64,000 nucleotides of DNA from Gracilinanus agilis. Taxonomy: Eukaryota. The position numbers and the translations under genes were made by a program. The number at the start of each line of letters is the position of its first letter. The stretch's first letter is position 1. The notes beneath the pieces are model-generated. The model was not told the DNA's origin and searched no databases. It saw nothing but the letters and a program-made list of their open reading frames with translations. The DNA is taken from positions 28,828,260 through 28,892,259 of the forward strand of contig NC_058132.1 of assembly GCF_016433145.1 (NCBI RefSeq), in the 5' to 3' direction. This document shows, in pieces, positions 1 to 64,000 of the stretch.

Positions 1-430
1 GCGCCCCTCCCCCAGCAGCGTGCCCCAGTCCCAGCGCCTGTTCGGACGACTCCCAATTCCCGGGCACTAACCCTCCTCCCACCACCACCCCGATTGAGTG
101 GACCCGCCCCACAGGACCCCACCCCTCACTGCATCGACCCCTAGCTTGTCCCCTGCTACAGCACCCCCCTCACCCCTGCTGCGTGAGCCCTCGGATAGAG
201 TGGACCGCTCCCCGCTGCCCCCCCAGCGTGCTACCCCAGCTACGTGGAACTGCCCTTCCCCCACCTCGCCCCCCGCATCGTGGGCCTTCTTAGTGCCTCC
301 TTTCCCGAGGCTTCGGACAGGCCCCCACATCCCCCTCTGTTCACCCACACACACCCCAGCCAGCAGCCCGGCCCTCTGCCGCGGCCCTCACAGAATCTCT
401 GGCCTTCATGGGGTCCAAGCCCTGACAGGA
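1..430. promoter_or_regulatory. 3' shoulder of the HAUS5 CpG island (intron 1), C-rich
   Basis: GC/CpG-rich, C-skewed sequence upstream of HAUS5 exon 2; no exon-1 peptide found in the window. Confidence 0.5.
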
Positions 431-488
431 ACCCCTTCTACATCATTTGTTGTTGTTGTTTGTTGTTGTTGTTGTTGTTGTTGTTGTT

Positions 489-676
489 AACCCTTACCTT
501 CCATCGTGGAGCCAATACTGTGTATTGTCTCCAAGGCAGAAGAGTGGTAAGGGTAGACAATGGGGTCAAGTGACTTGCCCAGGGTCACACAGCTGGGAAG
601 TGTCTGAGGCCAGATTTGAACCTAGGACCTCCTGACTCTAGGCCTGGCTCTTCATCGACTGGGCTATCCAGCTGCC
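489..676 (-). mobile_element. Marsupial tRNA-headed SINE with (GTT)n tail (447-488)
   Basis: Reverse complement of the recurrent GGGGCAGCTGGGTAGCTCAGTGG...GGTAAGGGTT unit. Confidence 0.85.
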
Positions 677-1442
677 ACCCCCCACCTTCCTTCTACTTTG
701 GACCTGACTAGTGGACTTGATTTAGGACCCTTTGATTTGATGGGGCGCTCACTCCCTCCGCAGGCAGCCCACTCCTCCTTTGGCCAAACTCTGTTGGGGA
801 GATTTTTTCTGGTCTCTAGCAGTCTGTCTGTCTGCAGCCTCCACCCCTCCATCCTGGTTCTGCCCTTCAGAGCCATCTAGTGACTCAAATCCTTCAAATG
901 CCTGGCAGCCCTTGAAGTGCTGAGGATAGCTGTCTTGTGCCCTTTGAGTCTATTTCTTTGGGCTTAAGATTCTTATTTCCTTTAACTGATCCTTCGTCCC
1001 TTCCCTGGCTCTTGGGCCCTCCTTCTTGTATACTTTTTACCTGCTAATACACAAGCTTCTTGAGAACAGGAGCTGTTACATTTTCCTCTGTGTCCTTATG
1101 CCTAATACAGTGGCTGCTGCAGAGCAGCTTCTTAATAAATGCTTTATTGAATGCTTGAAAAAAAAGAGCCATGTAAATATGAGCAATAATTCAATTTAGA
1201 TTCATTATTATACTCAGTAATGGGGTGCAAAGACAATAAAGGAAAATAATCCCTGCTCTCAAATTTTTGTGAATTCAATTCTATTGAGGGGTGGAGGGGA
1301 GAGTGCAAGTAAATACAAAATGCAAAATAATTTGGGATGGAGAGTAGGGGCACTAGCAACAAATGAATATCCCTTTACCATTCTGGAAGTACTCCAGTTT
1401 CTCCATGTCCTTAAAATGAAGCTTAATAATATTCCATTTGTA

Positions 1443-1620
1443 GGGCAGCTGGGTAGCTCAGTGGATTGAGAGTCAGGTCTAGAGACAGGAGGTCCTAGGT
1501 TCAAATCCGGCCTCAGACACTTCCCAGCTGTGTGACCCTGGGCAAGTCACTTGACCCCCATTGCCTACCCTTACCACTCTTCTACCTAGGAGCCAATTCA
1601 CAGAAGTTAAGGGTTTAAAA
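1443..1620 (+). mobile_element. SINE, short-3' variant
   Basis: Full head; TSD AATAATATTCCATT on both sides. Confidence 0.9.
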
Positions 1621-2545
1621 TAATAATAATAATATTCCATTCGTGGTCTGACCAGGAAGGGCAGAGCAGAGTAGGATGGATACTTCCCTTGTTAGAAGCA
1701 TTTCTCTTTCTTGATTCAGTGTAAGGTTGAATTTGGGTTTTTTGCTGTCATATTATTGCTTCATTGACTTGCAGCCACTAAAACCTCTAGCACTTTTTCA
1801 GACAAATTGCTCTCTAGCCAGCTCATCTCTTGTTAACCTTGCAGTTAGGTTTTTGGACCCAAGAAAGCTCTAACATTTACTAGCTGTGTAACCATGGGCA
1901 AGTAATAGGATCATAGAGCAGCAAAGGGACCTTAGAAGCCATCTAATCTAATTCCTTTCCCCTCTTCTTATTTTATAAACCTCTTTGAACTGGTCAGGAT
2001 TTTTGGACCCTGATTTTGTCATCTATCCTGTTGGTTATCCCTATCAACTTTGAGTCATCTGCATCTTGATAAGTAGGTTATTTATCTAAGCTCGAGGAAG
2101 ATTTGAAGGAACGTTTCTTAAGAGATTTCCTTCCAAGTTCATCAGAATGGAACTTAAATGTCATTGAGGCCAACCCTTTCCTCTCACAAATGGACAAGTG
2201 GCATCAAACCATTAATAATTCTTTAGGTCTAGTCATTCAGCTAGTTTGAAATTCACCAAAATGCAGTGTGGTCCAGCCCCCATCTATTGGCCTTGTTACA
2301 AGAACAGCACCAGAGGTTTTGCTCAATACTTTACTGAAATTGAGGTAAAATATATCTCCAGCACTCCTGAAGGTTGAACCCAGTAACCTTGTTAGAAGAA
2401 TAAGCAGTCATTCCAGCCTATTCTGGATGGAGCCATATTGGTTTTCTATATGGCCTACTGCCTTCCCATTCTTGATGTTGACAATCGTCTTTCCTGTTAA
2501 TGATATGTTCTGGAATTTTCAAACGCCATTCCTTTCCCATTGTTT

Positions 2546-2968
2546 TTTTAACCCTTCTCTTTCGTCTTAGAATCAGTACTGTGTGTTGGTTCCAAGGCAG
2601 AAGAGTGGCAAGGGCTAGGCAATGGGGGTTAAGTGACTTTCCCAGAGTCACACAGCTAGGAAGTATCTGAGGTCAGATTTGAAACCAGAACTTCCCATCT
2701 GGGGGCAGCTGAGTAGCTCAGTGGTTTGAGAGCCAGGCCTAGAGACAGGAGGTCCTAGGTTCAAATCTGGCCTCAGACACTTCCCAGCTGTGTGACCCTG
2801 GGCAAGTCACTTGACCCCCATTGCCTACCCTTACCACTCTTCTCCCTTGGAGCCAATACACAGTATTGACTCCAAGATGGAAGGTAAGGATTTATTTAAA
2901 AAAAAAAAAAAAAAAGAACTTCCCATCTCCAGGCTTGGTTCTCTATCCACCAAGCCACCTAGTTGCCT
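2546..2968 (-). mobile_element. SINE interrupted by a younger + strand SINE (2701-2914)
   Basis: 14-bp TSD AGAACTTCCCATCT at 2687-2700 and 2915-2928. Confidence 0.9.
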
Positions 2969-4147
2969 CTCATTCTTGTCCCTTTTATGAAAATCAAGTC
3001 ATTTTCCCTTTTCCAACCTGATAGTACCTTTCCTGTCCTCCACAGTCTTCCCAAATCACTCACCCCAGTTCAGCTATCCCATTTGCCAACAGCAGGGAGC
3101 TGAGCCTGGCAGTTGCAGTCCAGTCTTTCTCACTGGCTCCTTGCCTGTCTTAGGAGTTAGTTCTTTATTAGTCTTTTTTGTTTTGTCCTTTCCAGTCCTA
3201 AGATCATTCTCTTTGGCAAAACAAACAAAAAACAAGCAAATGAACTGTTAAATAGCAACAAGAATTTCACCTTCTCTCTTTTGTTCACATTTATTAGCCT
3301 TCACGATGAACCATGACTCCATTCTTTCTTTGAGCTTCCTTTCTCCAATATAATGTTTAAAAAAGAAAGAAAAAAAGTGTTGTCATCCTTACATTTCTTC
3401 TGTCTGGTGTACTTTTCCATTAGAATTTCAAACTACATAATCCAAAAACTTATATTTCTTGGCACTCTGAAATCTGAATGTCTATTAGATTTTCTGATTG
3501 AGAAGAAGGTCAGGCACAATGCAAGACAGAGTAGTCATTTATCCCCCCCCATAATTTCTTCCTTAATAAGAACAATTAGATCCAGAATTAATAGTTCCCA
3601 TTGCAGCTTACTCTACTTTTTTGAAGGATAAATTTGTCATTAAGGCAGACCTTCCCCTTTTAACTACATCAGGGTTCTGTGCCAGAATCATGTCTGTTTC
3701 CCAAAGTCTTTTTCTCTTCTTCCTGTCTATATCAGTTAGTATTTATTAAGCACCCACTGTGTGCCAGGCACTGTGCCAAGTGCTGGATGCCCTGTAGGAT
3801 GCTTTTGTAGTTGTAGCACTTTTGGTTCTCTGATGGTCTGTTCCCCACCATCCCCTCTGGATCCTAGGTTTTCTTCCAGAAGTGTGTTACATTATACAAT
3901 CCTATTTCCAGCCCAGCCTGAGCCCTTTCTCTTATCTGATCTTTTTGAATAAGCCATATTCCAATCACTGGCCCCATCTCTTCTCAGTGATACACTTGAA
4001 ATCGAATTTGTTTCTTCAACCTAGGATTGCTACTTGGCCTTTCTTGTCACTCATACTTTTACAGTCCCCTTAGCCGTCACCCCCTTAGCCTCCCCAGATC
4101 CTCTTCCTTTCTGGCTTTATGACTTCTCTTTCAACCCACTTCCTCAG

Positions 4148-7100
4148 GATGTGTATAGGCCCCATGGCTGATATCTGGACCTTTCTGACCCAGAGGATCC
4201 ATAACCAGAGGTGAGAGAGAGACACAAGTAGAATGGTGGGCTAGGGAGGGTTCCTTCTCTGGGAGAGGAAAGTCTAATGCTAAGCCTATCCTTTATATTC
4301 TTTTCTTTCCTCCAGGACTGTAAGGAAGATTCGTGGGAACCTTTTGTGGTATCTTCCAGCCCTGACTTCTCACCTGGCCCTGCTCTTTGCCTTTTGGACC
4401 TGTCTGGAACACCTAGAGGCGGGAGGGACCCTTTAAGTTAAAGCATCAAGGGGCAACCTCTCAGTGGAATGGGGAAAGGGCATGAAAATCAAGGCTGGGG
4501 GGCCTCAGATGGTCCCTTAGATGAACTCTTTTTTTTAACCCTTACTTTCTGTCTTAGTAGTAATTCTAAGACAGAAGGGCAAGGGCTACACATTTGGGGT
4601 TAAGTGATTTGCTTGGGGTCACACAGCTAGGAAATGGCTGAGACCAGCTTTGAACCCAGGTCATTCAGACTACTGGCCTGGTGCTCTATCCACTGAGTCA
4701 CCTATCTGCCCCTCCCAGATGAACTTGCTAAGCAGAGGCCCTCTCCCAGCTTTTGAATTGCCTGTAGTTTGCTGATTAGGCTCCTCTGGGTTGGTCTTTC
4801 CCTGAAAAGCATTTGTGTCTCTGCTTACCCTCTTGTGGTTGCACTTCCAATTCATCCTTCTATGACCCTGCTTTTCAACTCCTTAACCCTTTGGTTCCTT
4901 ACAGGTACAGCCACCAGGAAAGCCCAGAGGTGAGATCAGAGTCCAGTCTCTGCTGGGTGTTGCCCCTGGGGGAATGGGGGTGGAGAACAAAAGTCCTCTG
5001 CCTTCCCCCTTCCTTGGCAGGGACCATTCGGACACTGATTGAGTACCTACTATGTGCCAGGCACTAGAGACACAGAGACTATAAAAAAGTCCCTGCCCAC
5101 AAAGTAAACCCAAATGAATAAAGACAGCATCTGTACAGAGCTCTACAAAAGCCTTTGGGGATAGCACAGCATCACTTTTCTCTAGACCAGCAGCACCCTG
5201 ACCTGGAGAAAACTTAGGACCAGAGTGGGCTGGGGAGAGCTAGCTCATTGGGGGAAACAAAACCAAAGGGCTTCCCAGAGGGGGCAGCATCTGATCTCTG
5301 TTGCTTGGTAGGCTGTCAGGAGGCGAGAGCTGGAGGCAGCTCTGGGGAGGCTTCGGGCAGAGATTCAAGAAATTGACCTGAACCTGGAGCTAACTGAACG
5401 AGAGGCCGTAGCTCAGGGTGAGTGACCGTTTGGCAACTAGGGAAAGCCTGGGAATAGAAGAGGGTCTTTCAGATTCCTTAACACTGCCTTGGGTCCTATT
5501 TCTCCCTACAGACATGGCCCAGGAGCTCATGCTGAAGCAGATCTGGGATGCCCAAGGCAAGGCTCTGCTCCTCCGGGCACGAGCAAAAGCTGCCCGACGG
5601 CAGCATCGAGGCCTCAGGGACCGGACCCAGCGGCTCCGAGGCCAGCTCAGCCACCTGCAGGAGATGGGAAGGTAGGCCCTGGCATGACTGATCCCTGTCC
5701 CTCCAGCCCTAGGGATCTAGGGGTCTGAAGCCCCAAATCTTTCCTGCTTCCACAAAACAAAACAAAGTAACAGAAACCTTTCTCCCCCAGGAAGGCCAAA
5801 GCAGATGTAGCCTTTGGGCCTCCAACACCCATGCCTTTGGGCCTGGAGCCAGATGTCCTGGTGAGTGTCCAGGACACCCCCTGAGGGGCAGTGCCAGGCA
5901 ATAGCTTCCTCTCACTCCTGCTCGTTCTCTTTCCAGCAAGAGGTCATGAGGGTCTGTACCCTGTGCTCCCACTTCCTGCAGGCCCTGCTGAGCTCTCATT
6001 CTGACCCAAGGACTTTGTGAGTTAGCCCCTGCCTTTCCCCCACAGCTACTGCCTCCCAGGCCCTAGGGATGGTCTTTGTGGAGCCTCATTCCCCTTCCTC
6101 TAAACACCATCTCCCCTCAGGACCACCCAGGAAGACTTGTTTGCCACAACTCACAGGCAGTGGTTTAGCGAAACGGAGGTGAGTAAGGCCTTGGGGAGGA
6201 CCTGAGGAGCCGAGCCTGGGGGTGTTCCCAGCTGACCCAGAGGAGCATTAGGTCTCAGACTCCCTCCTCCCACCAGGCCCTGATGACTTCCTACCCTCCT
6301 GCCCAAATCCTGGGGGCTCTGGAGCACCTGGCTTCAAGGCAGACCGCTGAGCTGCAGATGCTCACCGATCAGTGGGATGGGGAAGCACATAGGTAGGAGC
6401 CACTGAGGGAGAGGGGAAGGGTCAAGGTTTCCGTCAGGGCCTCTCATCCTCCTGTTTTCTTGATAGGTTACAATTAGAAGGTGTGTCAGAGTCCCCAGTC
6501 CTGCCCTCCCTGACCCACCTCATCCAGGTAAAGGGGAGGCTTTGTTCCTCCATCCCCATCCTTCCGGGGGTGGGGGGGGCCTAGGACTTCCATAATTGCT
6601 ATATTACTTCCTCTCTACCTCTAGGAAGGTTGGCAGGCTGTAGGGGCCTTGACTTCGAGGCGAGGCCCTCTCCTGCAGCAAAGTCAAGCCCTGGCTGAGA
6701 GATTCCAGTGCCTAATGAAGGAAGTGAAGCAGAGAGTGGCAGGGCCCCAGGAGGCTTGGTGAGATGACAGCCCTGTGTGTATCTGTGTGTGTGTCTCTCT
6801 CTGAGTTCTTGTTCTCAAGTCTGTGCCACTAACCCCATGTGCTCCCTCCCTCCCTTCCTCAGCCAAGCCTTGTCCTTGAGGCTCCAGGTGGCTGCACTCC
6901 AGGCCACCCGTAACTCTCTGAGAGCTCAGGGCCAGAGCCTGAAGGAGGGGGCTGAGCGGAGGCAGCAGGAACTTTGGGAGCTCCAGGCCAAACGGCATCG
7001 AATCCTGAGCTGGCGACAACAAGTGGTGAGTAGCTGCCACCAGCCTGGGGGTGGCAAGGCCTACCCACTCTGCCCTAAGTCTGGTTATATCCCCAGGAGG

Positions 7101-10100
7101 AGACACAGGAGCGGATCCGGGTCCTGATCAAAGGGAATTCTGTCAGCAAGAGTCACCTTCAGAAAAGCCCAAGAGAGGTGAGGGGGCTTCAGACCTGGGC
7201 CTTTGGGATCCAATGTAAAGGCGAGGACGGTGGCTTGATGGAAGGGCAGCCTCTGGAACTTGGGGGTCTGAAGGAGGCAGGTGATGAAAGACTGGGCTTA
7301 TGGTCCTTGGGGATTGAAGAGTCCCTGGTGGGAGGGGAGGCTACCTTTCTGATGCTTTATCCTCTACTTCTCTAGGTACAGGCCTTAGTCCAAAGGAAGG
7401 TAGTTCCAGCTACAGGAGCAGTGGGGCTACAGGCCCAGAATCTACTGGGAAGACTAGATGATGAGTCCCAGTGGCTCCTGGGGCTGGAGCTCAATCCCTT
7501 GCTTCGGCGCCATCCTGGAGGGTAAGAACATATCTTGGAAGATTTCTTCCTTTTCTTCTTCCTTCCCAATTGCTAATCCCTGAGATTAGAGACCTCTCCC
7601 TTCCCCATTGCCTGTGATCCTGACCTCCGTAAACCATACCACCCCTTCCATCCTGCAGGCCCCAGCCTCTTCCAGCCATCCTCCCATCTATCCATGCTCT
7701 GCATCCAGCATGTCCTAAATCCCAGAACTTCATCCGTCTGAGCCAGAACCTGGGACTGCCCTCAAGCAAAGTAAGACTAACTCCACCCCCCCAATCTGGT
7801 GACTGCCCATATTCCCCCTGGTGCCCTCCTAACCTCACTGAGCTCTCTCCTTCCCAGGCCCCAGAATTCCTTCTCCACCAGGCAGCCTCCCTGCGTCAGG
7901 AATGGCTGTTTCTCCAGGACCAGCTGAGTCACAGGCGTGGGATACTGATGAAGCTACAGAAGGATCTGCCCCTAGGACCATCAACCCAAGGTGAGAGGCC
8001 CCAGCACTGGGGATAGCTACTAGTCATTGAGCATTAGGAAGCATTCCTGTAGCCCAGGCACTGGTCAAGGGTGAAGGAAGAGCAGTGCTTGGTCCTTGGG
8101 TCACTTTCCTTTCCACTTGGACAACCATGTCACCTGCCTGGTCAGAGCTCCACTCCGCTCCAGTCCATCTTCTACTTATTGTCCAAGGGCACAGATCCGG
8201 CCTGGCCCTTCCCCTGCTCAGAAACTACAGTAATTCAATCTATTCAGTAATCATTCCTTGAGTCCCCCTTATGCATAAGGCACATTAGGCATGAAGGCTA
8301 GAGCATGGACTCTGCTCTCAAGAAGCTTCCTGGTAATGGGTCCAAAGAGCATGATAGAGATAACAAGGACACATGGGCAGAGTTGAAGCCAGGAGACATG
8401 GGCAGGGGGTGGGAGGTCAAAAGAGCTCCTGGAGGCCACACTGGAGTTAGGCCTTGAAGGCAGCAATGGGGAAGTGTCGGGAGTAATGTGGAAGAAAGAA
8501 CAGAATGAGTGAAAGCCTAGAGCAGGGAAAGAGCCAAAGGAGCCCTTGGGAGTGGACTGGCTCCACCAGGTACTAGCTGCCCGTCTTAATTTCTTCTTAT
8601 ATAAAATGCAAGGTTGGCACTAGACCTCTAAGTTCCCTTGCAGACTGTCTATGATTCTGAGTCATGTTCAAATGGAAATCAGATGGTGTTTTTAAAATTT
8701 TGTTATTGATGCTGTTTGTTGTGACATTACATTCATTCTGCTATAGAAAATCCAATGTGAAATAAAACCATAGGAGGGCTTAGAATCAGAAACAAGCTGA
8801 GAAAGGCTGGGAATGAATCCCAGAGAAGTGCCTGGGAGAGAAGGAGGAAAGGATGTGCTTCCCCCTCCAGTGGCATTAGGAGGATGACAATCAAGCAGAG
8901 CAGGGAGAAACTAGAGGTAGGACCAGACTAGGCCAGTGCAGAAGTTATTCACAGCATGGGTGAAAGGGGTTAAGAGCCTGAACTGCACTTGTAGGAGTGG
9001 AGAAGAGAAGAGAGGAAAGGAAAGATAGTATCTAGAGAGTATGGAGATAGAATCAGCCCTAGGCAATGTGCTGAGGGAGAGGCTACTTCCACCTCGTCAG
9101 GATGTCACAGAAGCTCCCAGTCTCAAAGTCCTCCATGCTCTGACTTCTATAGGCGAGTCTTGAGCTGAGAAGATGACCAAAGGCTGGGCCCAAATCCAGC
9201 TACCATGACCTGAGAACATGCCTTGGGCAATCATGTTAGGCATCAGAAGAACTTACGGCAAGGAGTCTGCCATGTCTGGATCACTGCCTAGATTTTACAT
9301 GTTTGTGTCTAGCTGTCAGAGGCTGGGATTTGTACTCATGGCTCCTTTCTGGAGTTTCATCCCCTGGGGGCTATTTCAGTTGCTACTCTTTATCATAGCT
9401 ACCTCTCTGGCATTGGCTCAGTGAATACAAAAGTTTTCTTTCTCCTTCGCCTTTCAGTTTAAAGCCCTTTTGATTAGATTTCTCTAACTAATAGTGATTT
9501 ATAACTTTTTTCTTATGTCTATAGCAGGGGTCGGCAACATATGGCTCTTTCTGCAGGAGCCATAAAGTCCATTTTTTTTTCAGGCGCTGTTACAGGAGCG
9601 GCACTGTGAGCACTGTACAGCTCTCATGAAATGACATTTTAAAAAATGTGGCGTTTATGGCTCTCACGGCCAAAAAGGGTGCCGACCCCTGGTCTATAGC
9701 TTTGATTTCTTCTGAAAACTGCCTGTCACATCCTTTGACCATTTGTCAATTACAAAATTACTCTTATTTTATAAATTTGGCTCAGTTCTCTACATTTTTT
9801 TGAGAAATTCATTTTATCAGAGAAACTTGCTATAAATTCCCCACCCCAACACCTTCCTGCCTTTCTTCTCATTTTGGCTGCATTGGTTTTGTTTGTGTAA
9901 GATCTTCCCATTTTACCTCTCTTGATATGTTCAGTCTCTTGTGTGGTCATGAACTCTTCCCTTATCCATAGATCTGACAAGTAAAATTTTCCATACTCCC
10001 CTAATTTGCTTATGATCTTATTCTTGTGTCTAAATCATGTACCCATTTTGACCTTGTCTTGATATATGGTGTCAGATGCTGGTCTGTGCCTAGGTTTCTG

Positions 10101-13100
10101 TCAGACTGCTTTCCAGAATTCCTAGCAATTTTTGCCAAACAGTGAGCAATAGCCTAGATCAGTGATTCCCAAAGTGGGTGCCACCGCCCCCTGGTGGGTG
10201 CTGCAGCGATCCAGTGGGGCAGTGATGGCCACAGGCGCATTTATCTTTCCTGTTAATTGCTATTCAAATTTTTTAAAAATTAATTTCCAGGAGGCTAAGT
10301 AATATTTTTTCTGGAAAGGGGGCAGCAGGCCAAAAAAGTTTGGGAACCCCTGGCGTAGATCTTTGATTTATCAAACACTAGATTTCAGTGATCATTTACT
10401 TCTGTATACTGTGTGCCTAATCTATTCCATCGATCATCCACTCTATTTTTTAGCCAGTACCTAATTGTTTTGATGATTATTGCTTTGTAATATAAATTGA
10501 GATCTGGTACTGCTAAGCCACCTTCTTTCACTTTTTCTCATTGATTCCCTTGATATTCTTGATCTTTTGTTCTTCAAAATGAATTTTGTTATTTTTCCTA
10601 GCCTCCTTTAATCTACCCTACCTCTTACAATCAGAATCCCTTTCTCTTAGTTCCTTCCCCTCCTGTTCTCTGTTGGGTAAGGTGAATTTCTAATCCCAGT
10701 CATGTATGTGTGTATTTCTAATCCCAGTCATGTATGTGTGTATATATACATATGTAAGAGGGGAGACTAGATATTTAAGGTGTGGTCACCAGAAATCAAT
10801 TAACTCATTTCAAAATAAAATAGACCCAAGTCAGGATGACTTTTATGGTAGTTTATTTACAGTTAGGAAGGTTGAAGATAGGGAAGTTGAGAGAGAGAGA
10901 AACTCTGGCCTGGACCAGAGGCCCAAACCAGGTAGGAATTTAGAGGCCCCGGCAGAGGGGCACAGAGGTTGATTAAACAAGGCTTCTAGCCACAAGGCCT
11001 CCTCCAAGAAGAGAGGCCTCCCTAAGGCTAAAGCCTCCAGAAATGCCAAGGGAAGAGAAAGAAAGTCAGCCTAACTTACCCACATGACAATTCAAAGGGA
11101 AGCTGTCTGAGGTCTCACCAGAGATCCTTCAACACGAAGTTCAAAATGCCAACCACCTCCACAGGAAGTTACCACCATATATAAAAGACAGCAGCTTTCA
11201 TCACTTCCTGCATCCACCTCCAATTTCAAATGGACAAATGGCAGCCTCAACACTGTTTTTTGTTTTTGATTTGTTACTATCATGTATGGGTAACAGACCT
11301 CCCCCTCCCCACTTAATTCTAAGTTGGGTGGGGTGACATTATTCCTGGTGGCTAGAGTCTAAACCAGTGATTCCCAAAGTGGGTGCTACTGCCCCCTGGT
11401 GGGTGCTGCAGCGATCCAAGGAGCGGTGATGGCCACACTATTTTTGTATTACATTCTATTCTGCGTTCAATAAATAGTTTTCATAATTTCCAGGGGGTGC
11501 TAAGTAATATTTTTTTCTGGAAAGGGGGTGGTAGGCCAAAAAAGTTTGGGAACCACTGGTCTAAACAAATGAATGAGGGTGAGTTAATTCCATTCACACA
11601 CATATGTTTCCTTGTTGTACCAGTTCAGATGAAATTGAGGTTTACATTGCCCACTTCTCCCTCCCTATTTTCTCCTCCATTGTAAAATCTCTTACTTGTG
11701 AGCCTTTTTTATTCAAGAACATTTTCCTTATTCTTTCTCTCCTCCCTTCTCCTAGTACATCACTCTTCCTCACCTTTCTGTTCTTTTTTTTTGAGATTGA
11801 TTGACTTACACCCATTCTCTTTGTCTATATAGTCTCCTAACTCTTCTAATTTTTGGAATTACATGTATCATCTTCCCATATTAGGAATGTAAACCATTTG
11901 ATTTTAAGTCCCTTATTAAATCCATTTTTTCTCCTGAAGGATTATATGCAGTTTTGTTGGGTAGGTTATTCTTAGTTATAATCCTAGATTCTTTGCCTTC
12001 CAGAATATCATATCAATCCCTCTTCTCCTGTATAGTGGTAGCTGCTAAATCTTGTGATTGTTACTTTAGGTTCACAGTATTTGAATTGTTTCTATCTAAT
12101 CTAGCTTCTTGAAGTATTTTCCCCTTTAATTGGGAACTTTGGAATTTGGTGATAATATTCCTGGGAGGTATCACTTAATTTCTTTTAGGAGGTGGGAAAA
12201 TTCTTTTGATTTCTACTTTGCCCTCTGGTTCTATGATATTTGGGTAATTTTTTCCTTTATAATTTCTTGAAATTGAATGTTTTGAATATTGTCTTTAAAT
12301 CATAGTTTTCAGGTAGTCCAATAATTCTTAAGTTATCTCTCCTCAATTTTTTTTCAGATCAGTTGTTTTTCTGATGAGCTATTTCATCTTTTCTTCTATT
12401 TTGTCATTCTCTTGAACTTTTATTTTCTTAATGTCTCATGGAATCTTTAGCTTCCACTTGCCCAAATCTAATTTTTAAGAAGTTATTTTCTTTAGCAAGG
12501 TTTTGTACCTCTTACCAAACTGTTAATTCTTTTAGTAATTGACTTGCTTTGCTGTCATTTTCCCCAATTTTTCCTCTTCCACTATTTTGATTTTTTTACT
12601 CTTTAATAACTTCTAGGAATTCTTGTTGGACTTATGTCCAATGTGCATTTTTCTTTGAGGTTTTCCTTATAAATGGTTTCAAGTCATTGTCTTCTGAATT
12701 TGTCTTGAGTTTCCCTATCACTGTATAAGATTTTTATTGTCAGGTTCTTTTTTTGTTGTTTGCTCATATTTCCATCTTATTTCTTAATTTTTAACTTTTA
12801 TGTTAGGGTTGCTCACCTCTGGAGGTGATGGTTAGCTTGAGTTTCTGTGGCTAGATCTGGGAACCCATAGGTTTACAATGGTTCCAAAGTGGTGTGATCC
12901 AGGTTGAGTTCTGATCACTATCCTTCTGGTCTGGGCTCTGCTCCATACCAAGGCAGGGTATCTACACCCACATGACTGCAGATTGGCACTATCTTTTTAT
13001 CCTGGAACTGTGATCCAGAACTGGGTAAGGGGCAAAGGAACTACCAAATGGCACCTGGTCCTGCACCCAGTGCTCACACAGGAATCCCCTTTAATCTCTT

Positions 13101-16100
13101 TCTGGACAAATGTTTAGTCATCTTACTGTCCTCTCATGTCCTACAACCTGTACTACTTCCTAGTCTCCACCCCAGGACACACTGACCTCTCTATTTGCCC
13201 TCTTAAACTGTCTTAGATTAGAAAAATGAGTTACTGACTTGTTCCTGGTTATCTTACTCAGAATTTGATTTGGCAGGTTTTTTTGAAAGTTATTTAGAGT
13301 GTTCTGTTGAGAGAGATGAAAGAAATAAAAAGAGCTGGGCAAGCCTCCTGAGCCAAGATCAGACTTATTTTGAGGGCACAAAATATAGAAATCAAAGGTC
13401 TGGCAGCCCCAGTCTGCAACCAGAGGCAATCTTTTTTTTTTTTTTCTTTTTTTTAATTTTAATCCTTACCTTCCATCTTGGAGTATTGACTCCAAGGCAG
13501 AAGAGTGGTGAGGGTAGGCAATGGGAGTCAAGTGACTTGCCCAGGGTCACACAGCTGGGAAGTGTCTGAGGTCAGACTTGAACCCAGGACCTCCCATCTC
13601 TAGGCCTGGCTCTCAATCCACTGAGCTACCCAGCTGCCCCCCAGAGGCAATCTTCTTGATGCTGACAAGAATTTTTATAAGCTTTTGACAATTAAATATG
13701 TTCCTAAAATAAGGTTTGAACATTTTGCTAAAAGAGTTAATAAATTCCAGTAAAAGGGTTATGACCTGGTCAAACACCCCTTTCTCTTCACAGGTTACTT
13801 GGTTATGACACTCATTTTCCTCCAGTGTGTGGCAATAAAAGGGGAAGTGTACAGGCACTTTCATCATTGCAGAGGCTCTTACTACTATTCTTATAATCAT
13901 TACATCTTACTTAAATCACAGAGTTACAGCTTATCAACCTATTATAGAGGCTTATAAGTGATTAAAAATTACTTAATCAAATTTTCACAGAGCTCAGTGG
14001 AAGAGCTCAATTCCTTCCACTGTCTTGACTCTGTCTCCACTGGCAAATACATTTTTAGATGTTCTTCGTCACTGATCATAATTTATTTTTTTTTTAAGCC
14101 CTTACCTTCTATCTTAGAATCAATACTGTGTACTGGTTCTAAGGCAGAAAAGTGGTAAGGGCTAGGCAACGGGGTTAAATAAATGACTTTCCCAGGGTCA
14201 CTCAGCTAGAAGTGTCTGAGGCCATATTTGAACTCAGGACCTCCGGGCCTGACTCTCAATCCACTGAGCCACCCCCATCATAGTTTAAAACATGATTTAG
14301 AAATCCAAATGCTATCTTAGACACCCCATCTTTTGAGCCATCAGTTTACTTTCCAAATCCATATTTTTTTTCTTCATCCCTTGCCTTCTTTGGACTTTGG
14401 TGATGTAATCACTACCTATATATAGACTTTTGGTCTTTCGTTTCTCACCTAAGATTGAATAACTTTTGGCTCGGTTTTCTAGCAGTATCATTTGTGTCCC
14501 TGTGAATAACCTCAAGTGAGTAGTTGCTAAGACAAGTCTTATGAGGTTCTTTGCTTAAAACTTATCTTACGGAGTCAGTAGGCCTCTCTTCTGTTAGCAA
14601 AGTGAAGCCAAATGTCATTTTCCTCCCCCCTCAACAGGGATTGATGGACAATCCCCACTACATCCCTCCTGTTCTGACCCATACTGTGTGAGAGCACCAC
14701 GCCAGGTGTCAGGAATACAAAAAAAGGAACACGATTCCTGCTCTCAGGAATCTAGCCAAGGAGACAACATGTACATATGGATGGGGATGGGGATGGGGGT
14801 GGGGGGCAGTATGTGTATGTCTCTGGTGTACTGAGGGTAGTTTGGGCAAAAAGGGGAGCCAAAAAGGCTTCCTGTAGAATGTGATGCAGAAGCTGAGTCT
14901 TGAAGGAGAGGGAGTCTGTGGGGCAATGGTGCTGAGGTGGGAGATGAATGTCATGTGTGAAGGACAAACAAAGCCAGTTTGACTGGGCCATAGAGTATAG
15001 GAAGAAGAATGTATGAAGTTAGACAGGTTATGACCATGTTGAAAAAATAAACTTAGGGGTTTTTATTTGATCCTGGAGGCAATTTGGAACCACTGGTATT
15101 TGAGAAGGAAAGCGACATAATCAGAAAAGGGAAATCACTTTGTAAGAGAGGGTTGGAGTGGAGAGACTGGAGGTGAGAGGTGGTAATGATCTGAATTGTG
15201 GTGATTCAGTGTGAGGAGGGATGAATGCAAAAGTTGAGGAAGTAGAAAGGGCAGGATTTGACATCTTCTAGCCTATAGAAAGGGAGAGAATAATGCAGAC
15301 ATCATAGACTAGGAGAAGAGTGTGCCATTGACATAGAGAATTTTGGAAGAGTAGGTTAGTGAAGAAAGACTCATTGAGTTTGAGATGCTTCCAGACGGTT
15401 CAGTTTGAGATGATGTGAGATTGAAATTTCAGGGGAAGACTGGAATGGCTAGATTAAGTCTCAGTCTCTATTCAAGGAAGCTTATTGAGTACCAAGGCTA
15501 TGAAAAAAGAAAATGGCCAGTTATGTCCACAGCCAAGAACATTAGGATTGGCTGTTTAGGACATGCAGTCTTTCTAATGACCTAAAGCAGGAGCTGGCCA
15601 GCTACCCTACCTGTAGCCAAGAACAGGTTCTTCCATTTGAAAATACAATCAAATTTTGTTTACAAGTATAACCTAGTTCTTGGCACTCCAGAGCCTTCCA
15701 AAAACAGGCAGTATGACAATTTGGCCTGTGAGAAAGAGAGGAATTCCTTGATTTCACCTTCCCTTTCTGTAATTCTAGGAAAAAGATAGGCCAGCCTGCA
15801 GTTGGAACCTAGGAATTTGCTCCTTTCAGAAGTACAGATGCTGCAGGCACAGTATTAGTCACAGCAACTTTTTCCAAGCTCTCAAGGATTGAGAACCTCA
15901 TCTTTGCCTTTCAATCAGTTGAGCTTTTCACAACTCCCTTTGTTCTGGTATTTTTTTTTTTAACCTCTTTATCCCTGTTTTTATTGTATCTTGACAGTCA
16001 CCTCCAACTTCTTTCCTTCTCACAAAAAAAAAAAAATGTGAAAAGTAAGCATAGTAGCAGAACAAATCCACCCTCTGTGACCACATCCAAAAATTTCCAT

Positions 16101-19100
16101 GTTTTCTACACCCTGAACCCATCCACAGACACAAGTTAGCCAGTTGTTGCTTTGACAAACCTCAGGTAAATTGTTCTCTGATTATGATCAAGTCATAGTG
16201 CCCAAGATTCCCTTTGATCTTCCCTTCCAGCACAGTAATCTCTCCTTATATTGACATGTCACAGTCTGTCAAGCTGTTTCCCAGTGAGTGGGCCTCCTCT
16301 TCATTACCCTTCTTTCTCCCTGTTTATTCCCCTCCTTCAGAGTCAGAAGAACTTCCTTCCCCCCCTCATGCTCCCTCTTACCCCATTTCCCCCATCCCCC
16401 TTGTTGAATCTGATGTTTTTCTGTACCAAATCCTGTGGCATGTTCATCCTTCTGATGTCCACTGCTGGTAAGAGTGAGGTCCACCCCTTCCACCATGTTT
16501 ATAAACTTTTCATCTACCCCCATTATGAGAAGCAGCAGGCCCCACTGTTTTCTCCCCATCTACACTAGTAATTCTTCATCCTTGTAGTCTTTCTTCTCTT
16601 TCTCTTCAGAGAAGATCTGGTTCATCCTCATCCCTTTTTCTTATCTCTCTTGGTGGAAATTAAATCCCAAAGAAACATGTTTCTTTTCCCCTCCAGAATG
16701 TAGCTTCATATCATGAGGTCCATTCTTCAAGTACATTCATCTTCCCAGGTTTCTCTGGATTCTTTATTTTAGAGTTCCTACTTAGCTATAATACACAAAA
16801 ATGCCTTGAAGCACTCTGTTCCATTAAATATCCATTTTTTTCCCTTGTAGGATTATATTCAGCTTTGCTAGATAAATTATTCTTAATTAAACTTAACTCA
16901 TTTGACTTTTGAAATATTGTATTCCAATTTCAAAATTGCCCAGGTTTGTGGTCCTGATTATGGTTTCTTGGTACTTGGATTGCTTCCTTTTTGATCTGGC
17001 AGTATTTTTTCTTTGATATGGAATATTCTCTTTAGAGATTCCTTTCAGAAGACAATTGTTGGATCCTATATTTTCATTTTGCCATCTGGCTTTAATAGAT
17101 CTGAGCAATTTTCACTTATGATTTCTGGGCTTTTTTTTTTCTAAACATGGTTTTTCAGGGATTATAATGATGCTTAAAATATCTTGATCTATTGTTCTTC
17201 AAGTCAGTTATTTTTGACACCTGGTATTATATAGCTATATATTTTAAACTTTCTGTCTTATAGCATGATTCTAAGGCAAAGGAACAACTAAGCAATGAGG
17301 GTTGTGACTTTTCCAGGGTCACAGAGATTGGAAGTGTCCGAGGTCAGATTCAAACCCAGGTCTCCTTCTTACTCCAGGCCTGACTCTATCCACTGTGCTA
17401 TCTAGCTGCCCTTATATTAATTTGTTTGAACTCTTATTTTCAGGGAAGTTTTACTACTTTCTCTTCTAAGCTATTCAATTTCTAGTTCTTTTTATTTGTC
17501 ATTTTACTTAGAGTTATTCAAATAGTCCTTGTAGGAAATCCAGTTTCCCTTAGAGTCTCTACCTGCGTTTGTTTTTAAACCCTTACCTTCCATCTAAAAT
17601 CATTATTGTGTATTGCTTCCAAGGGAAGGCAATGGGGGTTGTGACTTGCCCAGGATCACACAGCTGGGAAGTGTCTGGGGGGAGGCCAGTCTTGAACCCA
17701 CCAGGACCTTCAGTCTCTAGGCCTGACTCTCAATCCATTGAGCCCACTTAGCTGCCTCTGCCACCTATATTTGTTAACAGAGTGATTATCTCTTTCCTCT
17801 GGATGAATCTCCAGATTTGTAGTAATTTATGGCACTCGTTAATGTTTTCTTTTTCTCAACTCTCCAGCTTTAGCTCCTAAATTGAGGTTCTGGGGTGACC
17901 AAGATACTCCCCCTGGCAGCTTTGCTCTTTTGGGCAAGGTATTTGGCCCTACCTGGTTTTCCTCTGGGCATCTGGCTCCCCTTGAACCTCTTTCTTCCAA
18001 TGCCCTCTGCTTATCCAAGGTCCAAAGTTATAGATCAAGTCAAGACAGGATGTTAGGGACCTCAGAGCCTGGGGTGGTGCCTTGGTCTGGACCACTCTCA
18101 CTCTAGTCAGAGTCCTTCCTATTTGGAGTTTAAAACTCCCCTAAGATTTTTAAGGGAGGCTTCTTTCTTGCTGCCCCTACAAACTGCTCTTATCCCTGAC
18201 CCTTTTCTGGTTATGGTGTATAGGTTTGGCTGCTTTGCTGGTGGCCCCTTTCCTGTGGCTTGTGGGCTGATGGCTTTTTGTGTATTTCTAGAGTTGAAGT
18301 CACTTTTATCATAGTTTCTCAATTGATTTCTTGGTCATTATTAAATCTGGTATGGATTTCAGGTTTTTGCCAGAATAGATGTCAGGGAGTTGGCTGGCCT
18401 CCAAGTCAACAGCCATCTTGGCTAGAAATCTCCTCCCCTGACCTGCAATGGACCTTCCCAATGTCTGCACCCATGGCAAAGATAGTGTCGAGACCAGCTC
18501 CACAGGAGGGGCATGTGAAGTGAAGAGTGGCGTCAAAGAAAACCTAAAGGTTTATGGGGAAAATGGCCTGTTCAAGTGCCCTCCACATGGGCCCCAGACA
18601 GGTGAAATGGAAAATGCCATCTCCTCCCCCCGCCCCCAGAAGACCTGTTGGACTTCCAGGCCTTCCTCAGGACTAAAGCTCAATGGAAGGTACAAAGAGG
18701 AAGGTTTCATTTGAGGATATTGGCCAACCAGCCTTACTCACCTTTCTTCTCTTAGCCTCATCTTACTCTCTCTCTTGTGCCCATCTGCCTGGAGAGAAGA
18801 CTCATCCTTGCATTGTAAAATCTTTCCTCTTTTCCAAAGCTCAGATCCCTTTCATCTCCCTTGTCAAACTGTGTTTTCCCCAGCTGAAAGTTGGCTTCCA
18901 CCTCAGACTTCCCTGAAACATTGCATCTGCCCTTCCCACTCTCCTTTATCATCGTACGTGTTTCTGTACATGAAATTTGGCCTCAGATACTTCCTAGCTG
19001 TGTGACCCTAAGCAAGTCACTTAATCCCATTTGCCTAGCCCTTACTGCTCTTATGCCTTGGAACTGGTACTTAGATCAATTCTAAGATAGAAGGTAAGGG

Positions 19101-19643
19101 TTAAAAGAAAAAGAAAAATCCTTGAGGACAGGGATCATGTTTAAAATCCCTTCACCAAACTCATGGTCCTACTCTGTGTTTAAGAGATACTCATCAAATC
19201 ACAATGAATTGTTTCCCCTCCAATACCAGAATTGCTTCAGATCCAGAAGTCTGAGGAGAAGAAACAACAAGAGCACCTGGGCCCGACCCTGCACCGCTTG
19301 GAGGAGCTGTTGGAGCAGGGACTGAATCACATCCCCCAGCTTTTGAAGGCTGTGGGGGACTGGTGAGGGGGGCCAGCTCTGGGGCTGGAGGGAACTGAGG
19401 AGGGATCAAGAAAAGGATCTAGCATGGAGAACTGAGAAGGGGTGTACCAGGGTCTGGGCTGTAAGGAAGATCCAGGACCTACAGGTGACCCAGGCCCTCC
19501 CTACTGCCTTTCACCCTGCTTTGTCCTCTAGGTGGGACCAGCCAGGCCAGAATGCACTCCCTGAAGAGCTTCAGGACCAGGACGGCCTCTCCCTACAGCA
19601 ATGGAAGCTTCGCTGGGCCCGGGCCCAGGGGCGGAGAACCTGA
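4148..19643 (+). CDS. HAUS5: HAUS augmin-like complex subunit 5, coding exons 2-19 (5'-partial)
   Basis: GT-AG exons in continuous frame: 4148-4210, 4316-4348, 4905-4929, 5312-5417, 5512-5671, 5791-5860, 5937-6016, 6121-6178, 6277-6392, 6467-6527, 6625-6758, 6863-7025, 7097-7177, 7376-7521, 7659-7770, 7858-7990, 19230-19362, 19532-19643 (TGA). Peptides [44 protein letters not shown] and [12 protein letters not shown] match human HAUS5 as recalled. Confidence 0.95.
4349..4904 (+). other. Probable U12-type (minor) GT-AG intron, HAUS5 intron 3
   Basis: Donor TG|GTATCTTCC (U12 consensus GTATCCTT; poor U2 match); branch-site consensus TCCTTAAC at 4880-4887, 17 nt before the last base of the intron. 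Confidence 0.75.
4529..4712 (-). mobile_element. SINE inside the probable U12 intron
   Basis: Reverse-complement SINE unit with T tail. Confidence 0.8.
9525..9691. mobile_element. hAT (Charlie-type) MITE, family A
   Basis: TIR CAGGGGTCGGCAAC / GGTGCCGACCCCTG; perfect 8-bp TSD GTCTATAG. Confidence 0.9.
10160..10352 (+). mobile_element. hAT MITE, family B, copy a
   Basis: CAGTGATTCCCAAA...TTTGGGAACCCCTG; TSD GCCTAGAT / GCGTAGAT. Confidence 0.88.
10753..11600 (-). mobile_element. Probable solo LTR inserted in L1 and interrupted by a MITE
   Basis: TG...CA ends, candidate TSD CATA (10749-10752 / 11601-11604), L1-like sequence resumes on both sides; contains the MITE at 11365-11558. Orientation is tentative. 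Confidence 0.5.
11365..11558 (+). mobile_element. hAT MITE, family B, copy b
   Basis: CAGTGATTCCCAAA...TTTGGGAACCACTG; perfect TSD GTCTAAAC. Confidence 0.9.
13434..13640 (-). mobile_element. SINE
   Basis: TSD CCAGAGGCAATCTT at 13420-13433 and 13641-13654. Confidence 0.9.
14085..14277 (-). mobile_element. SINE
   Basis: Matches the SINE unit. Confidence 0.8.
14690..15470 (+). mobile_element. Ancient L2-like fragment (similar at about 33500-34560 and 60830-61640)
   Basis: Purine-rich degraded LINE phrasing; no alignment was run. Confidence 0.5.
15935..17230 (-). mobile_element. Additional antisense L1-like fragments
   Basis: T-rich + strand, L1-like phrasing; boundaries approximate. Confidence 0.55.
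17240..17757 (-). mobile_element. Two older SINE copies (about 17240-17412 and 17572-17757)
   Basis: Diverged matches to the SINE unit. Confidence 0.75.
18975..19118 (+). mobile_element. 5'-truncated SINE
   Basis: Matches the 3' two-thirds of the unit, with A tail. Confidence 0.75.
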
Positions 19644-19970
19644 ATGGAGGGACTTGGACGCACCTAGCCAGACGTAAATGTGGACATGGATAGAATTGGA
19701 TAAATCCTCTCAGTGATAAAATGGCAAACTCCTCTCAGTAAAGTGCCTGAAGATTTGGGGATCAGGGCTACTCCTCTGTGCCTTTAACCTCTGACGTTCC
19801 AACTTCTCTAATCCTTCACTGCCTATGGGGCCTGTTCCTAAAGCCCCCCAATTCCACATACCCCTCAGCCAGAACTAGAGAACAGTCAGGGCTTTCTCCA
19901 GGGGACACTGTTCCCCTCTGAGGGGATATTTCTCTAAGGATAAGAAATTAAAGGATAACAGTATGATTCT

Positions 19971-20180
19971 TTTTTTTTTTTTTTTAAACCCTCACCTTCC
20001 GTCTTGGAGTCAATACTGTGTATTGGCTCCAAGGCAGAAGAGCGGCAAGGGTTAGGCAATGGGAGTGAAGTGACTTGCCCAGGGTCACACAGCTGGGAAG
20101 TGTCTGAGACCAGATTTGAACCTAGGACCTCCAAGTCTCTAGGCCTGGTTCTCAATCCACTGAGCTACCCAGCTGCCCCC
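19971..20180 (-). mobile_element. SINE
   Basis: Near-consensus; GTATGATTCT repeated on both flanks. Confidence 0.9.
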
Positions 20181-20574
20181 TGAAGGTATGATTCTAAGGG
20201 AGAAGATGGGGAGTGAGGGGGAGGACAGATCTGTGGCAGAACTAGAAATGAGCTCCCACTCTAGAGGTTCTTTAGACAGACAAACAAGGTAAAGCCTGAG
20301 CTCAGGGCTGGCCTAAGGGCCCAGGACCAGGCCTAGAAGCCAATTGGCCCTGACCCAAGAGCCAGTCTCCAAGCTGTCACCCTCAGTGTGCCCTTGGCTC
20401 CTTCCTGATATGCTACACATGAGGAGAGGGCAGACTGGGAAGCACAGCTCCCCCTACCTTGGTTTGGCCAGGGAGGGGTGAGGTGCCCTTCACTAGAGAG
20501 GATACAGTGGAATCTGCCCTTGATGAGGGTCCACATCTTCCATGGGACCATCTTTCTCAGAGCTTTCTAAGCTT

Positions 20575-20785
20575 TTTTTTTTAAACCCTTACCTTCCATC
20601 TTAGAATCAATATTGTGTTACTGGTTCCAAGGCAGAAAAGAAGTAACAGCTGGGCAAGGGGAGGGTGAGGGGGTAAATGACTTGCCCATGGTCACACAGC
20701 TAGGAAGTATCTAAGGTCAAGTTTGAACCCAGTACATCCCATCTCTGGGCCTGGCTCTCAACCTGCTGAGCCACCCAACTACCCC
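20575..20785 (-). mobile_element. SINE
   Basis: Diverged match with T tail. Confidence 0.8.
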
Positions 20786-22519
20786 CTTCCAAGGTTCTTA
20801 AATGTTTCCTGCTTCAATGTGTGTGATATGTCAAACATGTCATGGGAGGGTCACTTCAGGCATCCTGGACTCCTACAGAGGTCAGACTTCCCCAGAAAGA
20901 GGGAAATGCTTCCCCCCAGGCCTTGGGCTACTCAGCCACCATTTTCTTAACAAGATCTTTCCTAGGAGAGTAGCAGTGTATTTACTGGGGAGTGGGAAGA
21001 AGGGAGTAGAGATAAGGCAGGGATAGAAGCCAGACCCTGAACCCCTGCTGGAGAGTCAGACCTTCTAGGAGATGATACTGCTACCCCTCCAACTGTAGCT
21101 TTTTGCCCTCCTAAACTACTTAAAACTTCCCCATAGATCCAAGCTTAGGGATAGGATGCAGCTGGAAACACTAAAGGGCTGCCATCCCCCAGGCCCCCAG
21201 GCATATGACCAGGGACCTCTGCTCTGGAAGTTTTGGCTTCCCCAGTCTCCCAGGAAACCTGAATTCCAATAACCTGGCTGAAAAATCAGGGGTGGGAATT
21301 CAGTTCTGACTCCCATTTCAGGTATGACACTCTGTCTGAGGCTATTTCCTTCCTAAGGCAGGACAAGGTGGTCTGCAAGGTCCCTCCCTTTAATTTTCTG
21401 AGTCTGAGATTTGGGCTCCATTTGGTTATTTCTTCAGTTCTTATTAATATTAGTTGAATTCGACCTTAAATCACTTCTACTTTCTCAGGCCTCAGCAATC
21501 CATGGATAGGGACTTTGCAAAATGATTCTTGAAGATCTCTGCTAGGTCTTCCCTGAATTTGGAGGGTTTGGGGCAGGTGGGAACAGAGACTGGCTTCAAG
21601 CTTCCTTCCAACCTCTCTTTGCTGTAAAGGTTTCCAGCCCCTTTCTCCCCTCAGTCATCAGGACTCTTCTGTACCAAGTATAAAGAAGCCAGTTCTTTTC
21701 TTAAGCTTACTCCGAGGCCCTAGAAATACAAGGCCTGACTGAATACAGTCCCCGTATTTATTCTACTGGAAGTTTGCACTAAATAGGACCAGCCTGCCAG
21801 CAGGTTCTCTTGGGGAAGGGGAAAGACTATCTTCCCTCACCTTCCTGGTAACTGCCCCCTTCCCCAAAGAGAGGGCATCTTTTATGTTATTTGTTCCAGG
21901 TTTAAAAAAAGAAAGTAGTTATAACCAATAAGCCTGTGTCCTCTCTCCTCTCTTTCCCAGTCCACCACACCCAAGTAAAAAGCAGGTCAGTTGTACATAG
22001 CCCAGTCTAAGGAAAAGTCAGGGAGTTAAGTCAGCCCCCATCCAAGGATCAGGGAAAAGTTCTCTGAGACCTCCCCGACCTCAGCTAGACCTCAGCAATT
22101 ACCTCTTTCTCCGTATTATCTGTACCTAAACTCTCATGGGCAACCTCCCCTCCCTCACCCCCATAAAAAAAGCTCATCTTGGCTTCTGGTTGAATAGTCT
22201 CCTAGAAAGGGGCATTTTCCTCCCAGAAAAGGGGTACCCCTCCCTTACTTGGTAAAAGTGACCTTCATCCCATACCTATTAGTCCTTCAGTTTTCAGTTA
22301 TAATAGCATATCTCCCTTTAAAATTTAGAAAACACATTATAGTTATCTCACGTGATCCTCAAGAATCCTGGGAGGCAAGTATTTTTTTTTTTTTTACACT
22401 TGGAGGAACCAAGGGAGGCTTTGTAATAAGTATTATTACTGCTCCTTGGCCCTCTTCCCATTTCCCTACACTTCAAGTCTCCCTAATCTTTATTCAACCT
22501 CCAATATGTATTTTAAACT

Positions 22520-22690
22520 ATCTTCTTGCCTTAGAATCGATAAGTATTAGTTCCAAGGCGGTAGAGTGGCAAGGACTTGGCAAAGGGCAATGACTTGCCC
22601 AGGGTCACACAGCTAGGACATGTCTGGGGTCAAGTTTGAACCCAGGACCTCCTGCCTCCAGACCTAGGTCTCTATCCACTGAGCCACTTA
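22520..22690 (-). mobile_element. SINE next to the RBM42 promoter
   Basis: Matches the SINE unit. Confidence 0.75.
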
Positions 22691-22719
22691 TCTATTGAAA
22701 TAGCCATTCCCCTCTCCTT

Positions 22720-23116
22720 ACTGCTTCCCAAGGAGGTGACCCTTAGCCTCCGCTCTTCGCAGGCTTCCAGGGTTCCCAGACCGTACTTTGCATTTTCCTA
22801 CCGAAAAAGCCAAAGGGTGGAATTTGGCTTCGTGCGGGGCGTTTCTGGTGGGAGCTGGCGGAACACGTCGGCCAAAGGAACTCTCCACCAGTGTGTAGTG
22901 AGAAGGAAACAAAGTTGCGAGCTGGGGGCGTGGCCTTCATTCATCGAGCCTTCATTGGCTGTGGTCAATGAGGGGCCCTCTGCGCCTGCGTGTCTGCTGG
23001 GCCCTCACGAAGTGAGGTTGATTGGCTCTCTTTGAACACGTGCGCGTTGCGTCATCGGCGTGCGCCTCACAGACGGCCTGACGGTGGCCGCGGCGGAAGC
23101 AGCTGTGGCGACGACG
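22720..23116 (+). promoter_or_regulatory. RBM42 CpG-island promoter / 5' UTR
   Basis: CpG-dense; reverse CCAAT boxes (ATTGG near 22955 and 23020), CACGTG at 23037-23042, TGCGTCA just downstream; ends at ATG 23117. Confidence 0.7.
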
Positions 23117-26100
23117 ATGGCTGGGACTGGGCCGCCCCCGGGACTCCCTGGCGCTGCAGGAGCCGTGCCCTCGGGCCCGGGGCCTGGCGTGCCCGGGAAG
23201 AGTGGCGAGGAGCGACTGAAAGAGATGGAGGCGGAGATGGCGCTGTGAGCCCCTCCCTTCCTCTCCCCGCCCGCCGCGCAGAGGCCAGGGCGGCCGTCCC
23301 CCTGCCTCCGTGCCGAGAAACTGGGGAGCGGGGAAGGGCGCCCCCACGAGGGCGGGATAGGAAAGGGGAAGCCGCCAGTCTCCCACCCGAGTGTGTCCGA
23401 CCCCGGGTGTCCGTTCCCTCCTCCGTCCTGGGTCTGTCTCCGAGAATCTCTTACCCTCCTGCCAAAGTGTCCGTCTCAACACTTTGCTCCAGCAGGATGT
23501 CGTTTTGTATCTACATGTCTTTCTGCATGTCTGTCTCTTCCTGGTGCATTTGTCTCCAGCCTCTTTCTAAAGGGGTCCAGGGCTCAGAGCGTTCTATATC
23601 TCCCCTTGTCTTCTCTCCCTGCCCACGTTCGGGTCTTTGTCCAAAATTGCCCCATGCCAGCAGTTTTCTCTCCACACATTTCCTTGTCCCATTATTTCCA
23701 TCTTTCTTCGCATCTCTTAAACTCCTTCTTTCCATCTCTGAGCCTCTGTCTCTCCTCAGTTGTCTTGGCCTCAAGTTGCCTTTTGTCTTTATTCCTCTCT
23801 TTCTCTGAATCTGCAAAGAGATAGGATGGCTCCAGATGGTCTCTGATACCAAACCCAATGCTGCATCTTTGTATGTGAATCATTTCCTATTTCTGCTTTA
23901 CAGGTTTGAGCAGGAAGTCTTGGGGGCTCCAATATCTGGGATTCCAACCCCAGTTGTACCAGCTGTGGAGCCTGCCCCTGTGATCCGCCCAATCATTGCC
24001 ACTAACACCTACCAGCAGGTAGGAGGGTGTAGTGTGCCTTGGAGACTGTACCTTTCAACTAGTTTATTAATTCCAAACTTGCTTTTATCGTTTATCCTAC
24101 TTGTCTCTTAGCTCAGGCTCCTGAGAGGGAATCTGGACTCTCTCACTGATCACCTCTTGTCCTCCCCCCTGGTCAGGTCCAGCAGAGCCTGGAGGCCCGG
24201 GCAGCAGCAGCAGCCACAGTAATTGCTCCTATTGTAGGTCCCCCTGGCCCCTTTGTGGGTCCTGGTGAGTTGGGGAAGAGGTATAGGGGGAGGGTCAAGA
24301 AGGAGGATTCCAGAGGGCCCCCCACCAATGTAAGTTTCTTTTCCCCCACAGTTGGCTTTGGTCCTGGAGGAGACAGAGGTCGCCTCGATAGCCCTGAAGC
24401 CCGAGATGCCATGTTCCTTCGCCGGGCGGGTCAGTGCCCAGGACCAAAAGCCCAGGATTCAACACACTGCCCTTGACCCCCCCCCCCAAATAAATAAACC
24501 TACCTAGGAAATATCTATGACAATCACCAATTTCCAAAGCTCCCCCAGGATTTTTTCCCAAGCCCTTAGAATTCCAAAAAAATTGCACATTGTCTCCTCA
24601 GAGACAATTCTCCCAAGCCCAGTACCTCCTCTTCAGAGCCCTCTGACTTCAAGGAACCCCAAAAGATACTATCAAAACCTTCCAAAAATCATCTAACCCC
24701 TAGATATTCATTCCCTCCTCCCACATGTAGCCATCCCAACGTTTCCAGAATTCCCTAAGATTCAGACTGACTCAGAGGTGCCAGCAGTGACCCAAGCACC
24801 CCATGAGAAATGTCTGAAGTGATCCTAGGGCCTGCTCAGAACCCTTGGACCCCTGGGGACTTCCTTCAAAGACCGTGAGGCATGGCCCTTCACGCTGTCT
24901 CCATCTCTGTCTCTCAGCAGTGCCCCCGCAGCGTCCCCCAATCCTGCGCCCAGCCTTCGTCCCCCATGTGCTGCAGAGAGCGGGTGAGAGAAGGGCCCAG
25001 GGATTATTCCCGGCCCGGCCCCATCCCCTCTTTGGCGTCCCCGGCACCTCAAAGACCCTGGGACCTCCTTCACTACACACTTTTTCTTTCTCTTTAGCAG
25101 GTGGCCCACGGCCCATGGCTCTTCGGCCACCACATCAGGCCCTGGTTGGGCCTCCCCTCCCTGGTCCCCCTGGACCCCCCATGATGTTGCCACCTATGGC
25201 CCGGGCACCAGGACCCCCACTTGGCACAATGGCAACCCTGAGGCCTCCCCCAGTGAGTTTTTGGAGCATGTGAGAAGGAAATGTGTTGGGGATACATACA
25301 TCTCTATTGTAAACCCCAGAATTCAGGCTCCTAACTTTGAGGGTATCATCTGTGTCTGTCGGGGGATTCTCTTAGATGTTTATGTCTCTGGTTTCTCTGC
25401 ATCCTTCTCTGTTTTCCTTTTTCATTCTCCATGGTCTGTATCTGTCTTTTTTCTCTGCCTCCTTCCACTCAATTTCTGAACACACTCAAGTATTACACAT
25501 TCTAAGCTGTGAGTTCCTAGTCTTGGAGGTAGGGGGAATGGGCTTGCTCTGGGCATCACATGGCCCAAACTGTCCCTGACTTCCCCAGCCCCGGCTCCAG
25601 GGCCCCTTGTTCCCAACTGTTTATCTTAACACCTTCATCTCCTTGTGTTTCTGGCAGGAGGAGCCTCCAGCCCCTCGGGAACTAGGTCTGGGCCTGGGCC
25701 TGGGGCTGAAAGAGAAAGAGGAGGCTGCTGCTGTGGCTGTGGCAGCTGCTGCAGCTGCAGGACTGGAAGAAGCGGGTGCAGCCGTGGGGGGCCCAGGAGC
25801 TGCTGCAGTCATTGGGCCCAGCCTCCCCCTGCCTTTGGCCATGCCCTTGCCTGAGCCTGAGCCCCTGCCTCTACCCCTGGAAGTCGTTCGGGGCCTGCTC
25901 CCACCCCTACGAATCCCTGAACTCCTGTCCCTCCGGCCCAGGCCCCGGCCCCGGCCTGAACCCCAGCCACCCCCAGGACTCATGGCCCTGGAGGTCAGTA
26001 TGGGCCAGGCCCTCAGTTGAAGAGTGGCATGGGGGTGGGTCTAGGGAGGTTAAGGATGATTTGGAGGATATATCAGGGGAGTCTCTCCCAACAGTAGGCA

Positions 26101-26873
26101 TTTAGTAAGTACTTTCTGATTTGAATTAGAAAGTTGGCTGGGGAGGGGCAGAGGTCTGAGGACACTCCTGTTGCCCAAAGACTCTTCAGTCCTCACCCCG
26201 CCTCCTCCCCCAGGTCCCAGAGCCATTGGGTGAGGACAAGAAGAAAGGGAAGCCAGAGAAACTAAAACGTTGCATCCGGACAGCAGCCGGGAGCAGTTGG
26301 GAAGACCCCAGCCTCCTTGAGTGGGATGCAGGTAAGGGGCCCTCTTTAAGGGCCCTTGTGCCCAGGGGAAAAGTCGGATGGGAAGAGGTTCGGGACTAGG
26401 GATGGGGAGAAGTGGGTTTGTGGAGAGGTTGGGCTGTAGGTAGGTAAAGAGACCGTCTTCTCCCTCTCCCTCCGTGGCCTAGATGACTTCCGGATCTTCT
26501 GCGGGGACCTGGGCAATGAAGTGAATGACGACATCTTGGCCCGAGCCTTCAGCAGATTCCCCTCCTTCCTCAAGGCCAAAGTTATCCGGGATAAGCGCAC
26601 GGGCAAGACCAAGGGCTACGGTTTTGTCAGTTTCAAGGACCCCAGTGACTACGTGCGGGCCATGAGGGAGATGAACGGTAAGTCCGATCCCGAGGCCCCG
26701 CCGCCTCGGTCACCCCAGCCTGGAGCCCAGCTGCCCCACTCACCTGGCTCTCTCCCCCAGGGAAGTACGTGGGCTCACGGCCAATCAAGCTACGGAAGAG
26801 CATGTGGAAGGACCGGAACCTGGATGTGGTGCGGAAGAAGCAGAAGGAGAAGAAGAAGCTGGGCCTTAGATAG
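23117..26873 (+). CDS. RBM42: RNA-binding motif protein 42 (463 aa, C-terminal RRM)
   Basis: Exons 23117-23244, 23904-24018, 24177-24264, 24352-24429, 24918-24983, 25098-25252, 25658-25993, 26214-26331, 26483-26677, 26761-26873 (TAG); 1392 nt in frame. GKSGEERLKEMEAEMALFEQE, the RRM (DDFRIFCGDLGNEVNDDILARAFS...KGYGFVSF) and the end KKQKEKKKLGLR match RBM42. Confidence 0.98.
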
Positions 26874-26932
26874 CCCAGACCCCAAGATTCCCCCTTAGCC
26901 CCTCTGTTGACTTTGTCCCTGTCCCCACTCAG

Positions 26933-26938
26933 AATAAA
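26933..26938 (+). terminator. RBM42 polyadenylation signal AATAAA
   Basis: AATAAA 60 nt after the stop codon. Confidence 0.85.
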
Positions 26939-27737
26939 TTTGAATTCTTTCCACCCGACTCTGTGGAGCATTTTGTCATCCAGTCCCCCTGCCTGAACAT
27001 CAGGCAGCTGAGGCCATTGTGGAAGAGAGTGGCCAGAGGAGAGCGCTGAGGGGGAGGGTTTTCCCTCCTTCGGGCTCTCTGATGTCATATTTTCCGTTAT
27101 GCTGTGAGGGAGTCTCAGGGTCAGGATGGGGCCCATCCTCCCACAGGAAACAACCTGGGGGCCCCCTCCTCTCCTGGGCTCAACACCCCCAGCCCCAGTT
27201 CTCCAGGGTCTGGGGGGGGTGGGGGTTGGAGCCCAACTCAGCTCATTGTAAACACACATGAGTGATGGGGCCAGAAACAGGAAGAGTCCGATGGAAAAAG
27301 AGATAGAGATTCAGCCCAGGAGGGCTTCGGAAACAACTGGGGCCGCCCATTCGCTGGCCGGGCCCAAGATTTACAGTCTTACACTCACTCTGCTTGGGCC
27401 TACCGGTCTGATGTTACACATGAGGAAACTGAGTCGCAGAAGCATGCAGAGTGGGGAGAGGGAAGGGAGGGCCCCTCGGAGGTGGGGTGGCAGAGCCAGG
27501 AGGAGGGCAGCGATGTTTGAAGTCACGGGACTCTGCCAGGACAGGGGAGCTGGGAGAGAACCCGGGGCCCGAGGCCCAAGGCACGGCTCACCTTCCCTGG
27601 GAGCTGGGAAACGAGCCCCAAAGGGCTTCCAGGAGCCAAGCAATCGCAGGGACACACAATACTTGGCTGCCTGAGCGGGCGAGGAGGACGGAGGGCTGCA
27701 CCCGCACCCCCTCCCCAAGCGTCACATTCGCCGATTG

Positions 27738-27789
27738 TGACGTCAGTCCCTGGGGGGTCCAGCCGGAAATCCTCCACTTCCGGAGATAA
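27738..27789. promoter_or_regulatory. Candidate ETV2 upstream enhancer (CRE + 2 ETS + GATA)
   Basis: TGACGTCA 27738-27745, CCGGAAAT 27763-27770, ACTTCCGG 27776-27783, AGATAA 27784-27789; about 1.15 kb upstream of the ETV2 ATG in a CpG-rich region. Confidence 0.6.
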
Positions 27790-28919
27790 GAGTTCGAGCC
27801 CTCCCCGCCACGGTCGCCGCCAGACCGTCGGCCCGCAACCCCCTCCCGGAGCAGAGACCTTTAACCCTGTCCAGAGACCCCAGGTCCCCATGTCTAAGCT
27901 ACCTGCCGCGGAGCCCCATTTCCCAAGCTCAAGCCTACCAAAGCCATCGAGAGAACCTCCAGTGGCCCCCGTCACGCTCTACCTCCTGTCCCCAAAACCT
28001 GCCGGACCCACCCACCGCAAATCCCTCGTGCCGCGGGATTCGCCCAGCTACAGCGACAGTCCCAGGCTCCCAAGCCCCTGAGGGCGGGGCTGGGGGTGGC
28101 CAGGGGCTGGGGGTCGCTAGCTCGGTTGATCCCACCACTCCCCCCAAATACACCCCATTCCCAGGCCGACCCCGGGCCCCTGAGAGTGAGGGGCTGGTGC
28201 TGGGGGGATCGGACCTCCAACCCGCACCCACACACGGTTCCTGCTCCTCTCAAAACCCGGTCCAAAGCTGGAGTGAATTACTCTGGGGAAAACCACAAGA
28301 AGGGGGGCGCCCCGGGCGGCCTCAGGAGAGGGCTAGCGTTCGAGAGGATGAACCCACTGCTCGGAATCGATGTCCGGTCCAACCCCGCCCCCTACTCCGA
28401 TTGCAACCTGACCCCTTTCCTATTCCTAGAGTCTCTGACGTGTCGGAAAATATCCCCCCTCCCCTGACTCCGCAGAGAGGAGGGGTCTGTATGAAAATGG
28501 GGCTGAGGGCCCTGGGGTGAGGAACAGAGGGAACACTGGAGAGGTGAGCGCCACGGGGCCTTGGGACTCCTGGAGGGAGCAGGGGCTGGACCAGAGAGAG
28601 TCAGAGAGCCCGAAGCCCCTGACTGACCGAAGGGGGCCGAGGTTCGGGGGCACCAGATTCCTGGGTCCCCGAGAAGGCGCAGGGTTTCCAGGACTCACCG
28701 GATCCGCCAAGTCTTGCGCGTTAAGGGTCTTCGCAGCCTCCCTAGTCTGGGGCCGGGTGGGTGCCCGGGACTCGGGACTACTTTCAGGCTTTGAACCCGG
28801 GAGACTGAGTCTCTAAGGGCTGCGCCTGGACGCCAGGGACGCGTCCCTCGAGGACCCTGTCAAACGAGCGTCTTTCCTCTCCTAGCATCTTGCAGTTGCC
28901 AAGAACTTCGGGAATGACC

Positions 28920-31590
28920 ATGGACCTGAACTGGTTTTGCTGGGATGAGCTGGCGTTGCAGGAAGTGCCCCTGGGATCCGTCTTGGAGCACCCAAGTCTG
29001 GGTACGAAGCAATTGGGCTGGGGGAGAGAAGGGCGCTTCTGCTGGAGGACGGGGACCCGAACCCGAAATCCGTGCCCCCGAGCTCTCCCGTGATGCCCTT
29101 GCCTCCCTCTTTCCAGCCTCAGGAGAAGCAGATTTCTACAGCTCAAAGGCTTCCACCCTGTCAGACCCCAGAGGCTTGGACCCGAGGACCCCTGGAGTTG
29201 GGTGGAAAGGTAAGGAGAGGGCGGTGGACACTTGGGACAAGAGCTGCGGGGAAAGAGATGTGCGGCGGGTCTCTAAGAGAGCAGGTGCCGGAGGCCTGGA
29301 CACCTGGGTCCCGACTAAGTCAGTATTTATAAACTGGCTACTCTGTTCCTGCCCTCCAAGACCTTGCCGTCTATAGGGAGAACCATGGCGTTATAATAGC
29401 AGTTGAGACAAATCCCCGCGGGGTAATTTTTAGAGGGAGCCATTGGTAAGACCCGAGAGCCCTCACAGAGAAGGGGATGTCTGCGCTAGAAAGCCCAAAC
29501 AGGGAGGAGCGTTGAGGGGAAGGTGGGAGCGAACCCGTCTTGCAAAGGCCCTAAGAGTGGAGAAGGGATGGACGGCGGAGCTAGCCCGGAGGGGAGAAGA
29601 GGGCTGGGGGTGCGGCTCTAGAGGCCACATATCCAGAAGTCCTGGGTGGTTACTCCCTCCCTCCTCCCCAAACTCAGCCTCCATTTGACACCTTCCAGCG
29701 CTCCCAGCTAACGAATGCGGCTCGGATTTCCCGTTTCCTGAATTTCCGTGGGGGACTGGTGAGTCCTGGAGACCTGCTTTTGGGTCTGGGGATTCGGGAG
29801 CCGGGTTTACTGGGAAGCGTCGGGGACAGGGGCGAGCGGTCACCCCAAAGGTCTTCAAAGTGAATCCAGGACCTGGATAGGGAATTCGAACTCCCGAGCC
29901 TTCGAGGGGACTGACTAGAGAAAGCCCGAGTCCCTGAAGTGAGGCGGGGGGGGAGTCTAGGGCACCTGGGTCCCCGCAGTTGGGTTGGGGAAGGAGGCGG
30001 AGCTCCTGACACCTCCCAACCGCGACGGCTATCTCCTCCTAGACTCTTCCTCCTTGAATCTCCAGTGTTCTGGCGACTGGACGGACTCTACCTGGTTCAA
30101 CCCAGGCTCCCAACCCTACTGTCCTACCCCTTTTACCTACCCTGAAAGCGCGGGAATCGCGGATCTTACCACCAGCCAAGCAAGCTTCACCTCATGGACT
30201 ACCACCCCTGCCCCAAGCGGTCCCACCCACTGGGACTGTCCCAACGGTCCTTGCTGGGACGGCGGCAGCGCCGCCGGCATGGAATATCCCACCTCCTGGG
30301 AGTTCAGCCAACCTTCGGGCTGTTCAGTTCCCTCGAGCGGGTGTCCAGTCTCCTCTGACTCAACATCACGCTCGGACCGTACCATCGCAGTCCGCGGCCC
30401 CAGGACTGGACACCGTGGTATGTGAACGCCTGAGTCCCCAATAAAGGGGGGGGGGGGTCAGCTCTGGAGAAATAGAACTCTAGTCCTTGAGTAAGAGGGC
30501 AAGGGCTAGGGTGCCTGGGTCCTTGATGAAGTGGGGGTGGGGGGTGGAAGACTGGGGAAATAGAATACCAAGATCCCCAAGGGGAAGTTCTCTGGTTGTA
30601 TGAAGGAGGCACCTCTACTTGGGATCCCTGGGGGGAGAGGAGGGAAGAGATGAGGCGGCACTGAGGGAAATGGCCCGGTGGAGGAGCTCTGGGTGCAGGT
30701 ACGCCAGTGTTCTCACCTGCTGCGCCGCTCCTCAGGTCCCATCCAGCTTTGGCAATTCCTGCTGGAACTCCTCCGGGACCGAGCCGGCCAAGGCTGCATC
30801 CGTTGGACTGGGAATAGCCGGGAGTTCCAGCTATGTGACCCGAAGGAGGTAGGGGCGCCCTCATGGCCCCTCGTTTTAAGGCTATTGAAAGTTTCCAAGC
30901 ATGTGTGGCAAAGGGCGGCTAAGGTTGGCAACAGGCAAAAAGATGCATGCGAGGGACGTTAGCAAGGGAGAATCCCACAAGATTGAAGATACAGGAAATC
31001 CAGGAGAGGGAGGGGAGAGGCAAAGGTAGTACTGTGTGGTACCTAGTTTCCAAGTAGTGGTTCCAGAGGGAGCGGTGGTGATGCTATTGGAGAGAAAGGA
31101 GAGAAGAAGAAGTGGGGGCGGGGACGATGGTAGAAGAAAGGTGTGGGGAGATAATAACGTTCAGTTTGGACCTGAATTCGAGATGCTTGTGGGGCATCCT
31201 AGCGTCAGTGGCTGCTATGCAGCCGGAGCTCAGCTTGGAGCTCAAAAGAGAGGACAAAGCACACTGGATTCTTCGGAACCGCATCAGAAATCATTAGTTC
31301 CTTTTCCGAGCTCCCCGCCCCTTCTTCCCCTCTCCAAACTCCCCCCTTTCCCTGCCTGCCCCTCCTCTCTCCCAGCTCCCCTGAGCCTCGGATCCCGCGC
31401 TCAGCCCCTGGTCTGCCTTCCCTCCGCGCAGGTGGCCCGTCTGTGGGGGGAGCGCAAAAAGAAGCCGGGGATGAACTACGAGAAACTGAGTCGGGGGCTG
31501 CGTTACTATTACCGCCGGGATATCGTGCACAAGAGCGGCGGCCGAAAATACACTTACCGCTTTGGAGGCCGGGTCCCCGACCTACCCTGA
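28920..31590 (+). CDS. ETV2: ETS variant transcription factor 2 (ER71), about 293 aa
   Basis: Exons 28920-29001 (in-frame ATG also at 28914), 29117 (or 29123)-29209, 29699 (or 29708)-29758, 30043-30417, 30736-30848, 31432-31590. N-terminus [23 protein letters not shown] motif, ETS domain [13 protein letters not shown]...[32 protein letters not shown]; syntenic with RBM42 and COX6B1. Acceptors of the 2nd and 3rd coding exons are less certain. Confidence 0.93.
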
Positions 31591-31644
31591 CCCTGCCGGA
31601 GAGAACTATGCGCGGGGGGGCTGGGGGTATTGGTGCTTGGGCTG

Positions 31645-31650
31645 AATAAA
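31645..31650 (+). terminator. ETV2 polyadenylation signal AATAAA
   Basis: AATAAA 55 nt after TGA. Confidence 0.8.
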
Positions 31651-32404
31651 AGTTTTCGGACTCAACGCGCGATTCTACGAGTTTCTCTGTCCCAAGGGAC
31701 CCCAGGACTCCCCCTCCGTCCAGCCTCCGCGCCTCTAACTAGCCTTTTGGGCCTCCCCTCCTTCTGCGGGCTCTAGGCACAGAGAAATCGGAGCCTGCCC
31801 TCCCTCCCCGGGGGTGGGAGGTGGGGATGGGGCAGCGGCCCTGGCTCACCTCCCGAGATCCTGCTGGGACCCTATTTATTGTTCAGCTCTGAATACCTGG
31901 CGTTCTCCGGTATGGAGAGCTGAAATTAAGGCGAGATGCGCAAAGGCAAGAAAAGCGCCGCCCTCCCCTGCCTTTGCAAAGCAAGCCCAGCGGCTTCTCG
32001 CCTGCTAGCCTGGAAGCTCCCGGCGGGCACTTGTGGATTCAGCATCCTCCCTCGGAACCCGGCTCGAGACCCCTCAGCCTGGGCTTTCCTCCCTGCCCAG
32101 GACAGTAACCCTTGCACTAGCGCCCCCCTGCATCAATTAACAAGCATTCCCTAAGCGATGGTTTCCTTTGCACTAAACTGGGGGAACGAAGACAAAAGTG
32201 AAATCTCCCATATTGTCCTCAAGCAGCTTTCGAATAAAAAAAGATGAGAGTAACTGGGGGGCGGGCCCAGGAGCCTCTTAAAGTAACAGAGGACCTTCGA
32301 GGGAGTGTCCTAGCGGGAAGAAGGATCTGGCAAGGTTTCGTGGAGGTCGGGCTTGAGAGGAATCTTGAAGATTAGGGATTGTGGGCACCCAGGAGTCTCA
32401 GCGG

Positions 32405-33133
32405 ATAGAGAGCGGGAAGTCCTGGATTCAAATGTAGCCTCAGACACTTCCTAGATGGGTGACCCTGGGCCAGTCACTTCACCCCCATTGCCTAGCCCTT
32501 GCCGCTCTTCTGCCTTGGGACTAATACACAGTATTGATTCTAAGATGGAAGGTGAGGGTTTGTTTCAAAAAGGAAAAGAAAAAACAACAGGGATTATAAA
32601 GAGACTGAGGGAAGGGAGTTGTCAATAGCCTGTAGAAAGGCAGAAAGAAAGCATGAAAGACAGAGGGAGAGAGAGACATCCGAAACTAAATTTGATCCTG
32701 GAATCAAGGGGGAGCCGCTAGAGTTTGTTGGGCAGGGCAGTGACCTCGATCGGCCTTTTAGGAAAATCAGTGGTAGTTCTGAAGAGAGAAGACTGGAGTG
32801 GGGGGTCGAGATTTGAGACAGAGAGACCAAATGGGCTATTTTAAGTAAGACAGGTACAAGACAATGAGACGGGACCTGCCTAGGGGTGGGTTTAGGAAGA
32901 GATTAATAATAGGTGGTAAGGTTTGCAAAGCACTTTATAAATATCCCACCTTAGGGAACAGCTGGGTAGCTCAGTGGATTGAGAACCAGGCCTACAGATG
33001 GGAGGTCCTAGGTTCAAATCTGGCCTCAGACACTTCCCAGCTGTGTGACCCTGGGCAAGTCACTTAACCCCCATTGCCTAGCCCTTGCCACTCTTCTGCC
33101 TCGGAGCCAATACACAGTATAGACTCCCAGACG
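32405..33133 (+). mobile_element. Two SINEs (about 32405-32582 and 32955-33133); the second runs into an N gap
   Basis: Match the SINE unit. Confidence 0.8.
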
Positions 33134-33320
33134 NNNNNNNNNNNNNNNNNNNNNNNNNNNNNNNNNNNNNNNNNNNNNNNNNNNNNNNNNNNNNNNNNNN
33201 NNNNNNNNNNNNNNNNNNNNNNNNNNNNNNNNNNNNNNNNNNNNNNNNNNNNNNNNNNNNNNNNNNNNNNNNNNNNNNNNNNNNNNNNNNNNNNNNNNNN
33301 NNNNNNNNNNNNNNNNNNNN
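33134..33320. other. Assembly gap (187 N)
   Basis: N run starting inside a SINE 3' end. Confidence 1.
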
Positions 33321-34574
33321 ATTAAATAAATAATTGAATGTCCCACTTTAGCTTCAGAGTACCCTGGAAGGTAGGTACTATTATCCCCATTTTACAGATG
33401 AGGGTACAGACTAAGAGAGGCTGTATAGCAGGCAGGATTTGAACTCGGGCTTTTCTGCCTCCAACTCCAGCACTCTGACTAGGCCCCCCAAGCTACCTCT
33501 GAAAGAACAGAGAAGATTTAGCAACTATGTGCAGTAGGAGGGAGGGGTTACAGGATGACCCTGAGGTTTTGAACCTGGGTGACTGGAATACTATTGGTAC
33601 CTTCAGAACTAAGGAAGTTTGGAAAAAGAGATGGGAGGAGAGAGATAAGAGTTCCCTTTTGGAAGTGTCGAGTTTGAGATGCTACAGGATGTTTACTTTG
33701 AAAAGTCCACCAGGCAGCTGGTGATAAGCTAAAAAGCACAAGAAAAATTGTTGTCCTTGTCACGTCTGATGACTCTTCATGACCCCATTTGGGGTTCTTG
33801 GCAAAGATACTGGAGTGACAGGCCATTTCCTTTCCAGCTCACTTTTACAGATGAGGAAACTGAGGTAGACAGGGGCATACAGGCTATATTTGAACTCAGA
33901 TCTTTCTGACTCTAGGCCTATCAGCTCTATCTACCAAGCCACCCAGCTGACCTAGAGGGAAACTAGGGCTACATAGATCTGGGAGTTAGTTATCTACATG
34001 AAGAAGATCATTGTAAACTGATGAGGTTATGAAAAGAGAAAGTAGAGAGAAAAAGGGGAAGAGGCCCAGGACAGAACTTTAGGGAACACCAACGATGGAC
34101 ATGACATAAACAGTGAATCAGCAAAGGAGATGGAGGAGGAATGGCCAGAGGTCAGACAGATGACAGGAGAACCCAAAGAGGAGAGAGAGTATTCAAGAAA
34201 GGGGAACTGGCCCTGTCAAATGGAGAAAGAGAGGTAGAGAAGGAAGAGGATTAAGAAGAGGGATTTCCAGTAACATAGACGAAAGCAAGTGATGAGATCA
34301 GAATCCAGATTTCAGAGGACGAATAAATTAAACAAAAGAAGAAATCAAGGTACAGACTGGAAGCAGCTTTTTCCAAGAGTTAAAAGTCAGAAAAGGAGGA
34401 GATACAGTGGAACAATAGTTATCTGGAAAATGGGATTATGTGTTTATAGTCAGTAGGGGAAAAAAGATTGGAAGGGATTGGGTGATTAGATAAAGGAGAT
34501 GATGCTGGAACCAAGCTGCTGGAGGAGAGAGGAGGTAGAATACTTAGAGAGGCTGGCCTCAGTAAGAAGATAAA

Positions 34575-35072
34575 CTCCTAAAAAAATAATAATAGCTAAG
34601 AATAAATAAATAAGAAAGCAAATTTAAAATTAATAATAATAAATTTAAAATAAAAATAAAAAGGTAAACTTTTTAAAATTAATAATAAGTTTAAAATAAA
34701 AATAAAGAAGTTAAACTCCTAAAATTAATAATAATAAATTTAAAATAAAAATAAAGAAGGTGAACTCTTAAAAATTAATAATAAGGGGCAGCTGGGTAGC
34801 TCAGTGGATTGAGAACCAGGCCTAGAGACAGGAGGTCCTAGGTTCAAATCCGGCCTCAGACACTTCCCAGCTGTGTGACCCTGGGCAAGTCACTTGACCC
34901 CCATTGCCTACCCTTACCAATCTTCCACCTATAAGTCAATACACAGAAGTTAAAGGGTTTAAAATTTAAAAAAAATTAATAATAATAAGTTTAAAATAAA
35001 AATAAAGAAGTTAAACTCTTAAAAATTAATAATAATAAATTTAAAATAAAAATAAAGAAGGTGAACTCTTCA
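34575..35072. repeat. AT-rich ~50-bp minisatellite with a SINE inserted at 34785-34975
   Basis: About 6 units of AATTAATAATAA(TAAA/G)TTTAAAATAAAAATAAAGAAG(GTG/TTA)AACTC(T/C)TAAA. Confidence 0.85.
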
Positions 35073-35585
35073 ATAGAGACCAGAATAAATGAGGAAAGGA
35101 TGAAAAATGAATATGGAGGTTATCAAATTGGGGAGGGTAAGCCAAGGAGAACGGGGGGGAAAAATGGAATTCTCAACAAATTGCTTCAATTGTTTTTCAG
35201 TAAAATATGAAGCAAGGGCCTCGGTTGAAAGTGTTGGGAAAGGAATCAAATAAGATAATGTATATGTCACACTTAAGACCTTGTTTCCAGGTCCAGCACT
35301 GATTGCTTTAGTCTACTAGAAGGCATCATGGCATTATCTTAATAATACAAGATAGTACCATTGCTGAGTTGCTCACCAGGCCTAGCTCTATTTGAAATAT
35401 AAGCCCAAAGACCTTGTCTCCTTCTCTCTGGGTGTGCAGAGACTCTAGTGTCCCTGATGACCAACAAACGGAGTTCAGTCTATAAATGCTCAGGCATCTT
35501 CTGACTTCCAGTCCTATCCCCTCCTTCCATGATGGTGACTTCTACTTAACTTCCTCTGTTCAGTAAAATTAGCAATACTCTATAA

Positions 35586-35787
35586 CAGTGATGGGCAAAC
35601 TACTGCCCTCGGACCAGATGTGGCCCCCTGAGATGTTCTATCCAGCCTGAGACATTATTCCTAATCTGACGAATACAATGAGTAGGATACAATACAATGA
35701 AACTTCCAAAGAGTTGCCTTAGAAACAGACTGACAGAGGAGCATTTCCTTTCCTTTGGCCCCTCTTTAAAAAGTTTGCCCATCACTG
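35586..35787. mobile_element. hAT MITE, family C
   Basis: TIR CAGTGATGGGCAAACT / AGTTTGCCCATCACTG; TSD CTCTATAA / TTCTATAA. Confidence 0.9.
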
Positions 35788-36476
35788 TTCTATAAGGACA
35801 ATGGGGGCTGACAGGTGAAGGAACTCAAGACTCTAGTGACTTACTGATTATAATCCTAGCCAATAGCTAGGCAGGACACATCACAGCTATTACTGATTCT
35901 TAGATCTGGACACCAATAGACTTTTTTCCATCTTGGACTCAATACTGTGTATTGGTTCCAAGGTAGAAGCAAAGTAAAGTCTAAGCAATGGGGGTTAAGC
36001 GACTCACCCAGGATCACCCACTTAGGAAGTGTCTGAGGCCAGATTTGAACTGGGGTCCCCAGGTCTCTAGGTCTAGCTCTCAGGCTCCTCAATCTCAATC
36101 TTAGCCACCTAGCAGCTCCCAGCAATAGACATTTTAAACTTAAGACTGGGTTCAGCTGAAGTGGGGACTGCCATCACCTCTTCTTCTGGTTCTCAATAAT
36201 TGCTCTTTCAGCTCTTCTGGAAATCCCCTTCCTAAATCACAGTTTCTACCTTTTACAATATCATCCACTGTAGAAAAGATTAGCAACATTAACTAATCCT
36301 TCCCAGTAGAAATGCCTCAGAATCTGCCTTGCCTTGCTTCCCTCTCTCCTGTCCTCTCCCAGATCCTTTGTAAGTCCAGAAAGACCAAGATAATAATAAA
36401 ATAATAAAAAATAATAAAAAAGATTGCCCTAAATTGCATTCCTCCCTTTAGTGAAAAGATTATGGTGCCTATAGAG

Positions 36477-36660
36477 CAGTGATTCCCAAAGTGGGCACCA
36501 CCGCCCCCTGGTGGGTGCTGCAGTGATCCAGGGAAGCGGTGATGGCCACAGGTGCATTGATCTTTCCTATTAATTGCTATTAAAATTTTTTTAAAATTAA
36601 TTTCCAGGGGGCTAAGGAATATTTTTTTTCTGGAGGGCCAAAAAAGTTTGGCAACCATTG
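36477..36660 (+). mobile_element. hAT MITE, family B, copy c
   Basis: Same termini; perfect TSD CTATAGAG. Confidence 0.9.
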
Positions 36661-37683
36661 CTATAGAGTCACTAGAGTTATACATGAACATTTGCAAGTA
36701 TTTTTCTTGACAAACATCAGAATCTGATACGCAGGCAAAATGTTAAAGGCAACATGTCATAGTGAATAGAGAGATGTCCTCAGTGTCAGAGCAATGCAAG
36801 TTCTGCCCCCTGACACATTCTAATCATGAGGGATTTAGAACATTCTTTCGTATGATTATTGACAGCTTTGATTTTTTCATCTGAAAATTGTTTGTTCATA
36901 TCCTTTGACCATTTGTCAATTGGGAAATGGCTTACCTTGCCTAGCCTTTACCACTTTTCTGCCTCGGAATCAATACCTAGTATCAATTCTAAGACAGAAG
37001 GTGAAGGTTTAAAAAGAGAGAGAATTCTTCTATCAGTGATGTAGACTATCTGATTAGGACAAATGAAGAAATTAATACTGTGCTCCAGTAATAAATTCAG
37101 ATGAGAGGACACAACTGAATCCATAATTAGCTCCTTGGGGGGCAGCTGGGTAGTTCAGTGGATGGAGAGCCAGGCCTAGTAGACGGGAGGTCCTGGGTTC
37201 AAATCTGGCCTCAGACACTTCCCAGCTGTGTGACCCTGGGCAAGTCACTTGGTCCCCATTGCCAAGCCCTTACCGCTCTTCTGCCTTAGAGCCAATACAC
37301 AGTATTGACTCCAAGATGGAAGTTAAGGATTTATAAAATAATAATAATAATAATTAGCTCCTTAATCTGCCTAATACTTTATCAATAGAGACTCCTTGCT
37401 GCCTCATGGCTTCACTTTCTCTTCCAGAGTCACCAAAGTCCAGGAGCAGGACAAAAGTCAAGCTGACTGGCAATGACCCAGGATGGAGTGGATAATCCTG
37501 GCATCTTCTTTGTCCAAGCTCCAAGAGTTCCCCAGCACCTGCTTCAGCCACCTTCATAACCCTTGGAACAAATTGTTGTCACGTGTCTATTTTGCCAGAC
37601 TGTATACCCTCTCAGTGGTACAGTCTGAAGAGGGTCTAGGTTTCAGATGACTCCCTTCACTTTCAGGTTGAGCCCACCTGGAC

Positions 37684-37873
37684 NNNNNNNNNNNNNNNNN
37701 NNNNNNNNNNNNNNNNNNNNNNNNNNNNNNNNNNNNNNNNNNNNNNNNNNNNNNNNNNNNNNNNNNNNNNNNNNNNNNNNNNNNNNNNNNNNNNNNNNNN
37801 NNNNNNNNNNNNNNNNNNNNNNNNNNNNNNNNNNNNNNNNNNNNNNNNNNNNNNNNNNNNNNNNNNNNNNNNN
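37684..37873. other. Assembly gap (190 N)
   Basis: N run abutting a - strand SINE 3' end. Confidence 1.
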
Positions 37874-39789
37874 TCTTAGAATCAATACTCTGTATTAGTT
37901 CCAAGGCAGAAGATCGGTAAGGGGATTAAGTGACTTGCCCAGGGTCACACAGCTGGGAAGTGTCTGAGGCCAGGTTTGAACCCAGGACCTCCCGTCTCTA
38001 GGTCTAGCTCTCTATCCACTGAGCCTCCACCTGCCCCCAAGATGATGTTTTCTAAGATTGACCCGAGAAAAGTGAGGCAGAAGGAGTATAGAGAAGTCAA
38101 TAGATGGGGGTCCATCAACCTATAGAAAGTGCCTTGCAAATCTTAAAAGGACTCTATTGATGATACCTAGTGTTGCTATAGTTGTAAATAGTATCCTCTA
38201 TTTTTTGTAGCCTCCCACAAGGCTACAAAAGTACCCAAGTTCAGATACTAGCAGAGATGCTCCTTGCCGAGGAAGCTGAGACAAAGAGGGATACGTAGGC
38301 TGGAGAGGTCCCAGAACTGACCTACCTTCTTTCTGGCTGCCCATCCCCAAGTCTAAATCAGCCAGTGCTCAAGGAGATCCAGAAAGGCCGAGAAAAGGAA
38401 AAGTTCCCCCAGGTTACATGTACAAAGTCAAAGACACACATATATGTTGTATTTGTATATGTGTACACACATACACACACACACAATATGTAGTTTTTAA
38501 AGGCATTTTGAGCTGAATAATGGCTAGGTTGGTTCCTTCAATCCTGACATTTCAGTTCTCAGAGAAGCCCCAGCTGGGTCCTTCTGCCCTCCATCCAGAG
38601 ATGAAGCAGAGCCAGCTTGAAGAGGACAGCCAACTGTCATTGGGAACATTTCTGCCTCAGAAACTGGCAATCGCTGCAAGTCAGAGCCTGATTATTTAGC
38701 ATTTTGTTGGTTTAAGAAAGTGATGGAGAAAATATTAGTAATGAAAATTAAACTCAGAAGTGTGCCCTCTGGATTCAAATCTGGCTTCAGACATTTCCTA
38801 ACGGTGTGACACTTGGCAAGTCACTTTACCTGATTGCCTAGCCCTAAACTGCTCTTTTGACTTAGAATTGATACTAAGAAAGAAGGTAAAGATTTAAAAA
38901 AAAAGTCTCACTTGTGTTTTTGGGGCAGTGGAGGGACATTTACTCTGCTTCTATCCAAGCTCATAGCCCAGATTCCTTAATATGGTTTTGTGAGTTTAGC
39001 TACTGGCTCCTTGTCCAGAGGAGGAAAAGGAGCCCCAGGAAGGTGAAGGGATTGGGCGAGGGTCACAATACAAGTCAGTGGCAAAATTGGGACCTATAAG
39101 ATCCAAGTCTTCTGATCACCCTCCCCAGGAGATGAGGGAAATGTGGCCTAAGAAGGGGGATCAGAACTGTCTGAGTACCTGACAGCAAGGTGCTGGGAGA
39201 CTCCTAGACCATTTCAACATAGGAGAAAAGGAAGAGCAGAATGTAGTCGAGGGTCATTTAGGTGGCAAAAGGGGATAGAGTTGATAGATATTGGAACAGT
39301 TTGCAATTTCCTTTTCCATCTCATTTAACAGATGAAGAAATCAAGACAGAGTTAAGTGAGTTGTCCAGGGTCACTCAGCTAGTAAGTGTCTGAGGTCAGA
39401 TTTGAACTCAGGAAGGAGTCTCCCTGCCTCCGGGCTTGCAATTCTATGTACTATGGTGCCACCTAGCTGCTCAAAGCTCTAGATGTGTTGAAAGGGGGTG
39501 TGGACTTCTTCACAATAAAGCTGTCTAGCCCTAGAATCTTGAATAAATATGAGTGTAAGCCCATGGTGGTGGCCCTTCTCCTGTGAATCTGGACTTGGCA
39601 ATGTCAGGGTGGGATGGAGCAATGGATCTGGCTCAGAGAGTAAGAAAGAATAACTGTCCGCCCTAGCCGTGTGAGTGGTGTGAGGTAGCTAAGTCTGGAA
39701 GCCCTATGCTAAGCCCGAGAGTTTCATGGAAGAATAGAAATAGTGCCTGTCCTCAAGGATTTCACAATTTAATGGGAGAGAAAACATAT

Positions 39790-39975
39790 CTATGTAAATA
39801 CATATATTATATTATATATTATTTATATTATATTACAATAAAATATATATCATATATTATAAATAGAAATAAACTATGTTTATATAACACATATTATATA
39901 AATAGATATCTATGTACAAACAAATATAAATATAATAAAATATATTTGTAATTTATATATAAATATATATGAGAG
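39790..39975. repeat. TA-rich low-complexity tract
   Basis: Degenerate (TA)n/(TAT)n. Confidence 0.85.
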
Positions 39976-40279
39976 ATCTAACTTTAGGCATTTTCCCTCA
40001 TACCTAGAATGCTGTCCCTCATCTCCACTTCCTGCTTTCTCCCCTGTTTCCTTCAAGTCCCAACTAAAACCTCACTTCTACTGGAAGTCTTTCCTGATCT
40101 CCTTAATTCTAGTGTGTTCCCTCCGTTAATTACTTCCTATTTATTCTGTATCTAGCTTATTTGAATGTATTTGTATGTTGTCTCTCCAGCTGGACTCTGA
40201 GCTGCAGTAGGTCAGGATCTGTCTTTTACCCTTCCTTGTTCTAGAACCTATTAGCACTGTGCAGGAAGATAACAGGTTA

Positions 40280-41225
40280 ACATGATGGGACAGGAAAATG
40301 AAAGATATTGGAGAGGGTGTGGAAAAGCAGGTATGCTAATGCATTGTTGGTGAAGTTGAAAATTGGTCTAACCATTTTGGAGAATAATTTGCAACTAAGC
40401 CCAAAGGGCTATAAAACTGTGCATCCCCTTTGACCCAGCAATATCACTATTAGGTCTGTATCCCAGAGGTTTTGTTTGTTTGTTTGTTTTGTTTTGTTTT
40501 TAAGGGAAAAGGACTTGTTGGTGCCAGAATATTTCTAGGGGCTCCTTTTGCTGTGGCAAAGAATTGGAAACTGAGGAAATGAGCATCAGTTGGAGAATGA
40601 CTGAACAAATTGTGGCAAATGATTGTAATGGAATACTACTGTGTTATAAGAAATGACAGAGTAGGACAATTTCAGAAAATCCTGGGAAGACTTATGTGAA
40701 CTGAAGCAGAGTGAAGTGAACAGAACAGATCAATGTACAGTGACAGCAATATCGTTCCATGAACACTTTATGAATGTCTTCGCTGTTCTCAGCAATACAG
40801 TGATCCCAAACAATTCTGAAGGACCCATGATGAAACATGCCATCCGCCGCCTCCAGAGAGAACCCATGGGTGCACATTAATGCAGACTGGTTGCACTTTC
40901 TCTATTTTTCTTGTTTTTTTGTGTCTTTGTCCATTTATTTATCTTTTGCAGCACGAATAATATGGAAATGTTTGGCATGATTTACACGTACAGTGGATAC
41001 ATTGCGTATCTTCTCAATGGGTAGAGGATGGGCAGGAGGGAAGGAGAGAATTTGGGACTAAAAAACAAAGAATTAATTTAAAAAAAATTTCGGGCTCTTG
41101 AAAGATGTCGCGGGAGTCCTGGAGCCTGGGAGGGAAGAAAGGAGAGCGACAATATGGATCATATAACTTTGGAAAACTTATGTGGAAATCTGGTATTAAA
41201 ATATATATATGTTTTTTAAAGAAGA
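40280..41225 (+). mobile_element. L1 3' fragment ending just upstream of the COX6B1 promoter
   Basis: L1 ORF2 C-terminal/3' UTR motifs (CCCTTTGACCCAGCAAT, GGAATACTACTGTG); its 3' end resembles 50540-50630. Confidence 0.75.
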
Positions 41226-41249
41226 GGGGAGGAGGGAGAAGAGGAACAA

Positions 41250-41534
41250 GGGGGCGGGACAGAATCGGGCTCCGGCGCTCTCGATGAGGATTGGCTCTTC
41301 GGGATGTGACGGGCGTGCCATGTGGTCCAATGGGGGCACGCAGCGCTCGCCTCCGCAGCCTCTCTAGCTTCTTCCGGAAGTCAGCCTCGCCTCCTTCTTG
41401 CTCGCTCTGCGTCCCGGGCTTACGCTTCCGTTTCCGGCCTCGGACCCTTAGCGCTGAGGGTCACATTGAGTCTGCGGTGCCCGCGGGATTAGCAGCAGAG
41501 ACAGCGACAGTGACAGCGGCGGGAGCGACCTCAG
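41250..41534 (+). promoter_or_regulatory. COX6B1 CpG promoter and non-coding exon 1
   Basis: GC box 41251-41260, ATTGG 41290-41294, CCAAT 41327-41331, CCGGAAGT 41374-41381, tandem GCTTCCG/TTTCCGG 41424-41437 (GABP/NRF-2-type sites, typical of COX subunit promoters); GCTGAGGGTCACATTGAG resembles the human 5' UTR as recalled; donor CAG|GTGACC at 41535. Confidence 0.75.
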
Positions 41535-41649
41535 GTGACCTCCCCCTTCCCGGGTGTGCGGGAGCCCCCCAGCCCCTTGGATACCCTTTACCCCTCTTTT
41601 TGCATTTGTCCTTTGCTGCGCTCCCCTCGATATGTCCATGCCCAGGCCT

Positions 41650-43350
41650 CCGCCCTGCCTGTGGGCTGCGTACCTTGACGGCTGCGCACTCCTGCACCCC
41701 GATATAGACCATGTACCTCACCTGCACTGCCAGGGGCCTGCGCATCCCTTGTACCCCAATATATGCCCTGCATCTCATTTTCTACCACTGCCTGAAAGCC
41801 GAACTTAGCTCATCGTAGCCTTTGTACCCCCATTCATGCCCTGCACCCCATCTTCTGCACTGCCTGAACGTTGCGCTCCCCGCACCCCGATATATGCCCT
41901 GTACCTCATCTGTCAGAATATACATTATAGCCTTTGTATCCTGATGTATACCCTCAACCCCACCTTCTGCACTACCTGAAGGCTTATAAATTGTAGCACC
42001 CTGCACCCCACCCTCTGCACTCGGCCTGTATGCTTTGCACTCTTCCCATATTATCAGAGCCCTTTGCGCCTCATCTTCACAACCTGAAGGCTGTGCTCTC
42101 CTATATATCATAGCCCTCTGCCCCCCATATCTACTATTAACCTCATCTTCTTCCCCATATACACCTTGCATCCCATCCTGCCTGTCTGCCTTGCACCCTT
42201 TCCCCATATCGCAGCCCTTTGCACCCTAGTTTATACCATATATTCTGCCTAATACACGTCCCAAATGCTGGAACCTAGATATCACAGCCAGCACCCCCTT
42301 TTTTTTTTTTTTTTTTTTTTAAACCCTTACCTTCCATCTTGGAGTCAATACTGTGTATTGGCTCCAAGGCAGAAGAGTGGTAAGGTCTAGGCAATGGGGG
42401 TTAAGTGACTTGCCTAGGGTCGGTCACACAGCTGGGAAGTGTCTGAAGCCATATTTGAATCCAGGACCTCCCCCCTTCTCTAGGCCTAGCTCAATCCACA
42501 GAGCTACCCAGCTGCCCCCACACCCTCATGTTTTTAATGTATCCCACCTTCAGTATTCTCCGTTATATACCTTATACCCCACCTTCTGAACCCTATGCTC
42601 CCTATATTTGCCCTGTGCCCCATCTTCTACACTCACCTGAATGCTGGGGCACCCCTCCCGTATATCTAACCAGTATCCTCATGTACTCTACACCCCACCT
42701 TCGATTCTCCTCTATGCTATGCATCCTTCCCATATAGCACAGCCATATACTCTGATCCCTTTCTTATACACTCTCCTGAATGCTGTATACCTTATCCCAT
42801 TTTCCACACTGGCTGTGCAGTCCCTCCCATCTATTACAGTCCTTGCACCCCCATAGAGCCCCCATATCCACCTTTGATGCTTGTCCGTATTCTGCACACT
42901 CCATATATACCCTGTACCCTACCTTCTACACTCACCAGAATGCAGCACCCCATCCCCCATAGCTCAGCCCCTGCACTTCCATAGATCCTGGGCAACCCAC
43001 CTTGTGTTCTCACCTTTATACTAATTGTGGTTAACAGATATCTGCACCTCACCATCACAGCCATATGCTTTGCATCCCACATCCTACACTCCTTCATATG
43101 TACCACAGACCCCGCCTTCTACACTTGTCTGTGTCATTAATCACAACCTCTTGTACTCTCCTATATTCCTGTACCCCATCTTCTACACTAATCTGAGGGC
43201 TGCACACCATATTCCACAGCTTTATCACCTAGAGCAGACAGTTCACCTTTTGGCCTCCCATCCCCTCCTCAGGGACCCCTCACCCTAATATCTCCATACT
43301 TGCCTCAGTGCCCCCAGCCTCTACTTCTGCCCATTAACAACATATCCCTG
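41650..43350 (+). repeat. Degenerate C-rich repeat array in COX6B1 intron 1, interrupted by a SINE (42299-42517, -)
   Basis: Recurring CCCTG(C/T)ACCCCA(T/C)CTTCT(G/A)CACT...CTGAA and CACCCCGATATA motifs. Confidence 0.6.
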
Positions 43351-43434
43351 AATGTACCACGCCCCCCCCCCATTATATACACATATAGAGAATCTCACAC
43401 ATACTGCTGCATACCCTGCTCTCTCCACTTGTTT

Positions 43435-43645
43435 ATTTTATTTTATTTTATTTAAACCCTTCCCTTCTGTTTTAGAATCCATACTGTGTATTGGTTCCAA
43501 GGCAGAATTGCACTAAGGGCTGGGCAGTGGGGGTTAAGTGACTTGACCAGGGTCACATAGCTAGGAAGTGTCTGAAGCGACATTAGAACCCAGGACCTCC
43601 CATCTCTAGGCTGGACTCTGTCCACTGAGCCACACAGCTGTCCCT
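43435..43645 (-). mobile_element. SINE with (TTTTA)n tail
   Basis: Matches the SINE unit. Confidence 0.8.
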
Positions 43646-44083
43646 TTCTACTTGTTTATATACCATGTACCTGGCCGTCTGCACACAGCCATTTGCCAGG
43701 ACCCTGCCCTCTATCCACCCCTACCCCCAATCCCCACCCAGGCCTTCCAGATCTTCCAGATTCCCTTGTCCCCAATCCCCCACACACCATCCACTCTCCT
43801 TTAGCCCCCAGCCCAGTGGTTGTGCCTGGATGTATCACATAGCAGCCCATCTGTCTCCACCTCCACATAGACCAGCCTGTAGCCCCTCCAGACACCACCT
43901 CCTTCCTCATTCTTCCACACTGAACAGGCCTGGGCCTCAGAACCCTCGGTCTCTACCTGCTGCCCCTTTGGCCCTGCCTGCCCGGATGGACCAGACCACA
44001 GTGGGGTGGGGAGGGGCTTTATTCCATTGGTCTCAGGGTCCCTGAGTGACCCTCTGCTGTCCCTCCAGTCACCAGGAGCCACC

Positions 44084-45279
44084 ATGTCTGAGGATATCAA
44101 GACCAAGATCCGAAACTACCGCACTGCACCCTTTGACAGCCGCTTCCCCAATCAGAACCAGACCCGTAACTGCTGGCAGAACTACCTGGGTATGTAGAGG
44201 CCCCACCACCACCACCACCACCAGCCCCACCCAGTACATGCTCTCAGCCTCTCCTCCCAGCATAAGCCTGAACGTGGGTGGTTGTGGTGGTGGTTGCTTT
44301 AACTAGACAATACAAAACCAATACAAAGGATACCAAACACACTATATTTCCCTATGCTTGGTCTTCTTCATAATCCTATGTGTTTTATTTCTATGCATTT
44401 AAAACATTCTGAGAAAAAGTCCACAAGATTCCCCAGACTTCCAAAGGGATGCATGATACAAAGAAAGTTCAGAATCCCTGTCTGTGTTATAGGAATCCTT
44501 CCTTCCTGAGCCCCAAAGTACTTCTGCAATTCAATAGGATGTCAGAGGGAAGAGACTTTCTTTGTGTCTCCATGCCTGGCACAGAGTAGACAAGAAATGC
44601 TGGTGATTTGCAGGTGTCTGGCCCCCTCTTGGGATCGCAGACCCTGAGATTCAGTTTCGTTCCCCCAGACCCCGGGGGCTTCTCCCATCTCCTCCAGGCC
44701 AGCTACTAAAGCCATCTCCTTTCACCTCCTAGATTTTCACCGTTGTGAGAAGGCCATGACTGCAAGAGGTGGTGATGTGTCTGTCTGCCAGTGGTACAAA
44801 CGTGTCTACAAGTCCCTCTGTCCCTTGTCCTGGGTATGTGGCTGTGGGAGGCTTTGTTTTTGTTTGGGAGGGAGAGGGGGTGTACTGGGTCCATCCTTCC
44901 ATTTCTACCTGCTGGCCTTTAGTGACTCTCCTAACCAAGAGTGCCATGCTATCTCTCCAGCTTACCGGGACCTGAAACTTGCCTGCCTTTTGCCCCTGCT
45001 TAGGATTAGCTCCCCACAGTGCAGGGGCTAATTGTGTCCTAGAGCGAGGAAGCCTAGGTACTAGCCTTGACCTTTGTGGGACCCTGAGAAAGTCTCTGCC
45101 CTTCTTTCTTCTGAGAAAGAAGGAATAAGCTTTTGGGGTGGGAGTGCTGAGATAAAGGAATGTGGGTCACATGAAATAAATAGAATAAGGCCTGAAGGAG
45201 GTTGGTATTTTTCTATCATCTGCAGGTGAATACTTGGGATGATCGCAGAGCAGAAGAAACCTTCCCTGGCAAGATCTGA
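44084..45279 (+). CDS. COX6B1: Cytochrome c oxidase subunit 6B1 (86 aa)
   Basis: Exons 44084-44189 (GCCACCATG), 44733-44833, 45226-45279 (TGA): [86 protein letters not shown]; four cysteines conserved; sizes 106/101/54 as in human. Confidence 0.98.
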
Positions 45280-45401
45280 GCAGCTTCCTTTTCCTCCCTT
45301 CTCCCCCACCCCAATGTCTGGGGCTGGATCCCTTCTTCCCTCAGAGTGGGGGGAATGTGATCTGTGGCTACTCCTACCCTGAGGGGCCTGAATCATGTTA
45401 A

Positions 45402-45407
45402 AATAAA
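45402..45407 (+). terminator. COX6B1 polyadenylation signal AATAAA
   Basis: AATAAA about 120 nt after the stop codon. Confidence 0.85.
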
Positions 45408-46150
45408 CTGTTGGAATCAAGCAAGTGTTGAGTGTCCTTGAATGTCCATAGCAGGCTGGGGAGGGAAGGAGAGGGGAAACAACATTACCCACCTACCCCG
45501 ACTTCTGGCGCCCATGAACCTGGAGTTACCTGCCTTTGCCTGTAGGTATTTCATGGGCCCCTTCCTAGGTGGGCATAGCCAAGATCTCAAAGCACCTCTC
45601 CAGAACAGCACATCTCAGGTGCCAATGTGAGCTGAACAGTGGGCAGAGTTTTCTTCACTCTGGAGACTTAAATGGGTTTGGGGGGATTGGAGAGCTGGAG
45701 AGACTAGGCCTCTTCTCTGTGGGGGACCCTGTGTTTTGTCCCAGGGAGACAAGGATGAGATGGGCCAATCCCTCACCCAACCTTTGTTGAGTGTCTATGA
45801 AGTTAGATTTTCTGAGAAAGCTTGTGCCTTTCATGCGTTGGTCCGTGTTTATTATTTTAATTCCAGGTCGAAACCTAAAACTGTGTGTAAAATGACCAAG
45901 TTGGACTTCCTTTACCAGCTTCTCCTCCTGTTATACACAGGATTGTCCCTACTGTAGTGGAAACTTAACAAAGCAGATAAAGTGGTTTTTGTGTGGGAAC
46001 AAGGTTGGTTTGGAGTTGGGTTCCTGATTAAAGTTGGTATTTTAACTAAAGATGTTAGAAAAGCAGATAAGATGGCTCATTTAGTGTGAGTCGTTTTACT
46101 AATCACTTAAGCCAGTGCTTGGCACTTGGTGCTAGAAGAGGACCAAATGA

Positions 46151-46500
46151 CGTATAAATATGAAAAATAATAAAGGCTGCTATAATAATATAAATTAATA
46201 TTTTAATTAAAGCCATGCTGATAGATAAAGTTATTAGACCACGCGCTTGTAAGCATTCAAAACTTGCCGCCTAGCCATAATTGTCTCCTGTCTCCTCCCG
46301 AGTCTGCTGGCCAAGAGCCCACTCCCTCCTAACCCAGGAGATTTAAACTCTTCTCTGCATGGAGACGCAGGCGTCCCCACGCCCAAAGAACCGGAAACGG
46401 AAACCCGTTGGACCACGGGGAAATGTAGTTTGACAATTTCCACGTGTCCATAGAAAATATATATACTTTTAGATAGCATCTCCCAAATTTCACTTTTACA
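46151..46500 (-). mobile_element. Solo LTR related to the 51237-54644 element
   Basis: Reverse complement aligns with the 293-bp LTR (e.g. ATTAGACCACGCGCTTGTAAGCATTCAAAA, CACTCCCTCCTAACCCAGGAGATTTAA); more diverged and about 55 bp longer. Confidence 0.85.
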
Positions 46501-46890
46501 GACATCACTGTCAGGGTCCATGTACAGTGTGTCTGACTGTGACTGATCAAACCAGTATGAGCCGGGCACCAACAGCCCTATGAACATTGGGGATGGGGAG
46601 GGCTCTAGATTTGTGCATCCCACTTTTGAGCTCCTGCAGTTCTGCTTTGCTCGTAGAACACTGCCGTCTTCTTTGAGGTGGGCACTCCGTGCTGAACGGT
46701 CCTGTGCCAGGGTCTCCCATGACTCACAATTGACAACATGGTTCTCCCGAGAGACCTTGAGAGTGTCCTTGTATCTCTTCTGACCTCTGTGTGCATTTGC
46801 CTTGTGTGAGCTCTCTATAAAATAGCCTTTTAGGCAAACAAACATTTGGCATTCAGACCAACATGGCCAACCCATCAGAGCTGGGCCCTC
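46501..46890 (-). mobile_element. RTE/BovB-like LINE 3' fragment
   Basis: Minus-strand peptide RGQKRYKDTLKVS...NCESWETLAQDRSA resembles the RTE ORF C-terminus. Confidence 0.75.
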
Positions 46891-47705
46891 TGCAGTAGTG
46901 AAGCTTGACAGTTCAGGCTGAGAAAAGACCTCAGTGTCTGGTCCTTATCTTACCTGTACCTTCAGGACCTTCCTAAGACAATTCAAATGGAAGTGATTCT
47001 GTTTTAATCTGTGTGGATGGTTAGGTTGAGCTCTAGAACAGATCTGGTTTAGGAGGCTTGGCCAGGTCGTTAGAAAAGGTAAGAAGAAAAAAAACAAAAC
47101 TGATAGATTTGGAATCAGGAAGACCTGAGTTCAAATCTTCACTCAGGCACTTACTAGCTATCAAGCAAGTCATTTCACCTTCTTAGCCTCAGTTTCCTCA
47201 TCTGTAAAGTGGGAACAATATCACCTACTTTGAAGGGTGGTTGTGAGAAACAAATGACATGGAAGGTTCTGTAAATGCTAAAACTCTAACGGCCTTTAGG
47301 TGGCACCAGAATACATAGTACTTAATTTCAACATCAGTTTCAGCTTCCCCAAGAATGGTCAACTATGGGGGCAGCTGAGTGGCTCAGTGGATTGAGAGCC
47401 AGGCCCAGAGATGGGAGGTCCTGGGTTCACAGACACTTCCCAGCTGTGTGACCCTGGGCAAGTCACTTGACCCCCATTGCTTAGCCCTTATTGCTCTACA
47501 CTGTATTGATTCCAAGACGGAAGGTAAGGGTTAAAAAAAAAAAAAAGACAAGAACTATGATACCCATTATAAATATGAAATCATGTAAAATATGTCTACA
47601 TTAGCTATTTTGTACCACTACATTTCTACCCTCTGAGCCCTTCTCTGTACTCACACAGCCACCATCTTAGATTTAGGTCCTCATCACATCTTTCCTGGCT
47701 GTACT

Positions 47706-47784
47706 ATTTCTTTTCTTTTCTTTTCTTTTCTCTTCTCTCCTTTTCTTTTCTTTTCTCTCCTTTTCTCTTCTCTTCTTTTCTTTT
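47706..47784. repeat. (TTTTC)n/(TTCTC)n simple repeat (SINE tail)
   Basis: Directly visible. Confidence 0.85.
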
Positions 47785-49645
47785 ATTAACCTTTGCCTTC
47801 TCTCTTAGTATCTAAACTATATTTTGGTTCTAACACAAAAAAAAAAAAAACAGCAAGGACTAGACAATTGGAGTTAAGTAACTTGTCCAAGGTCATACAG
47901 CTGAGAAGCATCTGAGACCATATTTGAACCCAGGACCTCCTCTCTCTAGATTGGCCAGACTATTTCAATAGCTTTGTAACTCGTCTCCCTGATTCAAGAC
48001 CTCTCTGCAATCCATCCTCCATATAGTTGCCAAAAATGATTTTCCTTCTCTACAGCCCTGACTGTTATTCTCCCACTCAGTGAACATCAGTGACTCCCTG
48101 TCGTTACTGGGATAAGCTCAGAGTTACAAATTTATAATTGGAAAGAACCTCAGCGTCTAGTAAGTTTGATGGTCTCATTTTTATAGATGAGGAAACTAAA
48201 CTCGATTTCACTTTTAAAGCCCTTCCCAATCGGCCCCCAACCTGGCTTTCCAGCCCCTTCAGAGCCTTCTATCTGTTCCTCACCAGGGGATTTTCATCTC
48301 CCGTCTTCCTGCTTTTGCTCCCCATGCCTAGAATGTGCTCCCTCTTTACCTACCCCTCCTTCCAGACACAGCCCCTCAATCATTTTTTTTTTTAATGCCT
48401 TTGCCTTCCATCTTAGAATCAATACTGTGTATTGGCTCCTAGGCAAGAGAGTGGTCAGGGCTAGGCAGTGGCGGGTTAAGTGACTTGCCCAGGGTCACAC
48501 AGCTAGGAAGTGTCCAAGGTCACATTTGAACCCAGGACCTCCCATCTCTGTGCCTGGTTCTCAATCCACTGAGCCGCCCAGCTGCCCCAAATCGTCCCCT
48601 TCTACATGGAGCCCTTCCCAGTCTCCTTTCCTAAATCCCTTGCATTTGGCTAACTTCTATTTATTTTCTTTTAATTTATACTGCATATACTCATGTAAGT
48701 ACACATCGCCCTATTAGAATTCATTTCCTTATTTATATATTATTTTGCTTTTTGCCTTTGATTCCCCAGTGCCTGGCCCGGCCCAGTATTAAATGCTTGT
48801 GGATTGAGTCAGACACTGTGAAGAAGACAAAACTAACCAGACCCTTCCCTCAGGGCACTTACATTGAATGGGGAGAAGGAAACCAGACACTATTTTTTAT
48901 TTTGTCCTTAGGAATCCCAGCATCTAGCAGTGCCCAGCGTATAGTAGGTCTTTTTTTTTTTTTTTTTAAATTTTTTTAAACCCTTAACTTCTGCGTAGTG
49001 GCTCCTAGGTGGAAGAGTGGTAAGGGTGGGCAATGGGGGTCAAGTGACTTGCCCAGGGTCACACAGCTGGGAAGTGTCTGAGGCCGGATTTGAACCCAGG
49101 ACCTCCCGTCTCTAGGCCTGACTCTCCATCCACTGAGCTACCCAGCTGCCCCCATAGTAGGTCCTTAATCAGTCAGTGTTTGTTGGGAACTTTCCCAATA
49201 GTCTAGCTGAAAGGTATCAACCTCACTAGCCTTTTGCCACTAGGTGGTACATGGTAATCGGTAAATGTTAACTAAAGCTAGGCACAGGGATGGATGGAGA
49301 GGTCAGAGATGACCAGGGGGGCTTGTTAGGACTGGAGGGACCAGGGCTGGGGAGCCTCAGGATGCTGGATCTCCTTCCCTTCGTCATCTCAGCAACTCTT
49401 GGGCTATTGCTAGACAAAGCTGTTTAACCTCTGCGCACACATCTACACTAACCTGATCCCCCTCCCCTTAGTGGATTTATCCAGTTCCCACCATGTTATT
49501 CTCATGGCTAGCACTGATCATGAAACAGACCCAGAGGCTCTTTGAGCTCTAACCTTAGGGGGGAGCCAAAACCCTGAGGGTGAAACCTCCTGAAGTTTGG
49601 TGACTCAAACGAAAGAAGAACCAGGACTCCTGGGTCCCCCTAACC

Positions 49646-49942
49646 CAGTGATTCCCAAAGTGGGCACCACCGCCCCCTGGTGGGTGCTGCAGCGATCCAG
49701 ATCCAGGGAAGCGGTGATGGCCACAGGTGCATTTCTGAGTTCAATAAATAGTTTCATAATTTCAAAGTTCAATGTTTCTAATTTACACCTTTCCTATATT
49801 TTACGAAAAAGGTAGAAACATTAATACATATATCTTTCCTATTCATTGCTATTAAAATTTTTTTAAAAATTAATTTCCAGGGGGCTAAGTAATATTTTTT
49901 CTGGAAAGGGGGTGGGAGGCCAAAAAAGTTTGGGAACCCCTG
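49646..49942 (+). mobile_element. hAT MITE, family B, long copy d (297 bp)
   Basis: Same termini; TSD CCCTAACC / GCCTAGCC; longer interior. Confidence 0.85.
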
Positions 49943-50259
49943 GCCTAGCCTCTGGGGCAGGGGAAAAGCTCCAACAATTAGCTCCGTGATTCTGGGCAAA
50001 AGTCTTGACCTCTCTTGACCTCAGTCTCCTTATCCGTAAAATGAGAAGACAAGGGGCAGCTGGGTAGCTCAGTGGAGTGAGAGTCAGGCCTAGAGACGGG
50101 AGGTCCTGGGTTCAAATGTGGCCTCAAGACACTTCCCAGCTGTGTGACCCTGGGCAAGTCACTTGACCCCCATTGCCCACCCTTACCAATCTTCCACCTA
50201 TGAGACAATACACCGAAGTACAAGGGTTAAAAAAAAAAAAATGAGAAGACAAACTGTTG

Positions 50260-53200
50260 GAGTAGGAACACAGGCAAAAGCATATATTTCATCACTTGTT
50301 TATTTGGGTATACTTTGGGGGTTTGGGCTCTATAAGATTATTCACTCACTGAAATGAATGATATGGAAATATGTTTTGCGTGATAGCACATGTATAACCC
50401 AGATTGGATTGGTTGTCAGCGCCGGGAGGGAGATAGCACAAATCATGTAACTTTGGAAAACTTATGTGTAAATTTGTTATTGGAATAAAATGAAAGATTT
50501 TTTTAAAAAGATAATGCATGTATAACCCAGCTTGTCAGCTCCGAGAGGAGGGAGGGAAGAAAGGAGGAAGACAATATGGATCATATAACTTCAAAGACTT
50601 ATCTGAAAATTTGTTATTAAAAATTTTTTAAATAAGAATTCAGGACGAGACGATGATATCTGGCGTTTGTAAAGCATTTTAGTTTAAAATTTTTTATTTT
50701 ATTTTTATTATCAAGCAACACGTACTTTCCAATTGGTCATTTTTTAAAATTAAGTTTATTTATTTAATTAATTTAGAAGATGTTCCCATGGTTACCTGAT
50801 TCATGTTCTTTCTCTCCCCTCCTCCCACCTCCCCTCCTGTAGCCAACGAGCAATTCCACTGGGTTTTACATGTGTCATTGATCAAGTTGGTCATTGTTAT
50901 AAGAGCGAACTCATATAAAACCCAAATCCCAAAATAAAACTGAATATATTGATGAGAAAGAAAGTCCATTTCGATCTGCATCCATCTGACTCTTTCTCTG
51001 GAGGTAGAGAACATCCCTGTCATTAGTCTTTCAGGATTGTCCCTGATCTTTGCTTTGCTTTGCTGAGAGGAGCCAAGTTTTCACAGATGATCATCAGACA
51101 ATATTGCTGTTACTATGTATAATGTTCTCCTGGTTCTGCTTATTTCACTCTGCATCCGTTCATGGAGCTCTTTCCAGCTTTTTCCTGTTCTTCTTTCCTT
51201 ACACAAGCACGATAGTCTTTCATCACCAACATGTACTGTAAAAAGTAATTTGGGAAATGTATAAAACTACATTTCCCGTGATCCAACATGGTCCAACTGG
51301 TTTCCGTTTCCGACGTCTTGACGCAGGGGAGAGCTTAAATCTCCTGGGTTAGGAGGGAGTGCTCTCTTTGCGAGTAGGCCATGGCCAGGAAACAGGAGAC
51401 AAAATGGAGGTGGCGGCAGTTTTGAATGCTTACAAGCGCGTGGTCTAATGATTTTATCTATCAAAATGGCTTTAATTAAAATACTAATTTATATTATTAT
51501 CACAGCCTTTATCATTTTTCATATTTACAATTATGGCAACCAGAAGTTTGGAAATAGAATTTTCAATTTTCTAGATAGCCTAAGAGGAAAAAGCCATGCG
51601 GCTCTGGGACCCAGAGTCTCAGAAGCGAATTTTCTAGATAGCCTAACTATAGCCATGCCTGCTTTTTGGCCATCTGGCTCAGCTCTTTTGAGCACTTTTT
51701 TAAAAAAGGAAAGTGACTTTCCTTGCCATGCTTTTGCTAAAAGCAAGAGCACGTTTTTGCCTCCAGTGGGACTCAGCCGGCCAGTCCAGCCCAAGCCACC
51801 TTGGGAGGGAGGTCAGGCCAGCCGATTCGGGCTTTTGGCTTTAAACTAAAATGCCGGAGCCCAGCCAATGTGCTGCTGCTGATGCTGCTGCTGCTGATGC
51901 TTTTCTTGCTGCTGATGCTGCTGATCCTGACCACTTCCACTTCAACCCCGAGCTCCAGAACCTGAGATTTCCAGGACGGAACCCAGTCCTGCCGCCTTTG
52001 CTGAGATCGAGACCTCCAGAGACTGCTTCAGCTCTGACGCAAACCATTTGGGTATATTCCCCTTTCTCCCTATTTCTAGCCTTAGACCTAATTAGGCAAC
52101 AACCCACACAGACTCTACACGTGGGTAGTTTTCCTGAGCTTTTCTCCTCTAACCCCAAGCCCACGTGGACCTAGCATCTGAACCTCTCAGGCGCTTGGCC
52201 TATTCAAACTTTTGCGATTATTAAAAAAACTGAACTTAGGGGAAGCCTATTCACCCCATACCTGCTCAGAACTTTGAACTGATAGCAAAGACTGGTGATA
52301 AAAAAAAAAAAACCCTTAAACTCAGCAGAACTCAATCAAAAGAACCTTAAATTGAAATCAGGGGTGAACTTTTAAAACCTCGGAACTGAATGAGCTTTAT
52401 TTCTGTTTTAAAAAGACTGTATCTTACTGTATATTGCTAATTAGTTTTGTTAATTAATCTTGCTTACTTCGTTGATATTCCTGTTGCACTGAATCATTTT
52501 ACGCTAATGAAGTTTCTGCTTATGATGTTATTATATTTACTAATTTACTTAAAGCTTACTGTATCAGAAACAATGCGGTTATATGTACCACCTATGAACA
52601 TCTTATAGAGCACATGTCTTTAAAATTTATTCTGTCTTGGTAATTGCAAAGAACCTTGAGAGTTTCCATGCTTTAAATATTACCTTGTAATTTTACAAGA
52701 GATCTTTTTTAACTTTTACTTTAAATCCTTAAGAAATTGTTGTCTTAAAGGATAAAGCTTTTAGATATTTTATTATAAGAGATATTATTGCCTTAAATGG
52801 GTAGAAGCATTCCTATCCAGGATTTTTTTAAAAACAGGAAGCCAAGGAGCTCCTGTATATTCTTATCTGAGGATGATTATACCAGAAGGTTTCTTTTTTA
52901 AATATCACATTTTGCTATGGAAGCAATAACAGCATTTGCCAAGGGTTAAAAGTTGTAACAAGTATATAATTTTGAACATCATTATTTATTGTTTTAAAAT
53001 GTGCTACTGGAAATAATGGTACTCTATTTGAATGTGCATTGTGAATCTGCTTTTTGTAAGATCCATTTTCACTCACAAAATGAAAACCTCATTTTGGGGT
53101 AACATAACCCTTCTAGTTCTAAGCTATATATATATATATTTTTTTTTTTGATTTTTGAAACATTTTTCTAATGAGAAATTGATTTTCCCTTTTTATCATC

Positions 53201-54770
53201 TTGTACTGGAAGTACATATATAATCATTATTTATCCTTTTTCTGAGTCTACAGCAAATACCTGAGCCTATAGGACTGTGATTTAAATGCCTTTCTGATTC
53301 CAGAAGGGAATATGAAAGCCATTAATAGTGCTAAAAAAAGCACATGGTCAGAGACTTGACTGACTAAGATCTGCAAAATAGCAGTTCTATGCCAATACAT
53401 TAGGGCTTGAAATTGGGTTTGAGTCCTGGAGTCCCAGTCTTTTCTAAAACTTTAGAGGACGTGGGTCCCCTCGACTTAGATTCCTAGAAAGCACCTAAGA
53501 TTGGTTATTTACTTGGCTCACTTCCCTAAAAAGCTGATGATAAGTCAGATCAGAGAGAGACATTTTCCTTATGTCCTGGCCCTGAATGGGTAATTGCACA
53601 CTGTGAATTCACTTTAATTAGACCTTCATTCAAAGGTCTAAGTTTATTTTCCCCAGATTTTTTTGCACATTTTACATTTCACAAGTTAATTTTTTCTTTT
53701 TTCTTGAATTTTATTCTTTTTATTTTGCCAATTGAATTCATATAAACCCCCAGGACTCAGCCACTCATCCTTAGCTGACCTGAGATACCCTTTTTTAGAA
53801 AAAAGGTGTGTTTAAGAATTACCTCACGGGGATATCTGTTAAGTTTTTTAAAATTCGATAATGTAAAAATATATGTATATTTATTTAACTCTTTTAGGAG
53901 TAATTTCACGGGGAATTATATAAAATCTTAGAAGAAAATGTATGTTTTGTAATCTATAATGTAAGGTTTAAATTCTTTTGAGAATAATTTCAGGATAAGG
54001 ACCTTGCCATCTCCCCAGAATCCAGACGACGAACTTGTTTTGGTGAAGACACCATGAAGATGTCTGAAAAGCCTTCACTGTACCATGAAGACCAAACTTT
54101 GAACTTTGGGGTGCAGTTGATTGAACTATGGGGAGTTGAAATTGAGTTGTATGTATTGTTTTAAATTGTACACTGTGCCAGTGGGGGACAGCCCCCCAAA
54201 TTGGTTTTTTGTCAATGCGTCTAATTTTAACCATTTGTTCATCTATTTCTTTTATCCCCAAAATTCCTGAAAATTTTAGAAGTTGCTATTTTTACAGGTC
54301 CAGCGAAGAAAAAAGGACTAACCTTTTTTTTTGCCGGACCTCACGGGGAATTGTAAAAAGTAATTTGGGAAATGTATAAAACTACATTTCCCGTGATCCA
54401 ACATGGTCCAACTGATTTCCGTCTCCTATGTCTTGACACAGGGGAGAGCTTAAATCTCGTGGGTTAGGAGGGAGTGCTCTCTTTGCGAGTAGGCCATGGC
54501 CAGGAAACAGGAGACAAAATGGAGGTGGCGGCAGTTTTGAATGCTTACAAGCGCGTGGTCTAATGATTTTATCTATCAAAATGGCTTTAATTAAAATACT
54601 AATTTATATTATTATCACAGCCTTTATCATTTTTCATATTTACAGTACCGCACTTTGTTCAGCCATTCCCTAGTTGGTGGGCATCATCTCAATTTCCAAT
54701 TCTTTGCCACCACAAAAAGAGCTGCTATAAATGTTTTTGTACAAGTAGGTCTTTTCCCCTTTTGTAAACC
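50260..54770. mobile_element. L1 3' ends: tandem + copies 50260-50630; a - strand copy 50690-51236 continuing at 54645-54770
   Basis: CATCACCAACATGTAC | GTACCGCACTTTGTTCAGCCATTCCC joins across the LTR insertion. Confidence 0.7.
51237..54644 (+). mobile_element. Complete LTR retroelement (probably ERV1-like, non-autonomous)
   Basis: 293-bp direct LTRs 51237-51529 and 54352-54644 (TGTA...TACA, 6 differences); 4-bp TSD GTAC at 51233-51236 and 54645-54648; purine run CGGGGAAT before the 3' LTR; no long gag/pol ORF in the 2.8-kb interior; inserted into an L1 fragment. Confidence 0.9.
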
Positions 54771-55639
54771 ATTTAAAAACATTTTCTTATCTGGGCCCCA
54801 CGGGCATTTTATAGGTGAGAAAATGGTGGCTCCGAGTGATTCAGCCTTGGTTGCACAGCCAAGATATATGATTTGAACACAGGTCTTGGTACTCCAAAAC
54901 ACTCTATCCACAACTAGTTATATCGCCTCCCAGTCTCCAAAGGGCTGTGCATCTTTGATCATCCATAAATCTCCTGCGTTCCATTTCCTTTCCACCCTGC
55001 TTCCAACGTCCTTATGGAAATGGTGGTTTTGAGAACACCTGGGAACTCTCTCAAAAACACACCTGTGGGTGAATAAACATCTTCCTCTCTCTGCTCTGCG
55101 CCTTCCTCTGGGGAACTGAGAAGCATTTTTGTGGCTTCACGGATTGGTCTCTCCCAATCCTGCCCGGCTTCATTTGGGTGTCCGGGAGGTTGCTTGTTGA
55201 TTTAATAGAGTAGATGCAAAATCTGGCTGGGCCTCATTTTGGACTTCCTGTGATCTCCTGGCTATGGGGTAGGAATCCATTGGGCACATGGAGGAAAAGC
55301 CCGGACGGGCAGTTAACCAGGGCTGCAGCTACACCGCCCCCCCCTTGAAAGTAACACCACCAGACGTGGAAAAAGGGACAGAGAACGCCAAGGCAGCCCT
55401 CCCTCCGCCCCAGGTGTGATATCCAGCTCTGCCCGGAGAGGGTCAGAGGACACATCTACCTCTGGAGACCCCAGCCATGTCAGGGAGGGAGGTCTGGGGA
55501 AGGGAGGAAAGGGCTGAGGCTCAAGCCCTCCCAGGGAGACTTTGCATCATGGGCTGGAGGGAAGGTCCATCCTTGCCCGGACCTTGCATATTGAAATCTT
55601 GTCACCCTCTGCCCCATCCAAGATTGGATCCTCCTCCCC

Positions 55640-57620
55640 TTTGTTCAGTAGTTTCAGTTGTGTCTGATTCTTTATGACCCTGTCTGCCATTTTCTTGGTG
55701 AAGATACTGGAGTGGTTTGCCATATCCTTCTCCAGCTGATTTGACAGATGAGGAAACTGAGGCAAACAAGGTTAAGTAATGTGCCTAGGGTTTCACTGCT
55801 AGTTAGTGTCTGGAGCTGGATTTGAACTCAGATCTCCCTGCCTCCAAACTCAGCATTCTATCCATGCATTGAGCCACCTACCTTCCCATCTTTAAACAAG
55901 ATATAATGCTTCTATTCTTTTACATGCTGCCCTCCTAACCTATGATTATGGGATCCTAGCTCGAAGGGACTCCAGAGGCCCAGGAAGGGTGAGGCAAAGC
56001 ATCAAAGACAGGATTTGAACCCAAATCTTCTGACTCTAAAGCCAGGGCCCTTCTCACTGTGCCACGCACCTCCTGTTTTCTTTCTTCCCTTGGATCTGAG
56101 ATCTCCCCGGGCTCATAATAATTAGTGACTCCACACACCGTCTGTGCCTCTCCTCCATGAAAAGCTGCTGGGTTCGTCCACTCTTTTCACCTCCAGACTT
56201 GGTGGGAAGGGATTTATAATGGGGAATCCCAGATTTGGAACTGGAAGAGACCTCGGCAACCATCTCATCCAGTCCCACCACTTTATAGATGAGGAATCTG
56301 AGGCCAAGATAGGCCAACCGACTTGTTCTAGGTCACACGCTAGCCTCGGAATTCCCGAACTCTACTTGGGCTGGCTGGCACGTCTCACCCCTGAAAGGAG
56401 CTCCTTTGCTCGCTGTGGTTTAACTGACCTTTACTGGTCCCTGCAGGGGCTTCCACCAGATGAACTCACCTCCTCCTAGGCACACACCACATTCTGATAA
56501 AGTCACCCCATTGGGTAGGAAATCAAAGAGGTTTAAGAAAAAATAAAGAAAGGGGCTGGGGGTGGGTGGGAGGTTTTCTCTCCATGTTCAAGGACGGTTG
56601 AGGTAGCCTGAAGACAGTTCATGGGGGCCAAGGGCATTTGAAGGAGGCAAGGGCTAGACACTAGCCTAAATTACCCTCTCCCGACTTCCACACCTCCCGA
56701 GCTTTAGGGATGGCTTCTGTTGATGTAGTTCAATTGTAGCCAACTTTTCATGACCCCATTCGGAGTTTTCTTGGCAGAGATACTAGACTGGTTTGCCATT
56801 TCTTTCTCCAGCTCATCTTACAGATGAGGAAACTGAGGCAAACAGAGTTAATTGATTTGCCCAGGGTGACACAGCTAGAGTCTGAGACTAGATTTGAACT
56901 CAAGTCTTCCTGACTCCAGGCTTGGAACTCATCCACTGGACCACCTAATTGCCCCCCAGGGGTGGTCTACTCCTTTAGAATATAAGCTTTTTCAGGGTAA
57001 GAACTTCCTTCACTTTTGTGTTCCTCTCCTCAGTGCTTAGCTCATGTTTGGCTTCCAATAAGCACTTGGTAAGTGTTTAAGAAGGGCCAGTTAGGGGGCA
57101 GCTGGGTAGCTCAGTGGATGGAGAGCCAGGCCTAGAGACAGGAGGTCCTGGGTTCAAATCTGTCTTCAGACACTTCCTAGATGTGTGACCCTGGGCAAGT
57201 CACTTAACCCCCATTGCCTAACCCTTACCACTCTTCTGCCTTGGAGCCAATTCACAGTATTGACTCCAAGATGGAAGGTGAGGGTCTTAAAAATAACAAA
57301 TAAACAAATGAACGAAAGAATGAATGAATGAATGAACAAACAAATGAATAAATAAATAAATGAAAATTTTTTAAAAAGAAGGGTCAGTTAGATGGTGAAA
57401 TAAAGTAGTGACCCTGGAGTCAGGAGGACCTGAGTTCAAACCCAGCCTAAGACACTTCCTGGATGTATGATCCTGGACAAGTTGCTTCACTCTGTTGGCC
57501 TCAGTTTCCTTATCTGTAAAGTGAGCTGGAGAAAGAAATGGAAAACGACTCCAGAATCTCTGCCAAGAAAACCTAAAATGGGGTCACATCTGACACGACT
57601 AAACAAGAATAAAATGCTTT
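55640..57620. mobile_element. MIR/MAR1-like core SINEs (about 55640-55890, 56710-56955, 57390-57620; also 33745-33950, 47090-47280, 60200-60420)
   Basis: Core motif TTTTACAGATGAGGAAACTGAGGC with CTTGGCAAAGATACTGGAGTG-type flanks. Confidence 0.7.
57095..57375 (+). mobile_element. SINE with (GAAT/AAAT)n tail
   Basis: TSD AAGAAGGG(C/T)CAGTTAG. Confidence 0.9.
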
Positions 57621-58249
57621 TGTCTTCGTTCATTCATTCATTGTGGAGAAGGACAAATGAGATCCACTGAGGATCTGGCCAGGGTAGACTAAACTTTAAG
57701 GAGGAACCTGGGCTACTGACTGATCGAGAGACAGAGACTGGAGGAAGGGCTGAAAGGAGAAATATTTACAGCCTTCTCCTCCTCCTCCTGGCCCTACATA
57801 TGTGTCAGGGGCTTTGAGAGATGGGGCGGCCAGCCGTGGAAAGGGCCCCGAGAGCCACGGCGTCTTCTGGAGAGAGCTGGGTTTCTGTGAGCACCCGAAG
57901 ACGGAGGGAAGCGCCCTCAAGGAAGATGTCTGGGATCACAGACTTAGAGCTGGAAGGGAGTTGTTTGGGAGTCGGATTCCATCGTTTTACGTACACAGGG
58001 AGAGCGGAGGCTCTGGAGTGTGAAATAGCTTTCCCAGAGCTCAGAGATTGTGGCCGAATCAGGATTTGAACTGAAAGCCTCTGACTCTAAAGCCAGAGAC
58101 TCTCAGGGACTCAGTTTCCCTCTCTGTAAAAGGAAAAGTTCCATCAGATGGCAGTAGTAAGAACAGATGTTTACAGCCCTTTCTTAACATAGATTAATGC
58201 CTTTGACCCTCACCACAAACTTGTGAAGAGCTTTCATCGTAACCATTTT

Positions 58250-58434
58250 TTCTTATTTTTTAAACCATTATCTTCTGTCTTAGTATCACTTAAGAGAATG
58301 ATAAGGGCGAGGCAGTTGGGGTTAAGTGACTTGCCCAAAGTCATACAGTTAAGAGGTGTCTGAGACCAGATTTGAACCCAGGTCCTCCCGACTCCAGTCC
58401 TGGTGCTCTATCCACTGAACCATCTAGTTGCCTC
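58250..58434 (-). mobile_element. SINE
   Basis: Diverged match to the SINE unit. Confidence 0.75.
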
Positions 58435-58689
58435 TCATTGTAACTATTTTAAGGATAGGAACATCTGATTGCAGTGACTTGCCTAGAGTCACACAGGCAA
58501 TAAATGAGGCAGAATTCAAACTCAAGCCTTCCTGATGCCATCTCCAACACTTTGCCCGCTCTGCCACCCGACTCCAGCTCTCTGTTTGTAGGAGCCCTGA
58601 AAGCCCCACTCGGTCCCCGAGGGACAAGCCCAGTTAATGCCTCCCAAGGTGGCAGGATGAGGGAGATGGCAGGGAGCAGAGTTGGCTGT

Positions 58690-58993
58690 TCCTGGGAGTG
58701 GAGGGGTTGTCAGGCTGAGGAATGTCTCTGGCATGTGCTGACGAGGGGGGATTCCTGATCCCGGCTCTGCCCCCACCCCAGCAGGAAAATAAGGAGGAAA
58801 GAGCCAGAGCTCTCCGGAGAGCGTGTAACGAAAAGAAGGGTGCCCCGGGAGTGAGCAGATCGGGCTTCCAGGCCCCCAGCTGGCTGCTTTTGAGCCAGGC
58901 CCCTCTCGGCTCTGATGGTCTCTAAGTCTCCCAGACATCCGGAAGCAGGGAGCTGAGCCGGAGCGAGGGAAGGGCTAGAGTTGGGGGGCAGAG
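58690..58993 (+). promoter_or_regulatory. NPHS1 proximal promoter / 5' UTR
   Basis: TATA-less; TGGGAG (WT1-like) 58693-58698, GGAATG (TEAD) 58719-58724, TGCTGAC (MAF half-site) 58736-58742, CAGCTG 58877-58882. Confidence 0.5.
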
Positions 58994-61900
58994 ATGGCGA
59001 TGCCCAGGGCGGCGCTGCGTACCGGAATCTTCCTGCGGCTGCTTGGGGCAGGTAAGAGAGACCATCGGCCCCCACCCCTCCCCCTAATAGACCTCGATTC
59101 CACGTCCCCTTCCAATGACTTCTCTCTTCCCCAAAGTCTGGCTCCAGACCCCACCCCGGCAGGACTTCTGGATGCTACCAGACAACGTGACGGTCATCAC
59201 CGGGGAGGACGTCGTACTGAAATGCGGCGTCCGGGCCCGACAAGGGCACGTGCAGTGGGTGAAAGATGGTTTCGTGTTGGGTCCCAACCCTCAGATCCCA
59301 GGCTTCCCCAGGTACCACATGACAGGGGACCCCGATCAAGGTGAGTTCTGTCTGGCTGCCAAGGTCCAAGGCAGAGGGGCCCAGGGTTACCCAAGGAAAA
59401 CACTTCTAATAATTCGCCCCACCGGCAGCCTCCAAGCAGAGGTCTGACGATGACCTGCTTGACTGCTTGTCGGAGGAAGAGGGGATTCCTTCTGGGTCGG
59501 GGTTGGACCTTCCTGACCTGGGCTGCTGGGAGAGTTGACCATCACCCCACAAATGCAAGCGAAGACTCCTCTCTGGGCTAGAACGAACCTCAGGGCGCCG
59601 AATCTCTCTGGACAGGCGAGTTTCACCTCCACATCTCTAAGGTTGATATCAGCGACGACGCGGAGTTCGAATGCCAAGTCAGCCGGTCCGAGACCAGCCC
59701 CGAGCTCATTTCTCCTCGGATCAGCGTCACTGTGCTAGGTATGAGCTCTGGCCCTCAGGGCCCCAAGTTCTTAGCAGGGTTCCTCCCTTCCCTCTGCTCC
59801 ACCCTGACCTCAGCCCCAGGCCCCCCAGAGAGGAGCCTCCACCGGCCTCTGACCATCCTAAGAGCCTCCTTAGCCAGATTCTGGGGTGAACCTTCTTGGA
59901 GATCCCTGCATCAGTCACCCCATTCTTTACGAGCTTTGGGGGGCTCAGGCATCTAGTCTTGGGGTCATTCTCGCTGACTTTGGGGTGAGATTCTCTGCTC
60001 TCTGACCCTCCTCCTCCTTCAGTACCTCCCAAGGCGATACAAATGAATCCTGAGGTTGGGAGCTTGGTCACCTGGGTTGCTGGAGAGGAGTATTCAGTCA
60101 CCTGCACCTCCAGTGACTCTAAACCAGAGGCTGAGATCTCCTTTCACCAGGGTGAGTGGGTGTATGTGACTGAGACTTTTTGGTGAGACCAATATTTTGT
60201 GGTCATTCAGCCATTTCAGTCGTGTCCGGCTCTTCTGACCCCATCTGGGATTTTCTTGGCAAAGACGCTAGTTTGCCATTTCCTTCTCCAGCCCATTTTA
60301 CAGATGAGGAAACTGAGGCAAATGGGGTAAAGTGACTTGCCCAGGGTATCTGAGGACAGATTTGAACTCAGGTCTTCTAGACTTAAGGCCTGATACTCTA
60401 TCCATTCACTAATTCATAGTTACCAATTCCATGAGGATGCATTGAGTGTCTGCTGTTTTATTGGGGGGGGGTAGTTTGTGGGAAATCCAAAAGTGAATCA
60501 AATGCCATCCCTTAGGCTTCACTTCTGACACATTCTGGCTGTGTGTCCCTGGGCAAGTCACCGACTCCCAGAGCCAAAGGCCACCTTTTAGAGACGATAA
60601 ATGGCTTAAGAGCTACCGTGCCAACCCCCTCTGTCCTCTGATGGCTACCCCAGTCAAAGCTTCCCCCCACAAGGACCTCCACTGACATGGGAAACCTCCT
60701 TATCCAGGAGGAACCTCTATCAATTAAATCAGGAGTCCAGGCCCTGACTATGTCCTAGCATTTCTGTCCAAGCTCTTCTATAGTAGGAAAGAGAAGGTAT
60801 GTGCCCAGGAATGGCCAAATGAAATAATATTTGTCAAGTTCTAAGCAAGGTGCCTGGCACATAGAAGGCACTGAATGAATGTATCTTCCCTTCCCTTCCT
60901 CTAACCCCAGACCGCTTGGGAAAGGGCATTTAAAGGTCTGAACTATATTGGAAGCTCAGGGAAGGATAAATAGACTTCCTTTTGGAAGAATCAGGCAAGA
61001 CGTCCTGGTGGAGATGCCATTTGACCTGGACACTGAGAGATGGGCAGAGACTAGATTTGGCTCAGACGGGCATTCCGAGGTCTGTGGAATTGTACGAGGA
61101 GAAAAGATATGGTCAAAGAGAGCGAGAAGGACTCATTGGGCTGGAGCGGAGGGGAACAAAAATGGGAGCAACAGGGAACAAAGCCATAGGAGGGACTCAA
61201 GATCAAAGCAAGGAATTTGGACTTTATCCTCTGAGAAATGGGAAACCACTGAAAGGTTCCAGCAGGAACGTCTCTAATAAAATAAAGAACCAGAGCCAGT
61301 CACACGAAGCTAAATCTGGCCGTTTGTGCAGGATGGATTGGAGGGAGGAAGGGTCTAGAGGCCAAGATATAAGTGAGGAGGCTGCTGGAATATTCCAAGG
61401 CAGGGGCCAGGAAATCCTGAGCTTGCACTTATGCTGTGTGGGGGTACAGGGCTGGGATAGAATCAACAGGCTCTTGGGATTGATTGGATGTGGGAGGGGA
61501 GGAAGGAGATGACTTGGAGGAGGGCAGGGCTATTAACCGGAGAAGGGAAGGCAGGAAGAAGGGGGTTTGGTTGACCAGAGCATGAGTTTGGCCTGGGTTA
61601 GTCAGGTGGAGGTATTAGCAGGCTACTTAGGAGGGAGATGGAATGGTGGGGAGAACCCCAAAAGTAGACCACAGATAGAGATCGGCATGTGTGGCTGTGG
61701 AGGGCAGAGCGAGAGAGGCAAAACCAAGGAAGCTTGGATCTTGGGGATAAGCTCCCTTGGATCACTGGGAGATGTGGTCCCCCCATTCTCCCTAATTCCT
61801 GATCTAGCTCTGTGTGTGTCTCTCCCTCCCTTTCCCCCTTCTTCTTGCTAAGCAGACACCTGGCTGCTTCCGGATGTCTTTCCCTACACAAATCCTGGAT

Positions 61901-63923
61901 CCCAGGAGAAATTCGTTACCACCGAGGCTACAGTCAGGTAAGGTGGGAAGGCAGGCCATGGACCCCCAAGGACCCAAACTCTTCCCCCCAATTTAGTCTC
62001 CTCCCTGGCCCTCCCTTTGAATCCCTCTCTGCCTAGGGTGACTCCCAGGCCCTCTGACAACGGGAAACTCCTGGCCTGTGAAGTGATCAATCCAGCCATG
62101 AAGGAGCCCTTGAAATCTTCTTTCACCATGAACATTCTGTGTGAGTTAGGGCGCCAGCACATGGTGGGAAGGGGGGGCCCTGTTCATTCACTGAGAGAGT
62201 CCAGCATGTTCCCCTCCGGGAAGCATAGGCATCGCGACTCACTGGGAAATGGGAGGCCAGGGTGGGACGTAGAGGAAGCTACGTTCTGGGTCTCTTTGAG
62301 GACGTCCAGGGCTGAACGTCCTCTGGGTCCCTTCTCCCCAGTTCCCCCCGGCCCTCCTGTCATTGAGTGGCCAGGCCAGCTGGAAGGGAAAGCTAAAGCC
62401 GGACAGAATTTGGAGCTGCTCTGTGTGTCACGAGGGGGAAACCCTCTGGCCACGCTACAGTGGCTAAAGGTAAGGTGGGGGATCTGGGAAAACGAGGCTT
62501 TCAGTGCCAGGACCCCCCGTTCACTTTTTCCACCCTCTCCCCACACCAGAACGGGAAGGTGATCTCCACAGTTTGGGAGACTGACCACAAGCAGGCCCTG
62601 GCCCGAAGCCTCCTGCCCCTGACCATTCAGCCGGAGGACAATGGGGCCCAGCTCAGCTGTGAGGCCCAGAACAGCGTGTCCCCTGAGGTTCAAGAGCACG
62701 TGATCACGCTGCACATCACCTGTGAGGACCGCGGGATCGTGAGAGCTGCCCTCGGCCCGGTTCCGTCCCAGAGTCTCCTCGGAGTCACTAGTTTCTGTGC
62801 TGAAGTTGTGTGTCCCCTTCCTCTGCCCCAGCCTTCGTTTAGTGCCCCCAGCTTGGGCACCAGAACCGTGACTGGGAATTCTGGTGCCCAGGGCAGATGC
62901 AGTTTGGGGAGATGGACCTCTAGAGAGAGGGGGCTCTGGGATGCCTTGCTTTGAAGAGGGAGATAGACGCCAGGCTTCCTTATAACTGGGAAGAAGGTCA
63001 CTTTCGTCCTCTGTAAAAGGCATGGCTCGGGTCCTAAAAACATGGCGGAGGGCAACAAGGAGGGGCAGCCCTTCCTCCAGAGGAGCAGCCAGCGAGTGCC
63101 CTGGGCCCTTGAGACAAACTGGGGAAGGCAGCTGGCAGCAGAGGGAGCGCCGTAAGAGTGGGAGCTTGGGGGTGGCAAAGTGCAGGGTCCTGATGGGGAG
63201 AAAGCCCCAGCCAGCCACCCCGGCCTCGTTCTAGCTCTGACTGGTGCCATCTTCACATCTCTCCATCTCCCTCCTTCCAGTCCCCCCCAGCGCCATCATC
63301 ATCTTGGGCTCCACAAGCCTAGAAGAAAACAAGACCACAACCTTTTCCTGTTACACCAAGTCTAGCAACCCCGGAGTCCTCCTGCGCTGGTGGCTGGGGT
63401 GGCGGGAGCTGATCCCCACAGACGTAACCGTCACTGATGTGAGTTCTGAGGGCTCCAGCCCTGGTCCCCAAGGAGGAGGGTCCCCAAGTTCCTGAGGCCA
63501 TATTCGAACCCAGGACCTCCCAGCTCTAGACCTGGCTCTCATTGAGCCACCAAGCTGCCCTAGATGGGCTTTTATTAAGCACCTATTATATACCAGGCTT
63601 AAAACTGGGTTCTGGGGATAAACACAGCTGGGATCCAGGCCAGCCCTCTGTGGGGCCTGGGCAAACTGGTAGGGACTGAGGAGGACCCCAAGGCTTGGGT
63701 CCACCTTAAGTGGGTCCTGAGGAAATCTTTGGGCTGGAGGGCTGGAGGCCCCAATTTAGCTTCTGATTCCATCCTCAGGGCTTGCACGGTGGCCGAGTGA
63801 CCATGTCGAATGTGACCTACACTGTGAGAAGGGCAGACAACGGGCTCATGCTGACCTGTGAGGCCTTTAGTGAGGCTTTTGCCAAGGAGACCCTCAAGAA
63901 ATCGGTCACACTCAATGTGAAAT
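58994..63923 (+). CDS. NPHS1: Nephrin, exons 1-10 (3'-partial; Ig domains 1-4)
   Basis: Exons 58994-59051, 59137-59340, 59616-59738, 60023-60151, 61856-61937, 62037-62140, 62342-62469, 62550-62721, 63281-63438, 63779-63923 (58/204/123/129/82/104/128/172/158/145 nt), matching recalled human sizes except exon 2. Peptides [60 protein letters not shown]. Confidence 0.97.
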
Positions 63924-64000
63924 GTGAGTCCCCTGGAGTCGTCAGCAACCTAACAGAACATTCTTTGACCTCCCAATCAATGGACATGCTTTTATTTTTG

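Follow-up and report, generated by a model that had tools for sequence, protein, structure and literature searches.

Nephrin (NPHS1) of the marsupial Gracilinanus agilis lies directly behind COX6B1, parted from its ancient head-to-head neighbour probably by an inversion in the marsupial stem

The position of nephrin in this marsupial raises the question of whether the head-to-head pairing of NPHS1 and KIRREL2 is old or a eutherian innovation, and by which rearrangement the two genes were parted. The human order, as we take it from papers and general knowledge, is COX6B1-UPK1A...PRODH2-NPHS1(-)-KIRREL2(+), and the eutherian succession of COX6B1 and UPK1A is established knowledge. In the window, by which we mean the whole analysed stretch of 64,000 nucleotides, NPHS1 (+) directly follows COX6B1 (+), with 13.7 kb between the stop codon ending at 45279 and the ATG at 58994 or 59000, just as an earlier note on this DNA had read it. 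The human genes lie 5 kb apart and share a bidirectional promoter (PMC2736951; PMC6448927), and according to PMC2736951 and to Ristola 2012 as cited in PMC6448927, the promoter of the human and mouse pair (nephrin-Neph3/filtrin) is activated by WT1 and NF-kappaB.

The gene at the left border of the interval encodes an 86-aa protein of the COX6B family from three coding exons (35+35+16 aa):

44084..44188, + strand, COX6B1 coding exon 1, translation 81% identical to the gecko COX6B1 exon
44732..44836, + strand, COX6B1 coding exon 2, matching proteins named COX6B1 (Pfam PF02297)
45229..45279, + strand, last COX6B1 coding exon with approximate start, ending in the stop codon 45277-45279
45280..45425, + strand, likely COX6B1 3' UTR, with AATAAA at 45402

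Upstream of it an RRM exon of RBM42 and an ETS exon of ETV2 follow one another, all on the + strand, which agrees with the RBM42-ETV2-COX6B1 context given in the earlier note. Elsewhere the surroundings of COX6B1 were less informative: the RRM gene downstream of gecko COX6B1 could not be matched to RBM42 of the window, no other genes were seen within 10 kb of COX6B1 in Petaurus, and no monotreme COX6B1 was among the proteins retrieved with the exon 2 piece.

A full nephrin has eight Ig-type domains, one FN3 domain, a transmembrane segment and a cytoplasmic tail. On the right border stands an Ig gene of which the window covers only the N-terminal Ig/C2-set part, ending after exon 9:

58994..59053, + strand, NPHS1 exon 1 (signal peptide), first ATG at 58994, GT donor after 59053
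59124..63922, + strand, NPHS1 exons 2-9 (approximate bounds), the gene continuing beyond the window end
about 59124-59354, 59615-59737, 60031-60180 and 62002-62139, + strand, NPHS1 exons 2-5
about 62362-62510, 62526-62720, 63280-63438 and 63779-63922, + strand, NPHS1 exons 6-9

The ATG at 59000, two codons past 58994, aligns with the other marsupial nephrins and marks the conserved start. Compared one at a time, six of the exons share 88% identity with Monodelphis nephrin and 81-86% with nephrins of Australian marsupials, and the same six are 59-62% identical to eutherian nephrins and 52% to that of platypus; the database matches carry the name nephrin, and similarity is highest to the nearest taxa. 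The gene also occupies the place, directly after COX6B, of the annotated nephrin in Sarcophilus and Trichosurus. Nephrin queries gave no match in the window outside NPHS1 at E <= 1e-3, and an exon-sized word search for nephrin relatives matched only fragments on short contigs, which carry no information on gene order. Judged by its exons and its place, the Ig gene at 58994-63922 is the true NPHS1 and no paralog.

The arrangement is found in other marsupials as well. In Sarcophilus (Tasmanian devil) COX6B (+), NPHS1 (+) and a 252-aa tetraspanin (+) follow one another, and the exons of this tetraspanin are 66-81% identical to platypus uroplakin-1a, indicating that it is UPK1A by sequence. In Trichosurus (brushtail possum) COX6B (+) lies 8.5 kb upstream of NPHS1 (+), and in Monodelphis (opossum) NPHS1 (+) is followed by a 269-aa tetraspanin (+) 6 kb downstream, with no COX6B within 10 kb upstream. 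The adjacency of COX6B1 (+) and NPHS1 (+) is therefore real and probably goes back to the ancestor that all living marsupials share.

Runs of N in the window are confined to 33134-33320 and 37684-37873, so that the spacer at 45280-58993 is gap-free. It is rich in SINEs and contains a single young LTR element as well as the nephrin promoter, and the following features were delimited:

46155..46371, - strand, solo LTR, a copy of the LTR at 51237/54352 (inverted repeat pairs)
48843..49483, strand not assigned, three short non-coding blocks that keep their order in the spacer between COX6B1 and NPHS1 of Sarcophilus
51237..54644, + strand, young LTR retroelement with 293-nt LTRs 98% identical, TG..CA ends and a GTAC target duplication
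55066..55639, strand not assigned, non-coding blocks beyond the LTR element, collinear with the Sarcophilus spacer

The 2.8-kb interior of the LTR retroelement is AT-rich and holds no recognisable ORF, and the element is missing from the corresponding position in Sarcophilus. In the comparison with that species the COX6B1 3' flank is alignable as far as 46085, and 11 collinear blocks run from COX6B1 to NPHS1 exon 2, flanking the LTR insertion on both sides. The earlier note had also seen neither an Ig-domain nor a tetraspanin ORF in this spacer and KIRREL2 nowhere beside NPHS1, and the searches bear this out. When 148 nephrin-family Ig proteins were compared by tblastn, the best E in the interval was 0.026, while all 148 match the NPHS1 part; three monotreme UPK1A/tetraspanin proteins had no match in the interval at E <= 10; Pfam returned only noise for its 55 longest stop-to-stop ORFs (>= 70 aa); and neither Rfam families nor tRNAs occur in 45280-58300. 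NPHS1 thus lacks an oppositely oriented KIRREL2-type Ig gene in the roughly 10 kb next to its 5' end, and no Ig exon was found on either strand of the 13.7 kb upstream.

Conservation next to nephrin points to regulatory DNA that may have stayed with the gene:

57632-57876, 58050-58120 and 58179-58251, + strand, marsupial-conserved blocks upstream of NPHS1 (Sarcophilus alignment), candidate promoter or enhancer
58689..58781, + strand, core NPHS1 promoter block, conserved in Sarcophilus and, weakly, in platypus and echidna

The core block lies at an equal distance from the ATG in Sarcophilus, platypus and echidna. Within it the 14-mer TGGCATGTGCTGAC (58729-58742) shows no change between two marsupials and two monotremes, in which it lies about 260 nt ahead of the ATG, and beside it stands a kappaB-like GGGGATTCC at 58747-58755. 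By sequence conservation the nephrin core promoter is retained in this marsupial, a likeness to the human and mouse NPHS1-KIRREL2 system. When the marsupial spacer was compared at high sensitivity with the DNA between KIRREL2 and NPHS1 of monotremes, only MIR-type repeats and one weak collinear promoter block emerged, and the breakpoint on the NPHS1 side is placed upstream of about 58690.

The head-to-head layout of the human and mouse pair recurs in distant vertebrates. In platypus a 703-aa Ig gene (-) ends 9.6 kb upstream of NPHS1 (+), in elephant a 704-aa Ig gene (-) lies 3.5 kb upstream of it, and in sawfish a 703-aa Ig gene (-) lies 8.1 kb upstream of nephrin (+); the label KIRREL2-type that we use for the gene in these three species is based on protein length, Pfam domains, location and orientation. 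For platypus and sawfish the loci give only the first, non-Ig exon of the upstream gene, which matches none of the 148 representatives, and ten mid-length representatives considered as KIRREL were rejected as nephrin-like. Because an Ig gene coding for roughly 703 aa and transcribed away from nephrin stands upstream of it in platypus, elephant and sawfish, the KIRREL2-type/NPHS1 pair is ancient, and marsupials lost the pairing; of the two possibilities that the earlier note had left side by side, marsupial loss stands and eutherian innovation falls.

The downstream side of nephrin differs more among these species. Platypus carries uroplakin-1a (+) 1.9 kb downstream of NPHS1, with no additional genes within 10 kb of UPK1A, and hence possesses both junctions, KIRREL2-type|NPHS1 and NPHS1->UPK1A. 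In echidna the second junction is visible as a single annotated 1463-aa product of NPHS1 and UPK1A with fn3 and Tetraspanin, and in sawfish the downstream neighbour of nephrin is not UPK1A or PRODH2 but a gene with ankyrin repeats. Marsupials share the same-strand NPHS1->UPK1A junction with platypus and echidna, whereas upstream of NPHS1 they have COX6B1 and the monotremes keep the Ig gene head-to-head. Since the NPHS1-UPK1A spacers of Sarcophilus and the monotremes show no conserved non-coding blocks, the case for its common descent is made solely by gene order and orientation.

The model that accounts best for these orders, to which we give a probability of about 0.68, combines a platypus-like ancestor with one inversion in the marsupial stem and a separate one in eutherians. 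The ancestral mammalian order would have had a KIRREL2-type gene and NPHS1 head-to-head, with UPK1A close behind NPHS1 in the same orientation. One inversion of approximately 125-145 kb in the marsupial stem would then have flipped the whole segment [PRODH2 ... UPK1A - NPHS1], with one breakpoint in the DNA between KIRREL2 and NPHS1, lying upstream of the core promoter of nephrin, and the other just 3' of COX6B1. Such an event would place the NPHS1 5' end behind COX6B1, keep NPHS1->UPK1A and leave KIRREL2 facing PRODH2. Eutherians would independently have inverted only PRODH2..UPK1A, keeping NPHS1-KIRREL2 and parting NPHS1 from UPK1A. A platypus-like ancestor is favoured because it is one inversion away from each therian state (two events in total), while a eutherian-like ancestor is disfavoured, as it takes at least three events and requires the NPHS1->UPK1A junction to have arisen by convergence. 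We infer that one inversion per therian lineage suffices, and the position of COX6B1 in monotremes and the PRODH2-KIRREL2 junction in marsupials are presumed by the model.

A different history would have NPHS1 alone move, from a eutherian-like therian ancestor with COX6B1-UPK1A...PRODH2-NPHS1-KIRREL2 into the COX6B1-UPK1A spacer, by inverted excision or copying of the nephrin gene or by two nested inversions. The marsupial end state does differ from the human order just in the place and orientation of NPHS1, but this course seems unlikely because it takes at least two marsupial events plus a separate monotreme inversion and makes a coincidence of the NPHS1->UPK1A junction common to platypus, echidna and marsupials. 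The earlier note had proposed instead that a single inversion of the block UPK1A..NPHS1, starting from the human order, gave COX6B1-NPHS1-PRODH2...UPK1A-KIRREL2. Its breakpoint between the former KIRREL2 and NPHS1 5' ends is required by the order found, and the inversion accounts for the strand of NPHS1 and its place beside COX6B1 in the window. It also predicts PRODH2 after NPHS1 and UPK1A beside KIRREL2, and the mechanism fails, being now highly improbable, since in Monodelphis and Sarcophilus the gene behind NPHS1 is a same-strand tetraspanin and not PRODH2, by sequence UPK1A in the latter; in G. agilis itself the DNA downstream of NPHS1 lies beyond the window.

The scenarios that would dissolve the problem are barely credible. 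A misjoin might be suspected at the repeats of a spacer that is SINE-rich and contains an LTR element, but matching order appears in the independent chromosome-scale assemblies of Sarcophilus, Trichosurus and Monodelphis (in Monodelphis on the tetraspanin side only), and each large repeat has unique blocks on either side that keep their order in Sarcophilus. That the Ig gene is a paralog, with the true NPHS1 still beside KIRREL2, was a refuting idea of the earlier note; it is contradicted by exons 81-88% identical to marsupial nephrins annotated at this very place and 52-62% identical to those of platypus and eutherians.

The separation of the two genes bears on the regulation of the pair, which in human and mouse is described as co-regulated through about 5 kb of shared promoter. 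Unlike in human and mouse, the region upstream of marsupial NPHS1 is the COX6B1 3' flank. This flank may twice have served as an independent inversion breakpoint, in the marsupial and the eutherian stems, with marsupial podocytes still co-expressing NPHS1 and KIRREL2, a combined proposal that we regard as tentative and rather doubtful. If it were true, the human 'shared bidirectional promoter' would be dispensable and each gene would have its own sufficient podocyte element, that of nephrin being the block in which the 14-mer and the kappaB-like motif stand side by side. Marsupials represent a natural experiment, with the pair severed through the whole history of the group and nephrin intact with its core promoter, and podocyte expression of NPHS1 versus KIRREL2 in opossum kidney could test the need for the shared region in co-regulation. 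Birds, which jointly lost NPHS1 and KIRREL2 (PMC4290089), are a further amniote group that did not keep the pair unchanged; in marsupials, unlike in birds, nephrin stays intact, with nine clean exons in this window, and the genes are only separated. We found no paper describing the marsupial separation of NPHS1 and KIRREL2, but the gene order can be read from public annotations. The three-way comparison offers a small and clean case of rearrangement, in which the two ancestral junctions both persist in platypus but only one of them in each therian lineage, and the human gene order is not safely taken as ancestral.

The nephrin gene (NPHS1) directly follows COX6B1 in the window, both on the forward strand, as the earlier note had claimed. 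The COX6B1 stop codon occupies 45277-45279, the nephrin start lies at 58994 or 59000, and the spacer between them (45280-58993) is free of N; the only two N runs in the window are located between ETV2 and COX6B1.

Features of the window (window coordinates)
about 26.5 kb, +, RBM42-like RRM exon, upstream of COX6B1
about 31.4 kb, +, ETV2-like ETS exon, upstream of COX6B1
33134-33320, N run of 187 nt
37684-37873, N run of 190 nt
44084-44188, +, COX6B1 coding exon 1 (exon-level match)
44732-44836, +, COX6B1 coding exon 2 (matches proteins named cytochrome c oxidase subunit 6B1)
about 45229-45279, +, COX6B1 coding exon 3, the last
46155-46371, reverse orientation, solo LTR of the same family as the next element
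51237-54644, young non-autonomous LTR element (293-nt LTRs 98% identical, TG..CA ends, GTAC target duplication)
44618-46085, 48.8-49.5 kb, 55.1-55.6 kb, 57.6-58.8 kb and on to NPHS1 exon 2, blocks collinear with devil (Sarcophilus)
from 58994, +, NPHS1 exon 1 (signal peptide; ATG 59000 common to other marsupial nephrins)
up to 63922, where the window ends, +, NPHS1 exons 2-9 (protein matches)

Two in-frame ATGs, two codons apart, are present at the nephrin start, and only the one at 59000 coincides in alignment with where devil and opossum (Monodelphis) nephrin begin. Exons were compared singly, and over the translation of six clean exons the gene is 88% identical to nephrin of Monodelphis, and 81-86% to that of devil, possum (Trichosurus), koala, bilby and wombat. 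Identity falls to 59-62% with elephant and armadillo and to 52% with platypus, so the window derives from a marsupial other than those in this comparison. Judged by sequence, this Ig gene is the nephrin ortholog, i.e. the true NPHS1 as previously proposed, and the exon identities to annotated nephrins rule out a KIRREL paralog. A 344-aa ORF (62184-63218, reverse strand), the longest in this region, is antisense to NPHS1 exons 6-8 and probably arose by chance within GC-rich coding sequence.

Downstream of the COX6B1 stop, an AATAAA is found at 45402. RBM42 and ETV2 precede COX6B1 in mammals. In the gecko Paroedura picta, a 464-aa RRM gene (+; 18871-24033 of its COX6B1 locus, L004) lies 4.8 kb 3' of COX6B1 (+), and the gecko order differs from the mammalian one if this gene is RBM42; the RBM42 exons of the window gave no match to its available part.

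The suggested absence of Ig and tetraspanin exons from the spacer was borne out. Searched by tblastn with 148 nephrin-family Ig proteins, 45280-58993 gave a best E of only 0.026, and all 148 matched the NPHS1 part; platypus and echidna uroplakin-1a had no match in the same interval, Pfam searches of the 55 longest stop-to-stop ORFs of the spacer returned noise only, and neither Rfam families nor tRNAs were detected in 45280-58300. The spacer carries many tRNA-derived/MIR-type SINE copies, and the young LTR element, which harbours a (TGC)n run at 51871-51929, is missing at the corresponding place in Sarcophilus.

The annotated context of nephrin in other marsupials agrees with this gene order. 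In Sarcophilus, COX6B (+) is followed after 9.3 kb by NPHS1 (+) and then by a 252-aa tetraspanin (+), in Trichosurus NPHS1 (+) lies 8.5 kb after COX6B (+), and in Monodelphis a 269-aa tetraspanin (+) is found 6 kb downstream of NPHS1 (+). Moreover, the spacer shares 11 collinear blocks with that of devil, from the COX6B1 3' flank to NPHS1 exon 2, and unique blocks among them flank the young LTR element on both sides. Because the order recurs in relatives and the spacer is collinear with devil, a misjoin is excluded, and the COX6B1-NPHS1 arrangement is older than the divergence between American and Australian marsupials. The Trichosurus locus also contains a 1692-aa opposite-strand gene model (>36 kb, no Pfam match recorded) that spans COX6B1 and NPHS1, possibly an annotation artefact.

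In three distant lineages outside marsupials, nephrin has an Ig gene on the opposite strand upstream of it, with its end 3.5 kb away in elephant (704 aa), 9.6 kb in platypus (703 aa) and 8.1 kb in smalltooth sawfish (703 aa). These neighbours, whose first exon alone was covered at the DNA level, were called KIRREL2-type by their length, their Pfam domains (I-set, Ig_3, C2-set_2), and their position and strand. Since the divergent neighbour occurs in all three, the pairing on this evidence dates to early jawed vertebrates and was lost in marsupials; of the two options offered before, loss is thus retained and eutherian innovation is not. Sawfish nephrin (10001-47783 of its locus, L003) extends over 37.8 kb compared with 14-18 kb in mammals, and the gene downstream of it (56611-57783) encodes a 484-aa ankyrin-repeat protein on the opposite strand, neither UPK1A nor PRODH2. 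Birds lack both NPHS1 and KIRREL2 (PMC4290089). The human pair is described (PMC2736951; PMC6448927 citing Ristola 2012) as 5 kb apart with a common bidirectional promoter. Marsupials represent a natural test of whether this common promoter region matters, and our literature search found no paper on a marsupial nephrin rearrangement.

The devil tetraspanin is taken to be UPK1A because its exons are 66-81% identical to those of platypus uroplakin-1a. Its position after NPHS1 on the same strand refutes a single inversion of the UPK1A..NPHS1 block relative to the human order (the reference order being that of papers and general knowledge), as such an inversion would predict UPK1A beside KIRREL2 and PRODH2 after NPHS1, yet Monodelphis and Sarcophilus have the tetraspanin there. 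What stands of that model is a breakpoint that separated the 5' end of KIRREL2 from that of NPHS1. Platypus NPHS1 (+) is followed after 1.9 kb by uroplakin-1a (+), and the echidna annotation merges these two genes into a single 1463-aa product (isoform X1) with fn3 and tetraspanin domains; this echidna nephrin model (L005, the echidna nephrin locus, 10001-29552; proteins P0276 and P0277) is a read-through annotation artefact, and the 253-aa 'isoform X4', which clusters with platypus uroplakin-1a, is UPK1A misnamed nephrin by NCBI. The 10 kb upstream of echidna nephrin align to platypus 3310-10000 and end short of the expected place of the Ig gene.

Monotremes hence combine a head-to-head junction of the KIRREL2-type gene and NPHS1 with the same-strand NPHS1-UPK1A junction (the echidna stretch covers only the latter), whereas marsupials retain only the NPHS1-UPK1A and eutherians only the KIRREL2-NPHS1 junction. 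No conserved non-coding DNA was detected between the NPHS1-UPK1A spacers of devil and monotremes. With A for the genes up to COX6B1, B for UPK1A..PRODH2, N for NPHS1 and K for KIRREL2 onwards, a platypus-like ancestor would have had A - B(inverted) - N(-) - K(+), from which inversion of [B N] would yield the marsupial order and inversion of B alone the eutherian one. We infer such an ancestor with one inversion per therian lineage, two events altogether; starting from a eutherian-like order is less parsimonious, as it requires three or more events and an NPHS1-UPK1A junction that arose by coincidence. The marsupial rearrangement would then belong to a familiar class of events, inversions confined to one lineage.

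The sole unique block of the marsupial spacer that aligns to monotreme spacers is 58691-58781 (E = 0.16 for platypus and 0.022 for echidna), whose spacing from the ATG is unchanged in both and which is also 80% conserved with devil. Because this block is alignable to monotremes, the alignments place the breakpoint upstream of about 58690 and indicate that the nephrin core promoter moved with its gene. Within it, an alignment of four species (two marsupials, two monotremes) shows the 14-mer TGGCATGTGCTGAC (58729-58742) to be invariant, some 260 nt ahead of the nephrin ATG; the sequence after it is GGGGATTCC in the marsupials and GGGGACTCC in the monotremes. The motif that follows, GGGGA(T/C)TCC, within 58729-58755, resembles a kappaB site; the human nephrin-Neph3 (KIRREL2) pair is reportedly driven by NF-kappaB (PMC2736951; Ristola 2012 as cited by PMC6448927). 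Further blocks at 57632-58251 are conserved among marsupials only and may also be part of the promoter.
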